64,000 nt of DNA from Octopus sinensis (lineage: Eukaryota): positions 7,750,001-7,814,000 of the forward strand of contig NC_043024.1 of the NCBI RefSeq assembly GCF_006345805.1, written 5' to 3'. Both the position numbers and the translations under genes were made by a program. Shown here one piece after another: positions 1 through 64,000 of the stretch (positions within the stretch are counted from its first letter, which is position 1; the number at the start of each line of letters is the position of its first letter). The notes under the pieces are model-generated. The model searched no databases, had not been told where the DNA came from, and was given only the letters and a program-made list of their open reading frames with translations.

Positions 1-545
1 ACCTATAGAATAAGTACTGGGCTTACAAAGAATAAGTCCTGGGGTCGATTTGCTCGACTTAAGGCAGTGCTCCAGCATGGCCGCAGTCAAATGACTGAAA
101 CAAATAAAAGAGTATACATTTTAATAACAGTTTGACTCTTGGCTGACAGAGCTGATTGTATGATCATCATCATCCGAACGTGGCTGATGCCAGTGCCCTG
201 ACAGGCTCCCATGCCGGTGGCACTATCTGAACGTGATTGACAATAAGCCCGCCAGTTTGCATTTTTTTTTGGTGGGGCTGAGGTCTTTGTGTTTATCACC
301 ACCACTGCTTGACAACCAGTGCTGGTTTATGTTCGTGTGACTTAGCGGTTCAGCAAAAAGACCAACAGAATAAGTACTAGACATTATAAAAAAGTAAATA
401 AATACAGAGGATGAAAACCCTTCAAGCTGGTGCTCCAGAATGGCCAGTCAGAGTTCAATGACTAACAAGTAAAGGATAAAGCAAAGCAGCTGTAAAATAA
501 ATAATAAAAAAAAAGGGAAAAAAAAATGCATGAAACTGAGCTTAC

Positions 546-662
546 ATTGGTGGTAGCAGGGTTGTTAGCCCCTTCTAGGACTGTCAATGCTAGATCCTCT
601 GTTTCAGCTCGAAGGCGACAGTCTTGGACCACTGGATCTTTCAATAATTTCTGGATCACATC
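546..662 (-). CDS. ERCC3: XPB exon 7 ([18 protein letters not shown]...)
   Basis: TAG acceptor and GTAAG donor; 39 codons. Confidence 0.92.
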
Positions 663-3600
663 CTACATAAGACAGAACAGGTTTGTGTGGAGTTCATAAC
701 AGCAATTTAATGATCTAGCATTTAGAACATGAATTAATATGCAATTTTGGGGAAGGTTTTAACGAAGATTTATTTTAACCCTTTTCTTACCATATTTCTG
801 TTGAAATAGACTTTGTTGCAAATAATGAAGAATTTAATAAAATTACTTTGTCATTATTAACCCTTTCCTTACCAACTCGGCTGAAACTGGCTCTGTTGTA
901 CAAATGTCTTGTTTTCATAAGTTTTGGATTAAAATCTTCCACCAAACCTTAGACACAATTTATGTTCCTGACACTAGCTTAATGATAACTAAGTTATTTT
1001 ACTAAATTCTTTGTTATATTTAAAGTAATTGAAAGAAACACAGAGCATCTCAACAGAAATATGGTAACAAAAGGGTTAACAAATGATTAATTTAACCCTT
1101 TCATTACCAACCTGGCTGAAACGGTCTCTGGCTCTGTAGTACAAATGTCTTGTTTTCAAAAGTTCTGAATTAAAATCTTCCACCAAACCTTAGTCACAAT
1201 TTATGCTCCTAACACTAGCTGAATGATAACTAAGTTATTTTACTAAATTCTTTGTTATATTTAAAGTAATTGAAAGAAACACAGAGCATCTCAAAATAAA
1301 TACAGTAACGAAAAGGTCAAACTGATATTTAGAAGGTAAACATACATTTATTAGTCGAAAGGAATTATTTGCAAAATAACTGGGTATATATGACTGTGTG
1401 TGCTTCTGGATTAATTTTTGAAACTGAATGCAATCACACCATTTTCTTCCTATGTATATGTTGTACACTCCGTCCTGATATATCTTTATATATAAAAGTG
1501 AAGTTGTGTGTCTGTCTCTTACGATTTAGATTCCTAACTACTCCCACATTTTGCGGTGCAGTTTAACCAAAACCGGGTATCTTATCGTCGTGATTCATAT
1601 CGAGCCCTTCTGAGTATTAGTGCGCATCTACGATGAGTCTACGATTTTTAAAACAAATTTACCATCAATTTTTCCCATTTTTAATGCATTTTTGGCATAT
1701 ATAAGGGAAGTAACTCTCTAAAAATTTATCATTAAATCTCAGAACGTAAAAAGCTACATATTGAGATGGCTATTATACTTTACATCTCTAAAAATGCTTA
1801 TATAGTTATTTCCCTTACAAACCCAAGCAACGCCGGGCGATACTGCTAGTATATTATATAAAATCCATTCTGTCTGTGTGTGTGTATGCGTGTGTATATG
1901 TTTGTGTGTCTATGTTTGTCCCCCCAACATCGCTTGACAACTGATGCTGGTGTGTTTACGTCCCCGTAACTTAGCAGTTCAGCAAAAGAGACTGATAGAA
2001 TAAGTACTAGGCTTCCAGAGAATAAATCCTGGGGTCGATTTGCTTGGGTTAGGGTTCTAGGATCTCAGGCATCCTCCATCCGATTGCGCTCAAATTTGAT
2101 ATGTAGATACCGACGGTATCAGGGTGTGTATAAGTCTTGAAAAATTTTTTAAATCGATTCCAGGTGAGAATGCGATCGACGTGTTTGTTTCTGTGTTTGT
2201 CCCTCCATCACTACTTGACAACTGGTGTTGGTGTGTTTACGTCCCCATAAATCAATGGAAATTGTAGCTGTGATACCAGTGCCGGTGGCACGTAAAAAGC
2301 ACCATCCAAACGTGGCCGTTGCCAGTGCTGCCCCGACTGGCCTCCATGCCGGTGGCACGTAAAAAGCACCAACCAATCGTGGCCGTTGCCAGCCTCCCCT
2401 GGCCCCTGTGCCAGTGGCACATAAAAAGCACCCACTACACTCACGGAGTGGTTGGCATTAGGAAGGGTATCCAGCTGTAGAAACACTGCCAGATCAGACT
2501 GGGCCTGGTGCAGCCTCCTGGCTTCCCAGACCCCGGTCGAACCATCCAACCCATGCTAGCATGGAAAGCAGATGTTGAACGATGAGGTTTATGTCCCCAT
2601 AACTTAGCAGTTTAGCAAAAGCGACCAACAGAATAAGTACTAGGCTTAAGAAATAAGTCCTGGCGTCGATTTGTTCGACTAAAAGAAAAAAACTTCAAGG
2701 CAGTGTTCCAGCATGGCCGCAATCAAATGACTGAAACAAGTAAAAAATAAAGAACAAAAAAGAATCAAGCAGCAGTTAGACATGGAACAATGGATTGCAG
2801 TGAGAGAGAAAATAATTAGAAATTAATTATGATAATGACAATGTGTAAATAAATTAACGACTTACAGGCATTTGACTCTCAACAAAATATTGGTTGTGTT
2901 TGAGGATGAGTTTCACTTTACCATAACTGATAGTACAAAGCTGAAATAGGGAGTAATAGAGTATCAGAGTAAAGAGCTGAAATAGGGAGTAATAGAATAT
3001 CAGAGAAAAGAGCTGAAATAGTTGAGTATCAAAGAGAGTACACAGTTTAAATAGAAAGTAATTGAGTATCAGAGAGAGTATAGAGCATACATTATGTGTT
3101 TAATTATTGTAATATAGACATTGGGCATGAATAATTAGTGTTATATATTTCTTGTGTATAACCACTTATACAAGAATGTATATATAACAATCTGCATGTC
3201 TGTGTTATACAGACATTACATGTGTATATAACCACTGTACTATACAAACGTAATGTGTATAACCACTGCACTATATAAATGTAATGCGTGTATAACCAAT
3301 GCACTGTACAGATGTAATGTGTATAAACACTGCACTATATAGATGTAATGTGTGTATAACCACTGCACTATACAAATGTAATGTGTGTATAACCACAGCA
3401 CTGTATAAATATGTGTGTATAACCAATGCACTATACAGATGTAATGTGTGTATATACACTGCACTATACAACTGTAATGTGTGTATAACCACAGCACTGT
3501 ATAAATGTGTGTATAACCACTGCACTACACAGCTGTAATGTGTGTATAACCACTGCACTATATAAATGTAATGTGTGTATAAACCCTGCACTATACTGAT

Positions 3601-3974
3601 GTAATATGTGTATAACCACTATGCTGTATAGACACTTTGTCTGTGTGTGTGTGTGTAAATGTAGTGTTATATACAGATTATGTGTAAATATAAACAGTAT
3701 AATATACATACATCATATGTAGCCAGTGTGTTATACAGACATAATATGCATGTATAACAATTTACTATATACATCATGTAACTAAATTTTAAGTTGATGT
3801 ATACTGACACGATATAATAATGTTATATGTGATATATATATATATATATCACATGATCACGAGACCGACCAGACCATCAGATGTTGTTACACATCGCTGG
3901 TCACAATGCGTTCGCATTGTTTTAGCCTTCAAATGACGCCACCCCGCTGGCTAAGCGAGCAGGCCAATATATAT

Positions 3975-4019
<45 letters not shown>

Positions 4020-7000
4020 AGCCGCTCAGTCGAAGTCGACTTTCGGTTACTCAATGGATCAGTGTCCTCCAGTCAGTTCTATCCTGGGCCACTCCTTTCA
4101 GATTGGCTATGTCCATTCCGGTATCCCTCTTGATGGTGTCAAGCCAGCGGGTTCTTGGTCGGCCTCTTCTTCCCTTGCCACTGACCATTCCGAGCAAGAT
4201 ATCCTTCTCCAGGGATTTTCTCCGCATAATATATATTTATATATCTATCTATCCGCTCAGTCGAAGTCGACTCTCGGTCACTCGTTGGATCAGTGTCCTC
4301 CAGTCAGTTCTATCCTGGGCCGCTTCCTTCAGATTGGCCATGTCCATGTCCATTCAGATTGGCCATGTCTGTCCTTGTTTGTCCTCTTGTGGGCAGTAAA
4401 GAAAGAAGAGGGGGTATTTACCCATTACCTTCAATAACTGATAAATAGATTAGATAATATCTAACCACGGCTTACCTTGATGAATTCGACAATGCCATCA
4501 GGTAAGGTTGTCTTGTTCAGTCGACGCAGATATTCAATGATGTCGTTGGTCTGCAAACCCACAGACACAGCTGCATATAGAGAGTATGCGGTTAATTTAT
4601 ATTCATGAATATGTTCGGGTCGACAGACTGGCTGAAAAGAGAAAGAAGCAGAGTAAGAAATAGATGAAACTGTTGTGGAAGAGGATGGCATGGAAGGCTG
4701 ATATAAATGTTTAGGGTTCAATACCAGTGAATGGCCACCATAAGGTCCAGTCCCTGTTAAGATTTCAAGGTTTCTTTCTTTCTCTCCCTCATTACATTTG
4801 TGGACATATTTCTTTTTATGTATATGAATCCGAGCGTGATCGTTGCCAGAGCAGCCAACTGGCTTCCGTACCCGTGACACGTAAAAGGGCACCATGCTGC
4901 CTTACTGGCACTTGTGCCCCATGCTAGTGGGGCACTGGGGCGTTAAGAGCACCATCTGAGCAGGATTGTTGCAAGAGCGGCTAACTGGCTTCCATGCCGG
5001 TGGCACGTAAAAGGCACCATTCGATAGTTACCAGCGTCGCCTTACTGGCACATGAAAAAACCATTCAAGCGAGGTCGTTGCCAGTACCGCCTGACTGGCC
5101 TCTGTGCCGGTGGCACATAAAAGCACCCACTACACTCTCGGAGTGGTTGGCGTTAGGAAGGGCATCCAGCTGTAAAAACTCTGCTAGATCAAGATTGGAG
5201 CCTGGTGCAGCCATCTGGTTCGCCAGCCCTCAGTCAAAATCGTCCAACCCATGCCAGCATGGAAAGCGGACGCTAAACGATGATGATGATGATGAAGACA
5301 AGGAAAGTGTCTATGTCAATCAGGTTTAATTAACAAACCATAATGTCTCTCTCTTCTCTCCCCACTCTTTCTGTTTATGTATGTGAAGGCATATTTCCCT
5401 TTAAGTGTTTGAGAAGAGGGGAAAAGTTTATGTCAATTGTGTGCAATTAATAAATTCTAACATTTCTCTCTCTCTCTCTCTATATATATATAGGCGCAGG
5501 AGTGGCTGTGTAGTAAGTAGCTTGCTTACCAACTACATGGTTCTGGGTTCAGTCCCACTATGTGGCACCTTGGGCAAGTGTCTTTTGCTATAGCCTTGGA
5601 TCCGACCAAACCCTTGTTAGTGGATTTGGTAGATGGAAACTGAAAGAAGCCCATCATATACATGTATATATATATATGTATGTGTGTGTGTGTGTATATG
5701 TTTGTGTGTCTGTGTTTGTCCCGCCAACATTGCTTGACAACCGATGCTGGGTGTGTTTATGTCCCCATAACTTAGCGGTTCGGCAAAAGAGACCGATAGA
5801 ATAAGTACTAGGCTTACAAAGAATAAATCCTGGGGTCGATTTGCTCAACTAAAGGCGGTGCTCCAGCATGGCCGCAGTCAAATGACTGAAACAAGTAAAA
5901 GAATAAAGAATAAACTTTTATATACCAAACCTACACCCACCACTACCAATACTCAAATCCTTCCCCCTTAACTCCAACCCCACAACACACACACACTAAA
6001 TATGCGTCTTAAGAAAAGATCAGACTTCCAGAAAAAATGTCTTACCTCTGAGATGGCAATAAGGAAATCATGAGCATGTCGGTAAACAGGGCTGAATGAT
6101 TCCAAGAAGATATGACCGTCAGGAGCCTGGAAAAATCCAAAATAAAATTCAGTGTTCTGGAATCACTAAAAAATGGTAAATATGGAAACAGAATAACAAT
6201 TTCTACAAGCATTGTATAACAAGTGCTGTACACATAGGGTATTGCTATTTTAATGTCTGTATTACCTATTTCTTTACTACCCACAAGGGGCTAGACACAG
6301 AGGAGACAAACAAGGACAGACAGACGGATTAAGTCGATTGTATCGACCCCAGTGCGTAACTGGTACTTAATTTATTGACCCCGAAAGGACGAAAGGCAAA
6401 GTCGACCTCAGCGGAATTTGAACTCAGAACGTAACAGCAGACGAAATACCGCTAAGCATTTCGCCCGGCGTAGGAGTGGCTGTGTGGTAAGAGTAGCTTG
6501 CTTACCAACTACATGTGGTGGACAATGAAAAACCTGGCTGATGACAGTCAAAGCTGATCTGGAACCCAACCTACGAAGCAATTGCCCCAGCTGCCCTTCA
6601 GGGTTGGCGAAAGCGATGTGGTGGACAGCGAAAACCTGGCTGATGACAGTCAAGGCTGATCTGGAACCCAACCTACGAAGCAATTGCCCCAGCTCCCCTT
6701 CAGGGTTGGCGAAAGCGATGTGGTGGACAACGAAAAACCTGACTGATGACAGTCAACGCTGATCTGGAACCCAACCTACGAAGCAATTGCCCCATCTCCC
6801 CTTCAGGGTTGGCGAAAGCGATGTGGTGGACAACAAAAAACCTGGCTGATGACAGTCAAGGCTGATCTGGAACCCAACCTAGGCCCCCATATCTACGGCG
6901 TTTGCCGCTGGAATAAGGAGTTGTTGGAGATCACGCGGTCATTAGCCTCAAATCACCAGGTCTGGTCAGCGTTTGTGAGAGATGCAGCACCGAGGATGAA

Positions 7001-9189
7001 TGAAGCCAGCTCAACCCACCCTGGGTGAATGCTGTCTCAAGACAAGACAAGAAGAAGAACTCAGAACATAAAAGATGAAATGTCACTAAGCATTTTGTCC
7101 GGCATGCTCAATAATTCTGCCAGTTCACCACCTTAGGAACAACAACAACAACATGAACTGAAGCCCTAATCACTTACCACCCAAAGGGGACGGGATGAAT
7201 GATCGGTTTTCAACTCGAGAATCTTTCGGTAATCTTTAGCGCCAAATTCGTCTTCATTGGATTTTTCTTCAACCCTGGCTGCTGCAACAGCCGGGACATC
7301 TAAAATTAGAAAAATTTGGTTTTATAATAGCATTATTAACTCAAAAGAAGACATGAAATATAAAGAAAAGTTTTTGTATCTGGTTTGCAAGATTCTTTAT
7401 ATGAATTCCTGTATTGTGGAGGCACATGGCCTAGTGGTTAGAGCAGCGGACTTGCAGTCGAGGGATCGCGGGTTCAAATCTAAGACTGGGCGATGTATGT
7501 GTTCATGAGCGAAACACCTAAGCGACACACGGCTCCGGCAGAAGGTAATGGAAAACTTCTGCTGACTCTTCCACCACAACTTTCTCTCACTCTTTCCTCC
7601 TGCATCTTGCAGCCCACCTGCGACAGATCGGCGTCCCGTCCAGGTGGGGAACCTATACGCCAAGAAACCGGGAAACCGGCCCTTATGAGCCAGGCATGGC
7701 TCGAGAAGGAACAAACAAAAAAAAAATTCCTGTATTGAAACAAATTTTGTTGAGTCTAGGAAGAGTCATTAAACCAATATCATTAACATGCACACTGGTT
7801 CAATTCCACTTCTTTATTATTAGTCAATTAATTAAAAATCCAATTAATTGAGTGTTTATACCTTTATTTGTTTCAGTCATCTAACTGTGGCCATGCTGGA
7901 GCACCACCTTTTAGTCAAGCAAATTGACCTCAGGACTTATTCTTTGTAAGCCTAGTACTTATTCTATCAGTCTTTTTTTGCAGAAACCTCTAAGTTACGG
8001 GAACGTAAACACACCAGCATTGGGTGTCAAGCGATGTTGGGGGAACAAACACACACACACACATATATATATATGTTTACATATTTCTCGATAAATTTTG
8101 AGCGTTAGACAATATACCAGAAATCCCTAGTTTGTCGGGTACGTTCTGCGTCTGCGCAGTGATCTGATTAGTTAGAGAGAGCAAATTATTAGACACACAT
8201 GTTTCTAGTGAGGTGCGATTTCACAATAACAGGGCTCTTACCGATGAATTCTCCCTGAGTAATTAAATTATTTTTATTATTGAAAAGAACGAAACTGCAG
8301 TCTAAGAGGAACCGAGTTAGTAAACGTTTTTATTTTCATTTCACTAAATTTATCAAGCTTCTGTGTATCTAGTACATACTTCGCCTTTTAATGTACTTAT
8401 ATATGAATAATATATGGCCTGTGCTAGAAACACCAGCGATAATAATTAATTTTATTTTATCGCACTTCGACTTTGTTTATATATATATATATACGATGGG
8501 CTTCTTTCAGTTTCCGTCTACCAAATCCGTTCACAAGGCTTTGATCGGCCCGAGGCTATAGCAGAAGACACTTGCCCAAGGTGCCACGCAGTGGGACTGA
8601 ACCCACTGCAAAATTGTAAAAAAATGCAAAAATAAAATGTGAAAATCAAACTATGTTGGAATATTATTGACTAATATATTTCCCTGTATATAATCATACA
8701 AACTTATGTATATCATCCACCATTTGAGCGGGATTGTTACCAGCATTGCCTTACTGGCACCTGTGCCGGTGGCATGTGTAAAAAATTCGAGCGAGGCTGT
8801 TGCCAGTACCGCCTGACTGGCCCCTGTGCCGGTGGCACGTAAAAGCACCCACTACACTCTCGGAGTGGTTGGCGTTAGGAAGGGCATCCAGCTGTAGAAA
8901 CTCTGCCAGATCAAGACTGGAGCCTGGTGCAGCCATCTGGTTCGCCAGCCCTCAGTCAAAATCGTCCAACCCATACTAGCGGACGTTAAACGATGATGAT
9001 GTATATATATATATACATACATCAGGCGTAGGAGTGGCTGTGTGGTAATAAGCTTGCTTACCAACCACATGGTTCTGGGTTCAGTCCCACTGCGTGGCAT
9101 CTCGGGCAAGTGTCTTCTGCTATAGCCCCGGGCCGACCAATGCCTTGTGAGTGGATTTGGTAGACGGAAACTGAAAGAAGCCTGTTGTA

Positions 9190-9278
<89 letters not shown>

Positions 9279-10078
9279 TTGTGTGTCTGTTCCCCTAGCA
9301 TTGACAACCGATGCTGGTGTGTTCATGTCCCCGTCACTTAGCAGTTCGGCAAAAGAGACCAACAGAATAAGTACTAGGCCTACAAAGAATAGGTGTTAGG
9401 CCTCCGTCGGTCAGCTCACATCGTGTGGTGTTAATGGTGTGGAAGCAACAGCAGCTACTTCCTTTATTCTTAGGCCCACATGCTATCATACATAGACACA
9501 CAAATATATAGACATACATATATACACTTAGACATATATATATATACATACACCTACACATACATACATATATATATAGATACCTACACATATATATATC
9601 TATATACACCTACATATATATACATACACCTACACATACATATATATACATACATACACCTACACATACATACATACATACTCCGACACATATACATACA
9701 TACATCTACACATACATATATACATCTACACATACATATATATATATATATATATACATACATACATATCTATATATACATACACCTACACATATATATA
9801 TATATACATACACCTACACATATATATATATACATACACCTACACATATATATACATACACATATATATATACATACATACACCTACACATACATATATA
9901 TACATACACCTACACATACATATATATACATACATACACATACATATATATACCTACACATACATATATACAATACATACACCTACACATATATATATAC
10001 ATACATACACCTACACATATATATATATACATACATACATCTACACACATACATATATATATATACATACATACATCT

Positions 10079-10111
<33 letters not shown>

Positions 10112-13100
10112 CATACATACATCTACACACACACACATATATATTATATATACATACATCTACACATATAATAGATAGATATATATACATATACATGCAC
10201 TCATGCACACACACACATGTACACATCTCAGACAAGCAAACTAACCAATCAATCAATCAATAATTTATCAATTATTGAACTACTTACCATTTGGATCCAC
10301 TTCCTCGTCACCCTCATCATCATAGTCAAGATCTTCACCTTTGAATCGTTTGGCAGCTTTCTTTTCTTCTCTCTCTAAATAAAGAAGTAAAGGAAAGACA
10401 GAACAAAATTAGGTTATTACACATTACTCTTTTACTTGTTTCAGTCATTTGACTGCGGCCATGCTGGAGCACCGCCTTTAATCGAGCAACTCGACCCCGA
10501 GACTTATTCTTTGTAAGCTCAGTACTTACAGACCCAGGTCTGTTTTGCCGAACCGCTAAGTGACGGGGACATAAACACCAGCATCGGTTGTCAAGTAATG
10601 CTAGGGGGACAAACACAGACACACACATATATATATATACATATATACGACAGGCTTCTTTCAGTTTCCGTCTACCAAGTTCACTCACAAGGCCTTAGTC
10701 GGCCCGAGGCTATAGCAGAAGACACTTGCCCAACATGCCACGCAGTGGGACTGAACCCAGAACCATGTGGTTGGTAAGCAAACTACTTACCACACAGCCA
10801 CTTCTGCGCCTAAAAAATTATGAGGTCTCATCGAGACTTGAACTCGGATCGCTGGATTCAAAGTCCAGAAAGAAATCTGTGAAAGTGATCTTGATTCTAA
10901 ATTCACACCTGTTATAATATAAATATGTCAGTGTACAGAGTGAATGTGGACTTTCTGGGTTCAGTCCCACCGCATGGCACCTTGGGCAGGTGTCTCCTAC
11001 TATAGCTTCGGGCCAACCAAAGCTTTGTTAGTGGATTTGGTAGACAGAAACTGAAAGAAGCCTGTCGTATATACATGCATGTGTGAGTATATGTTGTGTA
11101 TCTATGTTTGTCCCCACCAACATTGCTTGACAACCGATGCTGGTGTGTTTAGGGCCCCGTAACTTAGCAGTTCGGCAAAAAAGACCGATAGAATACATAC
11201 TGGGCTTACAAAGAATAAGTCCTGGGGTTGATTTGATTCGGCTAAAGGTGGTGCTCCAGCATGGCCGCAGGCAAATGACTGAAACAAGTAAAAGAGTAAA
11301 GAGTATATATGTGTTTGTGTGTCTGTGTTTTTCCCCCTAGCATAGCTTGACAACCGATGCTGGTGTGTTTAGGTCCCCCATAATTTAGCAGTTCGGCAAA
11401 AGAGACCGATAGAATAAATATTAGGCTTGCAAAGAATAATTCCTGGAGTTGATTTGATTCGAATGCTTAACAGCATTAATGGCAAGTGGAATGATTGGCA
11501 AAGGACTGGGAGAGTGGACCCCCTTCAGTCACGATTGACCATGGGATTGTACCTAGAAAGTTCACCTCCGAGGCACAAGTCCGGGCAAGGTTGTTTGTAG
11601 AAGACCAGCAGTCGTCCATGCAACCAATGTTATCCAAGGGAAGGCAAAGGCTGATACAGCTTAGCACCAGTGATGCCACAACTCATTTCTACAGCTGAGT
11701 GAAGTGGAGTAACATGAAATAAAATATCTTGCTCAAGAAAATAACACAACCTCACAATTGTAAGCTCAACGCTCTGACCACTGAACCTGGGGCAGTAGAC
11801 TCTCAGTGCTTGAAGTCATCATCATTTAGCGTCCGCTTTCCATGGGTTGGACGGTTCAACTGGGGTCTGGGAAGCCAGAAGGCTGCACTAGGCTCCAGTC
11901 TGATCTGACAGTGTTTCTACAGCTGGATGCCCTTCCTAACGCCAACCACTCCGTGAATGTAGTGGGTGCTTTTTACGTGCCACCAGCACAGATGCCAGGC
12001 GAGGCTGGCAAACGGCCACGATCGGATGGTACTTTTTACATGCCACCGGCACAGGGGCCAGGTGAGGCTGGCAAACGGCCAAGATCGGATGGTGCTTTTT
12101 ACGTGCCACCGGAACGAGGCCAGTTGGGGTGGCGCTGGCAACGGCCACGTTCGGATGGTTCTCTAATATGCCACCAGCACTGGTATCACAGCTGCAATTT
12201 CCACACCCTTGTCACCATGTAGACACCTTTATAATCTTGGTAGCCTTTATATACCAGTAAGCTACAAGCCAGTCAGGGACAGTTCTGTGTAAGCTTTGTC
12301 AAGCTAAGTGAGCTGATAAATATATGATAAGCATGTAAGTGAATTACAAATGCTGTTTTGTTTCAACAAGTATTAACCCTTTGATGTTTAAGCTGGCCAC
12401 ATCTGGCCCAAATATCCTACATGTTTTACATTCAAACTGGCCATATCCAGCCCCTCACACCTAACCTACATTGACACTCTAAGAATAAACCAGGATGCGT
12501 CTAATATGCCTATCTTGTTATTTGTAACAAAATGAGATGGCAACAGAAACAATATACAGACATACCTCAACTTACGTCCATCATCTCTCTCTATATAAAC
12601 GGCAGTTTGTCTATGTGCGTGTCTGTGTGTCTGTCAGGTTGTACCCTCACACTGACCACGGCTTTCAACCGATTCTGATGAAACTTGACACACACATAGC
12701 CCAATGTCATAATTCAAAACTAACGCAGCGAAAATTTTGAAAAGTTCCCCCAGTTCTGAAAAAAATCGATAAATTCGACATGGGGTCGAGAATCAGAAAC
12801 ACAAACCACAGACTGTCTAGGGGGCGCAACTCGACCTTTTTAACTAAAAAAATTTACCATCATTTTTTCCCCATTTTTTTGCTATAACTCTCTAAAAATG
12901 CTTTATAGTTATTTCCCTTACAAACCCGAGCAACGCCGGGCGATACTGCTAGTTGGTACTAAAATATGAAAATGAAGTTGAAAAACGACGTAACACAATA
13001 AAAAAAAAACTATTTGATTTTTCTGTTTCGAATGGGGATAAACAGTTATGCTTTTAAATGTTTGCCAAGACCAAAGAAAAGTCGAATAAATCGATTGAAG

Positions 13101-13196
13101 ATGATGTTTATTTACTAATTTTTTTTCTCTATTAATTTCTTCAAATTCGAAAAAAAAAGATGTAACTCGAAACAACGTAATCCGAGTTATGCCTAA

Positions 13197-13250
<54 letters not shown>

Positions 13251-14372
13251 CTTTACAAGGGGCTAAAACATAGAGGGGACAAACAAGGACAGACAAACGG
13301 ATTAAGTCGATTACATCGACTCCAGTGCGAAACTGGTACTTTATTTATCGACCCCGAAAGGACGAAAGGCAAAGTCGACCACGGTGGAATTTGAACTCAG
13401 AACGTAACGGCAGACGAAATACCGCTAAGCAATCCGCCCGGCGTGCTAACGTTTCTGCATATATATATATACATACACACACACACACACGTAAATGTCA
13501 AACGGAAAATGAGTGCTCAACACTGGTTTGGTGGATATAATTTCCTGTATTTGTGAATTAAGGCTACTATTGGTTTCATGCCAGGAAAAGTATATAGAAG
13601 CAACAGTGACTCAATGTCTGAGAGTTTCGTGTGTTGGCACTTATCAAACTAGTTACAGGTTGAAGGCCTGTGAGTTTATATAGTCGTTGATAAACAAATA
13701 AATATATTTCCCTATGGAATGTTCAAGAACAAATTATAAATAATGTCGCGTAGATAATTATAAGAGACCGATAGAATAAGTACTGGGCTTCCAAAGAATA
13801 AGTCCCAGGGTCGAGTTGCTCAATTAAAGGCGGTGCACCAGCATGGCCGCAGTCAAATGACTGAAACAAGTAAAAGAGTAAAAGAGATATATACACACAC
13901 ACATATAGTGTATATATAGTAAACATACTCACTCCCATACTTACACAACTAGTTTGATAAGTGACAACGCACAAAACTCTCGGTGAGTGAGAAAGCAGAG
14001 TCTGCCCTCAAAGTAACGCTGGGGTAAAAAAATATATATACACACGAAGCCCAACATACTAATTATGACCACTGGTCTCATAGAATCGTTAGCACACCGG
14101 ACATAAAGCCGAGCAGTATTTCTTCTTATAAGTTACATTCAGGGTTCAAATACTACCAAAGTTGACTTTGCTTTTCGTCCCTTCGATATCAACGAAGTAA
14201 ATACCAGTTGCGCACTGGGGGTCGCAGTAATTGACAAGTCCCTGCCTTCCGAAATTTCAAGCCTTGTGCCTAAACTAGAAAGAGTCAATATTTCCATTAT
14301 TTTTAAGCTTATATATAATTAGTATAAGAATGAAAAAATATTACCTTTTCGGCTCCTCTTGCTGCCCCCCAT
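546..14372 (-). CDS. ERCC3: TFIIH helicase/translocase XPB, 5' part (7 exons; gene continues beyond position 1)
   Basis: Exons 14372-14345, 10374-10288, 7299-7178, 6126-6046, 4631-4476, 2940-2866 and 662-546 all have AG/GT boundaries with compatible phases (666 nt). They give [10 protein letters not shown]...DEFGAKDYR...[21 protein letters not shown]...[29 protein letters not shown]...[22 protein letters not shown]...[12 protein letters not shown], collinear with the XPB N-terminal domain as I recall it. Confidence 0.97.
861..1316 (+). mobile_element. piggyBac-like non-autonomous element (MITE dimer)
   Basis: TTAA-CCCTTT...AAAGGG-TTAA ends; two ~215-220 bp units joined by CAAATGATTAAT. Same family as 57261-58643. 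Confidence 0.7.
1480..1850 (-). mobile_element. Non-autonomous Helitron/Helentron-like element (similar copy at 24622-25134)
   Basis: 5' end ACTAGCAGTATCGCCCGGCGTTGC; 3' end with ACAGACACAC repeats and TTTTATATATA. Confidence 0.6.
2866..2940 (-). CDS. ERCC3: XPB exon 6 ([25 protein letters not shown])
   Basis: TTTCAG acceptor and GTAAGT donor; 25 codons. Confidence 0.95.
3215..3620. repeat. Minisatellite, ~33 bp unit GTGTATAACCACTGCACTATA.A.ATGTAATGT
   Basis: About 12 tandem copies; explains the YTH/CITT-repeat ORFs. Confidence 0.9.
4018..4345 (-). mobile_element. BovB-like RTE LINE 3' end, duplicated
   Basis: [33 protein letters not shown]...[21 protein letters not shown] second partial copy starts at about 4250. 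Confidence 0.75.
4476..4631 (-). CDS. ERCC3: XPB exon 5 ([25 protein letters not shown]...EFIK)
   Basis: TTTTCAG acceptor and GTAAG donor; 52 codons; signature XPB motif. Confidence 0.97.
5493..5905 (+). mobile_element. tRNA-derived SINE family A (representative full copy; others at 9024, 25406, 28170, 36363, 56469 and 62217 on plus, and about 10432-10810, 38445-38840, 51455-51865 and 63245-63558 on minus)
   Basis: A box GTGGCTGTGTGG, B box GGTTCAGTCCC, internal (TA)n/(TG)n, tail GAAACAAGTAAAAGA. More than 20 copies or fragments. Confidence 0.9.
6046..6126 (-). CDS. ERCC3: XPB exon 4 ([27 protein letters not shown])
   Basis: CAG acceptor and GTAAG donor; 27 codons of highly conserved XPB sequence. 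Confidence 0.96.
6513..7056 (+). mobile_element. SR2-like RTE LINE 3' end with a 102-103 bp internal triplication
   Basis: [35 protein letters not shown]...[10 protein letters not shown]...ASSTHPG* followed by a (CAAGA)n tail. Confidence 0.75.
7178..7299 (-). CDS. ERCC3: XPB exon 3 (VPAVAAAR...DEFGAKDYR...SRPLWV)
   Basis: TTTTAG acceptor and GTAAGT donor; conserved DEFGAKDYR and SRPLWV motifs. Confidence 0.95.
8235..8308 (+). ncRNA. Minimal type I hammerhead ribozyme-like motif
   Basis: Stem I CTCTTA/TAAGAG (6 bp), core CCGATGA, stem II (A)TTCT/AGAA(C), GAAA, palindromic stem III ACTGCAGT, and a GUC site ending at 8302. Confidence 0.6.
9485..10220. repeat. Compound microsatellite (CATA/TA/CACCTACACA)
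   Basis: Directly visible; explains the 232-aa YIHT ORF. Confidence 0.9.
10288..10374 (-). CDS. ERCC3: XPB exon 2 ([28 protein letters not shown])
   Basis: Pyrimidine tract with TTTAG acceptor and GTAAGT donor. Basic-then-acidic N-terminus typical of XPB. Confidence 0.88.
12586..12953 (-). mobile_element. Non-autonomous Helitron/Helentron-like element (plus-strand copies at 48970-49350 and 61129-61510)
   Basis: Same 5' end; 3' end GACAGACAAACTGCCGTTTATATAG. Three near-identical copies in the window. Confidence 0.6.
14345..14372 (-). CDS. ERCC3: XPB exon 1 (MGGSKRSRK, phase 1)
   Basis: ATG followed by 28 coding nt, then the GTAAT donor. Phase matches exon 2. Confidence 0.75.
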
Positions 14373-15030
14373 TCTCCAGAGAAAGGGATAAGGATAAGAT
14401 AGGGTCTTTAAGCCTACAAAACTGTGTTATTTGCTTGAAGGGACAGAATTTAACACAAAAACGTCCGAACTCCTGTAACCGGTGTAATCATAAACAAATA
14501 AGAAATTCTACTTCCACTTTCGACTAATTATTCTATTAAATAACATAATTCATTACTAACAAAAACACGACAGATTTTTATATTTTTTCCTTAACAATTA
14601 ACTAAATTGCTAAATAATTAACAACACAAAAATAAATATAGAAATAACTCTGCAGTAAAATTCCTAATATTATCAGCAAACTACCGACCTTTATATTCGA
14701 CGGGGACATTTTTCCCGTAACACCGAATATGGTAGACACAGTTTCGTATTTATTTAATATGCGTTAAAATTGCATTAAAAATAATTATAAATAAATTATA
14801 TGTCCCATAAATGTGTTATAATTATTTTATAATTATTAAAATAATATAATGATCTTTTTAATGCTCTAATTTCCAAGAAATTATTTAAGATCTTTGCATG
14901 TTTATTTCATATCAATTTCATCCGGTTTTGGTGAATTCATAAACCACGTTGCTTTCCCGACGAAGTCAACCCGAAGTATATATACACAGATACATCTATA
15001 TATATATATATATATCTATATAAGGTATTT
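14373..15030. promoter_or_regulatory. Probable ERCC3 promoter, possibly shared with DUS3L (head-to-head)
   Basis: Largely unique sequence with local CpG clusters just upstream of the ERCC3 ATG. DUS3L is divergent, and its first coding exon has an acceptor that requires an upstream non-coding exon, which I could not pin down. Confidence 0.4.
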
Positions 15031-15144
15031 AACATATGTGTACATGTTTTAAGATGTTTACCCTTGATATATATTATTTCTTTTCAACCTGTCAATTAAT
15101 TATAATTATCAATGTTCGTTAATTAACATACACCCGTATATACA

Positions 15145-15560
15145 TATATATACATTATATTTACACAATTATTATTATATACACAATTATTACACATATA
15201 TACACATATTATATACACAATTATTACACATATATACACATATTATATACACAATTATTACACATTATATACACAATTATTACACATATATACACAATTA
15301 TTACACATATATACACATTATTACACATATATACACATATTATATACACAATTATTACACATTATATACACAATTATTACACATATATACACAATTATTA
15401 CACATATATACACAATTATTACACATATATACACATTATATACACAATTATTACACATATTATATACACATATATATACACAATTATTACACATATTATA
15501 TACACAATTATTACACATATATACACATATTATATACACAATTATTATTATTATTATATA
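15145..15560. repeat. Minisatellite ACACAATTATTACACATAT(AT)
   Basis: Directly visible tandem units of about 16-21 bp. Confidence 0.9.
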
Positions 15561-15760
15561 TGCCTCCCTCTCGAACCGACAACACGTGAGGATCTCATCT
15601 CATTAAGATGTTTCTCTATAATTCCATTTGTAACTGAAGATACCTAATAGAATATATAGTGGTCCTTAGGTTTGCAGCTTCTGTCCAGTACACAGTTTAA
15701 CTCCCTACTTGTGATATCTTCTTGGAAAGGATCTTCTCTATACGGTCAGGCAAATTTCCG

Positions 15761-16179
15761 GGGATCTTTTCGGTTTGAACGGCAGTTTTTTTTAAATAAT
15801 TTCTAGGTAACTAAACACTTTTAAACTTCGTATACTGGTAGAATGTGTTTATAAAACATCTTTTTCTCTTGGCTTTATTTGGAAAATTCTATAGTTTGAA
15901 GATATTTGTTGTTGATTTTTACTTCATTTTCTGCAATTTCAACCAATCAATGACGTCTATTGAGATAAAAAAACATTCTGTGCCGTATGAATATGTCCCT
16001 CGTTTAAGAAACAGATTGGGTTTATTTACATTTACGAAGAAAAAAAGATACCCTTCCCCCCAACCCTAACCCTAACAGAGATTGAAATGCAATAGATCGA
16101 TACTAGGGTCATAATTATGGGTGACAATTTCATATGACACCGCTAGAAAAAACTGCCGGTCAAACCGAAAAGATCCTTT
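15761..16179. mobile_element. MITE with ~30 bp terminal inverted repeats
   Basis: GGATCTTTTCGGTTTGAACGGCAGTTTTTT ... AAAAAACTGCCGGTCAAACCGAAAAGATCC. Confidence 0.55.
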
Positions 16180-16924
16180 TCCGGAACCAATGCGACTCGG
16201 CATACCTCCGCAATGTGTGATGTCAGTCGACTTTGATAACTTTCAGAAAAATGGGTTTCATACGAAATTTTCTACAAGTATCTTTCAGATGATGCAGATT
16301 ACGATTACATCGGGATTTGATGTATAAAAAAAAAAACAAAGAATTTGTGGGTGCCCAGGTGCAGCCGCATACATGCTGACGTAATATTTATCAAAGATTT
16401 CTAGTTTCACTTTGCAGGTATACACGTGATGTGTGTCAATATGTACGTCCTTTTTTCTTCCGCATTTATTTTCGATATAATCGTAATCTTCTGTAAGGTG
16501 TTTACCTATTACTTGTTTCACTGCGGCCATGCTGGGACACTGCTTTGAAGAACTTTTAATGGAATAGATCGCTGAATATTGAAGGGTTTAATCGAACGAA
16601 TCAACCCCAATACTTATTTTTTAAGCCTAGTACTTATTCTATCAGTCCTTTTTGCCAAACCCACAAAATTAAGGGGACATATCAAACCAACATCAATGGT
16701 AAAGCAATGGCAGGGGACAAACACACACACATACATACATACATGCTTACATATGACAGGCTTCCTTCAGTTTCCATCTATTACATCCACTCACAAGGCA
16801 TTAGTTGGCCCAAGGCTATAGTAGGAGACATACATACATATATATATATATGACAGGCTTCCTTCAGTTTCCATCTATTACATCCACTCACAAGGCATTG
16901 ATTGGCTCAAGGCTATAGTAGAAG

Positions 16925-16968
<44 letters not shown>

Positions 16969-17039
16969 CTGGCTTCTTTCAGTTTCCGCTTACCAAATCC
17001 ACTCACAAGTCATTGGTTGGCTCAAGGCTATAGTAGGAG

Positions 17040-17099
<60 letters not shown>

Positions 17100-17406
17100 C
17101 TTACTACCCACAAGGGGCCAAACACAGAGCGGACAAACAAGGACAGACAAACGGATTAAGTCGATTAGATCGACCCCAGTGCGAAACTGGTACTTAATTT
17201 ATCGACCCCGAAAGGATGAAAGGCAAAGTCGACCTCGGCGGAATTTGAACTCACAACGTAACGACAGACGAAATACGGCTACGCATTTCGTCCGGCGTGC
17301 TAACGTTTCTGCCAGCTCGCATATATATATATATGACAGGCTTCTTTCAGTTTCCGCTTACCAATCCACTCACAAGGCATTGATTGGCTCAAGGCTATAG
17401 TAGGAG

Positions 17407-17473
<67 letters not shown>

Positions 17474-17575
17474 GGTCCCGGGTTGAGTCGGGGTTAACCA
17501 CAGTAAATAAGGTACTCAATACATAGCAGAGTAAATTAATTTAATTTATTTTATAGAAGGAGCTCCTTCTATAAA

Positions 17576-17619
<44 letters not shown>

Positions 17620-18102
17620 CAGGCTTCCTTCAGTTTCCGTCTACCAAATCCACTCACAAGGCATTGGTTGGCTCAAGGCTATAGTAGAAGACACTTGCCC
17701 AAGGTGCCATGCAGTGGGTGCAAAGCAAGCTTCTTACCACACATCATGCCTGTACCTATTTTACATTCAACTATTTTCAAATAACATATTTGATGGGGCA
17801 TTTTAAAAGCTCCACAATTCCAGCAGTGCATATTCAGGAAAAACACTTTTTAGTTAATGTAATCTCTGCTTAATTTCGCATATATCTTTAGTGTTTTATC
17901 TATTGCTTTTTCTGGGGCACTACCTTGAAGGATTTTTAATCAAATGAATTAACCATAGTCACTTTTTTTAAGCCTGGTACTTATTCAATCAGTCTCTTTT
18001 GCCGAACTACTAAGTTATGGGAACATAAATACACCAACAGCGGTTATCAAGCAGTGGTGGGAGACAAACATATATACATGCATATGTGTGTATGTATGTG
18101 TG

Positions 18103-18134
<32 letters not shown>

Positions 18135-19339
18135 ATAGTCTTCTTTCAGTTTCTGTCTACCAAATTCATTCACAAGGTTTTGATCAGTCTGAGGCTATCA
18201 TAAAAGACACTTGCCCAAAGTGCCATGCAATGGGACTGAACCCAGAACCATGTGGTTCAGAAGCAAGCGTCTTGCCACACAGCCATGCCTATGCCTATAG
18301 CAACAAGGGTGATTTTTTTTTTTTTTTGAGACCCTTTTTCTTAAAAAAAAAATGCTTCTTATATACCATAAATCTCAGATATGAGATTGTGTGTGTATAT
18401 TTACAGAATTGATGTTTATATAAATATAACTCCACTCCATGGATTCACATTTGCAGCTCTGTTTTACTTCCTGGTTTTAAATGTTTCATTTAATTATTTC
18501 ACATAGGTCACTAATGCCTTTAAAAAAAGGCATGACCACCATTTAATCCCATTCCGTCTTAGAAGAATAACTCTATCCAAAATAGTGTTTCTAGGAATTA
18601 TGATCTGGTGTTCATGTCTTTCCTCATTGACATTTACAATGTAAGTGAAGTGGAATGGCTGAAATTTGGAGTGAAACTAGCTCACGGTGGGCAAGTGTCT
18701 TCTACTATAGCCCCAGGCTGAACAATGCCCTGTGAGTGGATTTGGAAGACAGAAACTGAAAGGCGATGAGCTGGCAGAAACGTTAGCACGCCGGGCGAAA
18801 TGCTTAGCAGTATTTCGTCTGCCACTACGTTCTGAGGTCAACTTTGCCTTTCATCTTTTCGGGGTCGATTAAATAAGTACCAGTTATGCACTGGAGTCAA
18901 TATAATTGACTTGATCCGTTTGTCTGTCCCCTCTGTGTGTAGCCCCTTGTGGGCAGTAAAGAAATAAGAAACTGTCATCATCCAACATCCATTTTCCATG
19001 CTGGCATGGGTTGGATGATTTGACAGGAGCTGACAAGCCAGAGGACGGCACCAAACTCTACTGTCTGTTTTGGCATAATTTTTATGGCTGGGTGCCCTTC
19101 CAAACACCAACTATTTTACATGTACTGGGTGCTTTTTATGTGACACCAGTGCTGGTGAGGTCTGTTTTGCCATGGCTTTTATGGCTGGATACCTTTCCAA
19201 ATCTCAAATGCCAACCTCTTTACAGAGTGGACCGAGTACTTTTTACGTGGCACCAGCAAGGTCTACTTTGGTATGGCTTTCAATGCGGGATATCCTTTCA
19301 AACACCAACCAGTTCATTTATAAATATATATATAGATAT

Positions 19340-19398
<59 letters not shown>

Positions 19399-20535
19399 TT
19401 GTCTGCAAGTATTTGGTGACCCTGTCAGTGCAGGTGCCACTTAAAAGCATCCAGTCCGCCCTGTAAAATGGTTGGTGTTCAGAAGGACATCCAGCTGTAA
19501 AAACCTTGCCAAAATTGACCTCACCTGTGCTTGTGCCACGTAAAAAGCACTAAGTCCACTTTGCTGAGTGGTTGGTGTTAGGAAGGGCATCCAGCTTGAA
19601 AAATCCTGCCAAAACAGTCGCTGGAGTCTGGTGTAGGCTTCTGCTTGACCAGTTCTTGCAAAACCATCCCATCCATGCTAGCATAGAAGTTGGGTGTTAA
19701 ACGATGATGATATGTGTGTGTCTACTATTGACCTGACATCATGTAACACAAACACACGCACATGTATGACAGCTCCTTTCACTTTCCATCTACCACATCC
19801 CTTCATAGGGCTTTAGTCAGCCCAAGGCTATAGTTGAAGACAGTCACCCAAAGTGGCACACTGAAATTGAACCCAAAATTAGATGGTTGGAGAGCAAGCT
19901 TCTTAACCACACAGCCACACCTGCACCTACAACATATATCTAGCACTTGTGCTGGTGGTGCATGAAACATTCGAGCAAGGTCGTCACCAGTGCCGCTGGA
20001 CTGGCCCTTGTGCCGGTGCCATGTAAAAGCACCCACTACACTCACAGAGTGATTGCCGTTAGGAAGGGCATCCAGCTGTAGAAACTCTGCCAGATCAGAT
20101 TGGAGCCTGGTTTGCCAAACCTCAGTCAAATCGTCCAACCCATGCTAGCATGGAAAGCTGACATTAAATGATGATGATATATATATATATATCAAAATAA
20201 AGATCAAGTGGAAATTGTAGTAGTGATACCCATGTCGGTGGCACGTAAAAAGCACCCACTACACTCATGGAGTGGTTGGCGTTAGGAAGAGCATCCAGCT
20301 GTAGAAACACTGCCAGATCACATTGGAGCCTAGTGCAGCCTCCTGGCTTCCCAGACCCCGGTCAAACCCATGCTAGTATGGAAAACGGACGTTAAACAAT
20401 GATGATGATATATATATATTCAAACATAAAAGAGATACCCAAAAAATAGGATATCTGACTCGCTAGAAAGAGCAGTTAAAAACTCCAAGCCGCCAATTGT
20501 TGTAATTCCAAAAGTGATTGAAAAATAAAAACGTT

Positions 20536-20590
<55 letters not shown>

Positions 20591-20629
20591 GATAAATTGT
20601 TTTCTTGTTTGTCTTTTGTAGTTTAACAA

Positions 20630-20853
20630 ATGGATGCCACATCGTCTGTGACCAAAGATGGTGAAGTATCAGAAGACGCAAAGACACCCGTTGCAGAAAA
20701 TAAACCAGAAACCTCTCTGTCAGATGAAATTTCCAAACAGAATAAGGACACAGAAGTAACAGAGTCTTCTCACACTAATGCTGTGGACACTAATAATTCC
20801 AGTACCAAAATAGGGGTCAGTGATCGTAAAGGAGAAGCAAAAATTAAGGCTCA
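20630..20853 (+). CDS. DUS3L: DUS3L coding exon 1 (low-complexity N-terminus ending GEAKIKAQ)
   Basis: Acceptor TTTTGTAG ends at 20621, ATG at 20630, donor CA|GTAAGT. The phase-2 junction continues into YLL in the next exon. Confidence 0.85.
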
Positions 20854-23800
20854 GTAAGTTATACTCCTCTGATTTTTTTAAATTTTTAACTTGTATTTTT
20901 GATGGAATTCTGCTTCAAGCACACCATATAACTTCTCAGAACTTTTTTTATTTTTAGGAATTTTCAGAAAAATTTTGTAAATTTGTGTTCTACACGTGGG
21001 AATTCATACGATTATCGTAAATCCTCAAGTATAGTCCGCCTTTGAGTATAATACGCAGAGGATTTTTAGGGGTCTGTACCTCTGAAAAACCTAAACCTTG
21101 TGTATAATACGCACCCCTTCTCTAACTTGAGTCGTGCGTAATTAAGCCAGCAGCACCTAGTCGAACAAACACTTCCGTGCATGAGTAATACAATAATGGT
21201 GATGTTCTTAACTGTTATATGGGAATGTAAATATGTTTGCAAATTGTTTTTGTTACATGTTATTCTGGGTTCTGAATACTTTTATTTTAATAAATGTTGC
21301 TTACTGCAAGTTATGGATGATTCTTTTATGACTTCATTGCTTTCAGGCTTAGCTTAAGGTATTTTCACGCCCGACATCACAAGATGCGTCTGAATAAACA
21401 TTGCCGGACAGCAAATAGAGACTCGGACATTGCTGAGAAAATAATTTTCATTTTTAACCTTGTATAATAATAACTTTCATTTTTAACCCCGTAACTTAGC
21501 GGTTCGGCAAAAAAGACCGATAGAATAAGCACTAGGCTTACAAAGAATAAGTCCTGGGGTCGATTTTCTCGACTAAAGGCTGTGCTCCAGCATGGCCACA
21601 GTCAAATGACTGAAACAAATAGAAGAGTAAACAACTTTTAAAAGTTATGTATACTAAATTCAGAATGTTTATGATACAGATGTATATGTAAAGAGAGTTT
21701 AGAGTTTTAATGAGTTTTGAGGAGCTGTGGTAATTTAATAAGTGATGATCAGATAATCAGAAATTTCAATTATCTGGCAGTGTGTCAGATAGGAAAGACT
21801 TTATTGTATACTAGCACTATGACCTGGCGTTGCTGGATCATAGTGCTAGTGCATGCATATACAGCTGTGTGCGTGCACACATACATGCGAGTACTGTCCA
21901 AATCGCCGACCAAACACATACAGCTAGCTGGCATTCAATTGGCATATCAAGTTTCGGGCATTTTGATTGGGTTTTGGATAGAAAATTCACTAAAAAGTCA
22001 CTTCCATCTATTTTTTAATGGCTTTGCGGGGTGACTGGGGAAATATAAAGATGTGCACGACCACCCTTGTGCGGTTTTGAATGAACATAGAAAGTGCGAG
22101 CCCTCTAACTGAAAAATTGTGGATTTGTATAAAGGACACACACACAGACATTTTGCCGTTTATATATATAGAATTAAAAGGCGGCGAGCTGGCAGAAACG
22201 TTAGCGCACCGGGCGAAATGCTTAGCGGTATTTCGTCTGTCGTTAGGTTCTGAGTTCAAATTCTGCCAAGGTCGACTTTGCCTTTCATCCTCTCAGGGTC
22301 GATAAATAAAGTACCAGTTACGCACTGGGATCGATGTAATCGACTTAATCCCTTTGTCTGTCCTTGTTTGTCCCCTCTATGTTTAGCCCCTTGTGGGTAG
22401 TAAAGAAATATATATATAGAGAGATAATTATGTATATAATCTAGCTTTGTTTCCTTTCTTCCACCAGATATCTGCTACTAGACTACAAACCGAAAATAGA
22501 TACTGAATTTGTTGCAAAAGAGACTCAAAATGCCTTAAAACATCTCAATGAAGAGAACTCAGAAAATTCAAGCTTGGAACCTCCTCCCAAAAAGTTACGA
22601 TTAAAAGGACGGAACAAAAAAAGACCCTTTGAGAAAAAGCTACAGGCTTGCGAGAAATTATGCGGCAGCATCATTCAGGAAAAAGAATGTGCATACGGCC
22701 CTAAATGCATATTTCTGCATGATGTGAAAGCCTTTTGGGAATCCAAACCCGAAGACATAGGCCCAGAGTGCCATCTGTTTACTAAATTTGGCAGATGTCC
22801 CTACAGTTTTTCTTGCAGGTTTGCACGGCACCACATATCTGAATCGTTGGAAAATATGGTAAATAAAGACATCTATGAAGGCGTGCCATTGTCCAGAAAT
22901 AGCGTGAACCACTTGGATAAGGATGTACAGAGACTTCTGTGGAAGAGGAAGTATGATTTCAGTAAATCTCAGAAGGTTTTGGAGGACTTAAACAAGAAAT
23001 CAAGCACAAACAATGTACTGGAAGATGGTCAAAAAGCTGATATGAAGAAATTGGATGCAGATTCTTCCAGCCAGAATATAGGTTTTGTATCTGATGAAGA
23101 TCTCATCAAATTAAGACCAGCTGAAAAGAAAAAAGTAAGGAGATTTTTTTTTCTGTTTTTTTTTTTCCTCTTGTTATTTGTTTATTTTTATTTTTTTAGA
23201 AGTTTGCTTCCCGACTATATGGTTTTGGGTTAGTTCCACTTTGCAAACATGAGTTCTACTCACATGCCAAATAAAGTGATATTGTCTGCAAAAATTAGAA
23301 ACTGGACACAAAAAAATCAATTTTCAAAGTAATTGAACATAAACAATGAAACGGATTATTTCCCTTGGGTTTTTAAAAAGGAAAATATGAGGTGGATTAT
23401 AAAGATCCCTTCCAGGGGCCGTATTATCAATTTTTTCAAAAATCTAAGTATGTTACGAGGTTTCTAGACATGAATTCTACTCACGTGTCAAGTTTCATCA
23501 AAATCAATAAACCGATGTGGGAGGAGTTAGATAACAACGCCACAAACAAACACACACCGATTTTTCACATATGTAGTAGATATTATCATCATTAACTTCC
23601 CCTTTTCCCATGCTGGCATAAGTAGGACAGTTTGACAAGAATAGACAAGCCAGAGGGTTCCACCAGGTTGGCATGGTTTCTTCAGCTGGATGACTTCCTA
23701 ACTCCAACCACTTATCAGAATGTACTGGATGCTTTTTACATGGCACCAACACCAGTGAGGTCACCAAGTACTTGCAAGAGAAAACCCCCCCAACTGAGCA

Positions 23801-26800
23801 GGGTATAGACTGGTGGAATAAGAAACTATGATAGAAGAGCAAGGAGAAAAAAACTATGATGGAGAGAGAGGAGCTGATGTCTTGGTGAAGAGATGAATTC
23901 TTGGTTTGTCAACCGGGAAAGTGAGAGAGAGAGAAAGAAAGAGATGTGAGGTCCAGGTACAATGTCCAATATGAAGCTGAATATTATATCGCCATTGTTC
24001 TTTAATGTCCGTTTTTTTCCATGCTGGCATGGGTTGGAGAGTTTGACCAGAGCTAGTAAGCTGGAGAGCTGCACCAAGTTCTAGTCTGATTTGGCGTGGT
24101 TTCTATGGCTGGATGCCCTTCCTAATGCCAACCACTTTACAGTGTGTGCTGAGTGCTTATAATATGCCACCAGCACACAACTCTTGCAGGTTAATCCTCT
24201 CCACCAGGAGGGATGGCCTTAACACTTTTGCTGTGGAGGATGGGTTTTCTTGAGTACAGCAAGACACCAGGTAGCTCAGTCTTCTGTCATCTTTTAGTTC
24301 GTTATAATCATGACAACTAAGGCCAGGTTAGAGCACTGGCCAGAACTCCAGAACTGGTCAACAGTCTTTCTCATCCTTCTGGAATTATACTGCCTGACTG
24401 GCCCTCGTGCCGGTGGCATGTAAAAGCACCCACTGTACTCTCGGAGTTGTTGGCATTAGGAAGGGCATCCAGCTGTAGAAACTCTGCCAAATCAAGATTA
24501 AAGCCTGGTGCAGCCTTCTGGTTCGCCAGACCTCAGTCAAATCGTCCAACCCATGCTAGCATGGAAAGCAGACATTAAACGATGATGATGATGAATATTC
24601 TTAATTAGATTCAATTAACTATATCTATATATATAAAACTGTAGTTGTGTGAGTGTCTGTCCCCTTCGATTTAGATTCCTAACTACTCCCACATTTTGCG
24701 GTGCAGTTTAACCAAATTCGGGTATCTTATAGTCGTGATTCATATCGAGCCCGTCTGAGTATTAGCGCGCGTCTACGATGAGTCTACGATTTTAAAAATA
24801 ATTTAACATTTTTTATTCCATTTTAATGCATAATTTTTCGTGTGTCGATGATGGCGGAGTTGGCGTCCATGGTCACACCTGCACCTGTTTGCTTCTCCCC
24901 CTTCTTCCCTCCCTCGTGAAGCTGTGGGGAAGGGAGTGTAAGGAAATCAACGTCGTAAAGCGTTGTCAAGGAGACCAGCGTTCTTTTAGAACAACGACTT
25001 CATGGCTTGAAGTCGCCAAAACAGAAATGGCTAAGAAAGCCCGAATTGGCATCTATAAGGGAAGTAACTCTCTAAAAATGCTTATATAGTTATTTCCCTT
25101 ACAAACCCGAGCAACGCCGGGCGATACTGCTAGTTCAATATATTATATTCTTCCCCTACAAAAACACAATTTGTCCCCTTGCATCTAAAGTGGGTTTTGT
25201 ATGGTGGTTAATGTTTATTTTGTTTGTTTGTTTTCTTAGTATTTCTTTTTTAAATTTAATTTTTTTCTTTCTCTTTTTATTTTTACAGATTGACTTTTCA
25301 AACAAACTATTTCTTGCACCTCTCACTACAGTAAGTGCTGTCATCTGTTGGCGGTTTATTTTGGATTTTTTTCTTTTTTATATATCTCATAAATTTCTCT
25401 ATCAAGGCATAGGAGTGGCTGTGTGGTAAGTAGCTTGCTTACCAACCACATGGTTCCGCTTTCAGTCCCACTGTGTGGCACCTTGGCCAAGTGTCTTCTA
25501 CTATAGCCTCAGGTCGACCGAAGCCTTGTGGGTGGATTTGGTAGACGGAAACTGAAAGAAGCCCGTCGTATATATGTGTGTATATATATATATGTATGTG
25601 TGTTTGTCCCCACCACCATCGCTTGACAACCAATGCTGGTGTGTTTATGTCCCCATAACTTAGCGGTTTGGCAAAGGAGACCGATAGAATAAGTACTAGG
25701 CTTACAAGGAATAAGTCCTGGGGTCGATTTGGTCGACTAAAGGCAGTGCTCCAGCATGGCCACAGTCAAATGACTGAAACAAGTAAAAGAGTACCTATCT
25801 AGTTTCATGGACCCCAGTGGTCAACTGGTACTTATTTCATTGACCCACCAAAGGGATGAAAGCTAAATTCGACATCAGGAGAATTTGAACTCTGAATGTA
25901 AGGACAGAAGAAATTCTTATTTCTTTACTGCCCACAAGGGGCTAAACATAGAGGGGACAAACAAGGACAGACAAAAGGATTAAGTCGATTATATCGACCC
26001 CAGTACGTAACTGGTACTTATTTAATTGACCCAAAAAGGATGAAACGCAAAGTCAACCTTGGCAGAATTTGAACTTAGAATGTAGCAGCAGACGAAATAC
26101 CTCTTTCTTTAATACCCACAAGGGGCTAAACAAAGAGAGGACAAACGGATTAAGTCGATTACATCGACCCCAGTGCGTATCTGGTACTTATTTAATCGAC
26201 CCCGAAAGGATGAAAGGCAAAGTCAATCTCGGCAGAATTTGAACTCAAAACGTAGCGGCAGACAAAATACCTATTTCTTTACTCCCTGAAAGGATGAAAG
26301 GCTAAGTCGACCTCAGCGGAATTTGAACTCAGGACGTAGCAACAGATGAAATACCGCTAAGCATTTCGCTTGGGGTGCTAACATTTCTGCCAGCTTGCCG
26401 CCTTTAGACAGAAGAAATTTTGCTAAGCATTTCAACCAGCATTTCTGCCACCTTCCTACCTTAAAACACAAGTAAATATGGTGATTAATTTATTCCTTCT
26501 TTCACTTCTTATCCTAGGTTGGTAATTTACCGTTCCGTCGGTTATGCAAGAGTTACGGTGCAGACATCACTTGCAGTGAAATGGCCGTGGCCACAAGTCT
26601 ACTCCAAGGTAAAACGGAATGGGCTCTTCTCAAGCGACACGAATCTGAAGATATTTTTGGAATCCAGGTAAATATTGCAGGAATCTTTTGCTACAGTTTC
26701 TCAAATAACATTTCTGTAATAAGGTTTGGGCACAGGTGTGGCTGTGTGGTTTGGCAATCTTGCTTCATAGCCTTGTGGTTTCGGGTTCAATCAGCAAATG

Positions 26801-27934
26801 TCTTCTAGTATAGCCCCAGGTTATAGTAGAAGGCCTTTTGAATGGATTTAGTAGACAGAAACTGGGAGAAGCCCTTTGTGTGTTTATCATCATTTAACAT
26901 CCGTTTTCCATGCTGGCATGGGTTGGACTATACACACACACATATGTGTGTGTGTGTATGTAGCCATTCCTTTGTAGTATAGGGGTAAGTGTGCATGCCA
27001 GTCATGTGGGAGACAGGAGTTCGATTCCCTGCCAAGGAGGTTTCAATTTCCACCCCTCAGTTGAGGGGTCTTGTTTTGCAGATTACATGTAAAAAAGCAC
27101 CTAGGACATTGTAAAGTGCTTGGCATTGGGAAGGGCATCCAACCATAGAACCATGCTAAAGCAGACAGTAGGGCTTGGTGCAGTCTTGTGACTTGCCAGT
27201 TCTGTGGAAGTATCCAACCCGTGCCAGCATGGTAAATGGAAAATAAAGGGTGATGAAAATGATGATTATATATATATAGCACAGGGGATAGTGCACTGGA
27301 CTTCTAATCTAGAGGTTGTGGGTTTTTAGACGCAGGAGTGGCTGTGTGGTAAGTAGCTTGTTTACCAACCACATGGTTTCAGGTTCAGTCCCACTGTGTG
27401 GAACCTTGGGCAAGTGTCTTCTCCTATAGCCTCGGGCTGGCCTTGACTGGCTTCCGTGCCAGTGACACTTAAAAAGCACCAACCGATCGTAGCCATTGCC
27501 AGCCTCGCCTGGCACGTAAAGAGCACCCACTACACTCACGGAGTGGTTGGCGTTAGGAAGGGCATCCAACCCTAGAAATATTGCCAGATCAGACTGGAGC
27601 CTGGTGCAGCCTTCTGGCTTCCCAGATCCCCGGTCGAACCGTCCAACCCATGCTAGCATGGAGAACGGACGTTAAACGATGATGATGATGATGATGATGA
27701 TCTTACAAGCAAATCCAATGACTGAAACAATTAAAAGACTTTGTGTGCCTTACTGTCTTCTCTCTCTGCCAGTTGTGTGGTGCCCATGTCGATTCCATGA
27801 CTCGCTGTGCCCAACTCATTCAAGAGAACTGTAAATTTGACTTTGTGGACATCAACTGTGGTTGTCCTATTGAGCTGATATACCAGAAGGTAAGTGAAAC
27901 CATTCGTCAATCCAAGGATTTGGTTTTGCCTTTA

Positions 27935-27965
<31 letters not shown>

Positions 27966-28100
27966 ATGTCAGTCTGTCTAGTATCCATATCATCCGATCT
28001 AGCTTTGTCTCTCTTTTCTTCTCTCTTTCTCTCTCCATATCTGTGTATATCTCTGTGTATTTATCTGTGTCTGTACATCTGTCCAGCTCTCTCTCTCTCT

Positions 28101-28146
<46 letters not shown>

Positions 28147-28762
28147 ATATATATATATATACATACATAGGCGCAGGAGTGGCTGTGTGGTAAGTAGCTT
28201 GCTAACAGACTACATGGTTCCGGGTTCAGTCCCACTGCGTGGCATCTTGGGCAAGTGTCTTCTGCTATAGCCCCGGGCCAACCAATGCCTTGTGAGTGGA
28301 TTTGGTAGACGGAAACTGAAAGAAGCCTGTCGTGTATATGTGTTTGTCCCCCTAGCATTGCTTGACAACCGATGCTGGTGTGTTTACGTCCCCGTCACTT
28401 AGCGGTTCGGCAAAAGAGACCGATAGAATAAGTACTGGGCTTACAAAGAATAAGTCCCAGGGTCGATTTCCTCGACTATAGGCGGTGCTCCAGCATGGCC
28501 ACAGTCAAATGACTGAAACAAGTAAAAAAAAAAACATTTACACACAGTTGAAACACTCCTGTCACAACTTGGGACCTTGAAGACTGCTTTAATGCAAGAA
28601 AGTATACTAGTCCCTTAATATTTGATATTCAATCTTTCATCTATTCAATAGATCAATACTTTTTTTCATTTTACACTATATATACTATTTATACTATATA
28701 TTCTACATTAATATTATAAAGAATATAAAACATAAAAAACAGACAGAGACGGAATTCCTTTG

Positions 28763-28822
<60 letters not shown>

Positions 28823-31800
28823 GGGTATCTGAGAGACACCACCATGCTGAAATAGCAGTCAAATCTCTGACTCTAAAAACCACCTTAGTTCAGAAACTGT
28901 TCCCTTATTTGGCGAGACTTCGTGGTTTTTAGAGTGAGGGTTTGACTGCTATTTCGGCATGGTGGTATCTCTCAGATACCCTTATTTATAGTTGTAAAAA
29001 ATTATTACCTTTGTATGGTATTTATTCCCATGCTGGCTACTTGATAATATCGATATTATCCTTATTTATAAATTTATATATATATATATATATATATAAA
29101 GGAAATTCTGCTAAGCATTGTCTGATGTACTCAACTGCTCTCAAAATTTAAGTAGAAAAACAGGAAAAATTATCCAGAATCCTTGTCCGGTACCGAATCA
29201 ATCCCAAAATTTAATCACTTTGTGTCAGTCACAAGTCTAAATATCCCTGAAAGTTTCATCCAAATCCATCCAGCGGTTCTTGAGATATTTTGTCCATGGA
29301 CAAACAAGGAAACAAACACAACTGAAAAAAAAAATACCGCTGCCTTCACTAAGCTGGAGGTGACTAGTCACATCATCAATATCTCAAAGCTACAAGGTAA
29401 GCCATGATTAATTGAAAGCAATGTGAATAGATAAGCATTACATGAATGGCGGCGAGCTGGCAGAAACGTTAGCGCGCTGGGCAAAATGCATAGCCGTATT
29501 TCGTCTGCCGTTACGTTCTGAGTTCAAATTCCGCCGAGGTAGACTTTGCCTTTCATCCTTTCGGGGTCGATAAATTAAGTACCAGTTACGCACTGGGGTC
29601 GATGTAATCGACTTAGTACCTATGTCTGTCCTTGTTTGTCCCCTCTATGTTTAGCCCCTTGTGAGTAATAAAGAAATAGGTATTTCGTCTGTCGTTACGT
29701 TCTGAGTTCAAATTCCACCGAGGTCGACTTTGCCTTTCATCCTTTCGGGGTCGATTAAATAAGTACCAGTTACGCACTGGGGTCGATGAAATCGACTTAA
29801 TCCGTTTGTCTGTCCTTGTTTGTCCCCTCTATGTTTAGCCCCCTGTGGGTAGTAAAGAAATAGATAAGCATTACATTTGACAAAGTAATCTAAATGCTAA
29901 AGAGTTAATTCAGAGATTATCTGAACATGGAGCCTTTTGTAAACATGTCTTACTGTCTTCTTGTTTTTATTCCCCTCCAGGGAGAAGGTTGCGCCCTGAT
30001 GGGAAGACCAAGCCGTCTTGAACAGATTGTAAAAGGAATGAAGTCTGTTTTAGAAGTACCACTGACAGTAAAAATGAGGACAGGTATTCAAGATGGCAAG
30101 AATATTGCCCATACTCTCATCCCTAAGTTAACTAAAGTTGGGGTTGATCTCATCACTGTAAGTATCACTTTGCATTTTCTCACCATTCTACATATTATTC
30201 CATCCGCTTTGGTTGTTTCATCATCATCGTTTAACGTCCGCTTTCCATGCTAGCATGGGTTGGACGATTTGACTGAGGACTGGCGAACCAGATGGCTGCA
30301 CCAGGCTCCAATCTTGATCGGGCAGAGTTTCTACAGCTGGATGCTCTTCCTAACGCCAACCACTCAGAGAGTGCAGTGGGTGGTTTTACGTGCCACCAAG
30401 GCCAATCAGGTGGTATTTGCAATCCTGTCACACTACCCAACTCGTGCCAGCATCGAAAGGAGGCAAGCTGGCGGAAACAGCACACCAGGCGAAATGCTTA
30501 GCGGTATTTCTATATTTCTTATTTCTTTATTGCCCACAAGGGGCTAAACACAGAGGGGACAAACAAGGACAGACAAAGGGATTAAGTCGATTATATCAAC
30601 CCCAGTGCGTAACTGGTACTTATTTAATCGACTCCGAAAAGATGAAAGGCAAAGTTGACCTCAGTGGAATTTGAATTCAGAATGTAGCGGCAGACGAAAT
30701 ACCTCTAAGTGTTTCGTCCGACGTGCTAACGTTTCTTATTTCTTTACTGCCTACAAGGGGCTATACACAGAGGGGACAAATGGATTAAGTCAACTATAAC
30801 GACCCCAGTGCGTAACTGGTACTTATTTAATTGACCCCCGAAAGGATAAAAGGCAAAGTCAACCTCGGCGGAATTTGAACTCAGAATGTAGCGGCAGATG
30901 AAATACTGCTAAGCATTTTGCCCGGCGTGCTAACGTTTCTACCAGCTCACCACCTTATTTTTATATTTCTCTCATCATCTCACTCACTCTCCCCCTAACT
31001 GTCTCTCTTTATCTACCTACCTGTCTCTCTCACACTTCTCTCTTCTCTCAGATACATGGCAGGTCAAGAGAACAACGTTATACTAAACTAGCTGACTGGG
31101 ACTACATTAACCAGTGTTCACAAATTTCAGAAACTGTTCCCTTATTTGGTGAGCCTTTATTTTTTATTTATTTTTTTTTTTCTTTTCTTGCTGTTCCCTT
31201 TTTTTTTTTGTGATTCAGAAGTTTGCTTCCCAACCCCTCCGTTTCCATTTCGGTCCCATTGTGTGGTACCTTCTGCAACTGTCTCTTTTATAGCCCTTAA
31301 GTTGATTAAAGACTTTTTGAGTGGATTTGGTAGACAGAAGCTAAAAGAAAATTATTGTGGGTTGTGTGTGTGTATATGTGTATATACACATAGACACACC
31401 CTGGGTCTGGCAACATCAATAGTGCAGGAGTCATGAAAAACGTACCTGGTCCACACTGTAAAGTGTGACTTTGGGAAGGGCATCAAGCCATAGAAACCAT
31501 GTCAAAGCAGACATTGAAGCATGACGTAATTCTTGGAGACATTTGATCCTGTCAAACTGTCCAACCCATACCAGCATGGAACATCTACATTAAATGATGA
31601 TGATGATGTATCTTAAAGACTGACAGTACTGCCAAGACTATTCTTTGCTGTGTGATCTAATGATACCATAATATAATCTAGCGTTGTCTCTGTATTTACC
31701 AACCATCATACTTATTCTACACAAGTTGTCTCCCTTAGCTTTATCTTCAACTCAGACCTGATTATAAATTAAGTAGAACTTCTCTCAATATTAAATATGT

Positions 31801-34800
31801 GTGCTCTAACTTTAATCATCATCATCGTTTAACGTCTGTTTTCCATGCTAGCATGGGTTGGATGGTTCGACCGGGGTCTGGGAAGCCAGGAGGCTGCGCC
31901 AGGCTCCAGTCTGATCAGTCACAGCATAAAACTTGCCCCTGATTTTTTTTATATTCCATGGGACCAGAAACATAAATTTGGGTCTTTCACCTTTTAGTCA
32001 TTAGACTGCAGCCATGCAGAATTTTAATTGAATGAATGGACCCCAGGACCTTTTTTTTTTTAAAGCCCAGAACTTATTCTATCAATTTTTTTTCCCCTAA
32101 ATCTATAAGTTACAGGAACGTAAACACATTAACACTGGTTGACAATCAAGACAAAGACACATACACACACACACATAATATATTGATATATAGAAAATAG
32201 ATTCCATCAACTGCCAAGGGGTAAGCTAGAGGGAATAGACAACTTCCATTATCTAGGTGACCGAGTTAGTAGAGGAGGTGGATGCTCTGAGGGTATAGCT
32301 GTGAGAATAAGAATAGGCTGAGCAAAGTTCAGAGAGGTCCTACCTCTCCTAGCAACAAAGGGCCTCTCCCTCAGAGTGAAATGCAGATTGTATGATGCTT
32401 GTGTGTTAACAGTTATGCTGCACGGCAGTGAAACATGGGCTGTGACAGCTGAGATGTGTAGGCTTGAAAGAAATGAAACCAGTATGTTTTGCTGAATGTG
32501 CAATGTTAGTGTGCATGTATGACAGAGTGTAAGCATCTTGAGAGAAAAATTAGGATTAAGAGGCATCAGATGTGATTTGCAAGAGAGATGACTGTACTGA
32601 TATGGTCATGTGACCATCATCATCATCATCGTTTAGCGTCCGCTTTCCATGCTAGCATGGGTTGGACGGTTCAACTGGGGTTTGGGAAGCCAGAAGGCTG
32701 CACCAGGCCCAGTCTGATCTGGCAATGTTTCTACAGCTGGATGCTCTTCCTAATGCCAACCACTCCGTGAGTGTAGTGGGTGCTTTTTACATGCCACTGG
32801 CACAGGTGCCAGACGAGGCTGGCAAACGGCCACGATTGGATGGTGCTTTTTACATGCCACCGGTACGAGGCCAGTCGGGGTGGTGCTGGCAATGGCCACG
32901 TTCGGATGGTTCTCTTATGTACCACTGGCACTGGTATCACAGCTGCAATTTCCATTGATGTTGATCGATTTCGATTTTTGTGATGCGTATGGATGAGGAC
33001 AGCTGTGTAAAGAAGTGCTGATCTTTAACAGTAGAGGGAACCTGCTGTAGAGCTAGATCCAGGAAGACATGGAACGAGGTAGTGAAGCATGATCTTTGAA
33101 CTTTGAGCCTCACAGAGGCAATGACTAGTGACCGAGACCTTTGGCGATATGCTGTGCCTGAGAAGACCTGTCAAGCCAAGTGAAATCATAGTCATGACAC
33201 CCATGCCAGTGGCACGTAAAAAGCGCCTTTCAAGCGTTAGGCCTCATGGGGGCAATGACAAATGGCCAAGACCTTTGGCAATATGCTCTGTAATTGAGAA
33301 GGTCTCAGAAAATGATAAAGCAGCCATATTAAACTCATGTCCGTTAGATTTCAAAATGACTTTTTTATATTTGCTTCTGTTTTTTTTAATCAGGTAATGG
33401 GGATGTTCTTTCATTCGAAGATGCCAATTCCTTTTTAAGTAACACATACGCTAAAGGGATTATGATTGCAAGGTAAGATACCATTCTTATTGTTTGTTTT
33501 CAGCTTTCTTGAAGAATACAGTTCTGTATTTAAGAGATGAGGAATCATTTACATTATTTACATTTGACGGATATTTGTCCTCATCTTGTTTGTTGTTAAC
33601 ACAACGTTTTGGCTGATATACCCTCCAGCCTTCATCAGATGCCTGGGGGAAATTTCGAACCTGGGTTCTCATTCCTAAGGTATTTTTCGTTATTATTATT
33701 ATTATTGTTGTTGTTGATTCCGAGTTCGATTCCAAGCAATGACCTGAACAATAACAATAATAACAATAATAATAATAGTAACATTGAAAAATACCTTAGG
33801 AATGAGACCCAGGTTTGAAATTTCCCCAAGACACCTAAAAAGTTCATACCGATTCATAGTAGCTTACATTTTGATTTATTTTAGAACATGGTTGAGTCCA
33901 TAAAATAGGATTTGATTACACCTCCATTTAGAGCACAGTTTAAGCTATCTTTTCGTGGAAGAAGGTTTATGTTCCTATAACCTATGTTAATTCTGTAACC
34001 CTTTAAAATGGAAGATAAGAAAGTTCATTTTCCACACTTGATGCTTTGGGAACCAGACAAAAATTGCTGCAGCTCGGTTGGAATGTGTTACCCCTACCCT
34101 CCATATTCACCAGCTATTGCTCCTTCGGATTTCCACTTATTCAGGTCTCTGCAGAATAATCTTAATGGTAAAAATTTCAATTCCTTGGATGACGTAAAAA
34201 GATACCTTGATGAATTCTTTGCCATGAAACCACCTCAGTCCTGGGAAGATGGAGACGCAAAATGATTCATATTTGGTTGATTAAAAATGTAATGGCAACT
34301 ATTTATTGACCTTTTTCTTTCCTTTAAAAATCGGCACAAACTTTCCGGACAACCCAATATATATATACACATATATATAAGTAGCAGGGTTGAATTGTTG
34401 AACTAAAACCTTTCAAGGTGTTGCTCCAGCATGGCTGAAGTGCAGTTATTGAAACAAGTAAAGGCTAAAAAGATAAAGATTTCTTGTGGAATAATTCGAG
34501 AGACGAAAATGTTAATTTTTTTTATTTTTTTACTATTTATTCAGATATATTATCACTTGTATTGTTTTGTTTTTGTCTTCAGGGGAGCACTTATCAAACC
34601 CTGGATCTTCACAGAGATTAAAGAAGAACGCCACTGGGACATATCTTCCAGTGAACGCTTAGACCTGCTCCGTCAGTTTGTTAGGAATGGTTTTGAACAC
34701 TGGGGAAGCGACCATCAAGGTGTTGAGACCACCAGAAGATTCCTTTTAGAAATGTTGTCTTTCTCTCATCGGTTAGTCATCGTTTCTCTCTTATTATCAC

Positions 34801-35906
34801 ATCCATCACACTGTAGCTTCTGTATATAGCCACTACACGTTCTTTATTTTCTCTCCTTATTTCTTTCTCTGTTCCTTTCTGTGGAAGAGTGCTAGGCTCG
34901 AAACGTTAAAGACTTTTTCACTTCCTGAGCGTTATACTAATACATCTGTTTGTTGTCTACACCACCTGTTTTCGTCTTTTGTGAATTCTTCCTATATATA
35001 AAACTAGCACTATGACCCGGCAACGCTGGGTCATAGTGCTAGTGCATGCATATACAGCTGCGTGCGTGCGAGTACTGTCCAAATCTCTGACCAATCACAT
35101 ACAGCTAGCTGGCATTCAATTGGCGTATCAGGTTTCGGGCATTTTGATTGGGTTTTGGATAGAAAATTCACAAAAAAGTCACTTCTATTGATTTTTTAAT
35201 GGCTTTGCGGGTTGACTGGGGAAATGTAAAGATGTGCACGACCACCCTTGGACGGTTTTGAATGACCATAGAAAGTGTGAGCCCTCTAACTGAAAAATTG
35301 TGGATTTGTATAAAGGACACACACAGAGACATTTATTACATACATAATATGTATATAATTCAAAAACACCCAGCAGATTCAGTCAATGAAATTTTAAAAT
35401 TTATTCCTTCTGTGCAGCCATCTAACCCATGCAAGCATGGAAAAGTAGATGTTAAAATGATGATAATAAGTGTTTCTTCTTCAGCAAAATAGTCAATGCA
35501 TATGTTAATTAATTATTTATTTTATATTGTAATTATTTCACAGATATATACCAGTCGGTGTTCTTGAGCGAGTTCCTCAGAAAATCAATGAGCGTCCACC
35601 ATATTACGTGGGGCGAGATGACCTTGAAACCCTCATGTCCAGTTCAAATTGTAGAGACTGGATAAAAATTAGGTAAAGACTTTTCAATTGCTTGTGTGTA
35701 TATGTATGATTGTATGCATATATATATATATATATATTTTTTTTTTCCCCTCTGTCTTCCCTTCTCTGGATCTTTCCTTTTCCTATGTTTCTGACGAAGA
35801 GCTCCGCTTGAATCATAAAACCCTCCTTCTTCCCTTCCTTCCTGAGCGTCCAATAATACTATACTTGTTCCACATCCTTGCGTTGTGTTTTCATATTTGG
35901 ATTAAC

Positions 35907-35948
<42 letters not shown>

Positions 35949-36321
35949 GTAGGCGCAGAAGTAGCTGTGTGGTAAGTAGCTTGCTTACCAACCACATGGT
36001 TCTGGGATCATTCCCACTGAGTGGCACCTTGGCCAAGTATCTTCTACTGCAGTCTCGGGCCGACCAAAGCCTTGTGAGTGGATTTGGTAGACGGAAACTG
36101 AAAGAAGCCCGTCGAATATATGTGTATGTATATATATGTATGTGTGTGTCTGTGTTTGTCACCCCAACATCAATTTAGAAATACTAAATCAAATTTTACA
36201 CAATATAATATATATAAATATAAAAAATTAGAAAAAAAACACCTTTTATCTATTATATGTAATTTTCTAGATGGTGTAATTTAATTGTTCATTTTGAATT
36301 GATAAAAGGTGATTTTTTTTC

Positions 36322-36365
<44 letters not shown>

Positions 36366-36884
36366 AGTGGCTGTGTGGTAAGTAGCTTGTTTACCAACCA
36401 CATGGTTCCGGGTTCAGTCCCACTGCGTGGCACCTTGGGCAAGTGTCTTCTACTATAGCCTCAGGACGACCAAAGCCTTGTGAGTGAATTTGGTAGACAG
36501 AAACTGAAAGAAGCCCGTCGTATATATGTATATGTATGTGTGTGTGTTTGTGTTTGTCCCCCTAGCATTGTTTGACAACCGATGCTGGTGTGTTTATGTC
36601 CCCGTTACTTAGCGGTTCGGCAAAAGAGACCGATAGAATAAGTACTGGGCTTACAAAAGAATAAGTCCCGGGGTCGAGTTGCTCGATTAAAGGTGGTGCT
36701 CCAGCGTGGCCGCAGTCAAATGACTGAAACAAGTAAAAGAGTGTATATATATATATATCGAGACTTAGATATATTAATATTTCTATATTTATTTTTTTCT
36801 TTCAATTGCAGTGAGATGCTGTTGGGCCCAGTTACAGAGAATTTCCAGTTTTTACCAAAACACAAGGCCAATGCATACAAATAG
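20630..36884 (+). CDS. DUS3L: tRNA-dihydrouridine(47) synthase [NAD(P)+]-like, complete CDS (11 coding exons, 647 aa)
   Basis: Exons 20630-20853, 22468-23134, 25289-25330, 26518-26667, 27773-27889, 29981-30157, 31052-31148, 33394-33472, 34583-34771, 35544-35672 and 36812-36884 sum to 1944 nt with GT-AG and consistent phases. The protein has two CCCH zinc fingers, [21 protein letters not shown] (catalytic Cys), [13 protein letters not shown], and ends [10 protein letters not shown]. Confidence 0.97.
21013..21480 (+). mobile_element. Probable pogo/Tc1-like DNA transposon end
   Basis: TATCGTAAATCCTCAAGTATA...GTATAATACGCA resembles pogo-type termini, from memory. No transposase seen. Confidence 0.3.
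21810..22172 (+). mobile_element. Helitron-like element with a 5' hairpin (copy at about 35003-35340)
   Basis: CTAGCACTATGACC...G(G/A)TCATAGTGCTAG hairpin at the start of both copies. Confidence 0.5.
22177..22410 (+). mobile_element. tRNA-derived SINE family B (representative; others at about 6270, 13255, 17097, 18761, 25918, 29445, 30465, 40603, 44900 and 47590)
   Basis: Head GGCGAGCTGGCAGAAACG...GAGTTCAAATTCC; central GCCTTTCATCCTTTCGGGGTCGATAAATTAAGTACCAG (Meta-domain-like, from memory); tail GTAAAGAAATA. Confidence 0.85.
22468..23134 (+). CDS. DUS3L: DUS3L coding exon 2 (two CCCH zinc fingers)
   Basis: CCAG acceptor and AAA|GTAAGG donor; C...[11 protein letters not shown] and [22 protein letters not shown]. 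Confidence 0.96.
25289..25330 (+). CDS. DUS3L: DUS3L coding exon 3 ([14 protein letters not shown])
   Basis: TTTTACAG acceptor and GTAAGT donor; 14 codons. Confidence 0.95.
26518..26667 (+). CDS. DUS3L: DUS3L coding exon 4 (VGNLPFRR...[17 protein letters not shown])
   Basis: CCTAG acceptor and CAG|GTAAAT donor; 50 codons. Confidence 0.96.
26968..27039 (+). pseudogene. tRNA-Asp(GTC) pseudogene in a DUS3L intron
   Basis: 72 nt collinear with eukaryotic tRNA-Asp (TCCT..TAGTATAG.GGT.AGT...GTCA...GGGAGAC.GG.GTTCGATTCCC..C..GGAG) with a GTC anticodon. U33 is replaced by A and the acceptor, anticodon and T stems have mismatches. Confidence 0.8.
27773..27889 (+). CDS. DUS3L: DUS3L coding exon 5 ([17 protein letters not shown])
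   Basis: GCCAG acceptor and AAG|GTAAGT donor; catalytic Cys motif. Confidence 0.96.
29981..30157 (+). CDS. DUS3L: DUS3L coding exon 6 (GEGCALM...PLTVKMRTG...)
   Basis: CTCCAG acceptor and GTAAGT donor; 59 codons. Confidence 0.96.
31052..31148 (+). CDS. DUS3L: DUS3L coding exon 7 ([19 protein letters not shown]...PLF)
   Basis: CTCAG acceptor and G|GTGAG donor. Confidence 0.96.
32250..33200 (+). mobile_element. RTE LINE 3' fragment, interrupted by a SINE at about 32616-32980
   Basis: [35 protein letters not shown]..., continuing after the SINE. Confidence 0.75.
33394..33472 (+). CDS. DUS3L: DUS3L coding exon 8 ([10 protein letters not shown]...GIMIAR)
   Basis: ATCAG acceptor and AG|GTAAGA donor. 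Confidence 0.95.
33520..33836. mobile_element. Penelope-like terminal repeat with a short inverted copy
   Basis: Inverted arms at about 33646-33688 and 33786-33826 around (TTA)n/(AAT)n. The minus strand carries CTGATGAAGGCTG..CAGCC-AAAACGTT, a hammerhead with G12 mutated. Confidence 0.5.
33990..34359 (+). mobile_element. Mariner transposon, internally deleted
   Basis: The N-terminus MEDKKVHF is fused to [24 protein letters not shown]..., and a mariner-type terminal repeat ...GGACAACCCAATA ends at 34359. Confidence 0.8.
34583..34771 (+). CDS. DUS3L: DUS3L coding exon 9 ([27 protein letters not shown]...)
   Basis: TTCAG acceptor and CG|GTTAGT donor. Confidence 0.96.
35544..35672 (+). CDS. DUS3L: DUS3L coding exon 10 ([19 protein letters not shown]...)
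   Basis: CACAG acceptor and AG|GTAAAG donor. Confidence 0.96.
36812..36884 (+). CDS. DUS3L: DUS3L last coding exon (EMLLGPV...KHKANAYK*)
   Basis: TTGCAG acceptor and TAG stop; AATAAA motifs follow at about 36920-36950. Confidence 0.96.
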
Positions 36885-37321
36885 TATTTTATTTTTATAT
36901 TACACCCTTCGTGGAGAACAAATAAATATATATATATATAAATAAATAAATGAATGAATAAATATATATATAAACAGATATACCCGTATGTAACTGCTAG
37001 AATATTCCATCAGAGAACTGTTTAACCTTAAGTCTGTCTAGAAACTTGACAAAGAAGACAATCAGCAGTATAACTCAAAACAGGAATTATGGCCAATAAA
37101 CCAGCTTCAAAGAACTCCTCACCGAAATATTTGGCATTTTTTTGTTTTTGACTTTTTTCTTTATCTCTAACTTTGTTGTTGTTGTACTTATGTCTCATCA
37201 TCATCATCATCATCATCTAATACTTGCGTCCTTACCACATGGTTTCAGGTTCAGTCCCACTGTGTGGTGCATTAGGCAAGTGCCTTCTACTATAGCCCGG
37301 GACTGACCAATGCCTTGTGAA

Positions 37322-37765
37322 TCATCATCATCATCATCATCGTTTAACGTCCGTTTTCCGTGCTAGCACGGGTTGGACGGTTCGACCGGGGATCTGGGAA
37401 GCCAGATGGCTGCACCAGGCTCCAGTCTGATCTGGCAGTGTTTCTACGGCTGGATGCCCTTCCTAACACCAACCACTCCATGAGTGTAGTGGGTGCTTTT
37501 TATGTGCCACCTGCACAGGTGCCAGACGATGCTGGCAAACGGCCACGATTGGATGGTGCATTTTACGTGCCACCGGCACGGGGGCAAGGCGAGGCTGGCA
37601 ACGGCCACAATCGGATGGTGCTTTTTACGTGCCACTGGCACGGAGACCAGTCAGGGCGGCGCTGGCAACGGCCACGATCGCATGGTTCTTTTTACACGCC
37701 ACCGGCACTGGTATCACCGCTGCAATTTCCATTGATGTTGATCGATTTCGATTTTGATTTTGATT
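37322..37765 (-). mobile_element. SINE family C with an RTE-type 3' end and (GAT)n tail (representative; more than 12 copies, e.g. 2262, 4990, 8720, 11818, 19940, 24385, 27440, 32616, 59290)
   Basis: GTGGTTGGCGTTAGGAAGGGCATCCAG...GGACGTTAAACGATGATGATG, with a variable number of internal GCCGGTGGCACGTAAAAAGCACC repeats. Confidence 0.85.
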
Positions 37766-38635
37766 TTCACTTGCCTCAACAGGTCTTCACAAGTAGAGAT
37801 GTGATACATTAGGCCTTCTACTATAGCCCGGGACTGACCAATGCCTTGTGAATAAATTTTGTAAATGGGAAATAAAAGAAGCCTAGGTGCAGGAGTGGCT
37901 GTGTGGTAACTAGCTTGCTTACCAACCACATGGTTCCAGGTTCAGTCCCACTGCATGGCACCTTGGGCTAGTGTCTACTATAGACTCAGGCCAACCAAAG
38001 CCTTGTGAGTGGATTTGGTAGACGGAAACTGAAAGAAGCCTGTCGTATATATGTTTATGTTTTTGTGTCTGTTTGTCCCCACCACCGTCGCTTGACAATC
38101 GATGTTGGTGTGTTTATGTCCCAGTAACTTAGCAGTTCAGCAAAAGAGTCCAATAGACTAAGTACTAGGCTTACAAAGAATAAGTCCTGGGGTCGATTTG
38201 TTCAACTAAAGACAGTGCTCTAGCATGGCCACAGTCAAATGACCGAAACAAATAGAAGAATATATATATATGTAAGAAATTGAGATGACAAAAAGAATAA
38301 ACAATTCTGTTATGAACTCCATTGGCTTACAGTTGTTTCTGCTACAACATGCAATGCACTTTGAGTGCATAATTGTTTATTCTTTTGTCATCTCAATTTC
38401 TTAATGCTGCTCTGTACTCCACTGATGCTTCATTCTGAAGCATACTCTTTTACTTGTTTCAGTCATTTGACTGCCTTTCTGGAGCACCGCCTTTAATCAA
38501 GCAACTCAACCCCGGGACTTATTCTTTTGTAAGCCCAGTACTTATTCTATCGGTCTCTTTTGCCGAACCACTAAGTAACGGGGACATAAACACACCAGCA
38601 TTGGTTGTCAAGCAATGCTAGGGGGACAAACACAA

Positions 38636-38677
<42 letters not shown>

Positions 38678-39644
38678 GCGACAGTCTTCTTTCAGTTTCT
38701 GTCTACCAAATCCACTCACAAGGCTTTGGTCAGCCCGAGGCTATAGTAAAGGACACTTGCCCAAGGTGCCACGCAGTGGGACTGAACCCGGAAGCATGTG
38801 GTTGGTAAGCAAGCTACTTACCACACAGCCACTCCTGCGCCTATGTATATTCAGCCTTAACACCAGGTTATTAGTATTGCTATGGCTAAGCAAAATATTA
38901 AAATAAATATACAAGTGGCTGTGTGGTAAGTAGCTTGCTTACGAACCACATGGTTCCGGGTTCAGTCCCACTGCGTGGCACCTTGGGCAAGTGTCTTCTA
39001 CTATAGCCTCGGGCCGACCAAAGCCTTGTGAGTGGATTTGGTAGACGGAAACTGAAAGAAGCCTGTTGTATATATGTATATATCCCCCATAACCTTAGCA
39101 ATTTGATAAAAAGGAACCAATAAAATAAGAACCATCTTAAACCTTAGTAACGGGGTCAATTCAATGAAACAAAACCCTTCGAGGCAGTGTTCTGGCATGG
39201 CCGCTGTCCAATGATTAAAACAAGTAAAAGGAAAACGAGTAAAGTCTGAATAAGAGGTCATGAATGGAATGCCTCTGATCATAGGTATACTCGACCAGTA
39301 TTGACCTGGAGTTAAACAACAACAGTGACCCTAAGAAGAGATGCAAAATAGGATTCTTTTACTTGTTTCAGCCACTAGACTGTGGCCATACTGGGGCACC
39401 ACTAAATAAGGTTTACTCAATCAAATCAACCCCTAGTAGTTAAATTTGAAGGCGGGTGCATATTCTGGCTGTCTCTTTTTTTTTTTTTTAGTCAAACCAT
39501 GAAGTGACAGGGACATAAACAAACCAATACTAGTCATCAAGCAATGGGAGGGACGCATACACAAAGACACACGCACACACACATAATTTTTTTTTTTTCA
39601 GTGGTAAGAATGAAGTTTCTAAAATGGTTAGAGAAATTCAAAGA

Positions 39645-39716
39645 ATTGCTTTGGTCCAATGGTCGAACATCTGTCATGTTTAACAGAAGATGTGGGTTTG
39701 AATCCCACAGGCTGCC
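39645..39716 (+). pseudogene. Degenerate tRNA-derived sequence
   Basis: A-box-like TGGTCCAATGG and B-box/T-arm GTGGG-TTTGAAT-CCCAC at tRNA spacing; isotype cannot be assigned. Confidence 0.3.
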
Positions 39717-42225
39717 TTCAAATTTTTACAATCCAAAGGGTTGTTTTAATCTAATACTTACACACTATTAATCATAGCTTTATCCACTTCAAGTTCGACT
39801 GATAAAAATGAATTATTTCACGTTCTCTCAAAGATTCTAAATTCCTATGACATCAGCAACACATATATAGGGCATGGGTTTTGTTGTTGTTCTTTCTCGA
39901 GCCATGCCTGGCTCATAAGGGCCAGTTTCCCGGTTTCCTTGGCGTATAGGTTCCCCACCTGGACAGGACACCAATCCGTCACAGGTGAGCTGCAAGATGC
40001 AGGAGGAAAGAGTGAGAGAAAGTTGTGGCGAAAAAGTACAGCAGGGATCGCCACCACCCCCTGCCGGAGCCTCGTGGAGCTTTAGGTGTTTTCGCTCAAT
40101 AAACACTCACAACACCCGATCTGGGAATCGAAACCGCAATCCTAGTCGCGAGTCTGCTACCCTAACCACTGGGCCATTGCGCCTCCACATATAGGGCATG
40201 GGGGTGTAGTAAGAAGCTTGCTTCCCAACCACATGGTTCCGCGATCAATCCTACTCTATGGTACCTTAGGCAAGCATCTTCTACTTTGGGCTGAGGCTGA
40301 CCCAAGTCTTGTGAGTGGATTAGATTAATGGAAACTGAAAGGAACACATCATATCTAGATAGTTGTATAGATAGATAGACAGATAGAAAGATAGATATCT
40401 GGATTTGGCTTGTTTATGTACCCATAACTTAGTGGTTCAGCAAAAGAGATTGATAGAATAAGTACTGGGTTTGATTCATTTGAAAATTCTTCAAGGCAGT
40501 TCTCCAGCAGGTCACGGTTGAATGACTGAAGCAGGTAAAAAATTAAAGAAATTTACACACATGTACACATATATAATATACAAGAGAGGCTTCCACACAG
40601 TTTCTTATTTCTTTATTGCCCACAATATATCGACCCCAGTGCGTAATTGGTACTTAATTTATTGATCCCGAAAGGATGAAAGGCAAAGTTGACCTTGGTG
40701 GAATTTGAACTCAGAACGTAAAAAGACAGACGAAATACCTATTTCTTTACTACCCACAAGGGGCTAAACACAGAGAGGACAAACAAGGACAGACTAACGG
40801 ATTAAGTCGATTATATCGACCCCAGTGTGTAACTGGTACTTATTTAATCAACTCCATAAGGATGAAAGGCAAAGTTGACCTCGGCGGAATTTGAACTAAG
40901 AACATAGCAGCAGACGAAATACCTATTTCTTTACTACCCACAAGGGGCTAAACACAGAGGACAAACGGATTAAGTCAATTATATCGACCCCAGTGCGTAA
41001 CTGGTACTTATTTTATCGACCCCGAAAGGATGAAAGGCAAAGTCGACCTCGGCGGAATTTGAACTCAGAACGTAACGGCAGACGAAATACCGCTAAGCAT
41101 TTCGCCCAGCGTGCTAACGTTTCTGCCAGCTCGCCACCTTCCATACTGTTTCTGCCTACCAGATTCACCCACAAGACAAAGGTCACCCCAGTGCTACAGT
41201 AGAAGACAATTGTCCGAGGTGCCGTGCAGTGGGACAGAACCTGAAACCCCATGATTGCAAAACAAGCTTCTTAACTACACACCCATACCTGCTCCTATGT
41301 AAATGGAATGTTAATAAGATTGATGGGATGTGACCAGTGGACATTAAATTCTTCAAACATGTCAGCGACCGTCTCAGAGGATTCTTCAAGTCATTCTGCA
41401 TCCTAATTAATCTTAATCAATTATTTTGATATGCGGACCAGACTGGTTGGGACAGCCACGAGACTAGATCTACAGGGGGAATGCGCGTGAGTGTTGTGTG
41501 TTTGGGGGAGGGGGTAAATGTGATGAATCTGTGTTTCTTTTGTGTGTGTATATAAATATGTCAAGATGTAAGGACATTGTCATCATCATCATCAGCATCA
41601 GTATCATTAACAGCTGTGTAATGTCTGGTTTTTACAAACTAACAAGGTTTGGACAAGGAACTATACATGTGTGTGTGTGCATAAGTATATGAACATATAT
41701 ATGTGTGTGTGTATATATATATATATGGTGTCCTGTACTCATATATATATGCATGTATATATACATATAGATGTAAGTATGTACATATATGTATGTATAT
41801 ATGCATATGTTTTATTTATTATATTGTTATTATATATATATATATATCATCATCATCATCGTTATAAATTCAGATATATAGACACACACACATACACACA
41901 TATATATATATATATTCATAAATTCAGATATATACACACATATATATGCGTATAATATATTTTTTATATATAAAGATATGCATACATATATTTATATACA
42001 CATACACATATGAATATTTACATATGAGATATGAATATACAAACGCGTGTACATAGTTACATGTGTGTATACATTACAATGTGTACATGTATGTGTGGGA
42101 ATATATAAGTACATAAGTATGTATGTGTGTATATATATATATATATATGAACACACATTCATACATACATTCAGACACACAAACATACATACATAAATGC
42201 ATACAAATATACATACATATAAATG

Positions 42226-42307
42226 TATATATAAGCATGTAATTAGTGAAAGATTCATTAGTCATCGTTAACCAACACTAGCTCGTTTCAAGCAACCGCA
42301 AAGAAGT
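42226..42307 (+). promoter_or_regulatory. Candidate TATA box, initiator and short non-coding first exon for the secreted-protein gene
   Basis: TATATAAG at 42228-42235 and TTAGTC at 42258-42263 about 30 nt downstream, then a short unique stretch ending GAA|GTAAAT at 42305/42306. The first coding exon is preceded by an acceptor, so an upstream exon is implied. TA-rich sequence is common here, so this is weak. Confidence 0.3.
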
Positions 42308-43119
42308 AAATTACATTTGGTTTGTATGCCATTAGCTACCATTTCTGTTCTCTTGTTGCTATCAATAATGTTGCTCGTGTTAATAATATTGTCTCTGTTA
42401 ATAATATTGCTTATGCTAATAATGTTCTTTGTTTTAATGATGTTTTTTTAATAATGTTGTTTGTGTTAATGATATTGTTTACTAGCAGTATAGCCCGGCG
42501 TTGCTCGGGTTTCTTTTCTTTTCGACCCTTTAGAATTGGAATTTTTGAAAAGTAAATATTTTGCATTATGTAGCTTGTTATTCTCTTTAAGTGAACATTT
42601 TTCTGGTTGAAATACACCGAAAAATGGCGACACAGCAATCAAAAAATCATAAAATATAGAGATTTTCATAGAAAAAAAGCACCTTTTTGATGTAAATAAT
42701 TTTTGGTGTTAACATGGTCCGATTTGAATTTTATCTTCTACGGAAGGAAGAGCAAGCCTTCTTCTATCATACTCTCAATTTTGGTCAACTGCACTGCAGG
42801 GTCTCGGAGGATATGGTGTTAGTTGAAGGCTACCAAACCTGCCACCGCCTGGCATTGCTCGGGTTTGTTTCGACCCTTTAGAATTGGAATTTTTGAAAAG
42901 TAAAAATTTTGCATTATGTAGCTCGTTATTCTCTTTAAGTGAACATTTTTCTGGTTGAAATACACTGAAAAGTGATGACACAGTAGTCAAAAAATCGTAA
43001 AAAATAGGGGCCAGTCAGGCAGGCCTGGCATCTGTCACATTCAGATAGCGCCTTTTACGTGCCACTAGCATGGGAGCCAGTCAGGGGTATTATTAACAGG
43101 GCTGGACATGCATGGTTGC

Positions 43120-43850
43120 AATCTCACTTTAGTTGCTGGGTCTTCTCAATGACAGCATATCTCCAAAGGTCCCGGTCTCCTGTCATTGCCCCTGTGAGGC
43201 CCAATGTTCGAAGGTCATGCTTCACCTCACCCCACGTCTTCCTGAGTCTACCTCTTCCTTCTACAGTTAGGGAGCAGCACTTCCTTACACAGCTATCTTC
43301 ATTCATACATAACACATAACCATACCAGCATACTGACAACCAGATAAGGGATCGGGGGACCCTGTCAAAGGATTTTTCCATGTCAACAAAAGCCAGGTAC
43401 AGAGGTTTATCTTTGGCTAGGTATTTCTCCTGCAGTTGTCCTATTAGAAATATAACATAAGTGGTGCTTTTCCCTGCCACAGACCCAAACTGCATCTCAT
43501 CTAAACTGACCCTCTCCCTAATTAGTTGGGCTATGACCCTCTCTGTGAATTTCATTACCTGATCCAACAACTTGATACCTCTGTAATTATTCCTATCTAA
43601 TGCATCACCTTTACCTTTGTAGCAGTTGACTATGGTGCTGCTACAACAGTCATTGGGTATGACTCCATGTATCACCTGATTGACTATACAAGTGACTAGA
43701 CTATAGGATGTAGTCAATTTGACTAGAATGTCCACCAGACCGGTACATGAATAGGTGACTGGCAGGTTTCCTGAAGTTAGTATTACAAACCATAAGATCA
43801 TTTGCATTGCAGAACTCCAGCAGCCAGGCAGTGATATCATAATAATTAAC
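43120..43850 (-). mobile_element. RTE LINE reverse-transcriptase fragment (internally deleted)
   Basis: YKGKGDALDRNNYRGIKLLDQVMK...MQFG...QLQEKYLAKDKPLYLAFVDMEKSFDRVPR. Confidence 0.85.
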
Positions 43851-44138
43851 ACAGATACATGAAGGAAAATCATAAAACCTAGATTGAAAGAAACTTTGAA
43901 AATTGCTCATGGTGTTTCAGGAAAAAAACTGCATTTTAAGGGTGAAATAATAAGTGACGTTACATTTTGTGGAAAAACCTTAAAAATCAAAGTTTTTGTG
44001 CTCGGTAATATGACAAATTTATTTGGAACAGACTGGATGGAAGTATTTAACTTATAGGACCTCCCCATAAATTTGTTTCTAAAAGAAGCCATCAGAGGAA
44101 TTAAAAAACGAATTAAGATTTTTCCTGAAGTTTTTCTC

Positions 44139-44169
<31 letters not shown>

Positions 44170-44752
44170 AATTATTGTATACAGTGCTCAGGTGCACCAC
44201 AACTTGTCAGAAAGTGCATATAAAGTATATGCAGTAATGTACAAATGTCTGGGAAGTGAACATGCTTGTGACTCAGGTCTTTGCACCAAACAAAGACTAC
44301 AGTAGACAATACTTGCATAAGGTACCATGCAGTGGGACTGAAACCAAAACCATGTAGTCAGGGAGGAAACTTCTTAACCACACAGCCATACATGTGCCTA
44401 GCCTTTCTTTTGTTCATTTCACAATAAAATCCCTCTCAATATTTCTTCCTTTGTAAGGCATCAAGCTGGCAGAATCATGAGCATGCTGTAAAAATGCTTA
44501 TCAGTATTTCATCCATCTTAATGTTCTGAGTTCAAATTCCACCAAGGTCAACTTTGCCTTTCATCCTCCTGGGGTCAATAAGATAAGTACCAGTTGAGCC
44601 CTGGAGTCGATGTAATCAACTATCCTCAGTCCCCTGAATTTCAGACCTTATTCCTAAAGTAGGAAGGAGTATTTCCACTTTTGTTCAGTTAACAATATTA
44701 TGAACTCCTAAACTTTTCATCTCAATATTTCTTCATTTCTTCAGCTCCCAAG

Positions 44753-45678
44753 ATGGCCCCTAAATCTTCCATGTCAGCTCTTCTCTTCATCGGGTGTCTG
44801 CTGTTCCTTAATGTCCAAGCCAAGGAAATTGGACAGCTTGTGAGTTTTTAAGAGACTTCTTTTCTTATCAATTTTTGTGTTTTATTATTACACTAGAATC
44901 AAAAGGCAGTGAGCCGGCAGAACCGTTAGCATGCCGGGCGAAATGCTTAGCGGTATTTCATCCATCCTTATGTTCTGCGTTCAAATTCCGCCTAGGTCGA
45001 CTTTGCCTTTCATCCTTTCGGGGGTCGATTAAATAAGTACCAGTTCAACACTGGGATCAGTGTAATTGACTCATCCCCTCCCCCCAAAATGCTGCCCTAG
45101 TGGCAAAATTTGAAATCATTATTATTTTTGGATGTTAACCATGTGACTATGAAGTATAATTTTGTATGTGATGAAGCAAATTTTGCTGAACCCTAATTAT
45201 AATTATACTCGTAATTACAGAATTTTTGTATATATATATATATCTGGGAGATATCTTATAATAGTAGAATAGTAGTTTTTAACTGCTATTTCTAAATTTT
45301 GGTATGTGATGAAGCAAATTTTGCTGAACCCTAATTATAATTATACTCATAATTATAGAATTTTTGTATATATATATATATATATATGTATTATATATAT
45401 ATAATAGAAATATGTTACAAAAAGAAAATAGAAACTACACGTGGTAATGTAAGGGCAAAGTAAGAAAAATCAATGAAAATGCACATTGGAAATCAAAAAA
45501 AGTAAAGGCTTTTGAGAAAGATATATACAAAAGATATATACAATTAGATGAACCGAGGTAGGAATAAAAGTAATAAAAGTCATTATTGTGAAATTATTAA
45601 AGAGATTCAAAAGCATACCGGTTTCGTGAATTTACTAACTATTGCTTTGAATACAACTATTCATTGCTTTGAATGCAC

Positions 45679-45718
<40 letters not shown>

Positions 45719-45724
45719 TATATG

Positions 45725-45763
<39 letters not shown>

Positions 45764-47344
45764 ATCTATCAATCTATATCTTTCTACCCATCTATCTAAG
45801 TACCTATATATAAGCAAACTCTATCTCTGTCTCTCTCTCTCTTTGTCTTTCTCTGTCTCTTCGTCTCTTTTTCTCTCTTCTGACAAACCCATAAAAACAA
45901 ATTAAAAAACAAAAACAACAAACTGCTCTAAAAACCCCTAAATGCTTGAGCTGTGTTCTGTTCCCTCTTGAAAGGTGTCCTGTTCAATGAAGGCCTGCGT
46001 CGAAGACCCTGGCAAGTACTTCGAATTCAATACCAGCTACTACGTCATGCGTACCTGTGCTGATGGAATGTTCTACGATCCATTGAGGTGTGGATGCTCC
46101 CTTTACTGTAAGTCAACCCTTTTCGTCTTCAGTCAGTTGTGGTAGTGCTTTTGTTGTTGCTGTTTGTTTGTTTGTTTGTTGAGCGAAGCGGTCTTCGTCC
46201 CAGTGGGAGAAGTCCGAAACGTGGTCCTTTGCTATTTGTAAGACCCACAGAAGAGAAAGCAGGTCAACCCCCGACACCGAGAGCATCGACGGATGGATGA
46301 ATGCGCATCCAGGCTCAGCAGTTGCATAGGAAGTTGGGGACAAGAAACAGGAAGAAAGAGTGAGAGAAAATTGGAGCGAAAGAGTACAACAGGGGTCACC
46401 CACCACCTGACGGAGCCTCGTGGCGTTGTTGTTGATATCATAATTGTTGTTGTTGCTGTTGCTGTTGAGCGAACGGCCTTCGTCCCAGAGCTCGTCAGAT
46501 GGGAGAAGTCTGAAACGTGGTCCTTTGCTATTTGTAAGACCCACAGAAGAGAAAGCAGGTCAACCCCCGACACCGAGAGCATCGACGGATGGATGAATGC
46601 GCATCCAGGCTCAGCGGTTGCATAGGAAGTCGGGGACAAGAAACAGGAAGAAAGAGTGAGAGAAAATTGGAGCGAAAGAGTACAACAGGGGTCGCCACCA
46701 CCCCCTGTCGGAGCCTCGTGGAGCTTTAGGTGTTTTCGCTCAATAAACACACACAACACCTGGTCTGGGAATAAAAACCGCGATCCTCCGACCGCGAGTC
46801 TGCTGCCCTAACCATTGGGCCATTGTGCCTCCACTTGATGTTGGAGCGAAAGAGTACAACAGGGGTCGCCACCACCCCCTGCCGGAGCCACGTGGAGCTT
46901 TAGGTGTTTTCGCTCAATAAACAGACACAACACCCGGTCTGGGAATCGAAATCGCGATCCTCTGACTGCGAGTCTGCTGCCCTAACCATTGGGCCATTGC
47001 GCCTCCACTTGTTGTTGCTGTTTATGCCACAGTTTAGAAATTTCAACAGATACGAAGTAAATAATTTCTTGGAGGAACTCAAAGTAGATAAAGCTACAAA
47101 ATGATAGCATCTTTTATTTTTTACTTGCTTCAGTCATTAGACCGTGGCCAGGCTGGGGCACTGCTTGGAGAGATTTTTAATCGAATTAATTGACCCCCCC
47201 CCCCAGTACTTATTTATTTAAGCTGGTACTTATTCTATCAGTTTCTTAATGCCAAACTGCTAAGTTAAGGGGATGTAAACACACCAGCACCAGTTAACAA
47301 GTGGGGGACAAACACAGACACCCACACACATAGACACACACACA

Positions 47345-47390
<46 letters not shown>

Positions 47391-48367
47391 GTATATATGA
47401 TGGGCTTCTTTCAGTTTCCATCTACCACATTCACTAACAAGGATTTGGTCTGCCGAAGGCAATAGTGAAAGACACTCACCCAAGGTACCATGCAGTGGGA
47501 CTGAACCTGAAACTATGTGTTTGGGAAACAAGCTTTTTACCACACAGCCATGCCTGATTGTGTAGAATATTAGGTTTAAAAACCCCTTGGATGGAAAAAA
47601 AGCCTCTAGAAACGTTAGCACACTGGGTGAAATGCTTATCGGTATTTCGTCTGTCTTTATGTTCTGAGTTCAAATTCCGCCGAGGTCGACTTTGCCTTTC
47701 ATCCTTTCAGGGTCAATCAAATAAGTACCAGTTATGCACTGGGGACAATCAAATAAGTATTAGTTATGCACTGGGGTTGATTAAATAAGTACCAGTTACA
47801 CACTGGGGTCAATTAAATAAGTACCAGTTACGCTCTGGGGTCGATATAATCGACTTAATCCGCTTGTCTGTCCTTGTTTGTCCCCTCTGTGTCTAGCCCC
47901 TTGTGGGCAGTAAAGAAATAAGGGGGTAGTATGTGGTGCAGAGTACTGTTTTTAGAGTATAATAGTGATGTGAGGATGAGGATGATGACAATGAAGAGGG
48001 CAATGATGCTGATGAGGATCATGATGTTGACAATAATGATGATGACAATGATGATGATGATGGTATTGATAAGGATGTATTAATTTATATCATTAAAAAG
48101 GAGGGGGACAAGGGGGTACGAGGGGGACATGAACAATGATCATGGTGTTGGTGATGACAATGACTGACGATGATGACAATGACAAAGACGATGATGATGA
48201 CAATGATGATGATGACAAAGACGATGATGATGATGATGACAATGATGATGATGATGATGATGATGATGACAATGATGATGATGACGATGATGATGATGAT
48301 TATGATGACAAAGACGATGATGATGATGATGACAAAGACGATGATGATGATGATGATGACAATGACA

Positions 48368-48401
<34 letters not shown>

Positions 48402-48722
48402 CAATGATGATGATGACAAAGACGATGATGATGATGATGACAATGACAAAGACGATGATGATGATGATGACGATGATGATGATGATGATGATGACAATGA
48501 TGATGATGACAAAGACGATGATGATGATGATGACAATGACAAAGACGATGATGATGACAATGACAAAGACGATGATGATGACAATGATAAGCTACAGTAA
48601 ACTAAACCAATGTTATTTTTCTCTCTATTGCAGATCCTGGTTTCCTACAAAAGGTCGGTTACACACACTACATCAACCTTCTCAGAAAGATAAGGTACAT
48701 CCCGGTCGTCCACAGCGACTAA
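44753..48722 (+). CDS. Small secreted protein (102 aa): signal peptide, chitin-binding-type-2-like Cys module, basic/aromatic tail
   Basis: Exons 44753-44839 (MAPKSSMSALLFIGCLLFLNVQAKEIGQL; acceptor TTCAG ends at 44744, donor GTGAGT), 45975-46107 (VSCSMKACVEDPGKYFEFNTSYYVMRTCADGMFYDPLRCGCSLY; AAG acceptor, donor GTAAGT) and 48634-48722 (YPGFLQKVGYTHYINLLRKIRYIPVVHSD*; TTGCAG acceptor). Phases 0 and 1 match, and AATAAA lies at 48861. Exon 3 is the least certain. Confidence 0.72.
45163..45385. repeat. Local direct duplication (~80 bp)
   Basis: TATGTGATGAAGCAAATTTTGCTGAACCCTAATTATAATTATACTC occurs at about 45165 and 45303. Confidence 0.8.
46135..47030 (-). mobile_element. tRNA-derived SINE family D, tandem partial copies (related copies at 7415-7720 plus and 39850-40190 minus)
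   Basis: Head GTGGAGGCGCAATGGCCCA.TGGTTAGGGCAGC...GATTCCCAGACC with a (CAA)n tail; ~240 bp direct duplication. Confidence 0.8.
47985..48590 (+). repeat. Compound (GAT)n / GACAAAGAC / GACAAT trinucleotide repeat
   Basis: Directly visible; lies in intron 2 of the small secreted-protein gene. Confidence 0.9.
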
Positions 48723-49345
48723 GGAGGAGTTCCCCCTGCTCTGTCCATGGATCAAATCACACTAAATTCAAAACAAGAGCCCTCACAACAATTTTAACGT
48801 TGCATTTTGTTTCTTTGTTGCTGTTGCTCTCGTTTTTTGTTTTGTTTTCAAGCCAAATGAAATAAAAAGCTAAATTTGATCAATTTAAAAATATTGAATA
48901 TTTTGTTGTTTCTCTTTTTCACTACCTTTCCATACATACATACACACACACACACACACATATATATATACTAGCAGTATCGCCCGGCATTGCTCGGGTT
49001 TGTAAGGGAAATAACTATAAAGCATTTTTTAGAGAGTTATAGCCAAAAAATAGCAAAAAAATGGGAAAAAAATTATGGTAAATTTTTTTGAGAGTTAAAA
49101 AGGTCGAGTTGCGTCCCCTAGACAGTCTGTGGTTTGTGTTTCTGATTCTGGACCCCATGTCGAATTTATCGATTTTTTTCAGAACTGTGGGAACTTTTCA
49201 AAATTTTCGCTGCGTTAGTTTTGAATTATGACATTGGGCTATGTGTGTGTCAAGTTTCATCAGAATCGGTTGAAAGCCGTGGTCAGGGTGAGGGTACAAC
49301 CAAACAGACACACAGACACGCAGACAGACAAACTGCCGTTTATAT

Positions 49346-49386
<41 letters not shown>

Positions 49387-49687
49387 TAAATTAGAGATAA
49401 AACCACTATTAGGCAAATCATACAATGAAAAACTTAAGCCAATACATAAGATTAATTAATTTATATTATTTTAAATATATATCAAAATTATTTTTAAAAA
49501 ATAATTAGTATAACACTATGATCGTTTCATGGCTGTCCAATTCTTAAAAATTCGAGTTACAGTCATTCTCCAGGTGATTGAAATATTTGACTTGGCGAGG
49601 TTTAATCAATGAACTAATTTTTACTTTTCAAAAATTCCAATTCTAAAGGGTCGAAACAAATCCGAGCCTCGCCGAGCGATACTGCTA

Positions 49688-49752
<65 letters not shown>

Positions 49753-49794
49753 CTAGCAGTATATATATATATATATATATAATATATATATATA

Positions 49795-50538
49795 TACTAG
49801 CAGTATCGCTCGGCGAGGCTCGGATTTGTTTCGACCCTTTAGAATTGGAATTTTTGAAAAGTAAAAATTTTGCCTTATGCAACTTGTTATTCTCTTCAAG
49901 TGAACATTTTTCCAGTTGAAATACACCGAAAAATGACAACACAGCAGTCAAAATATCGTAAAAAATAGGGATTTTCATAGAAAATAAAGCACCTTTTTGA
50001 TGTAAATAATTTTTGGTGTTAACATGGTCCGATTTGATTTTTTATCTTCTACGAAATGAAGAGCAAGCCTTCTTCTATCATACTCTCAATTTTGGTCAAC
50101 TTGCGCTGCAGGGTCTCGAAGGAGATAGTGTTAGTTGAAGGCTACCAAACCTGCCACCGCCCAGCGTTGCTCGGGTTTGTTTCGACCTTTTAGAATTGGA
50201 ATTTTTGAAAAGTAAAAATTTTGCATTATGTAGCTTGTTATTCTCTTTAAGTGAACATTTTACTGGTTGAAATACACCAAAAATTGACGACACAGCAGTC
50301 AAAAATTCGTAAAAAATAGGGATTTTCATAGGAAAAAAGCACCTTTTTGATCTAAATAATTTTTGGTGTTAACATGGTCCGATTTGAATTTTATCTTCTA
50401 CGGAAGGAAGAGCAAGCCTTCTTCTACCATACTCTCAATTTTGGTCAACTTGCGCCACAGAGTCTCGGAGGAGATAGTGTTAGTTGAAGGCTACCAAACC
50501 TGCCACACACAGACAACTTCAGCTTTATATATATAGAT
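49795..50538 (+). mobile_element. Helitron-like element with an internal ~350 bp dimer (partial copy at 42481-43010)
   Basis: ACTAGCAGTAT 5' end; the dimer junction CCTGCCAC|CGCC is present in both copies; 3' end CTTCAGCTTTATATATATAG. Confidence 0.6.
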
Positions 50539-52394
50539 TTGCTACAGACTACTTTCCATCCTTAATAATGAAACTTGATAGATCCAAAAGTTAAGCACAC
50601 AGACACACAAGTTGAGTTTTATATATATATATTTCTTAACAGGGATTTCAGGGGAGAGTTTCAGGGAGTCGCTGGTGATGTATTGTGATGATCAAAAATC
50701 TGCCCTGCTAAAATTTGGTTAAAGTGATTCAAACTGCAGAGTCAATGCAAAATGGTCACATTTAATTCAAAGCATTAAAAATGTTATGAAAACAATTGGT
50801 ATGTGTTCACAAAGTCCAAACGATTAATATGAAAAAACCCTCCAGGCTACATCCTGAAAATTCATTTCTTTGCCGAATTCCTACAATGTTTATGGCGATT
50901 CATTTTTATATCTTGATTTTTTATTTTTCACGCAATTTACGCATGCTTGCACATACGGTGAACACAGTTCACATCAAACAGCTGACTGAGTAAAGTTCAC
51001 TATTCAATGCATGGGATAAGGCCTAAACAAACACATTATCAATTTTTGCACTTGCGAGATGAATTTCGGAACAGAAATAGCGCAGTTCAGTTTTCATTCG
51101 CCTAAACTTTAAGTGACTCATTTTTGGTGGTTCTACGATTTGTTGGCTAGGAGGAAATGTGCCGGGAAGTTAAACACACAGACACACACACACAGACACA
51201 CAAGTTGAGTTTTATATATATAGATATATTCAAATATTCTATAATTATAAACATAATTATAATCAGGGGTCAGCAAATTGCTTTGCCACACACCAAATTT
51301 AGAAATAGGAGTTAAAACTCCTTTTCTGCTACCATAAGAATCTCTCAGACAGTAACACACTTTTTTACGTAGGCAAAAAGAAAAAATAACAAATCCACAC
51401 GACTCAGATTAGCTACATACGTGTTTCGAGATTAAAGTAAAGTTATACTCTCTCTTTTACTCTTTTACTTGTTTCAGTCATTTGACTGCGGCCATGCTGG
51501 AGCACCACCTTTAGTCGAGCAAATCGACCCCGGGACTTATTCTTTGTAAGCCCAGTACTTATTCTATCGGTCTCTTTTGCCGAACCGCTAAGTGACGGGG
51601 ACGTAAACACACAAGCATCGGTTGTCAAGCAATGCTAGGGGGACAAACACAGACACACAAACACACACATACATATATATACATATATATACATACATAT
51701 ATACGACAGGCTTCTTTCAGTTTCCGTCTACCAAATCCACTCACAAGGCATTGGTCGGCCCGGGGCTATAGCAGAAGACACTTGCCCAAGATGCCACGCA
51801 GTGGGACTGAACCCGGAACCATGTGGTTGGTTAGCAAGCTACTTACCACACAGCCACTCCTGCACCTTATATTTACTTATTTCTCATCTTCAGTGCAGCG
51901 TTTCAAAATATAACTTTGAGAGTGTTAGAATTAAATATGTACGCTATTAAGGGCCATTGCATAACCAATATTCAACTAACACTTTCAAAGATATACAGCC
52001 GAATGTGAACCCGTATTTATCCTCAAATACCTAAAAAGGTTATTTTAACATACCGAACTACTTGGGAAAATGATTAATTATTGATTAATTAATTGATTAA
52101 TTAATTTTACCCTTTTAGGAAGGGCATCCAGCTGTAGAAACACTGTCAGATCAAACTGGAGCCTGGTGCAGCCTCCGGGCTTCCCAGATTCCGGTCGAAC
52201 AGTCCAACCCATGCTAGCATGGAAAACAGACATTGAACGATGATGATGATATATATATATATATAACGGGAAGCTTTATGAAAATAGACAAAAGACGAAG
52301 GCAGGTTTACGGAAATAAACAAAAGACGAAGGCAGGTGGAATACAAACAAACAATTGTATTAGTATGGCGCTCAGGAAATATAAATAAAACAAG

Positions 52395-52432
52395 TCTTTA
52401 ACGTTTCGCGCCTACGCTCTTCAACAGAAAGA
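52395..52432 (-). ncRNA. Minimal hammerhead-like motif (CUGUUGA variant); related copy at 34875-34911 on the plus strand
   Basis: Minus strand reads TCTTT-CTGTTGAA-GAGC(GTAG)GCGC-GAAACGTT-AAAGA. Confidence 0.4.
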
Positions 52433-52709
52433 TACACAGAGAAAAAACACAGAAAGAAGGAGAGAAAAAAAATATGCGTGCAGAGACTAGCGAATCAACA
52501 TATATATATATATATATATATCTCACTTTGGCATTGTGAAACCAATAACCTAATGTAGAATTCAATATACATATGTTCCAGAATTAAGTGTTTGTGCTGA
52601 GTAAAGAGTGGTAATAAGAAAGAGTGATGACAAAAGAATAAATGATTATTCATTCATTTGGTTTTTTCTTTCCTACATATGTACATATGTATGTATGTAT
52701 GTATGTGTG

Positions 52710-52769
<60 letters not shown>

Positions 52770-53222
52770 GTAGGCTGCCACTAATCTGGCAACCTGTAAT
52801 CTGATACAAATTTTGGCAAAAAAATTTCAAATACTTTCAAATTGTGGCCATGCTGGAGCACCAGAAGTGAATATATATATATATACTCTTTACTCTTTTA
52901 CTTGTTTCAGTCATTTGACTGCAACCATGCTGGAGCACCGCCTTTAATCGAGCAACTTATTCTTTTGTAAGCCCAGTACTTATTCTATCGGTCTCTTTTG
53001 CCGAACCGCTAAGTAACGGGGAGGTAAACACACCAGCATCGGTTGTCAAGCAATGTTGGGGGGACAAACACAGTTTCCGTCTACCAAATCCACTCACAAG
53101 ACATTGGTCGGCCCGGGCTATAGCAAAGACACTTGCCCAAGGTGCCACGCAGTGGGACTGAACCTGGAACCATGTGGTTGGTTAGCAAGCTACTTACCAC
53201 ACAGCCACTCCTGCGCCTATAT

Positions 53223-53283
<61 letters not shown>

Positions 53284-53624
53284 ATCATCATCATCATCAT
53301 CATCGTTTAGCGTCCGTTTTCCATGCTAGCATGGGTTGGACGGTTCTACTGGGGTTTGTGAAGCCAGAAGGCTTCATCAGGCCCAGTCAAATCTGGCAGT
53401 GTTTCTACGGCTGGATGCCCTTCCTAACGCCAACCACTCCGTGAGTGTATATATATATATATATATATTAAATTAGAGATAAAACCACTATTAGGCAAAT
53501 CAAACAGTGAAAAACATTAACCAAAATATAGAAATAAAATTAATTAATATAATATACAAAATAATTAAAATATAAATTTGTGATCTGCACTATCGATTTA
53601 GATAAAAAAAAATAATTAAATTAT

Positions 53625-54040
53625 TGTATACAGTGCCCAAGTGCACCACAACTTGTCAGAAAGTGCGTATAAAGTATATGCAGTAATGTACAAATGTCTG
53701 GAAAGTGAACAGTGTATGAGTCAGATACATGCTTGTGTGTGTATGGAGGGGAGAAAATCAAGTGTAGTGTTGGTGAATCTCTTGAAGCATGGAAGTTTTG
53801 AAGGATGCAGTGCTCCGACAACTAACAACTGATGCCGGCAGTTTGTTCCATGCTTCAGCAACTCTCAGCTTGAAAAAATGTTTCCTGAAGTCATGGGAGC
53901 TGTGCTGTTTTCTGACTTTGTAAATATGCCCACGGGTGTTAGACGGGTGGAGTTTGAAAAGGTGCTCAAAGTTAGGGGCCCAGTTACTAGAAGTTGAACA
54001 CATCCTTTCCAGTGCGCAAAGACTACAGGGACTGGATTAG
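53625..54040 (-). mobile_element. CR1/L2-group LINE 3' end
   Basis: TRGHIYKVRKQHS...RKHFFKLRVAEAWNKLP. Related 3' stubs at about 44165-44265 and 56445-56900. Confidence 0.75.
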
Positions 54041-54049
54041 TGAACTAGT

Positions 54050-54800
54050 GAGACAGCAGTCGATGGGGGGCAATTGTTAACAACCAGTGGTGGATAGCCT
54101 TGAGGAGGGCAATTAGAGCAGAATCAATAGGGTTTAGCAAAGAGTTAGCAATAGGAAGAAACAGATTAGGGGAACTAGTTAGCAAACTAGAAGGGGTGAT
54201 TGGTAAAGGTATTGCGACTGATGTGTTAGGGGTGAAAATGGCTCTTGACCATTTGTTTGAGGTGAAACACAAAGGTTGCATTGTCAGAGCTAAGGCCCAT
54301 GCATTAAAACATGAGGGAACTAAAGCCATCCAATGAGCTCGAATGGTGGAGATGGGACATGGCAAGAAAACCACGACCCGGTCTTCCACGGATCAGGATG
54401 AGCACATGCTACATGGTTCTGAGCAGATGCGTGCAGCTTTCCAACAGGACTTTGCACAACTGTTTGGAGGGGGCGATGGATCAACGATGGTAATGGGCTT
54501 TAGTTTGTACCTAGAATGCCTGCTACAGCTCTTGGCAGCAGGCACTAGGTTCTGCAAAAAACCAATAATGGCCACTGAAACACAAGAGACGATGAGCGAT
54601 TTCACAAGTCACAAATCACCGGGTTTAGATGGTCTGCCTCATGAATTCTATGTGTTCATGCCAGATTTGTTTGGTGACCACTTGGCAGATGTTTACCACA
54701 ACTGGTAACAGAATGGGAGAGTTCCCAGTGCTGTTACTCGGGGTGTGGTGATGCTGCTGAAGAAGGACACCAACAGTGGGAACATATTAAGGAATCTCAG
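54050..54800 (+). mobile_element. L1/Tx1-like LINE ORF2 fragment
   Basis: KSPGLDGLPHEFY...DLFGDHLADVYHNW...TRGVVMLLKKD, with stops. Confidence 0.65.
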
Positions 54801-55061
54801 CGCAGACCTGTGAGTTGGAGCAAAAGAGTTGGAAAAGGTATTTGTCCATGATATTCAGGGTGATCTTAGATGGCAGGGTTCCTTGATCATCCCTAGTGGT
54901 CCTCCTGTACCAGGAGGGCCCCGCTCCATCACAAAAATTGACCACATGAAGTCAACTCTGTATTCCCATTCCCCATTGATCTGATAAAATTTTAAATGTT
55001 ATCACACCTGTACCAACTCAAGATTTTTCTAAAATCCAGGAATGAGGGACCATGTCATATA

Positions 55062-55356
55062 CTTACTTGTACTTGTACTTGTGACGGCGTTCACTCAGGG
55101 CGGGTTGAGCCAGTTTCTTCTCTGTTCCTAACGGCATCATGAACCATGGCGGCCCATGCTCGACGGTCCTGTGCGAGGTCACTGGAGATAGTGAGCCATT
55201 CGCGGTTCCATCTGGGCAGACCTACCACCTGCGGACCCGAGAGTTTGGAGAGGTCCTCCTTTATCGTCGTTGCCCAGGTCTTCAGCCGCCCGCCCGTGCG
55301 TTTGCGCCAGCTGGGAAGTGGAGGTGGTAGGTGGACATCGCGAATCAGCTCACCCT
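55062..55356 (-). mobile_element. SR2-like RTE LINE 3' end
   Basis: SWRKRTGGRLKTWATTIKEDLSKLSGPQVVGLPRWNREW...LAQDRRAWAAMVHDAV...GSTRPE* followed by an (ACAAGT)n tail. Confidence 0.8.
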
Positions 55357-55599
55357 CTGGACACTTCTATGAATCCTACTATGAATCCATGTCATATGCT
55401 TTCTAATAATCAATCCACAGTGTACCCAGATTAGTATGTCTTTTGCAACCATTCAGTAACATTCTATCTATCAGAAGTTGACCCCTTGTCCTTCAGCTTT
55501 TCCTTCTGTATCCCTTCTGTTCTACTGGCAATTTGTCATTCACTTCCAGGAATTCATACACACAATTAGATATTATTCCTATCATCTACTTCCACATCA

Positions 55600-56316
55600 A
55601 GTCCATCCCCTCCTCACCATGATGGGGACACTGGCAACGGGTAGTGTCAAAGCTATGCTGTTGGGAACTTCGGTTCCTGGTAGGGCCACCCAAGGCGGAT
55701 TGCTCTGACACCGAGTGGTATTAGGGCCACAACCCGGCAGACAGGGCTCTGGTGAAAATCCTCGGAGTGTCTGCGTCCCCAAAGTCCATCTGCTCCTCAC
55801 CGTGGTGAGAACGCTGGCAACGGGTAGTGTCAGAGCTATGCCGTCGGGAACTTCGGTTCCTGGTAGGGCCACCCAAGGCAGATTGGTCTGACACCGAGTA
55901 GTATTAGGGCCACAACCCTGCAGACGGAGCTCTGGTGAAAATCCCTGGAGTGTCTGTTTCGGTAACTGGCGGCTCCTCGGTCGTTCTGTCCCTGCGTCTG
56001 CGGACAATCTGCGGCAAACAGGATGTCTCTACATGCGGGATTGTTGGGGACCGCTTGTGAAATCTACATATTCCCACGACCATCAGGAACTTCGGTTCCT
56101 GGTAGGGCCACCCAAGGTGGATTGGTCTGACACCGAGTGGTATTAGGGCCACACCCGGCAGACGGGGCTCTGGTGAAAATCCTCGGAGTGTCTGTTTCGG
56201 TAACTGGCGGCTCCTCGGTCATTCTGTCCCTGCGTCTGCGGACAATCTGTGGCAAACAGGATCTCTCTACATGTGAGATTGTTGGAGACCGCTTGTGAAA
56301 TCCACATATTCCCACA
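55600..56316. repeat. GC-rich block repeat, A-B-A-B-C-B-C
   Basis: Core block GGAACTTCGGTTCCTGGTAGGGCCACCCAAGG at 55664, 55847 and 56086. Confidence 0.8.
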
Positions 56317-56904
56317 AAACTTCTTCCGTGGTAGAAGAAGCCGACTCAACCCGTCCAGGGTGAATGTCACCACAAGTACAAGTAAGTACATCAAGGGCAG
56401 GTAGGAAATTGACCAGTAATTATCCACTGCATTACCTTTAAATAATAATAATGAAATTATTGTATACAGGCACAGGAGTGGCTGTGTGGTAAGTAGCTTG
56501 TTTACCAACCACATGGTTCCGGGTTCAGTCCCACTGCGTGGCACCTTGGGCAAGTGTCTTCTACTATAGCCTCAGGCCGACCAAAGCCTTGTGAGTGGAT
56601 TTGGTAGACGGAAACTGAAAGAAGCCTGTCGTATATATGTATATATATATATATATGTGTGTTTGTGTGTCTGTGTTTGTCCCCTCCCAACATCGCTTGA
56701 CAACTGATACTGGTGTGTTTATGTCTCCGTTACTTAGCGGTTCAGCAAAAAGAGACCAATATAATAAGTACTGGGCTTACAAAAGAATAAGTCCCGGGGT
56801 CGAGTTACTCAATTAAAGGCGGTGCTCCAGCATGGACGCAGTCAAATGACTAAAACAAGTAAAAGAGTAAAGAGAGAGAGAGTGCTCAGGTGCACCACAA
56901 CTGA

Positions 56905-59040
56905 GATCCTTTGACAAAGAACTGTTTTTCTGCGGGCATGCACTTTAGGGATTTCCACCCCGTTGTTGTGTTGACCATTTCATCCATTTATTTGTGCAGT
57001 TATTCTTTGGTGTAATCCTGGGAAATTTTTCAATTAATACCTTTGTGCCCCATCTGGGCCAGAACATTTCCAGTTTGGAACCTTTGTTCTCTTCTCTGTC
57101 ACCATTTCATTTGTTATTCTTATATTGTTCTGTTTCACTTCATTTTTCTCAGATTTTTAATTCCTTCAACCGTTCAGCATTTTTCTTACAATTTCTTCCA
57201 TTATCCTACACATTACTGCAAAACTTCCAACTTTCTACAGTGTCTGGTTTCTCACTGCTGTTAACCCCTTCGTTACCAACCTGGCTGAAACCGGCTCTGG
57301 TTCTGTAGTACAAATGTCTTGTTTAATTGTTGAATTAAAATCTTCCACTAAACCTTAGTCACAATTTATGTTCCTAACACTAGCTGAATGATAACTAAAT
57401 TATTTAACTAAATTCTTTGTTATATTTAACCCTTTTGTTACCAACCCAGCTGAAACCACCTCTGGCTCTGTAGTACAAATGTCTTGTTTTCATAAGTTTT
57501 GAATTAAAATCTTCCACCAAACCTTAGTCACAATTTATGTTCCTAACACTAGCTTAATGATTACTAAGTTATTTTACTAAATTCTTTGTTATATTTAACC
57601 CTTTTCATACCAACCCGGCTGAAACTGCCTCTGGCTCTGTAGTACAAATGTCTTGTTTTCATAAGTTTTGAATTAAAATCTTCCACCAAACCTTAGTCAC
57701 AATTAATGTTCCTAACACTAGCTGAATGGTAACTAAGTTATTTTACTAAATTTTTTATTATATTTATAGTAATTGAGAGAAACACAGAGCATCTCAACAG
57801 AAATATGGTAACAAAAGGGTTAACAAATGATCAATTTAACCCTTTTGATACTAACCCACCTGAAACTGCCTCTGGCTCTGTAGTACAAATGTTTTGTTTT
57901 CATAATTTCTGAATTAAAATCTTCCACCAAACCTTAGTCATAATTTATGCTCCTAACACTAGCTGAATGATAACCAAGTTATTTTACTAAATTGTTTGTT
58001 ATATTTAACCCTTTCGATACCAACCCGGCTGAAACTGCCTCTGGCTCTGTAGTACAAATATTTTGTTTTCATAATTTCTGAATTAAAATCTTCCACCAAA
58101 CCTTAAATACACAATTTATGCTCCTAACACTAGCTGAATGATAACCAAGTTATTTTACTAAATTCTTTGTTATATTTAACCCTTTTGATACCAACCCGAC
58201 TGCAACAGCCTCTGGCTCTGTAGTACAAATGTCTTGTTTTCATAAGTTTTGAATTAAAATCTTTCACCAAACCTTAGTCACAATTTATGCTCCTAACACT
58301 AGCTAAATGATAACTAAGTTATTTTACTAAATTCTTTATTATATTTAAAGTAATTGAAAGAAACACAAAGCATCTCAACAGAAATATGGTAACAAAAGGG
58401 TTAACAAATGATCGATTTAACCCTTTTGATACCAACCCATTTGAAACTGCCTCTGGCTCTGTAGTACAAATGTTTTGTTTTCATAAGTTCTGAATTAAAA
58501 TCTTCCACCAAACCTGAATCACAATTTATGTTCCTAACTCTAGCTTAATGATAACGAAGTTATTTTACTAAATTCTTTGTTATATTTAAAGTAATTGAAA
58601 GAAACAGAGCATCTCAAAATAAATACAGTAACGAAAGGGTTAATCTTTCTGTTCAGCTGTTGATAAAACCTTTCCTGATTCTGCTGGAACAATCTATTGA
58701 TTTTATATTGATCAATTCTCTAGCTATATCTCTTGATATTTGTAGCTTTAGCCTGCAGCCTTTGTTTCCGCTCTTCAAGGTCTATTTTTGGCCCCTTTTT
58801 CTTTATCCTATATCTACATTCTAGTTCCAGATATTTCTCCTTCTTCCTGATTTCACCTTTTTTTCTTTCTTTCCAAAGTACTGACGTTTCTGTAGTTCAT
58901 TCATTGATTTCTTTATTCTTCTTTTCCACCAAATAATTTTTGCTACATTTTCTCTTTTACCGTTTTGGTCCAAGGCCTACTTTCCTTCCTTTACAGATGA
59001 TACAAGCTTTAATCAATCTGTTCATTCCAGTTGTATTATC
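56905..59040 (-). mobile_element. Dong/R4-clade LINE ORF fragment, split by the MITE array
   Basis: 58645-59040 gives EERKQRLQAKATNIKRY..RIDQYKINRLFQQNQERFYQQLN. 56905-57260 continues with EKPDTVESWKF...NWKCSGPDG...FPGLHQRITAQ...KTVLCQKD. Contains stops and frameshifts. Confidence 0.7.
57261..58643 (+). mobile_element. Tandem array of 7 piggyBac-like MITE units with flanking TTAA
   Basis: Units start at 57265, 57430, 57599, 57840, 58009, 58180 and 58421. Outer ends are CCCCTTCGTTAC and GTAACGAAAGGG with TTAA on both sides. Confidence 0.8.
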
Positions 59041-59211
59041 TATCTTTACTTTTTTACTTGTTTCAGTCTTGACTGCGGCCATGCTGGAGCACTGCCTTTA
59101 GTCAAGCAAATCGATCCCAGGACTGATTCTTTGTAAGCTTAGTACTTATTCTATCAGTCTCTCTAGCTGAACTGCTAAGTTACAGGGACAAACACAGATG
59201 CACAAACATAC

Positions 59212-59258
<47 letters not shown>

Positions 59259-59512
59259 TATATGACATATATGTCATGTGAGGCTGTACTGCCATGAGGT
59301 CGATTTCAGCTCCTCTGGCCCCTTGCGTCGGTGGCACATAAAAAGCACCCACTACACTCTCAGAGTGGTTGGCGTTAGGAAGGCCATCCAGCTATAGAAA
59401 CACTGCCAGATCAAGATTGGAGCCTGGTGCAGCCTCCTGGCTTCCCAGACCCCAGTCGAAACGTCCAACCCATGCCAGCATGAAAAACGGACGTTAAACG
59501 ATGATGATGATA

Positions 59513-59585
<73 letters not shown>

Positions 59586-59612
59586 TATCATCATCATCGT
59601 TTAACGTCCGTT

Positions 59613-59657
<45 letters not shown>

Positions 59658-59713
59658 TACGTTTAAATATTTGATGTGCAAGATTTTTTATGTGAAGTTG
59701 TGTGTTGAAACAG

Positions 59714-60484
59714 ATATTGTTGTATTTCGGAATGGTCATTTTGCCAGTTTAGCCAATAAAAACACTCGCACTATATATTTGGTGTTATTTGCTTTTTACA
59801 TTAATCTTAATCTTATTTCGGCCAGAGTTCTTTCGTCACACTCCTGTGACCGCATCAGTGGTCCTTTGTTTTCTTCTTTCTTATTTGTGTCTCTCCTTAC
59901 TAACCGTCAGCCATTTCGTATTTCTATTGTATGTCTTTATTTGCGCATGCTTATATCTCTATGTACGTCTATGTTTATTTAGTGTGTGTGGGGGGGATGC
60001 CTGTAATATTTGTATCTTCTGTTTATATATGTTCATGTAATTTGTATCTTGTTTTTGTTGTTTTTGTTTATTCTTATTTTGTTCATGTGTTTACATCCAC
60101 TTATTATTATCATTACATATGCTTGTATGTATAACAACAATACTAGTAATAACAATAATAAATCGAATTGAAAAAAAAAATTTTTTTTAATTAAAAAAAA
60201 TAAACATAAACGCACATAGAGATATAAGCATGCGCAAATGAAGATATACAATAGAAATACAAAATGGCTGACGGTTAGTAAGGAGAGACACAAACAAATA
60301 AGAAAGAAGAAAACAAAGGACCACTGATGCGGTCACAGGAGTGTGACGAAAGAACTCTGGCCGAAATAAGATTAAGATTAATGTAAAAAATGAATAACAC
60401 TGAAGCAAAATAACACCAAATATATAGTGCATGTGTTTTTATTGGCTAAACTGGCAAAATGACCATTCCTAAATACAACAATAT
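59714..60484. mobile_element. Penelope-like inverted pseudo-LTR pair
   Basis: Arms 59714-59980 and 60198-60484 are reverse complements, and each carries a hammerhead-like motif. Confidence 0.55.
60321..60360 (+). ncRNA. Minimal hammerhead-like motif (variant core) in a Penelope-like inverted repeat; mirror copy at 59822-59861 on the minus strand
   Basis: CCA-CTGATGCG-GTCACA(GGAG)TGTGAC-GAAAG(AA)CTC-TGG. Confidence 0.45.
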
Positions 60485-60912
60485 ATATATATATAGTGAA
60501 TGTGTACATAGACACACATGTTCATGCACACACATAGCCAAAAGGCACAACTTGTTTTTCTTGACCTGAAGACACACACACCTTGTTGCACCAAAGTACA
60601 TCTGTTTAGCGAGGGAAGTTCTTGCATTGTCAAAATCTAGGAATGATGATGCTGTTGTCGTTCAATAATAAAATTGAAGTTTTGCCTAAATGAAAATACA
60701 GAGAAAGAGATAAACAGGATGTTTATGGCTGAAATGTCTTTCATCATAAGGGTTGAGTAATATTGACCTAAGGCTACAAACCATCAAACAAAATATACCG
60801 AAATTCTCTTGTTCTCTTTTATCTGTTGAAACCTGTAGTGGTTTCTTGCCAACGCCTTTTAATATGATGGAATAGGATTTTGTCTGGATGGAAAGTTCTT
60901 GTTCACACACAC

Positions 60913-60944
<32 letters not shown>

Positions 60945-60993
60945 TATATATATATATACACATACACACACACACAAATACATATCTTTAAAT

Positions 60994-61031
<38 letters not shown>

Positions 61032-62854
61032 CACACATAAATACAAACATATATAATATATACACATATATTCATTATATATATATGTATGTATGTAATA
61101 AATATATAGACACTAAAATATTTAAAAACTAGCAGTATCGCCCGGCTTTGCTCAGGTTTGTAAGGGAAATAACTATAAAGCATTTTAAGAGAGTTATAGC
61201 CAAAAAATAGCAAAAAAATGGAAAAAAATTATGGTAAATTTTTTTTGAGAGTTAAAAAAGGTGGAGTTGCGTCCCCTACACAGTTTGTGGTTTGTGTTTC
61301 TGATTCTCGACCCCATGTCGAATTTATAGATTTTTTTCAGAACTGGGGGAACTTTTCAAAATTTTCGCTGTGTTAGTTTTGAATTATGACATTGGGCTAT
61401 GTGTGTGTCAAGTTTCATCAGAATCGGTTGAAAGCCGTGGTCAGGGTGAGGGTACAACCTGACAGACACACAGACACGCAGACAGACAAACTGCCGTTTA
61501 TATAGAGAGAGATATAGGTATACACACATAAATGCAACATATATGCATACAATAAATATGTGTGTATATATATGTGTATGTATAAGATATACATACATAC
61601 ATTAACACATACACAATATATTTATGCGTACATGTGTATATATTATTGGAAATTTAGTTAAAATTCCTCATGTCGGGTTTATCCAGTTTGAGACCTGAAG
61701 TTTCAAGACAAATGTGTGCAGGTGTGTGGAGGGAGGCAACAATATAGGGGAGGGAGAGGCAGAGGTGTGTCGGAAGGCTTCAGGTAATTTTAGCCTGAAG
61801 TCAACACCTGTCTGTCTGTATGTCATCAGTCTCTTTTCCATCCGTCTTCATAAAAAGCAGCTGCAAAAGGAACCTGATTTCCATGTCTTCCAATTTTCTT
61901 TTCTTGTTCACTGGTTGAATTTGGCTGACATCAAATAGAAGCATCCTGATTCTTTTATTCTTTTAGTCATTTGACTGCGGCCATGCTGCAGCACCGCCTT
62001 TAGTTGAACAAATCGACCCCAGGACTTTGTAAGCCTAGTACTTATACTATTGATCTCTTTTTGCTGAACCACTAAGTTACGGGGATGTAAACACACCAAC
62101 ATTGGTTGTCAAGCGATGGTGGGGGGGACACAGAAATACGTACATACATATATATATGTATATATGTGTATGTATATATATATATATGTATATATATGTA
62201 TGTATATACATATATAGGCGTAGGAGTGGCTGTGTGGTAATTAGCTTGCTGACCAACCACATGGTTCTGGGTTCAGTCCCACTGCGTGGCATCTTGGGCA
62301 AGTGTCTTCTACTATAGACTCAGGCCGACCAAAGCCTTGTGAGTGGATTTGGTAGACGGAAACTGAAAGAAGCCCATCGTATGTATGTGTGTGTATATGT
62401 TTGTGTGTCTGTGTTTGTCCCCCTAGCATTGCTTGACAACCGATGCTGGTGTGTTTACGTCGCCGTCACTTAGCGGTTCGGCAAAAGAGACCGATAAAAT
62501 AAGTACTGGGCTTACAAAGAATAAGTCCCGGGGTCGATTTGTTCGACTAAAGGCGGTGCTCTAGCATGGCCGCAGTCAAATGACTGAAACAAGTAAAAGA
62601 GTAAAGAGTATATGTATACAACGGGCTTCTTTCAGTTTCCAACTACCAAATCCACTCACAAGGCTTTGGTCAGCCTAAGGCTATAGTAGAAGACACTTGC
62701 CCAAGGTGCCATGCAGTGGGATTGAATCCAGAACAATGTGGTTGGGAAGCAAGCTTCTTACCACACAGCCACTCTTGCAACTATGTACATTTCTAAAAAA
62801 AAATTTTTTTCATTTGAAGTTTATTTCAGTAAATTTTCACTTGAGGTAGTAGTA

Positions 62855-62904
<50 letters not shown>

Positions 62905-62929
62905 ATAAATAAATTTATAATGAATAGAA

Positions 62930-63240
62930 AAGTTATTTGAACATGGACTAGTGGCTGTGACAGACAATAAAATTACTGGAACTTATAAGACTTCCCCATT
63001 AAGACTGACCATGTTATTGAAGCAAGAAGACCAGATACAATTATAGGGGACAAAATAAACAATGTAATATCCATAGATTTTGCAGTTCCTTATAACAAAG
63101 TTCAAACCAAGGAAATCGATAAAAAAACTGAGAAATAGCAGGGTCTAGCCTTAGAGCTGAAGAGACTGGAATACTAAACAATTATTCCTATGGTAATTGG
63201 TGCACTTGGCACAACATCCAAAAAGTTACATAAGAGACTG
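62930..63240 (+). mobile_element. Dong/R4-clade LINE, restriction-like endonuclease domain fragment
   Basis: DFPIKTDHVIEARRPD...IDFAVP...EK...LALELKRL...IIPMVIGALG; degenerate. Confidence 0.75.
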
Positions 63241-64000
63241 AAATCGACCTCCAGGACTTATTCTTAGTAAGCCTAGTACTTATTCTATCGGTCTCTTTTG
63301 CCGAACCGCTAGATTACGGGGATGTAAACACACCACCATCGGTTGTCAAGCGATGTTGGGGGGACAAACACAGACACACAAACATACATATACATAAACA
63401 TATATACGACGGGCTTCTTTCAGTTCCCGTCCACCAAATCCACTCACAAGGCTTTGGTCGGCCTCAGGCTATAGTAGAAGACACTTGCCCAAGGTGCCAA
63501 TCAGTGGGACTGAACCTGGAACCATGTGATTCGTAAGCAAGGTACTTACCACACAGCCATTTGCAAAAAAAATAAAATCTGCGCTCGTGCCTACGTGCAT
63601 AACTACAGTTTGGGGCTCTGTTTATTTTATACATAAGTTCCTGAGAAATGCTTACTTCTTGATGGAATATTACAGAGAAACTTCTTTAAGTGTGTTGATT
63701 ACGAGTTTTGATAAAAATGAACGTTTTGGTTTCAGAAAAAAATGAATGTTTCTAACCATTCTTACCTGCCGACTTGGCTTCTGTCATTAAAACGCATACT
63801 TTTTAATAATATTTTACAGAATTACGTTTTTGAGAGCGAAGATTATATAATGGTGACGTTTCGGTTACAGAAAACTAAAGAAGAGAATGAAATATTTTAA
63901 AGTCTCGGAAAATGGTTCGGGGCTGGATGGAAGGACGATTCGAAACCCCTCTAAAAAATAAATAGGTTTCTTTTGAGGTTTTTGGGGGGGCTTTTTTTCT

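What the first reader, a model, noticed from the sequence alone, without database searches (positions are those of the whole stretch)
28815..28989. Intronic hairpin whose loop is a copy of a downstream exon end and splice donor of the same gene
Seen: arms 28815-28883 and 28922-28989 are near-perfect reverse complements (~69 bp, a few mismatches) around a 38-nt loop. Loop bases 28889-28912 (TTCAGAAACTGTTCCCTTATTTGG) are identical to 31126-31149, the last 23 nt of DUS3L coding exon 7 plus the donor G. The match extends to 30/32, with the GT donor changed to GC. Neither the arms nor the loop recur elsewhere that I could see. A 24-nt exact match 2.2 kb away is very unlikely by chance. Inference: an inverted-repeat element (MITE-like, or Penelope-like given its GAAATAGCAGTC motif) captured host sequence during insertion or repair. 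It now sits sense-oriented in DUS3L pre-mRNA as a dsRNA stem that displays a host exon/5' splice-site decoy, and could be an ADAR or Dicer substrate or a cryptic GC donor.
Basis: partly seen in the sequence, partly recalled or inferred. Interest (0 to 1): 0.7.

Follow-up and report, generated by a model that had tools for sequence, protein, structure and literature searches.

The report
Repair-scar hairpin in octopus DUS3L intron
A real, young 175-base hairpin in an intron of the octopus DUS3L gene carries in its loop a copy of the same gene's exon 7 end and splice donor; it looks like a neutral scar of error-prone DNA repair, not a mobile element or a working RNA signal.

Summary
The window is Octopus sinensis chromosome DNA, and DUS3L lies on the + strand. 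An exon model reproduces the RefSeq protein exactly. The hairpin (28815-28989) sits in intron 5. Its 38-nt spacer holds a 24-nt exact copy (30/32) of the last 23 nt of coding exon 7 plus the first 9 nt of intron 7, 2.2 kb downstream.

An independent O. vulgaris assembly has the same hairpin at the orthologous site. There the loop keeps GGTGAG, so the GC "donor" is a later O. sinensis change, and the template was unspliced (genomic DNA or pre-mRNA). All nine arm differences are singletons, so the arms were a perfect palindrome when the two species split. None is compensatory. Hairpin divergence equals flanking intron divergence (94.3% identity each).

O. bimaculoides lacks the whole 1.4-kb block. 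The palindrome extends outward through (TA)n tracts into a neighbouring repeat. I found no direct target-site duplication, no second copy in the sequence available, and no Rfam hit (no hammerhead, no miRNA).

Best reading: a fold-back inverted duplication with templated filler, made by template-switching repair at a fragile (TA)n site. It probably forms dsRNA in the pre-mRNA, but nothing shows selection. The genome-wide copy number of the arms could not be tested here.

The parts
27773..27889 (+). DUS3L coding exon 5. Intron 5, which holds the hairpin, starts at 27890.
   Evidence: The exon model translates exactly to P0001 / XP_029652735.1. Pfam Dus domain hit.
27922..29320 (.). A block of about 1.4 kb in intron 5 that is absent from the O. 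bimaculoides orthologous intron. It contains unique DNA, a high-copy SINE-like repeat (28140-28546), the low-copy repeat R2 (28618-28812), the hairpin and more unique DNA. The right boundary is approximate.
   Evidence: Alignment A4 and blastn against L001. Copy-number profile.
28752..28814 (+). Outer left part of the larger palindrome: the end of repeat R2 (GAATTCCTTTGAATAA) plus a (TA)n tract.
   Evidence: Inverted repeats I2 and I3 pair it with 29057-29108. The R2 copy in O. bimaculoides (L001 28345-28552) runs across this boundary and is followed by unrelated sequence.
28815..28883 (+). Left arm of the hairpin (69 nt).
28884..28888 (+). CTTAG, 5 nt of the spacer with no identified template. 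Together with the copy it reads like an AG acceptor in front of a 23-nt pseudo-exon.
   Evidence: Read directly from the sequence. The same 5 nt are present in O. vulgaris.
28889..28920 (+). Templated copy of the exon 7 / intron 7 junction: 24 nt exact, 30/32 overall. The ancestral state was 28 nt exact and kept the GT donor.
28921..28921 (+). Single unassigned spacer base (C in O. sinensis, A in O. vulgaris).
28922..28989 (+). Right arm of the hairpin (68 nt).
28968..28987 (+). Outer 20 nt of the right arm. TCTCTCAGATAC equals the exon 7 acceptor plus its first 4 nt (31044-31055). CCCTTATTT equals the exon 7 end (31139-31147). These may be further templated patches; the left arm carries the mirror image.
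   Evidence: 0 of 409 control windows share an exact match of 12 nt or more with the arm. This was noticed post hoc, so it is suggestive only.
28990..29056 (+). Unique segment present only on the right side of the larger palindrome. It is bounded by a 13-nt direct repeat, TACCCTTATTTAT (28977-28989) and TATCCTTATTTAT (29057-29069). This is a later indel in one arm.
   Evidence: Direct repeat D3. Read directly from the sequence. Conserved in O. vulgaris.
29057..29108 (+). Outer right part of the larger palindrome: TATCCTTATTTATAAATT, then (TA)n, then AAAGGAAATTC.
   Evidence: Inverted repeats I2 and I3.
29981..30157 (+). DUS3L coding exon 6.
31052..31148 (+). DUS3L coding exon 7 ([33 protein letters not shown]).
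31126..31157 (+). Source of the loop copy: the last 23 nt of exon 7 plus the first 9 nt of intron 7.

Best explanation
The hairpin is a non-coding structural mutation, a scar of error-prone break or replication repair. It arose in the common ancestor of O. sinensis and O. vulgaris inside a (TA)n-rich, insertion-prone stretch of DUS3L intron 5.

Inferred mechanism: a broken or stalled 3' end underwent serial template switching of the SD-MMEJ / polymerase-theta / MMBIR type.
1. It copied about 32 nt in cis from the exon 7 / intron 7 boundary 2.2 kb downstream. The template was unspliced, so genomic DNA or nascent pre-mRNA.
2. It then snapped back on its own strand and copied the adjacent sequence in reverse. 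This produced an inverted duplication with the foreign 32 nt trapped as an asymmetric centre.
3. Short patches identical to both ends of exon 7 at the outer end of the arms suggest further switches to the same template.

Shown: the structure, the identity and direction of the copy, the unspliced template, presence in two species, a perfect ancestral palindrome, and neutral decay since.

Inferred: the repair pathway and the order of steps.

Consequence (inferred): every DUS3L pre-mRNA should fold a dsRNA stem of about 69 bp, so it is a likely incidental ADAR target. Nothing indicates that the stem or the displayed splice-site copy is under selection.
For: - Exact 24-nt copy, 30/32 overall, in the same orientation 2.2 kb away. 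Shuffles give 0 matches.
- The O. vulgaris loop reads TTCAG...TTTGGTGAGACTT. The ancestral copy was therefore 28 nt exact and ran at least 6-9 nt into intron 7, so the template was unspliced.
- The exon end is ancient: it is conserved in Argonauta and in DUS3L proteins generally, whereas the hairpin is absent there. The direction is exon to loop.
- All 9 arm differences across four arms (two species) are singletons, so the arms were a perfect 69-nt palindrome at the species split.
- None of the changes is compensatory. Interspecies identity is 94.3% for the hairpin and 94.3% for the flanking intron.
- The palindrome continues outward through (TA)n into the terminal 16 nt of another repeat, R2. 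It has no termini of its own.
- A possible 7-nt microhomology lies where the copy meets the right arm: GGTTTTT in O. vulgaris intron 7, against GTGGTTTTT at the arm start. The blastn match runs 42 nt at 88%.
- The outer arm ends carry a 12-nt and a 9-nt identity to the two boundaries of exon 7.
- The site is unstable. O. vulgaris has a further 389-nt insertion in the same (TA)n tract. O. bimaculoides lacks the whole 1.4-kb block. Another palindrome, with perfect 88-nt arms, is centred on a (TA)n tract at 49616-49869.
- The known mechanisms fit: snap-back and in-trans templated extension by Pol theta (PMC4912351), SD-MMEJ (PMC2943611, PMC5728401), and fold-back inverted duplications with spacers (PMC3907307).
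Against: - The 47-nt core of the arms has no identifiable source in the window or in the related loci. I cannot show which arm is the original, nor that the arms are single-copy in the genome.
- No pre-event allele was recovered. O. bimaculoides lacks the entire block and its assembly has gaps in this intron.
- Templated fillers copied from 2 kb away are less typical of Pol-theta repair than fillers copied from within about 100 bp.
- The junction microhomologies are short and partly ambiguous. CTTAG and one further base remain unexplained.
- The exon-boundary patches in the arms were noticed post hoc.
Confidence: 0.6

Rival explanations
1. The hairpin is a palindromic MITE or foldback-type DNA transposon, for example one mobilised by Tc1/mariner that inserted at a TA in the (TA)n tract. 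Its centre later broke and was repaired with filler copied from exon 7.
For: - Nearly the whole length is palindromic, and the element lies next to or inside (TA)n, the preferred Tc1/mariner target. A reading AGGG...CCCT flanked by TA on both sides is possible.
- The window holds other hairpins whose arms occur only once in it (33647-33827 and 59820-60360), so hairpin-shaped elements are frequent in this genome.
- The origin of the 47-nt arm core is unknown, which would fit an element that came from elsewhere.
Against: - There is no second copy of the arms in the 64-kb window, the 33-kb O. bimaculoides locus or the 31-kb Argonauta locus. Exact-match scans of metagenome and viral collections also found none, though those collections are barely relevant.
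- The only candidate target-site duplication is TA, which is its own reverse complement and so says nothing. The longer flanks are inverted, not direct.
- The inverted symmetry continues into a different repeat (R2) and into both (TA)n tracts.
- Even under this model the loop must have been captured in situ by repair, because its source is 2.2 kb away in cis.
Confidence: 0.22
2. The hairpin is a selected RNA element of the DUS3L pre-mRNA. It could be a long dsRNA that recruits ADAR, like mammalian editing inducer elements. It could also display a decoy exon 7 5' splice site, or a 23-nt frameshifting poison micro-exon (AG|TTCAG...TTTG|GT), in its loop.
For: - The predicted stem is very stable in both species: -113.8 kcal/mol (z -17) and -119.9 kcal/mol (z -21).
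- Coleoids edit RNA heavily, and editing tracks dsRNA abundance across Metazoa (PMC5625713). Intronic hairpins can boost editing at distant sites (PMC3479170, PMC5654063).
- The O. vulgaris loop keeps a 5' splice site as good as the real one: TTG|GTGAGA against TTG|GTGAGT.
- Five of seven transitions in the arms leave G.U pairs. This is not significant.
Against: - The hairpin diverges at exactly the flanking intron rate.
- There are no compensatory substitutions. Mismatches, a bulge and a transversion have accumulated.
- O. sinensis has lost the GT of the decoy donor.
- The whole block is absent from O. bimaculoides.
- A 23-nt exon whose polypyrimidine tract and acceptor are buried in a 69-bp stem is unlikely to be recognised (inference).
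Confidence: 0.08
3. The structure is an assembly artefact, or the match is chance, or the exon end derives from the element.
For: Palindromes and (TA)n tracts are hard to assemble, and the O. bimaculoides assembly is gapped in this intron.
Against: - Two independent assemblies of two species carry the hairpin at the orthologous site, with species-specific substitutions.
- The chance expectation for a 24-nt identity in this window is essentially zero.
- The exon end is conserved coding sequence that predates the hairpin.
Confidence: 0.01

Closest known systems
Templated ('filler') insertions of alternative end joining: SD-MMEJ, and Pol-theta snap-back or in-trans templated extension (PMC2943611, PMC5728401, PMC4912351)
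   Same: A short tract at a repair junction is an exact copy of nearby sequence on the same chromosome. It is combined with a reverse-complement copy of adjacent sequence (snap-back), and short microhomologies lie at the switches.
   Different: The template is 2.2 kb away rather than tens of bases. The snap-back copy is unusually long, at least 69 nt and probably about 130 nt. The event is a fixed germline variant shared by two octopus species, not an experimental break.
Fold-back inverted duplications and center-break revision of palindromes (PMC3907307; center-break mechanism from my own knowledge of Cunningham et al. 2003)
   Same: Two inverted arms are separated by a short asymmetric spacer. 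An asymmetric centre is what stabilises a palindrome. The structure formed at a secondary-structure-prone AT-rich site.
   Different: The scale is about 0.2-0.35 kb rather than kb to Mb. The spacer is foreign templated sequence rather than the original single-copy segment between fold-back microhomologies.
MITEs / foldback transposons
   Same: A small non-coding element with long inverted arms in an AT-rich context.
   Different: No family, no defined termini and no informative target-site duplication could be shown. The symmetry runs into neighbouring repeats.
Intronic long hairpins acting as editing inducer elements (PMC3479170, PMC5654063)
   Same: A long, stable intronic stem about 1 kb from the nearest exons, in an animal with very active ADAR.
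   Different: There is no conservation beyond the neutral rate and no editing data. Known inducer elements are evolutionarily conserved.

Membership tests
MITE / foldback DNA transposon | Multiple dispersed copies that share the terminal inverted repeats | tested here: inconclusive
   There are 0 further copies in the 64-kb window and in the O. bimaculoides and Argonauta loci. Metagenome and viral scans found 0. A protein-level proxy search of the arm ORF found no candidates and had no positive control. The whole octopus genome cannot be searched with these tools, so a family of fewer than about 100,000 copies could be missed.
MITE / foldback DNA transposon | Direct target-site duplication flanking defined termini | tested here: not met
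   The flanks are inverted, not direct (ATAAATAA|GGG...CCC|TTATTTAT). Only the self-complementary TA could be read as a duplication. The symmetry continues into (TA)n and the end of R2.
MITE / foldback DNA transposon | A precise empty site in a related genome | tested here: inconclusive
   O. bimaculoides lacks the whole 1.4-kb block and its assembly is gapped in this intron. The Argonauta intron cannot be aligned.
Penelope-like element / hammerhead ribozyme repeat | Hammerhead ribozyme core (match to the Rfam hammerhead models) | tested here: not met
   No hammerhead hit at gathering score over the window, nor at E<=10 over 28500-29300. The GAAATAGCAGTC motif is not accompanied by a CUGANGA box.
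Penelope-like element / hammerhead ribozyme repeat | Adjacent RT / GIY-YIG coding sequence or its remnant | tested here: not met
   Only ORFs of 20-69 aa overlap the region, and these are (TA)n or arm read-throughs. The nearest RT fragment is 14 kb away, at 43124-43873.
Templated insertion / fold-back inverted duplication (repair scar) | The inserted tract is identical to a nearby template | tested here: met
   24 nt exact, 30/32 overall. The ancestral copy was 28 nt exact (31/32 to the present O. sinensis source).
Templated insertion / fold-back inverted duplication (repair scar) | Inverted duplication of adjacent sequence around a short asymmetric centre, with arms identical at birth | tested here: met
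   The consensus of the four arms is a perfect 69-nt palindrome, and all 9 differences are singletons. The spacer is 38 nt.
Templated insertion / fold-back inverted duplication (repair scar) | Microhomology at the template switches | tested here: inconclusive
   GGTTTTT (7 nt) is shared by O. vulgaris intron 7 just after the copied tract and by the start of the right arm. CCCTTATTT is shared by the exon 7 end and the arm termini. The left junction (CTTAG) is unexplained.
Templated insertion / fold-back inverted duplication (repair scar) | A derived state, with the pre-event allele present in an outgroup | tested here: inconclusive
   The hairpin is absent from O. bimaculoides and Argonauta, but no allele with a single arm or an intact (TA)n tract was recovered.
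miRNA / hairpin-RNA (endo-siRNA) precursor | Match to a known family, or small-RNA reads from the stem | tested here: not met
   There is no Rfam miRNA match beyond (TA)n noise far below threshold. Small-RNA reads cannot be tested here. A survey of 32 molluscs found no endo-siRNA pathway (PMC12479628).
ADAR substrate / editing inducer element | Long near-perfect dsRNA within a transcribed region | tested here: met
   A stem of about 69 bp in sense pre-mRNA: dG -113.8 kcal/mol (O. sinensis) and -119.9 kcal/mol (O. vulgaris).
ADAR substrate / editing inducer element | Observed A-to-I editing, and an effect on editing of neighbouring exons | not testable with these tools
   No RNA-seq data are accessible.
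ADAR substrate / editing inducer element | Conservation of the stem beyond the neutral rate | tested here: not met
   94.3% identity against 94.3% for the flanks, and no compensatory changes.

The most novel reading that the evidence does not exclude
The hairpin is more than a scar. It would be an RNA-level regulator of DUS3L in the O. vulgaris / O. sinensis lineage: a 69-bp intronic dsRNA that recruits ADAR to the pre-mRNA while its loop shows a copy of the exon 7 5' splice site (a U1 decoy, or a 23-nt poison micro-exon). A second unexcluded novelty concerns its origin: the filler may have been reverse-transcribed from the gene's own nascent pre-mRNA during break repair. That would fit the sense orientation and the unspliced junction.
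Probability: 0.08. Interest if true: 0.65.

Novelty: new member of a known kind. Interest (0 to 1): 0.3.

Why it matters
It is a clean natural example of a germline palindrome born with templated filler, and the comparison of two sibling octopus species dates it. The palindrome was perfect at the split and has decayed neutrally since. This shows that (TA)n tracts in octopus introns are sites of repeated break-and-repair that create long hairpins de novo. Such hairpins add to the dsRNA load of a genome whose transcripts are heavily edited by ADAR. If they arise often by repair rather than by transposition, that bears on where cephalopod dsRNA substrates come from. For DUS3L itself I see no sign of consequence.

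Tried and rejected
- Rfam at gathering score over the whole window, and at E<=10 over 28500-29300. Only noise from the (TA)n tract; no hammerhead, miRNA or snoRNA.
- Exact-pattern scans for the arm core in metagenome contigs (twice) and viral contigs. Nothing found. These collections are not expected to hold octopus DNA, so the result carries little weight.
- A proxy for a genome-wide search: the 69-aa ORF that reads through the right arm was searched against the 5.8-billion-protein collection. It found no candidate, not even the locus itself, so the test had no power.
- O. bimaculoides as an outgroup. Its assembly has N-gaps in intron 5 and over the 3' end of exon 7, and exon 6 was not found. 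Neither the pre-event allele nor the ancestral source sequence could be read.
- I considered sampling more octopus loci through TE proteins. It would add roughly 200 kb of a 2.7-Gb genome, which detects only families above about 10,000 copies, so I judged it not worth a further large search.
- I asked whether loops of the three other hairpins that are not simply inverted pairs of the abundant repeat (33647-33827, 59820-60360, 49616-49869) also copy nearby sequence. They do not, although the third loop is mostly (TA)n, which BLAST's low-complexity filter hides.
- A blastn run without low-complexity masking on the (TA)n-rich flank produced only microsatellite hits. The useful part of that output was the O. 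bimaculoides copy of R2.
- ARAGORN finds no tRNA genes, although Rfam reports two weak tRNA-like hits.
Full report
**What is there**

There are two arms, 28815-28883 and 28922-28989, that are reverse complements. The core is 49 nt at 96%, and the full arms show 5 differences in 69. Between them lies a 38-nt spacer.

Bases 28889-28912 are identical to 31126-31149. These are the only two matches in the window even with three mismatches allowed, and shuffles gave none. The similarity runs to 30/32. Neither the arms nor the loop recur elsewhere in the 64 kb.

**Where it is**

A spliced model of the + strand gene found a 100% identical protein, tRNA-dihydrouridine(47) synthase-like (DUS3L) of Octopus sinensis. 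The window is identical to GCA_006345805.1 chromosome CM016886.1.

A unique GT/AG exon model reproduces XP_029652735.1 exactly. The exons are:
- 20630-20853
- 22468-23134
- 25289-25330
- 26518-26667
- 27773-27889
- 29981-30157
- 31052-31148
- 33394-33472
- 34583-34771
- 35544-35672
- 36812-36884

The hairpin therefore lies in intron 5, 925 nt after exon 5 and 991 nt before exon 6. The source is the last 23 nt of coding exon 7 plus the start of intron 7. The copy is in the sense orientation. As RNA the 175 nt fold to -113.8 kcal/mol (z = -17).

**It is real, and older than one species**

The O. vulgaris protein sits in the same 90% cluster. Its locus, from the independent assembly GCA_951406725.2, carries the hairpin at the orthologous place at 93.75% identity. 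Its fold is -119.9 kcal/mol. This rules out an assembly artefact.

The O. vulgaris loop reads ...TTATTTGGTGAGACTT, so the donor GT is intact there. The GC of O. sinensis is a later T-to-C change. The ancestral copy was 28 nt exact and extended at least 6-9 nt into intron 7. The template was therefore unspliced: genomic DNA or pre-mRNA, not mRNA.

The exon end encodes conserved DUS3L residues and is present, in diverged form, in Argonauta hians, which has no hairpin. So copying went from exon to loop.

**Age and selection**

I aligned the four arms: left arm and reverse-complemented right arm from each of the two species. There are nine differences and every one is a singleton. The consensus is a perfect 69-nt palindrome. 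The arms were therefore identical when the species split, and all present mismatches arose afterwards.

None of the changes is compensatory. Five of seven transitions happen to leave G.U pairs, which is not significant. The rest are C.A mismatches, one transversion and a 1-nt bulge.

Interspecies identity is 94.3% over the hairpin and 94.3% over 460 nt of flanking intron. I see no purifying selection on stem or loop.

**Surroundings**

The O. bimaculoides intron passes directly from the equivalent of about 27921 to about 29320. It lacks a 1.4-kb block, although that assembly is gapped nearby and exon 6 was not found in it. The block holds:
- unique DNA
- one copy of a very abundant SINE-like repeat (28140-28546)
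- a low-copy repeat I call R2 (28618-28812), which ends in a (TA)n tract and has another copy in O. bimaculoides followed by unrelated sequence
- the hairpin
- more unique DNA

GAATTCCTTT...(TA)n...AAATAAATAAGGGTA (28752-28827) pairs with TATCCTTATTTATAAATT(TA)nAAAGGAAATTC (29057-29108). An 80-nt extra segment on the right is bounded by a 13-nt direct repeat. So the palindrome reaches into the end of another repeat and has no termini of its own. I found no direct target-site duplication apart from the self-complementary TA.

The site is unstable. O. vulgaris has a further 389-nt insertion within the left (TA)n tract. A palindrome with perfect 88-nt arms is centred on another (TA)n tract at 49616-49869.

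**Junction details**

In O. vulgaris, intron 7 continues ...GGTGAGTCTCGGTTTTTTTT after the copied tract. The hairpin continues ...GGTGAGACTTAGTGGTTTTTAGAG. The two share GGTTTTT exactly where the copy gives way to the right arm, and the blastn match runs 42 nt at 88%.

The outer 20 nt of the right arm read TCTCTCAGATAC followed by CCTTATTT; with the shared C this gives the 9-nt CCCTTATTT. The first is the exon 7 acceptor plus its first four bases (31044-31055). The second is the exon 7 end (31139-31147). None of 409 control windows shares an exact match of 12 nt or more with the arm. ATAC at the exon start is the O. sinensis / O. vulgaris state; O. bimaculoides has GTGC. I noticed this after the fact, so I rate it as suggestive. 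It fits repeated switching to one template.

**Interpretation**

The best fit is a fold-back inverted duplication with templated filler, produced by template-switching repair at a fragile (TA)n site. These are known processes: SD-MMEJ (PMC2943611, PMC5728401), Pol-theta snap-back and in-trans templated extension (PMC4912351), and fold-back inverted duplications with spacers (PMC3907307). An asymmetric centre is also what makes a palindrome stable (my own knowledge of the center-break literature).

The structure, the copy, its direction, its unspliced template, its age and its neutral decay are shown. The pathway and the order of events are inferred.

**Rivals**

- A MITE or foldback transposon cannot be excluded, because the whole genome cannot be searched here. 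It has no positive support: no second copy in about 125 kb of octopod sequence, no informative target-site duplication, and no own termini. Even then the loop would have to have been captured in place by repair.
- The Penelope / hammerhead idea fails.
- A selected RNA role (ADAR recruitment in the manner of editing inducer elements, PMC3479170 and PMC5654063; or a decoy donor or poison micro-exon) is physically plausible in an animal with heavy editing (PMC5625713). It is contradicted by neutral divergence, by loss of the GT in O. sinensis, and by absence from O. bimaculoides.
- Dicer processing is unlikely, because molluscs show no endo-siRNA pathway (PMC12479628).
- Three other hairpins in the window that are not simply inverted pairs of the abundant repeat have loops with no local source. 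There is therefore no sign of a general capture system.

**Verdict**

This is a new instance of a known kind of structural mutation. It is tidy and datable but ordinary, and I score interest at 0.3. The decisive missing test is a genome-wide search with the arm consensus, together with a gap-free outgroup intron.

Noticed in passing
window, 44 intervals, e.g. 28140-28546, 36328-36738, 38448-38848, 62189-62787: A SINE-like repeat of about 400 nt occupies about 9 kb, 14% of the window, in 44 merged intervals. Most long inverted repeats in the window are simply pairs of it in opposite orientation. One weak Rfam tRNA hit (27270-27402) overlaps a copy (27327-27437), but ARAGORN calls no tRNA.
   Followed up: partly
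window 33647-33827 (DUS3L intron 8): A second hairpin with arms unique in the window and a similar build: arms of about 69 nt (80-89% complementary) with (ATT)n inside, and a 43-nt loop. It is present at the orthologous site in O. vulgaris (96.8%) and was not found in the O. bimaculoides locus. Its loop has no local source.
   Followed up: partly
window 49616-49869: A palindrome with perfect 88-nt arms, centred on a (TA)n tract. The outer parts of the arms recur at 42857-42908 and 50169-50220. It may be a fresh fold-back at a self-complementary microsatellite.
   Followed up: no
window 59820-60360: Another hairpin with arms unique in the window: arms of at least 116 nt (92%), probably about 160 nt, around a 217-nt loop.
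   Followed up: no
L004 19573-19961 (O. vulgaris), equivalent to inside the (TA)n tract at window ~28800: O. vulgaris has an extra 389-nt AT-rich segment inside the (TA)n tract just upstream of the hairpin. About 100 nt of it recur at window 49366-49457 and 53448-53552, both next to (TA)n tracts.
   Followed up: partly
L001 15179-15647 and 16854-17222 (O. bimaculoides GCA_001194135.2): N-gaps interrupt intron 5 and remove the 3' end of exon 7, and exon 6 was not found in the locus. This probably explains why the annotated O. bimaculoides DUS3L has 603 aa rather than 647.
   Followed up: partly
window 43124-43873 (-): A 249-aa ORF with a weak reverse-transcriptase (RVT_1) match, below the Pfam cutoff. 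It is probably a decayed retroelement fragment.
   Followed up: no
window up to ~14372 (-), e.g. 4461-4895: An ERCC3/XPB-type helicase gene lies head-to-head upstream of DUS3L. The same arrangement is seen in O. vulgaris, O. bimaculoides and Argonauta.
   Followed up: no
window 39648-39712 (+): A second weak Rfam tRNA-like hit (32.8 bits) that ARAGORN does not confirm.
   Followed up: no
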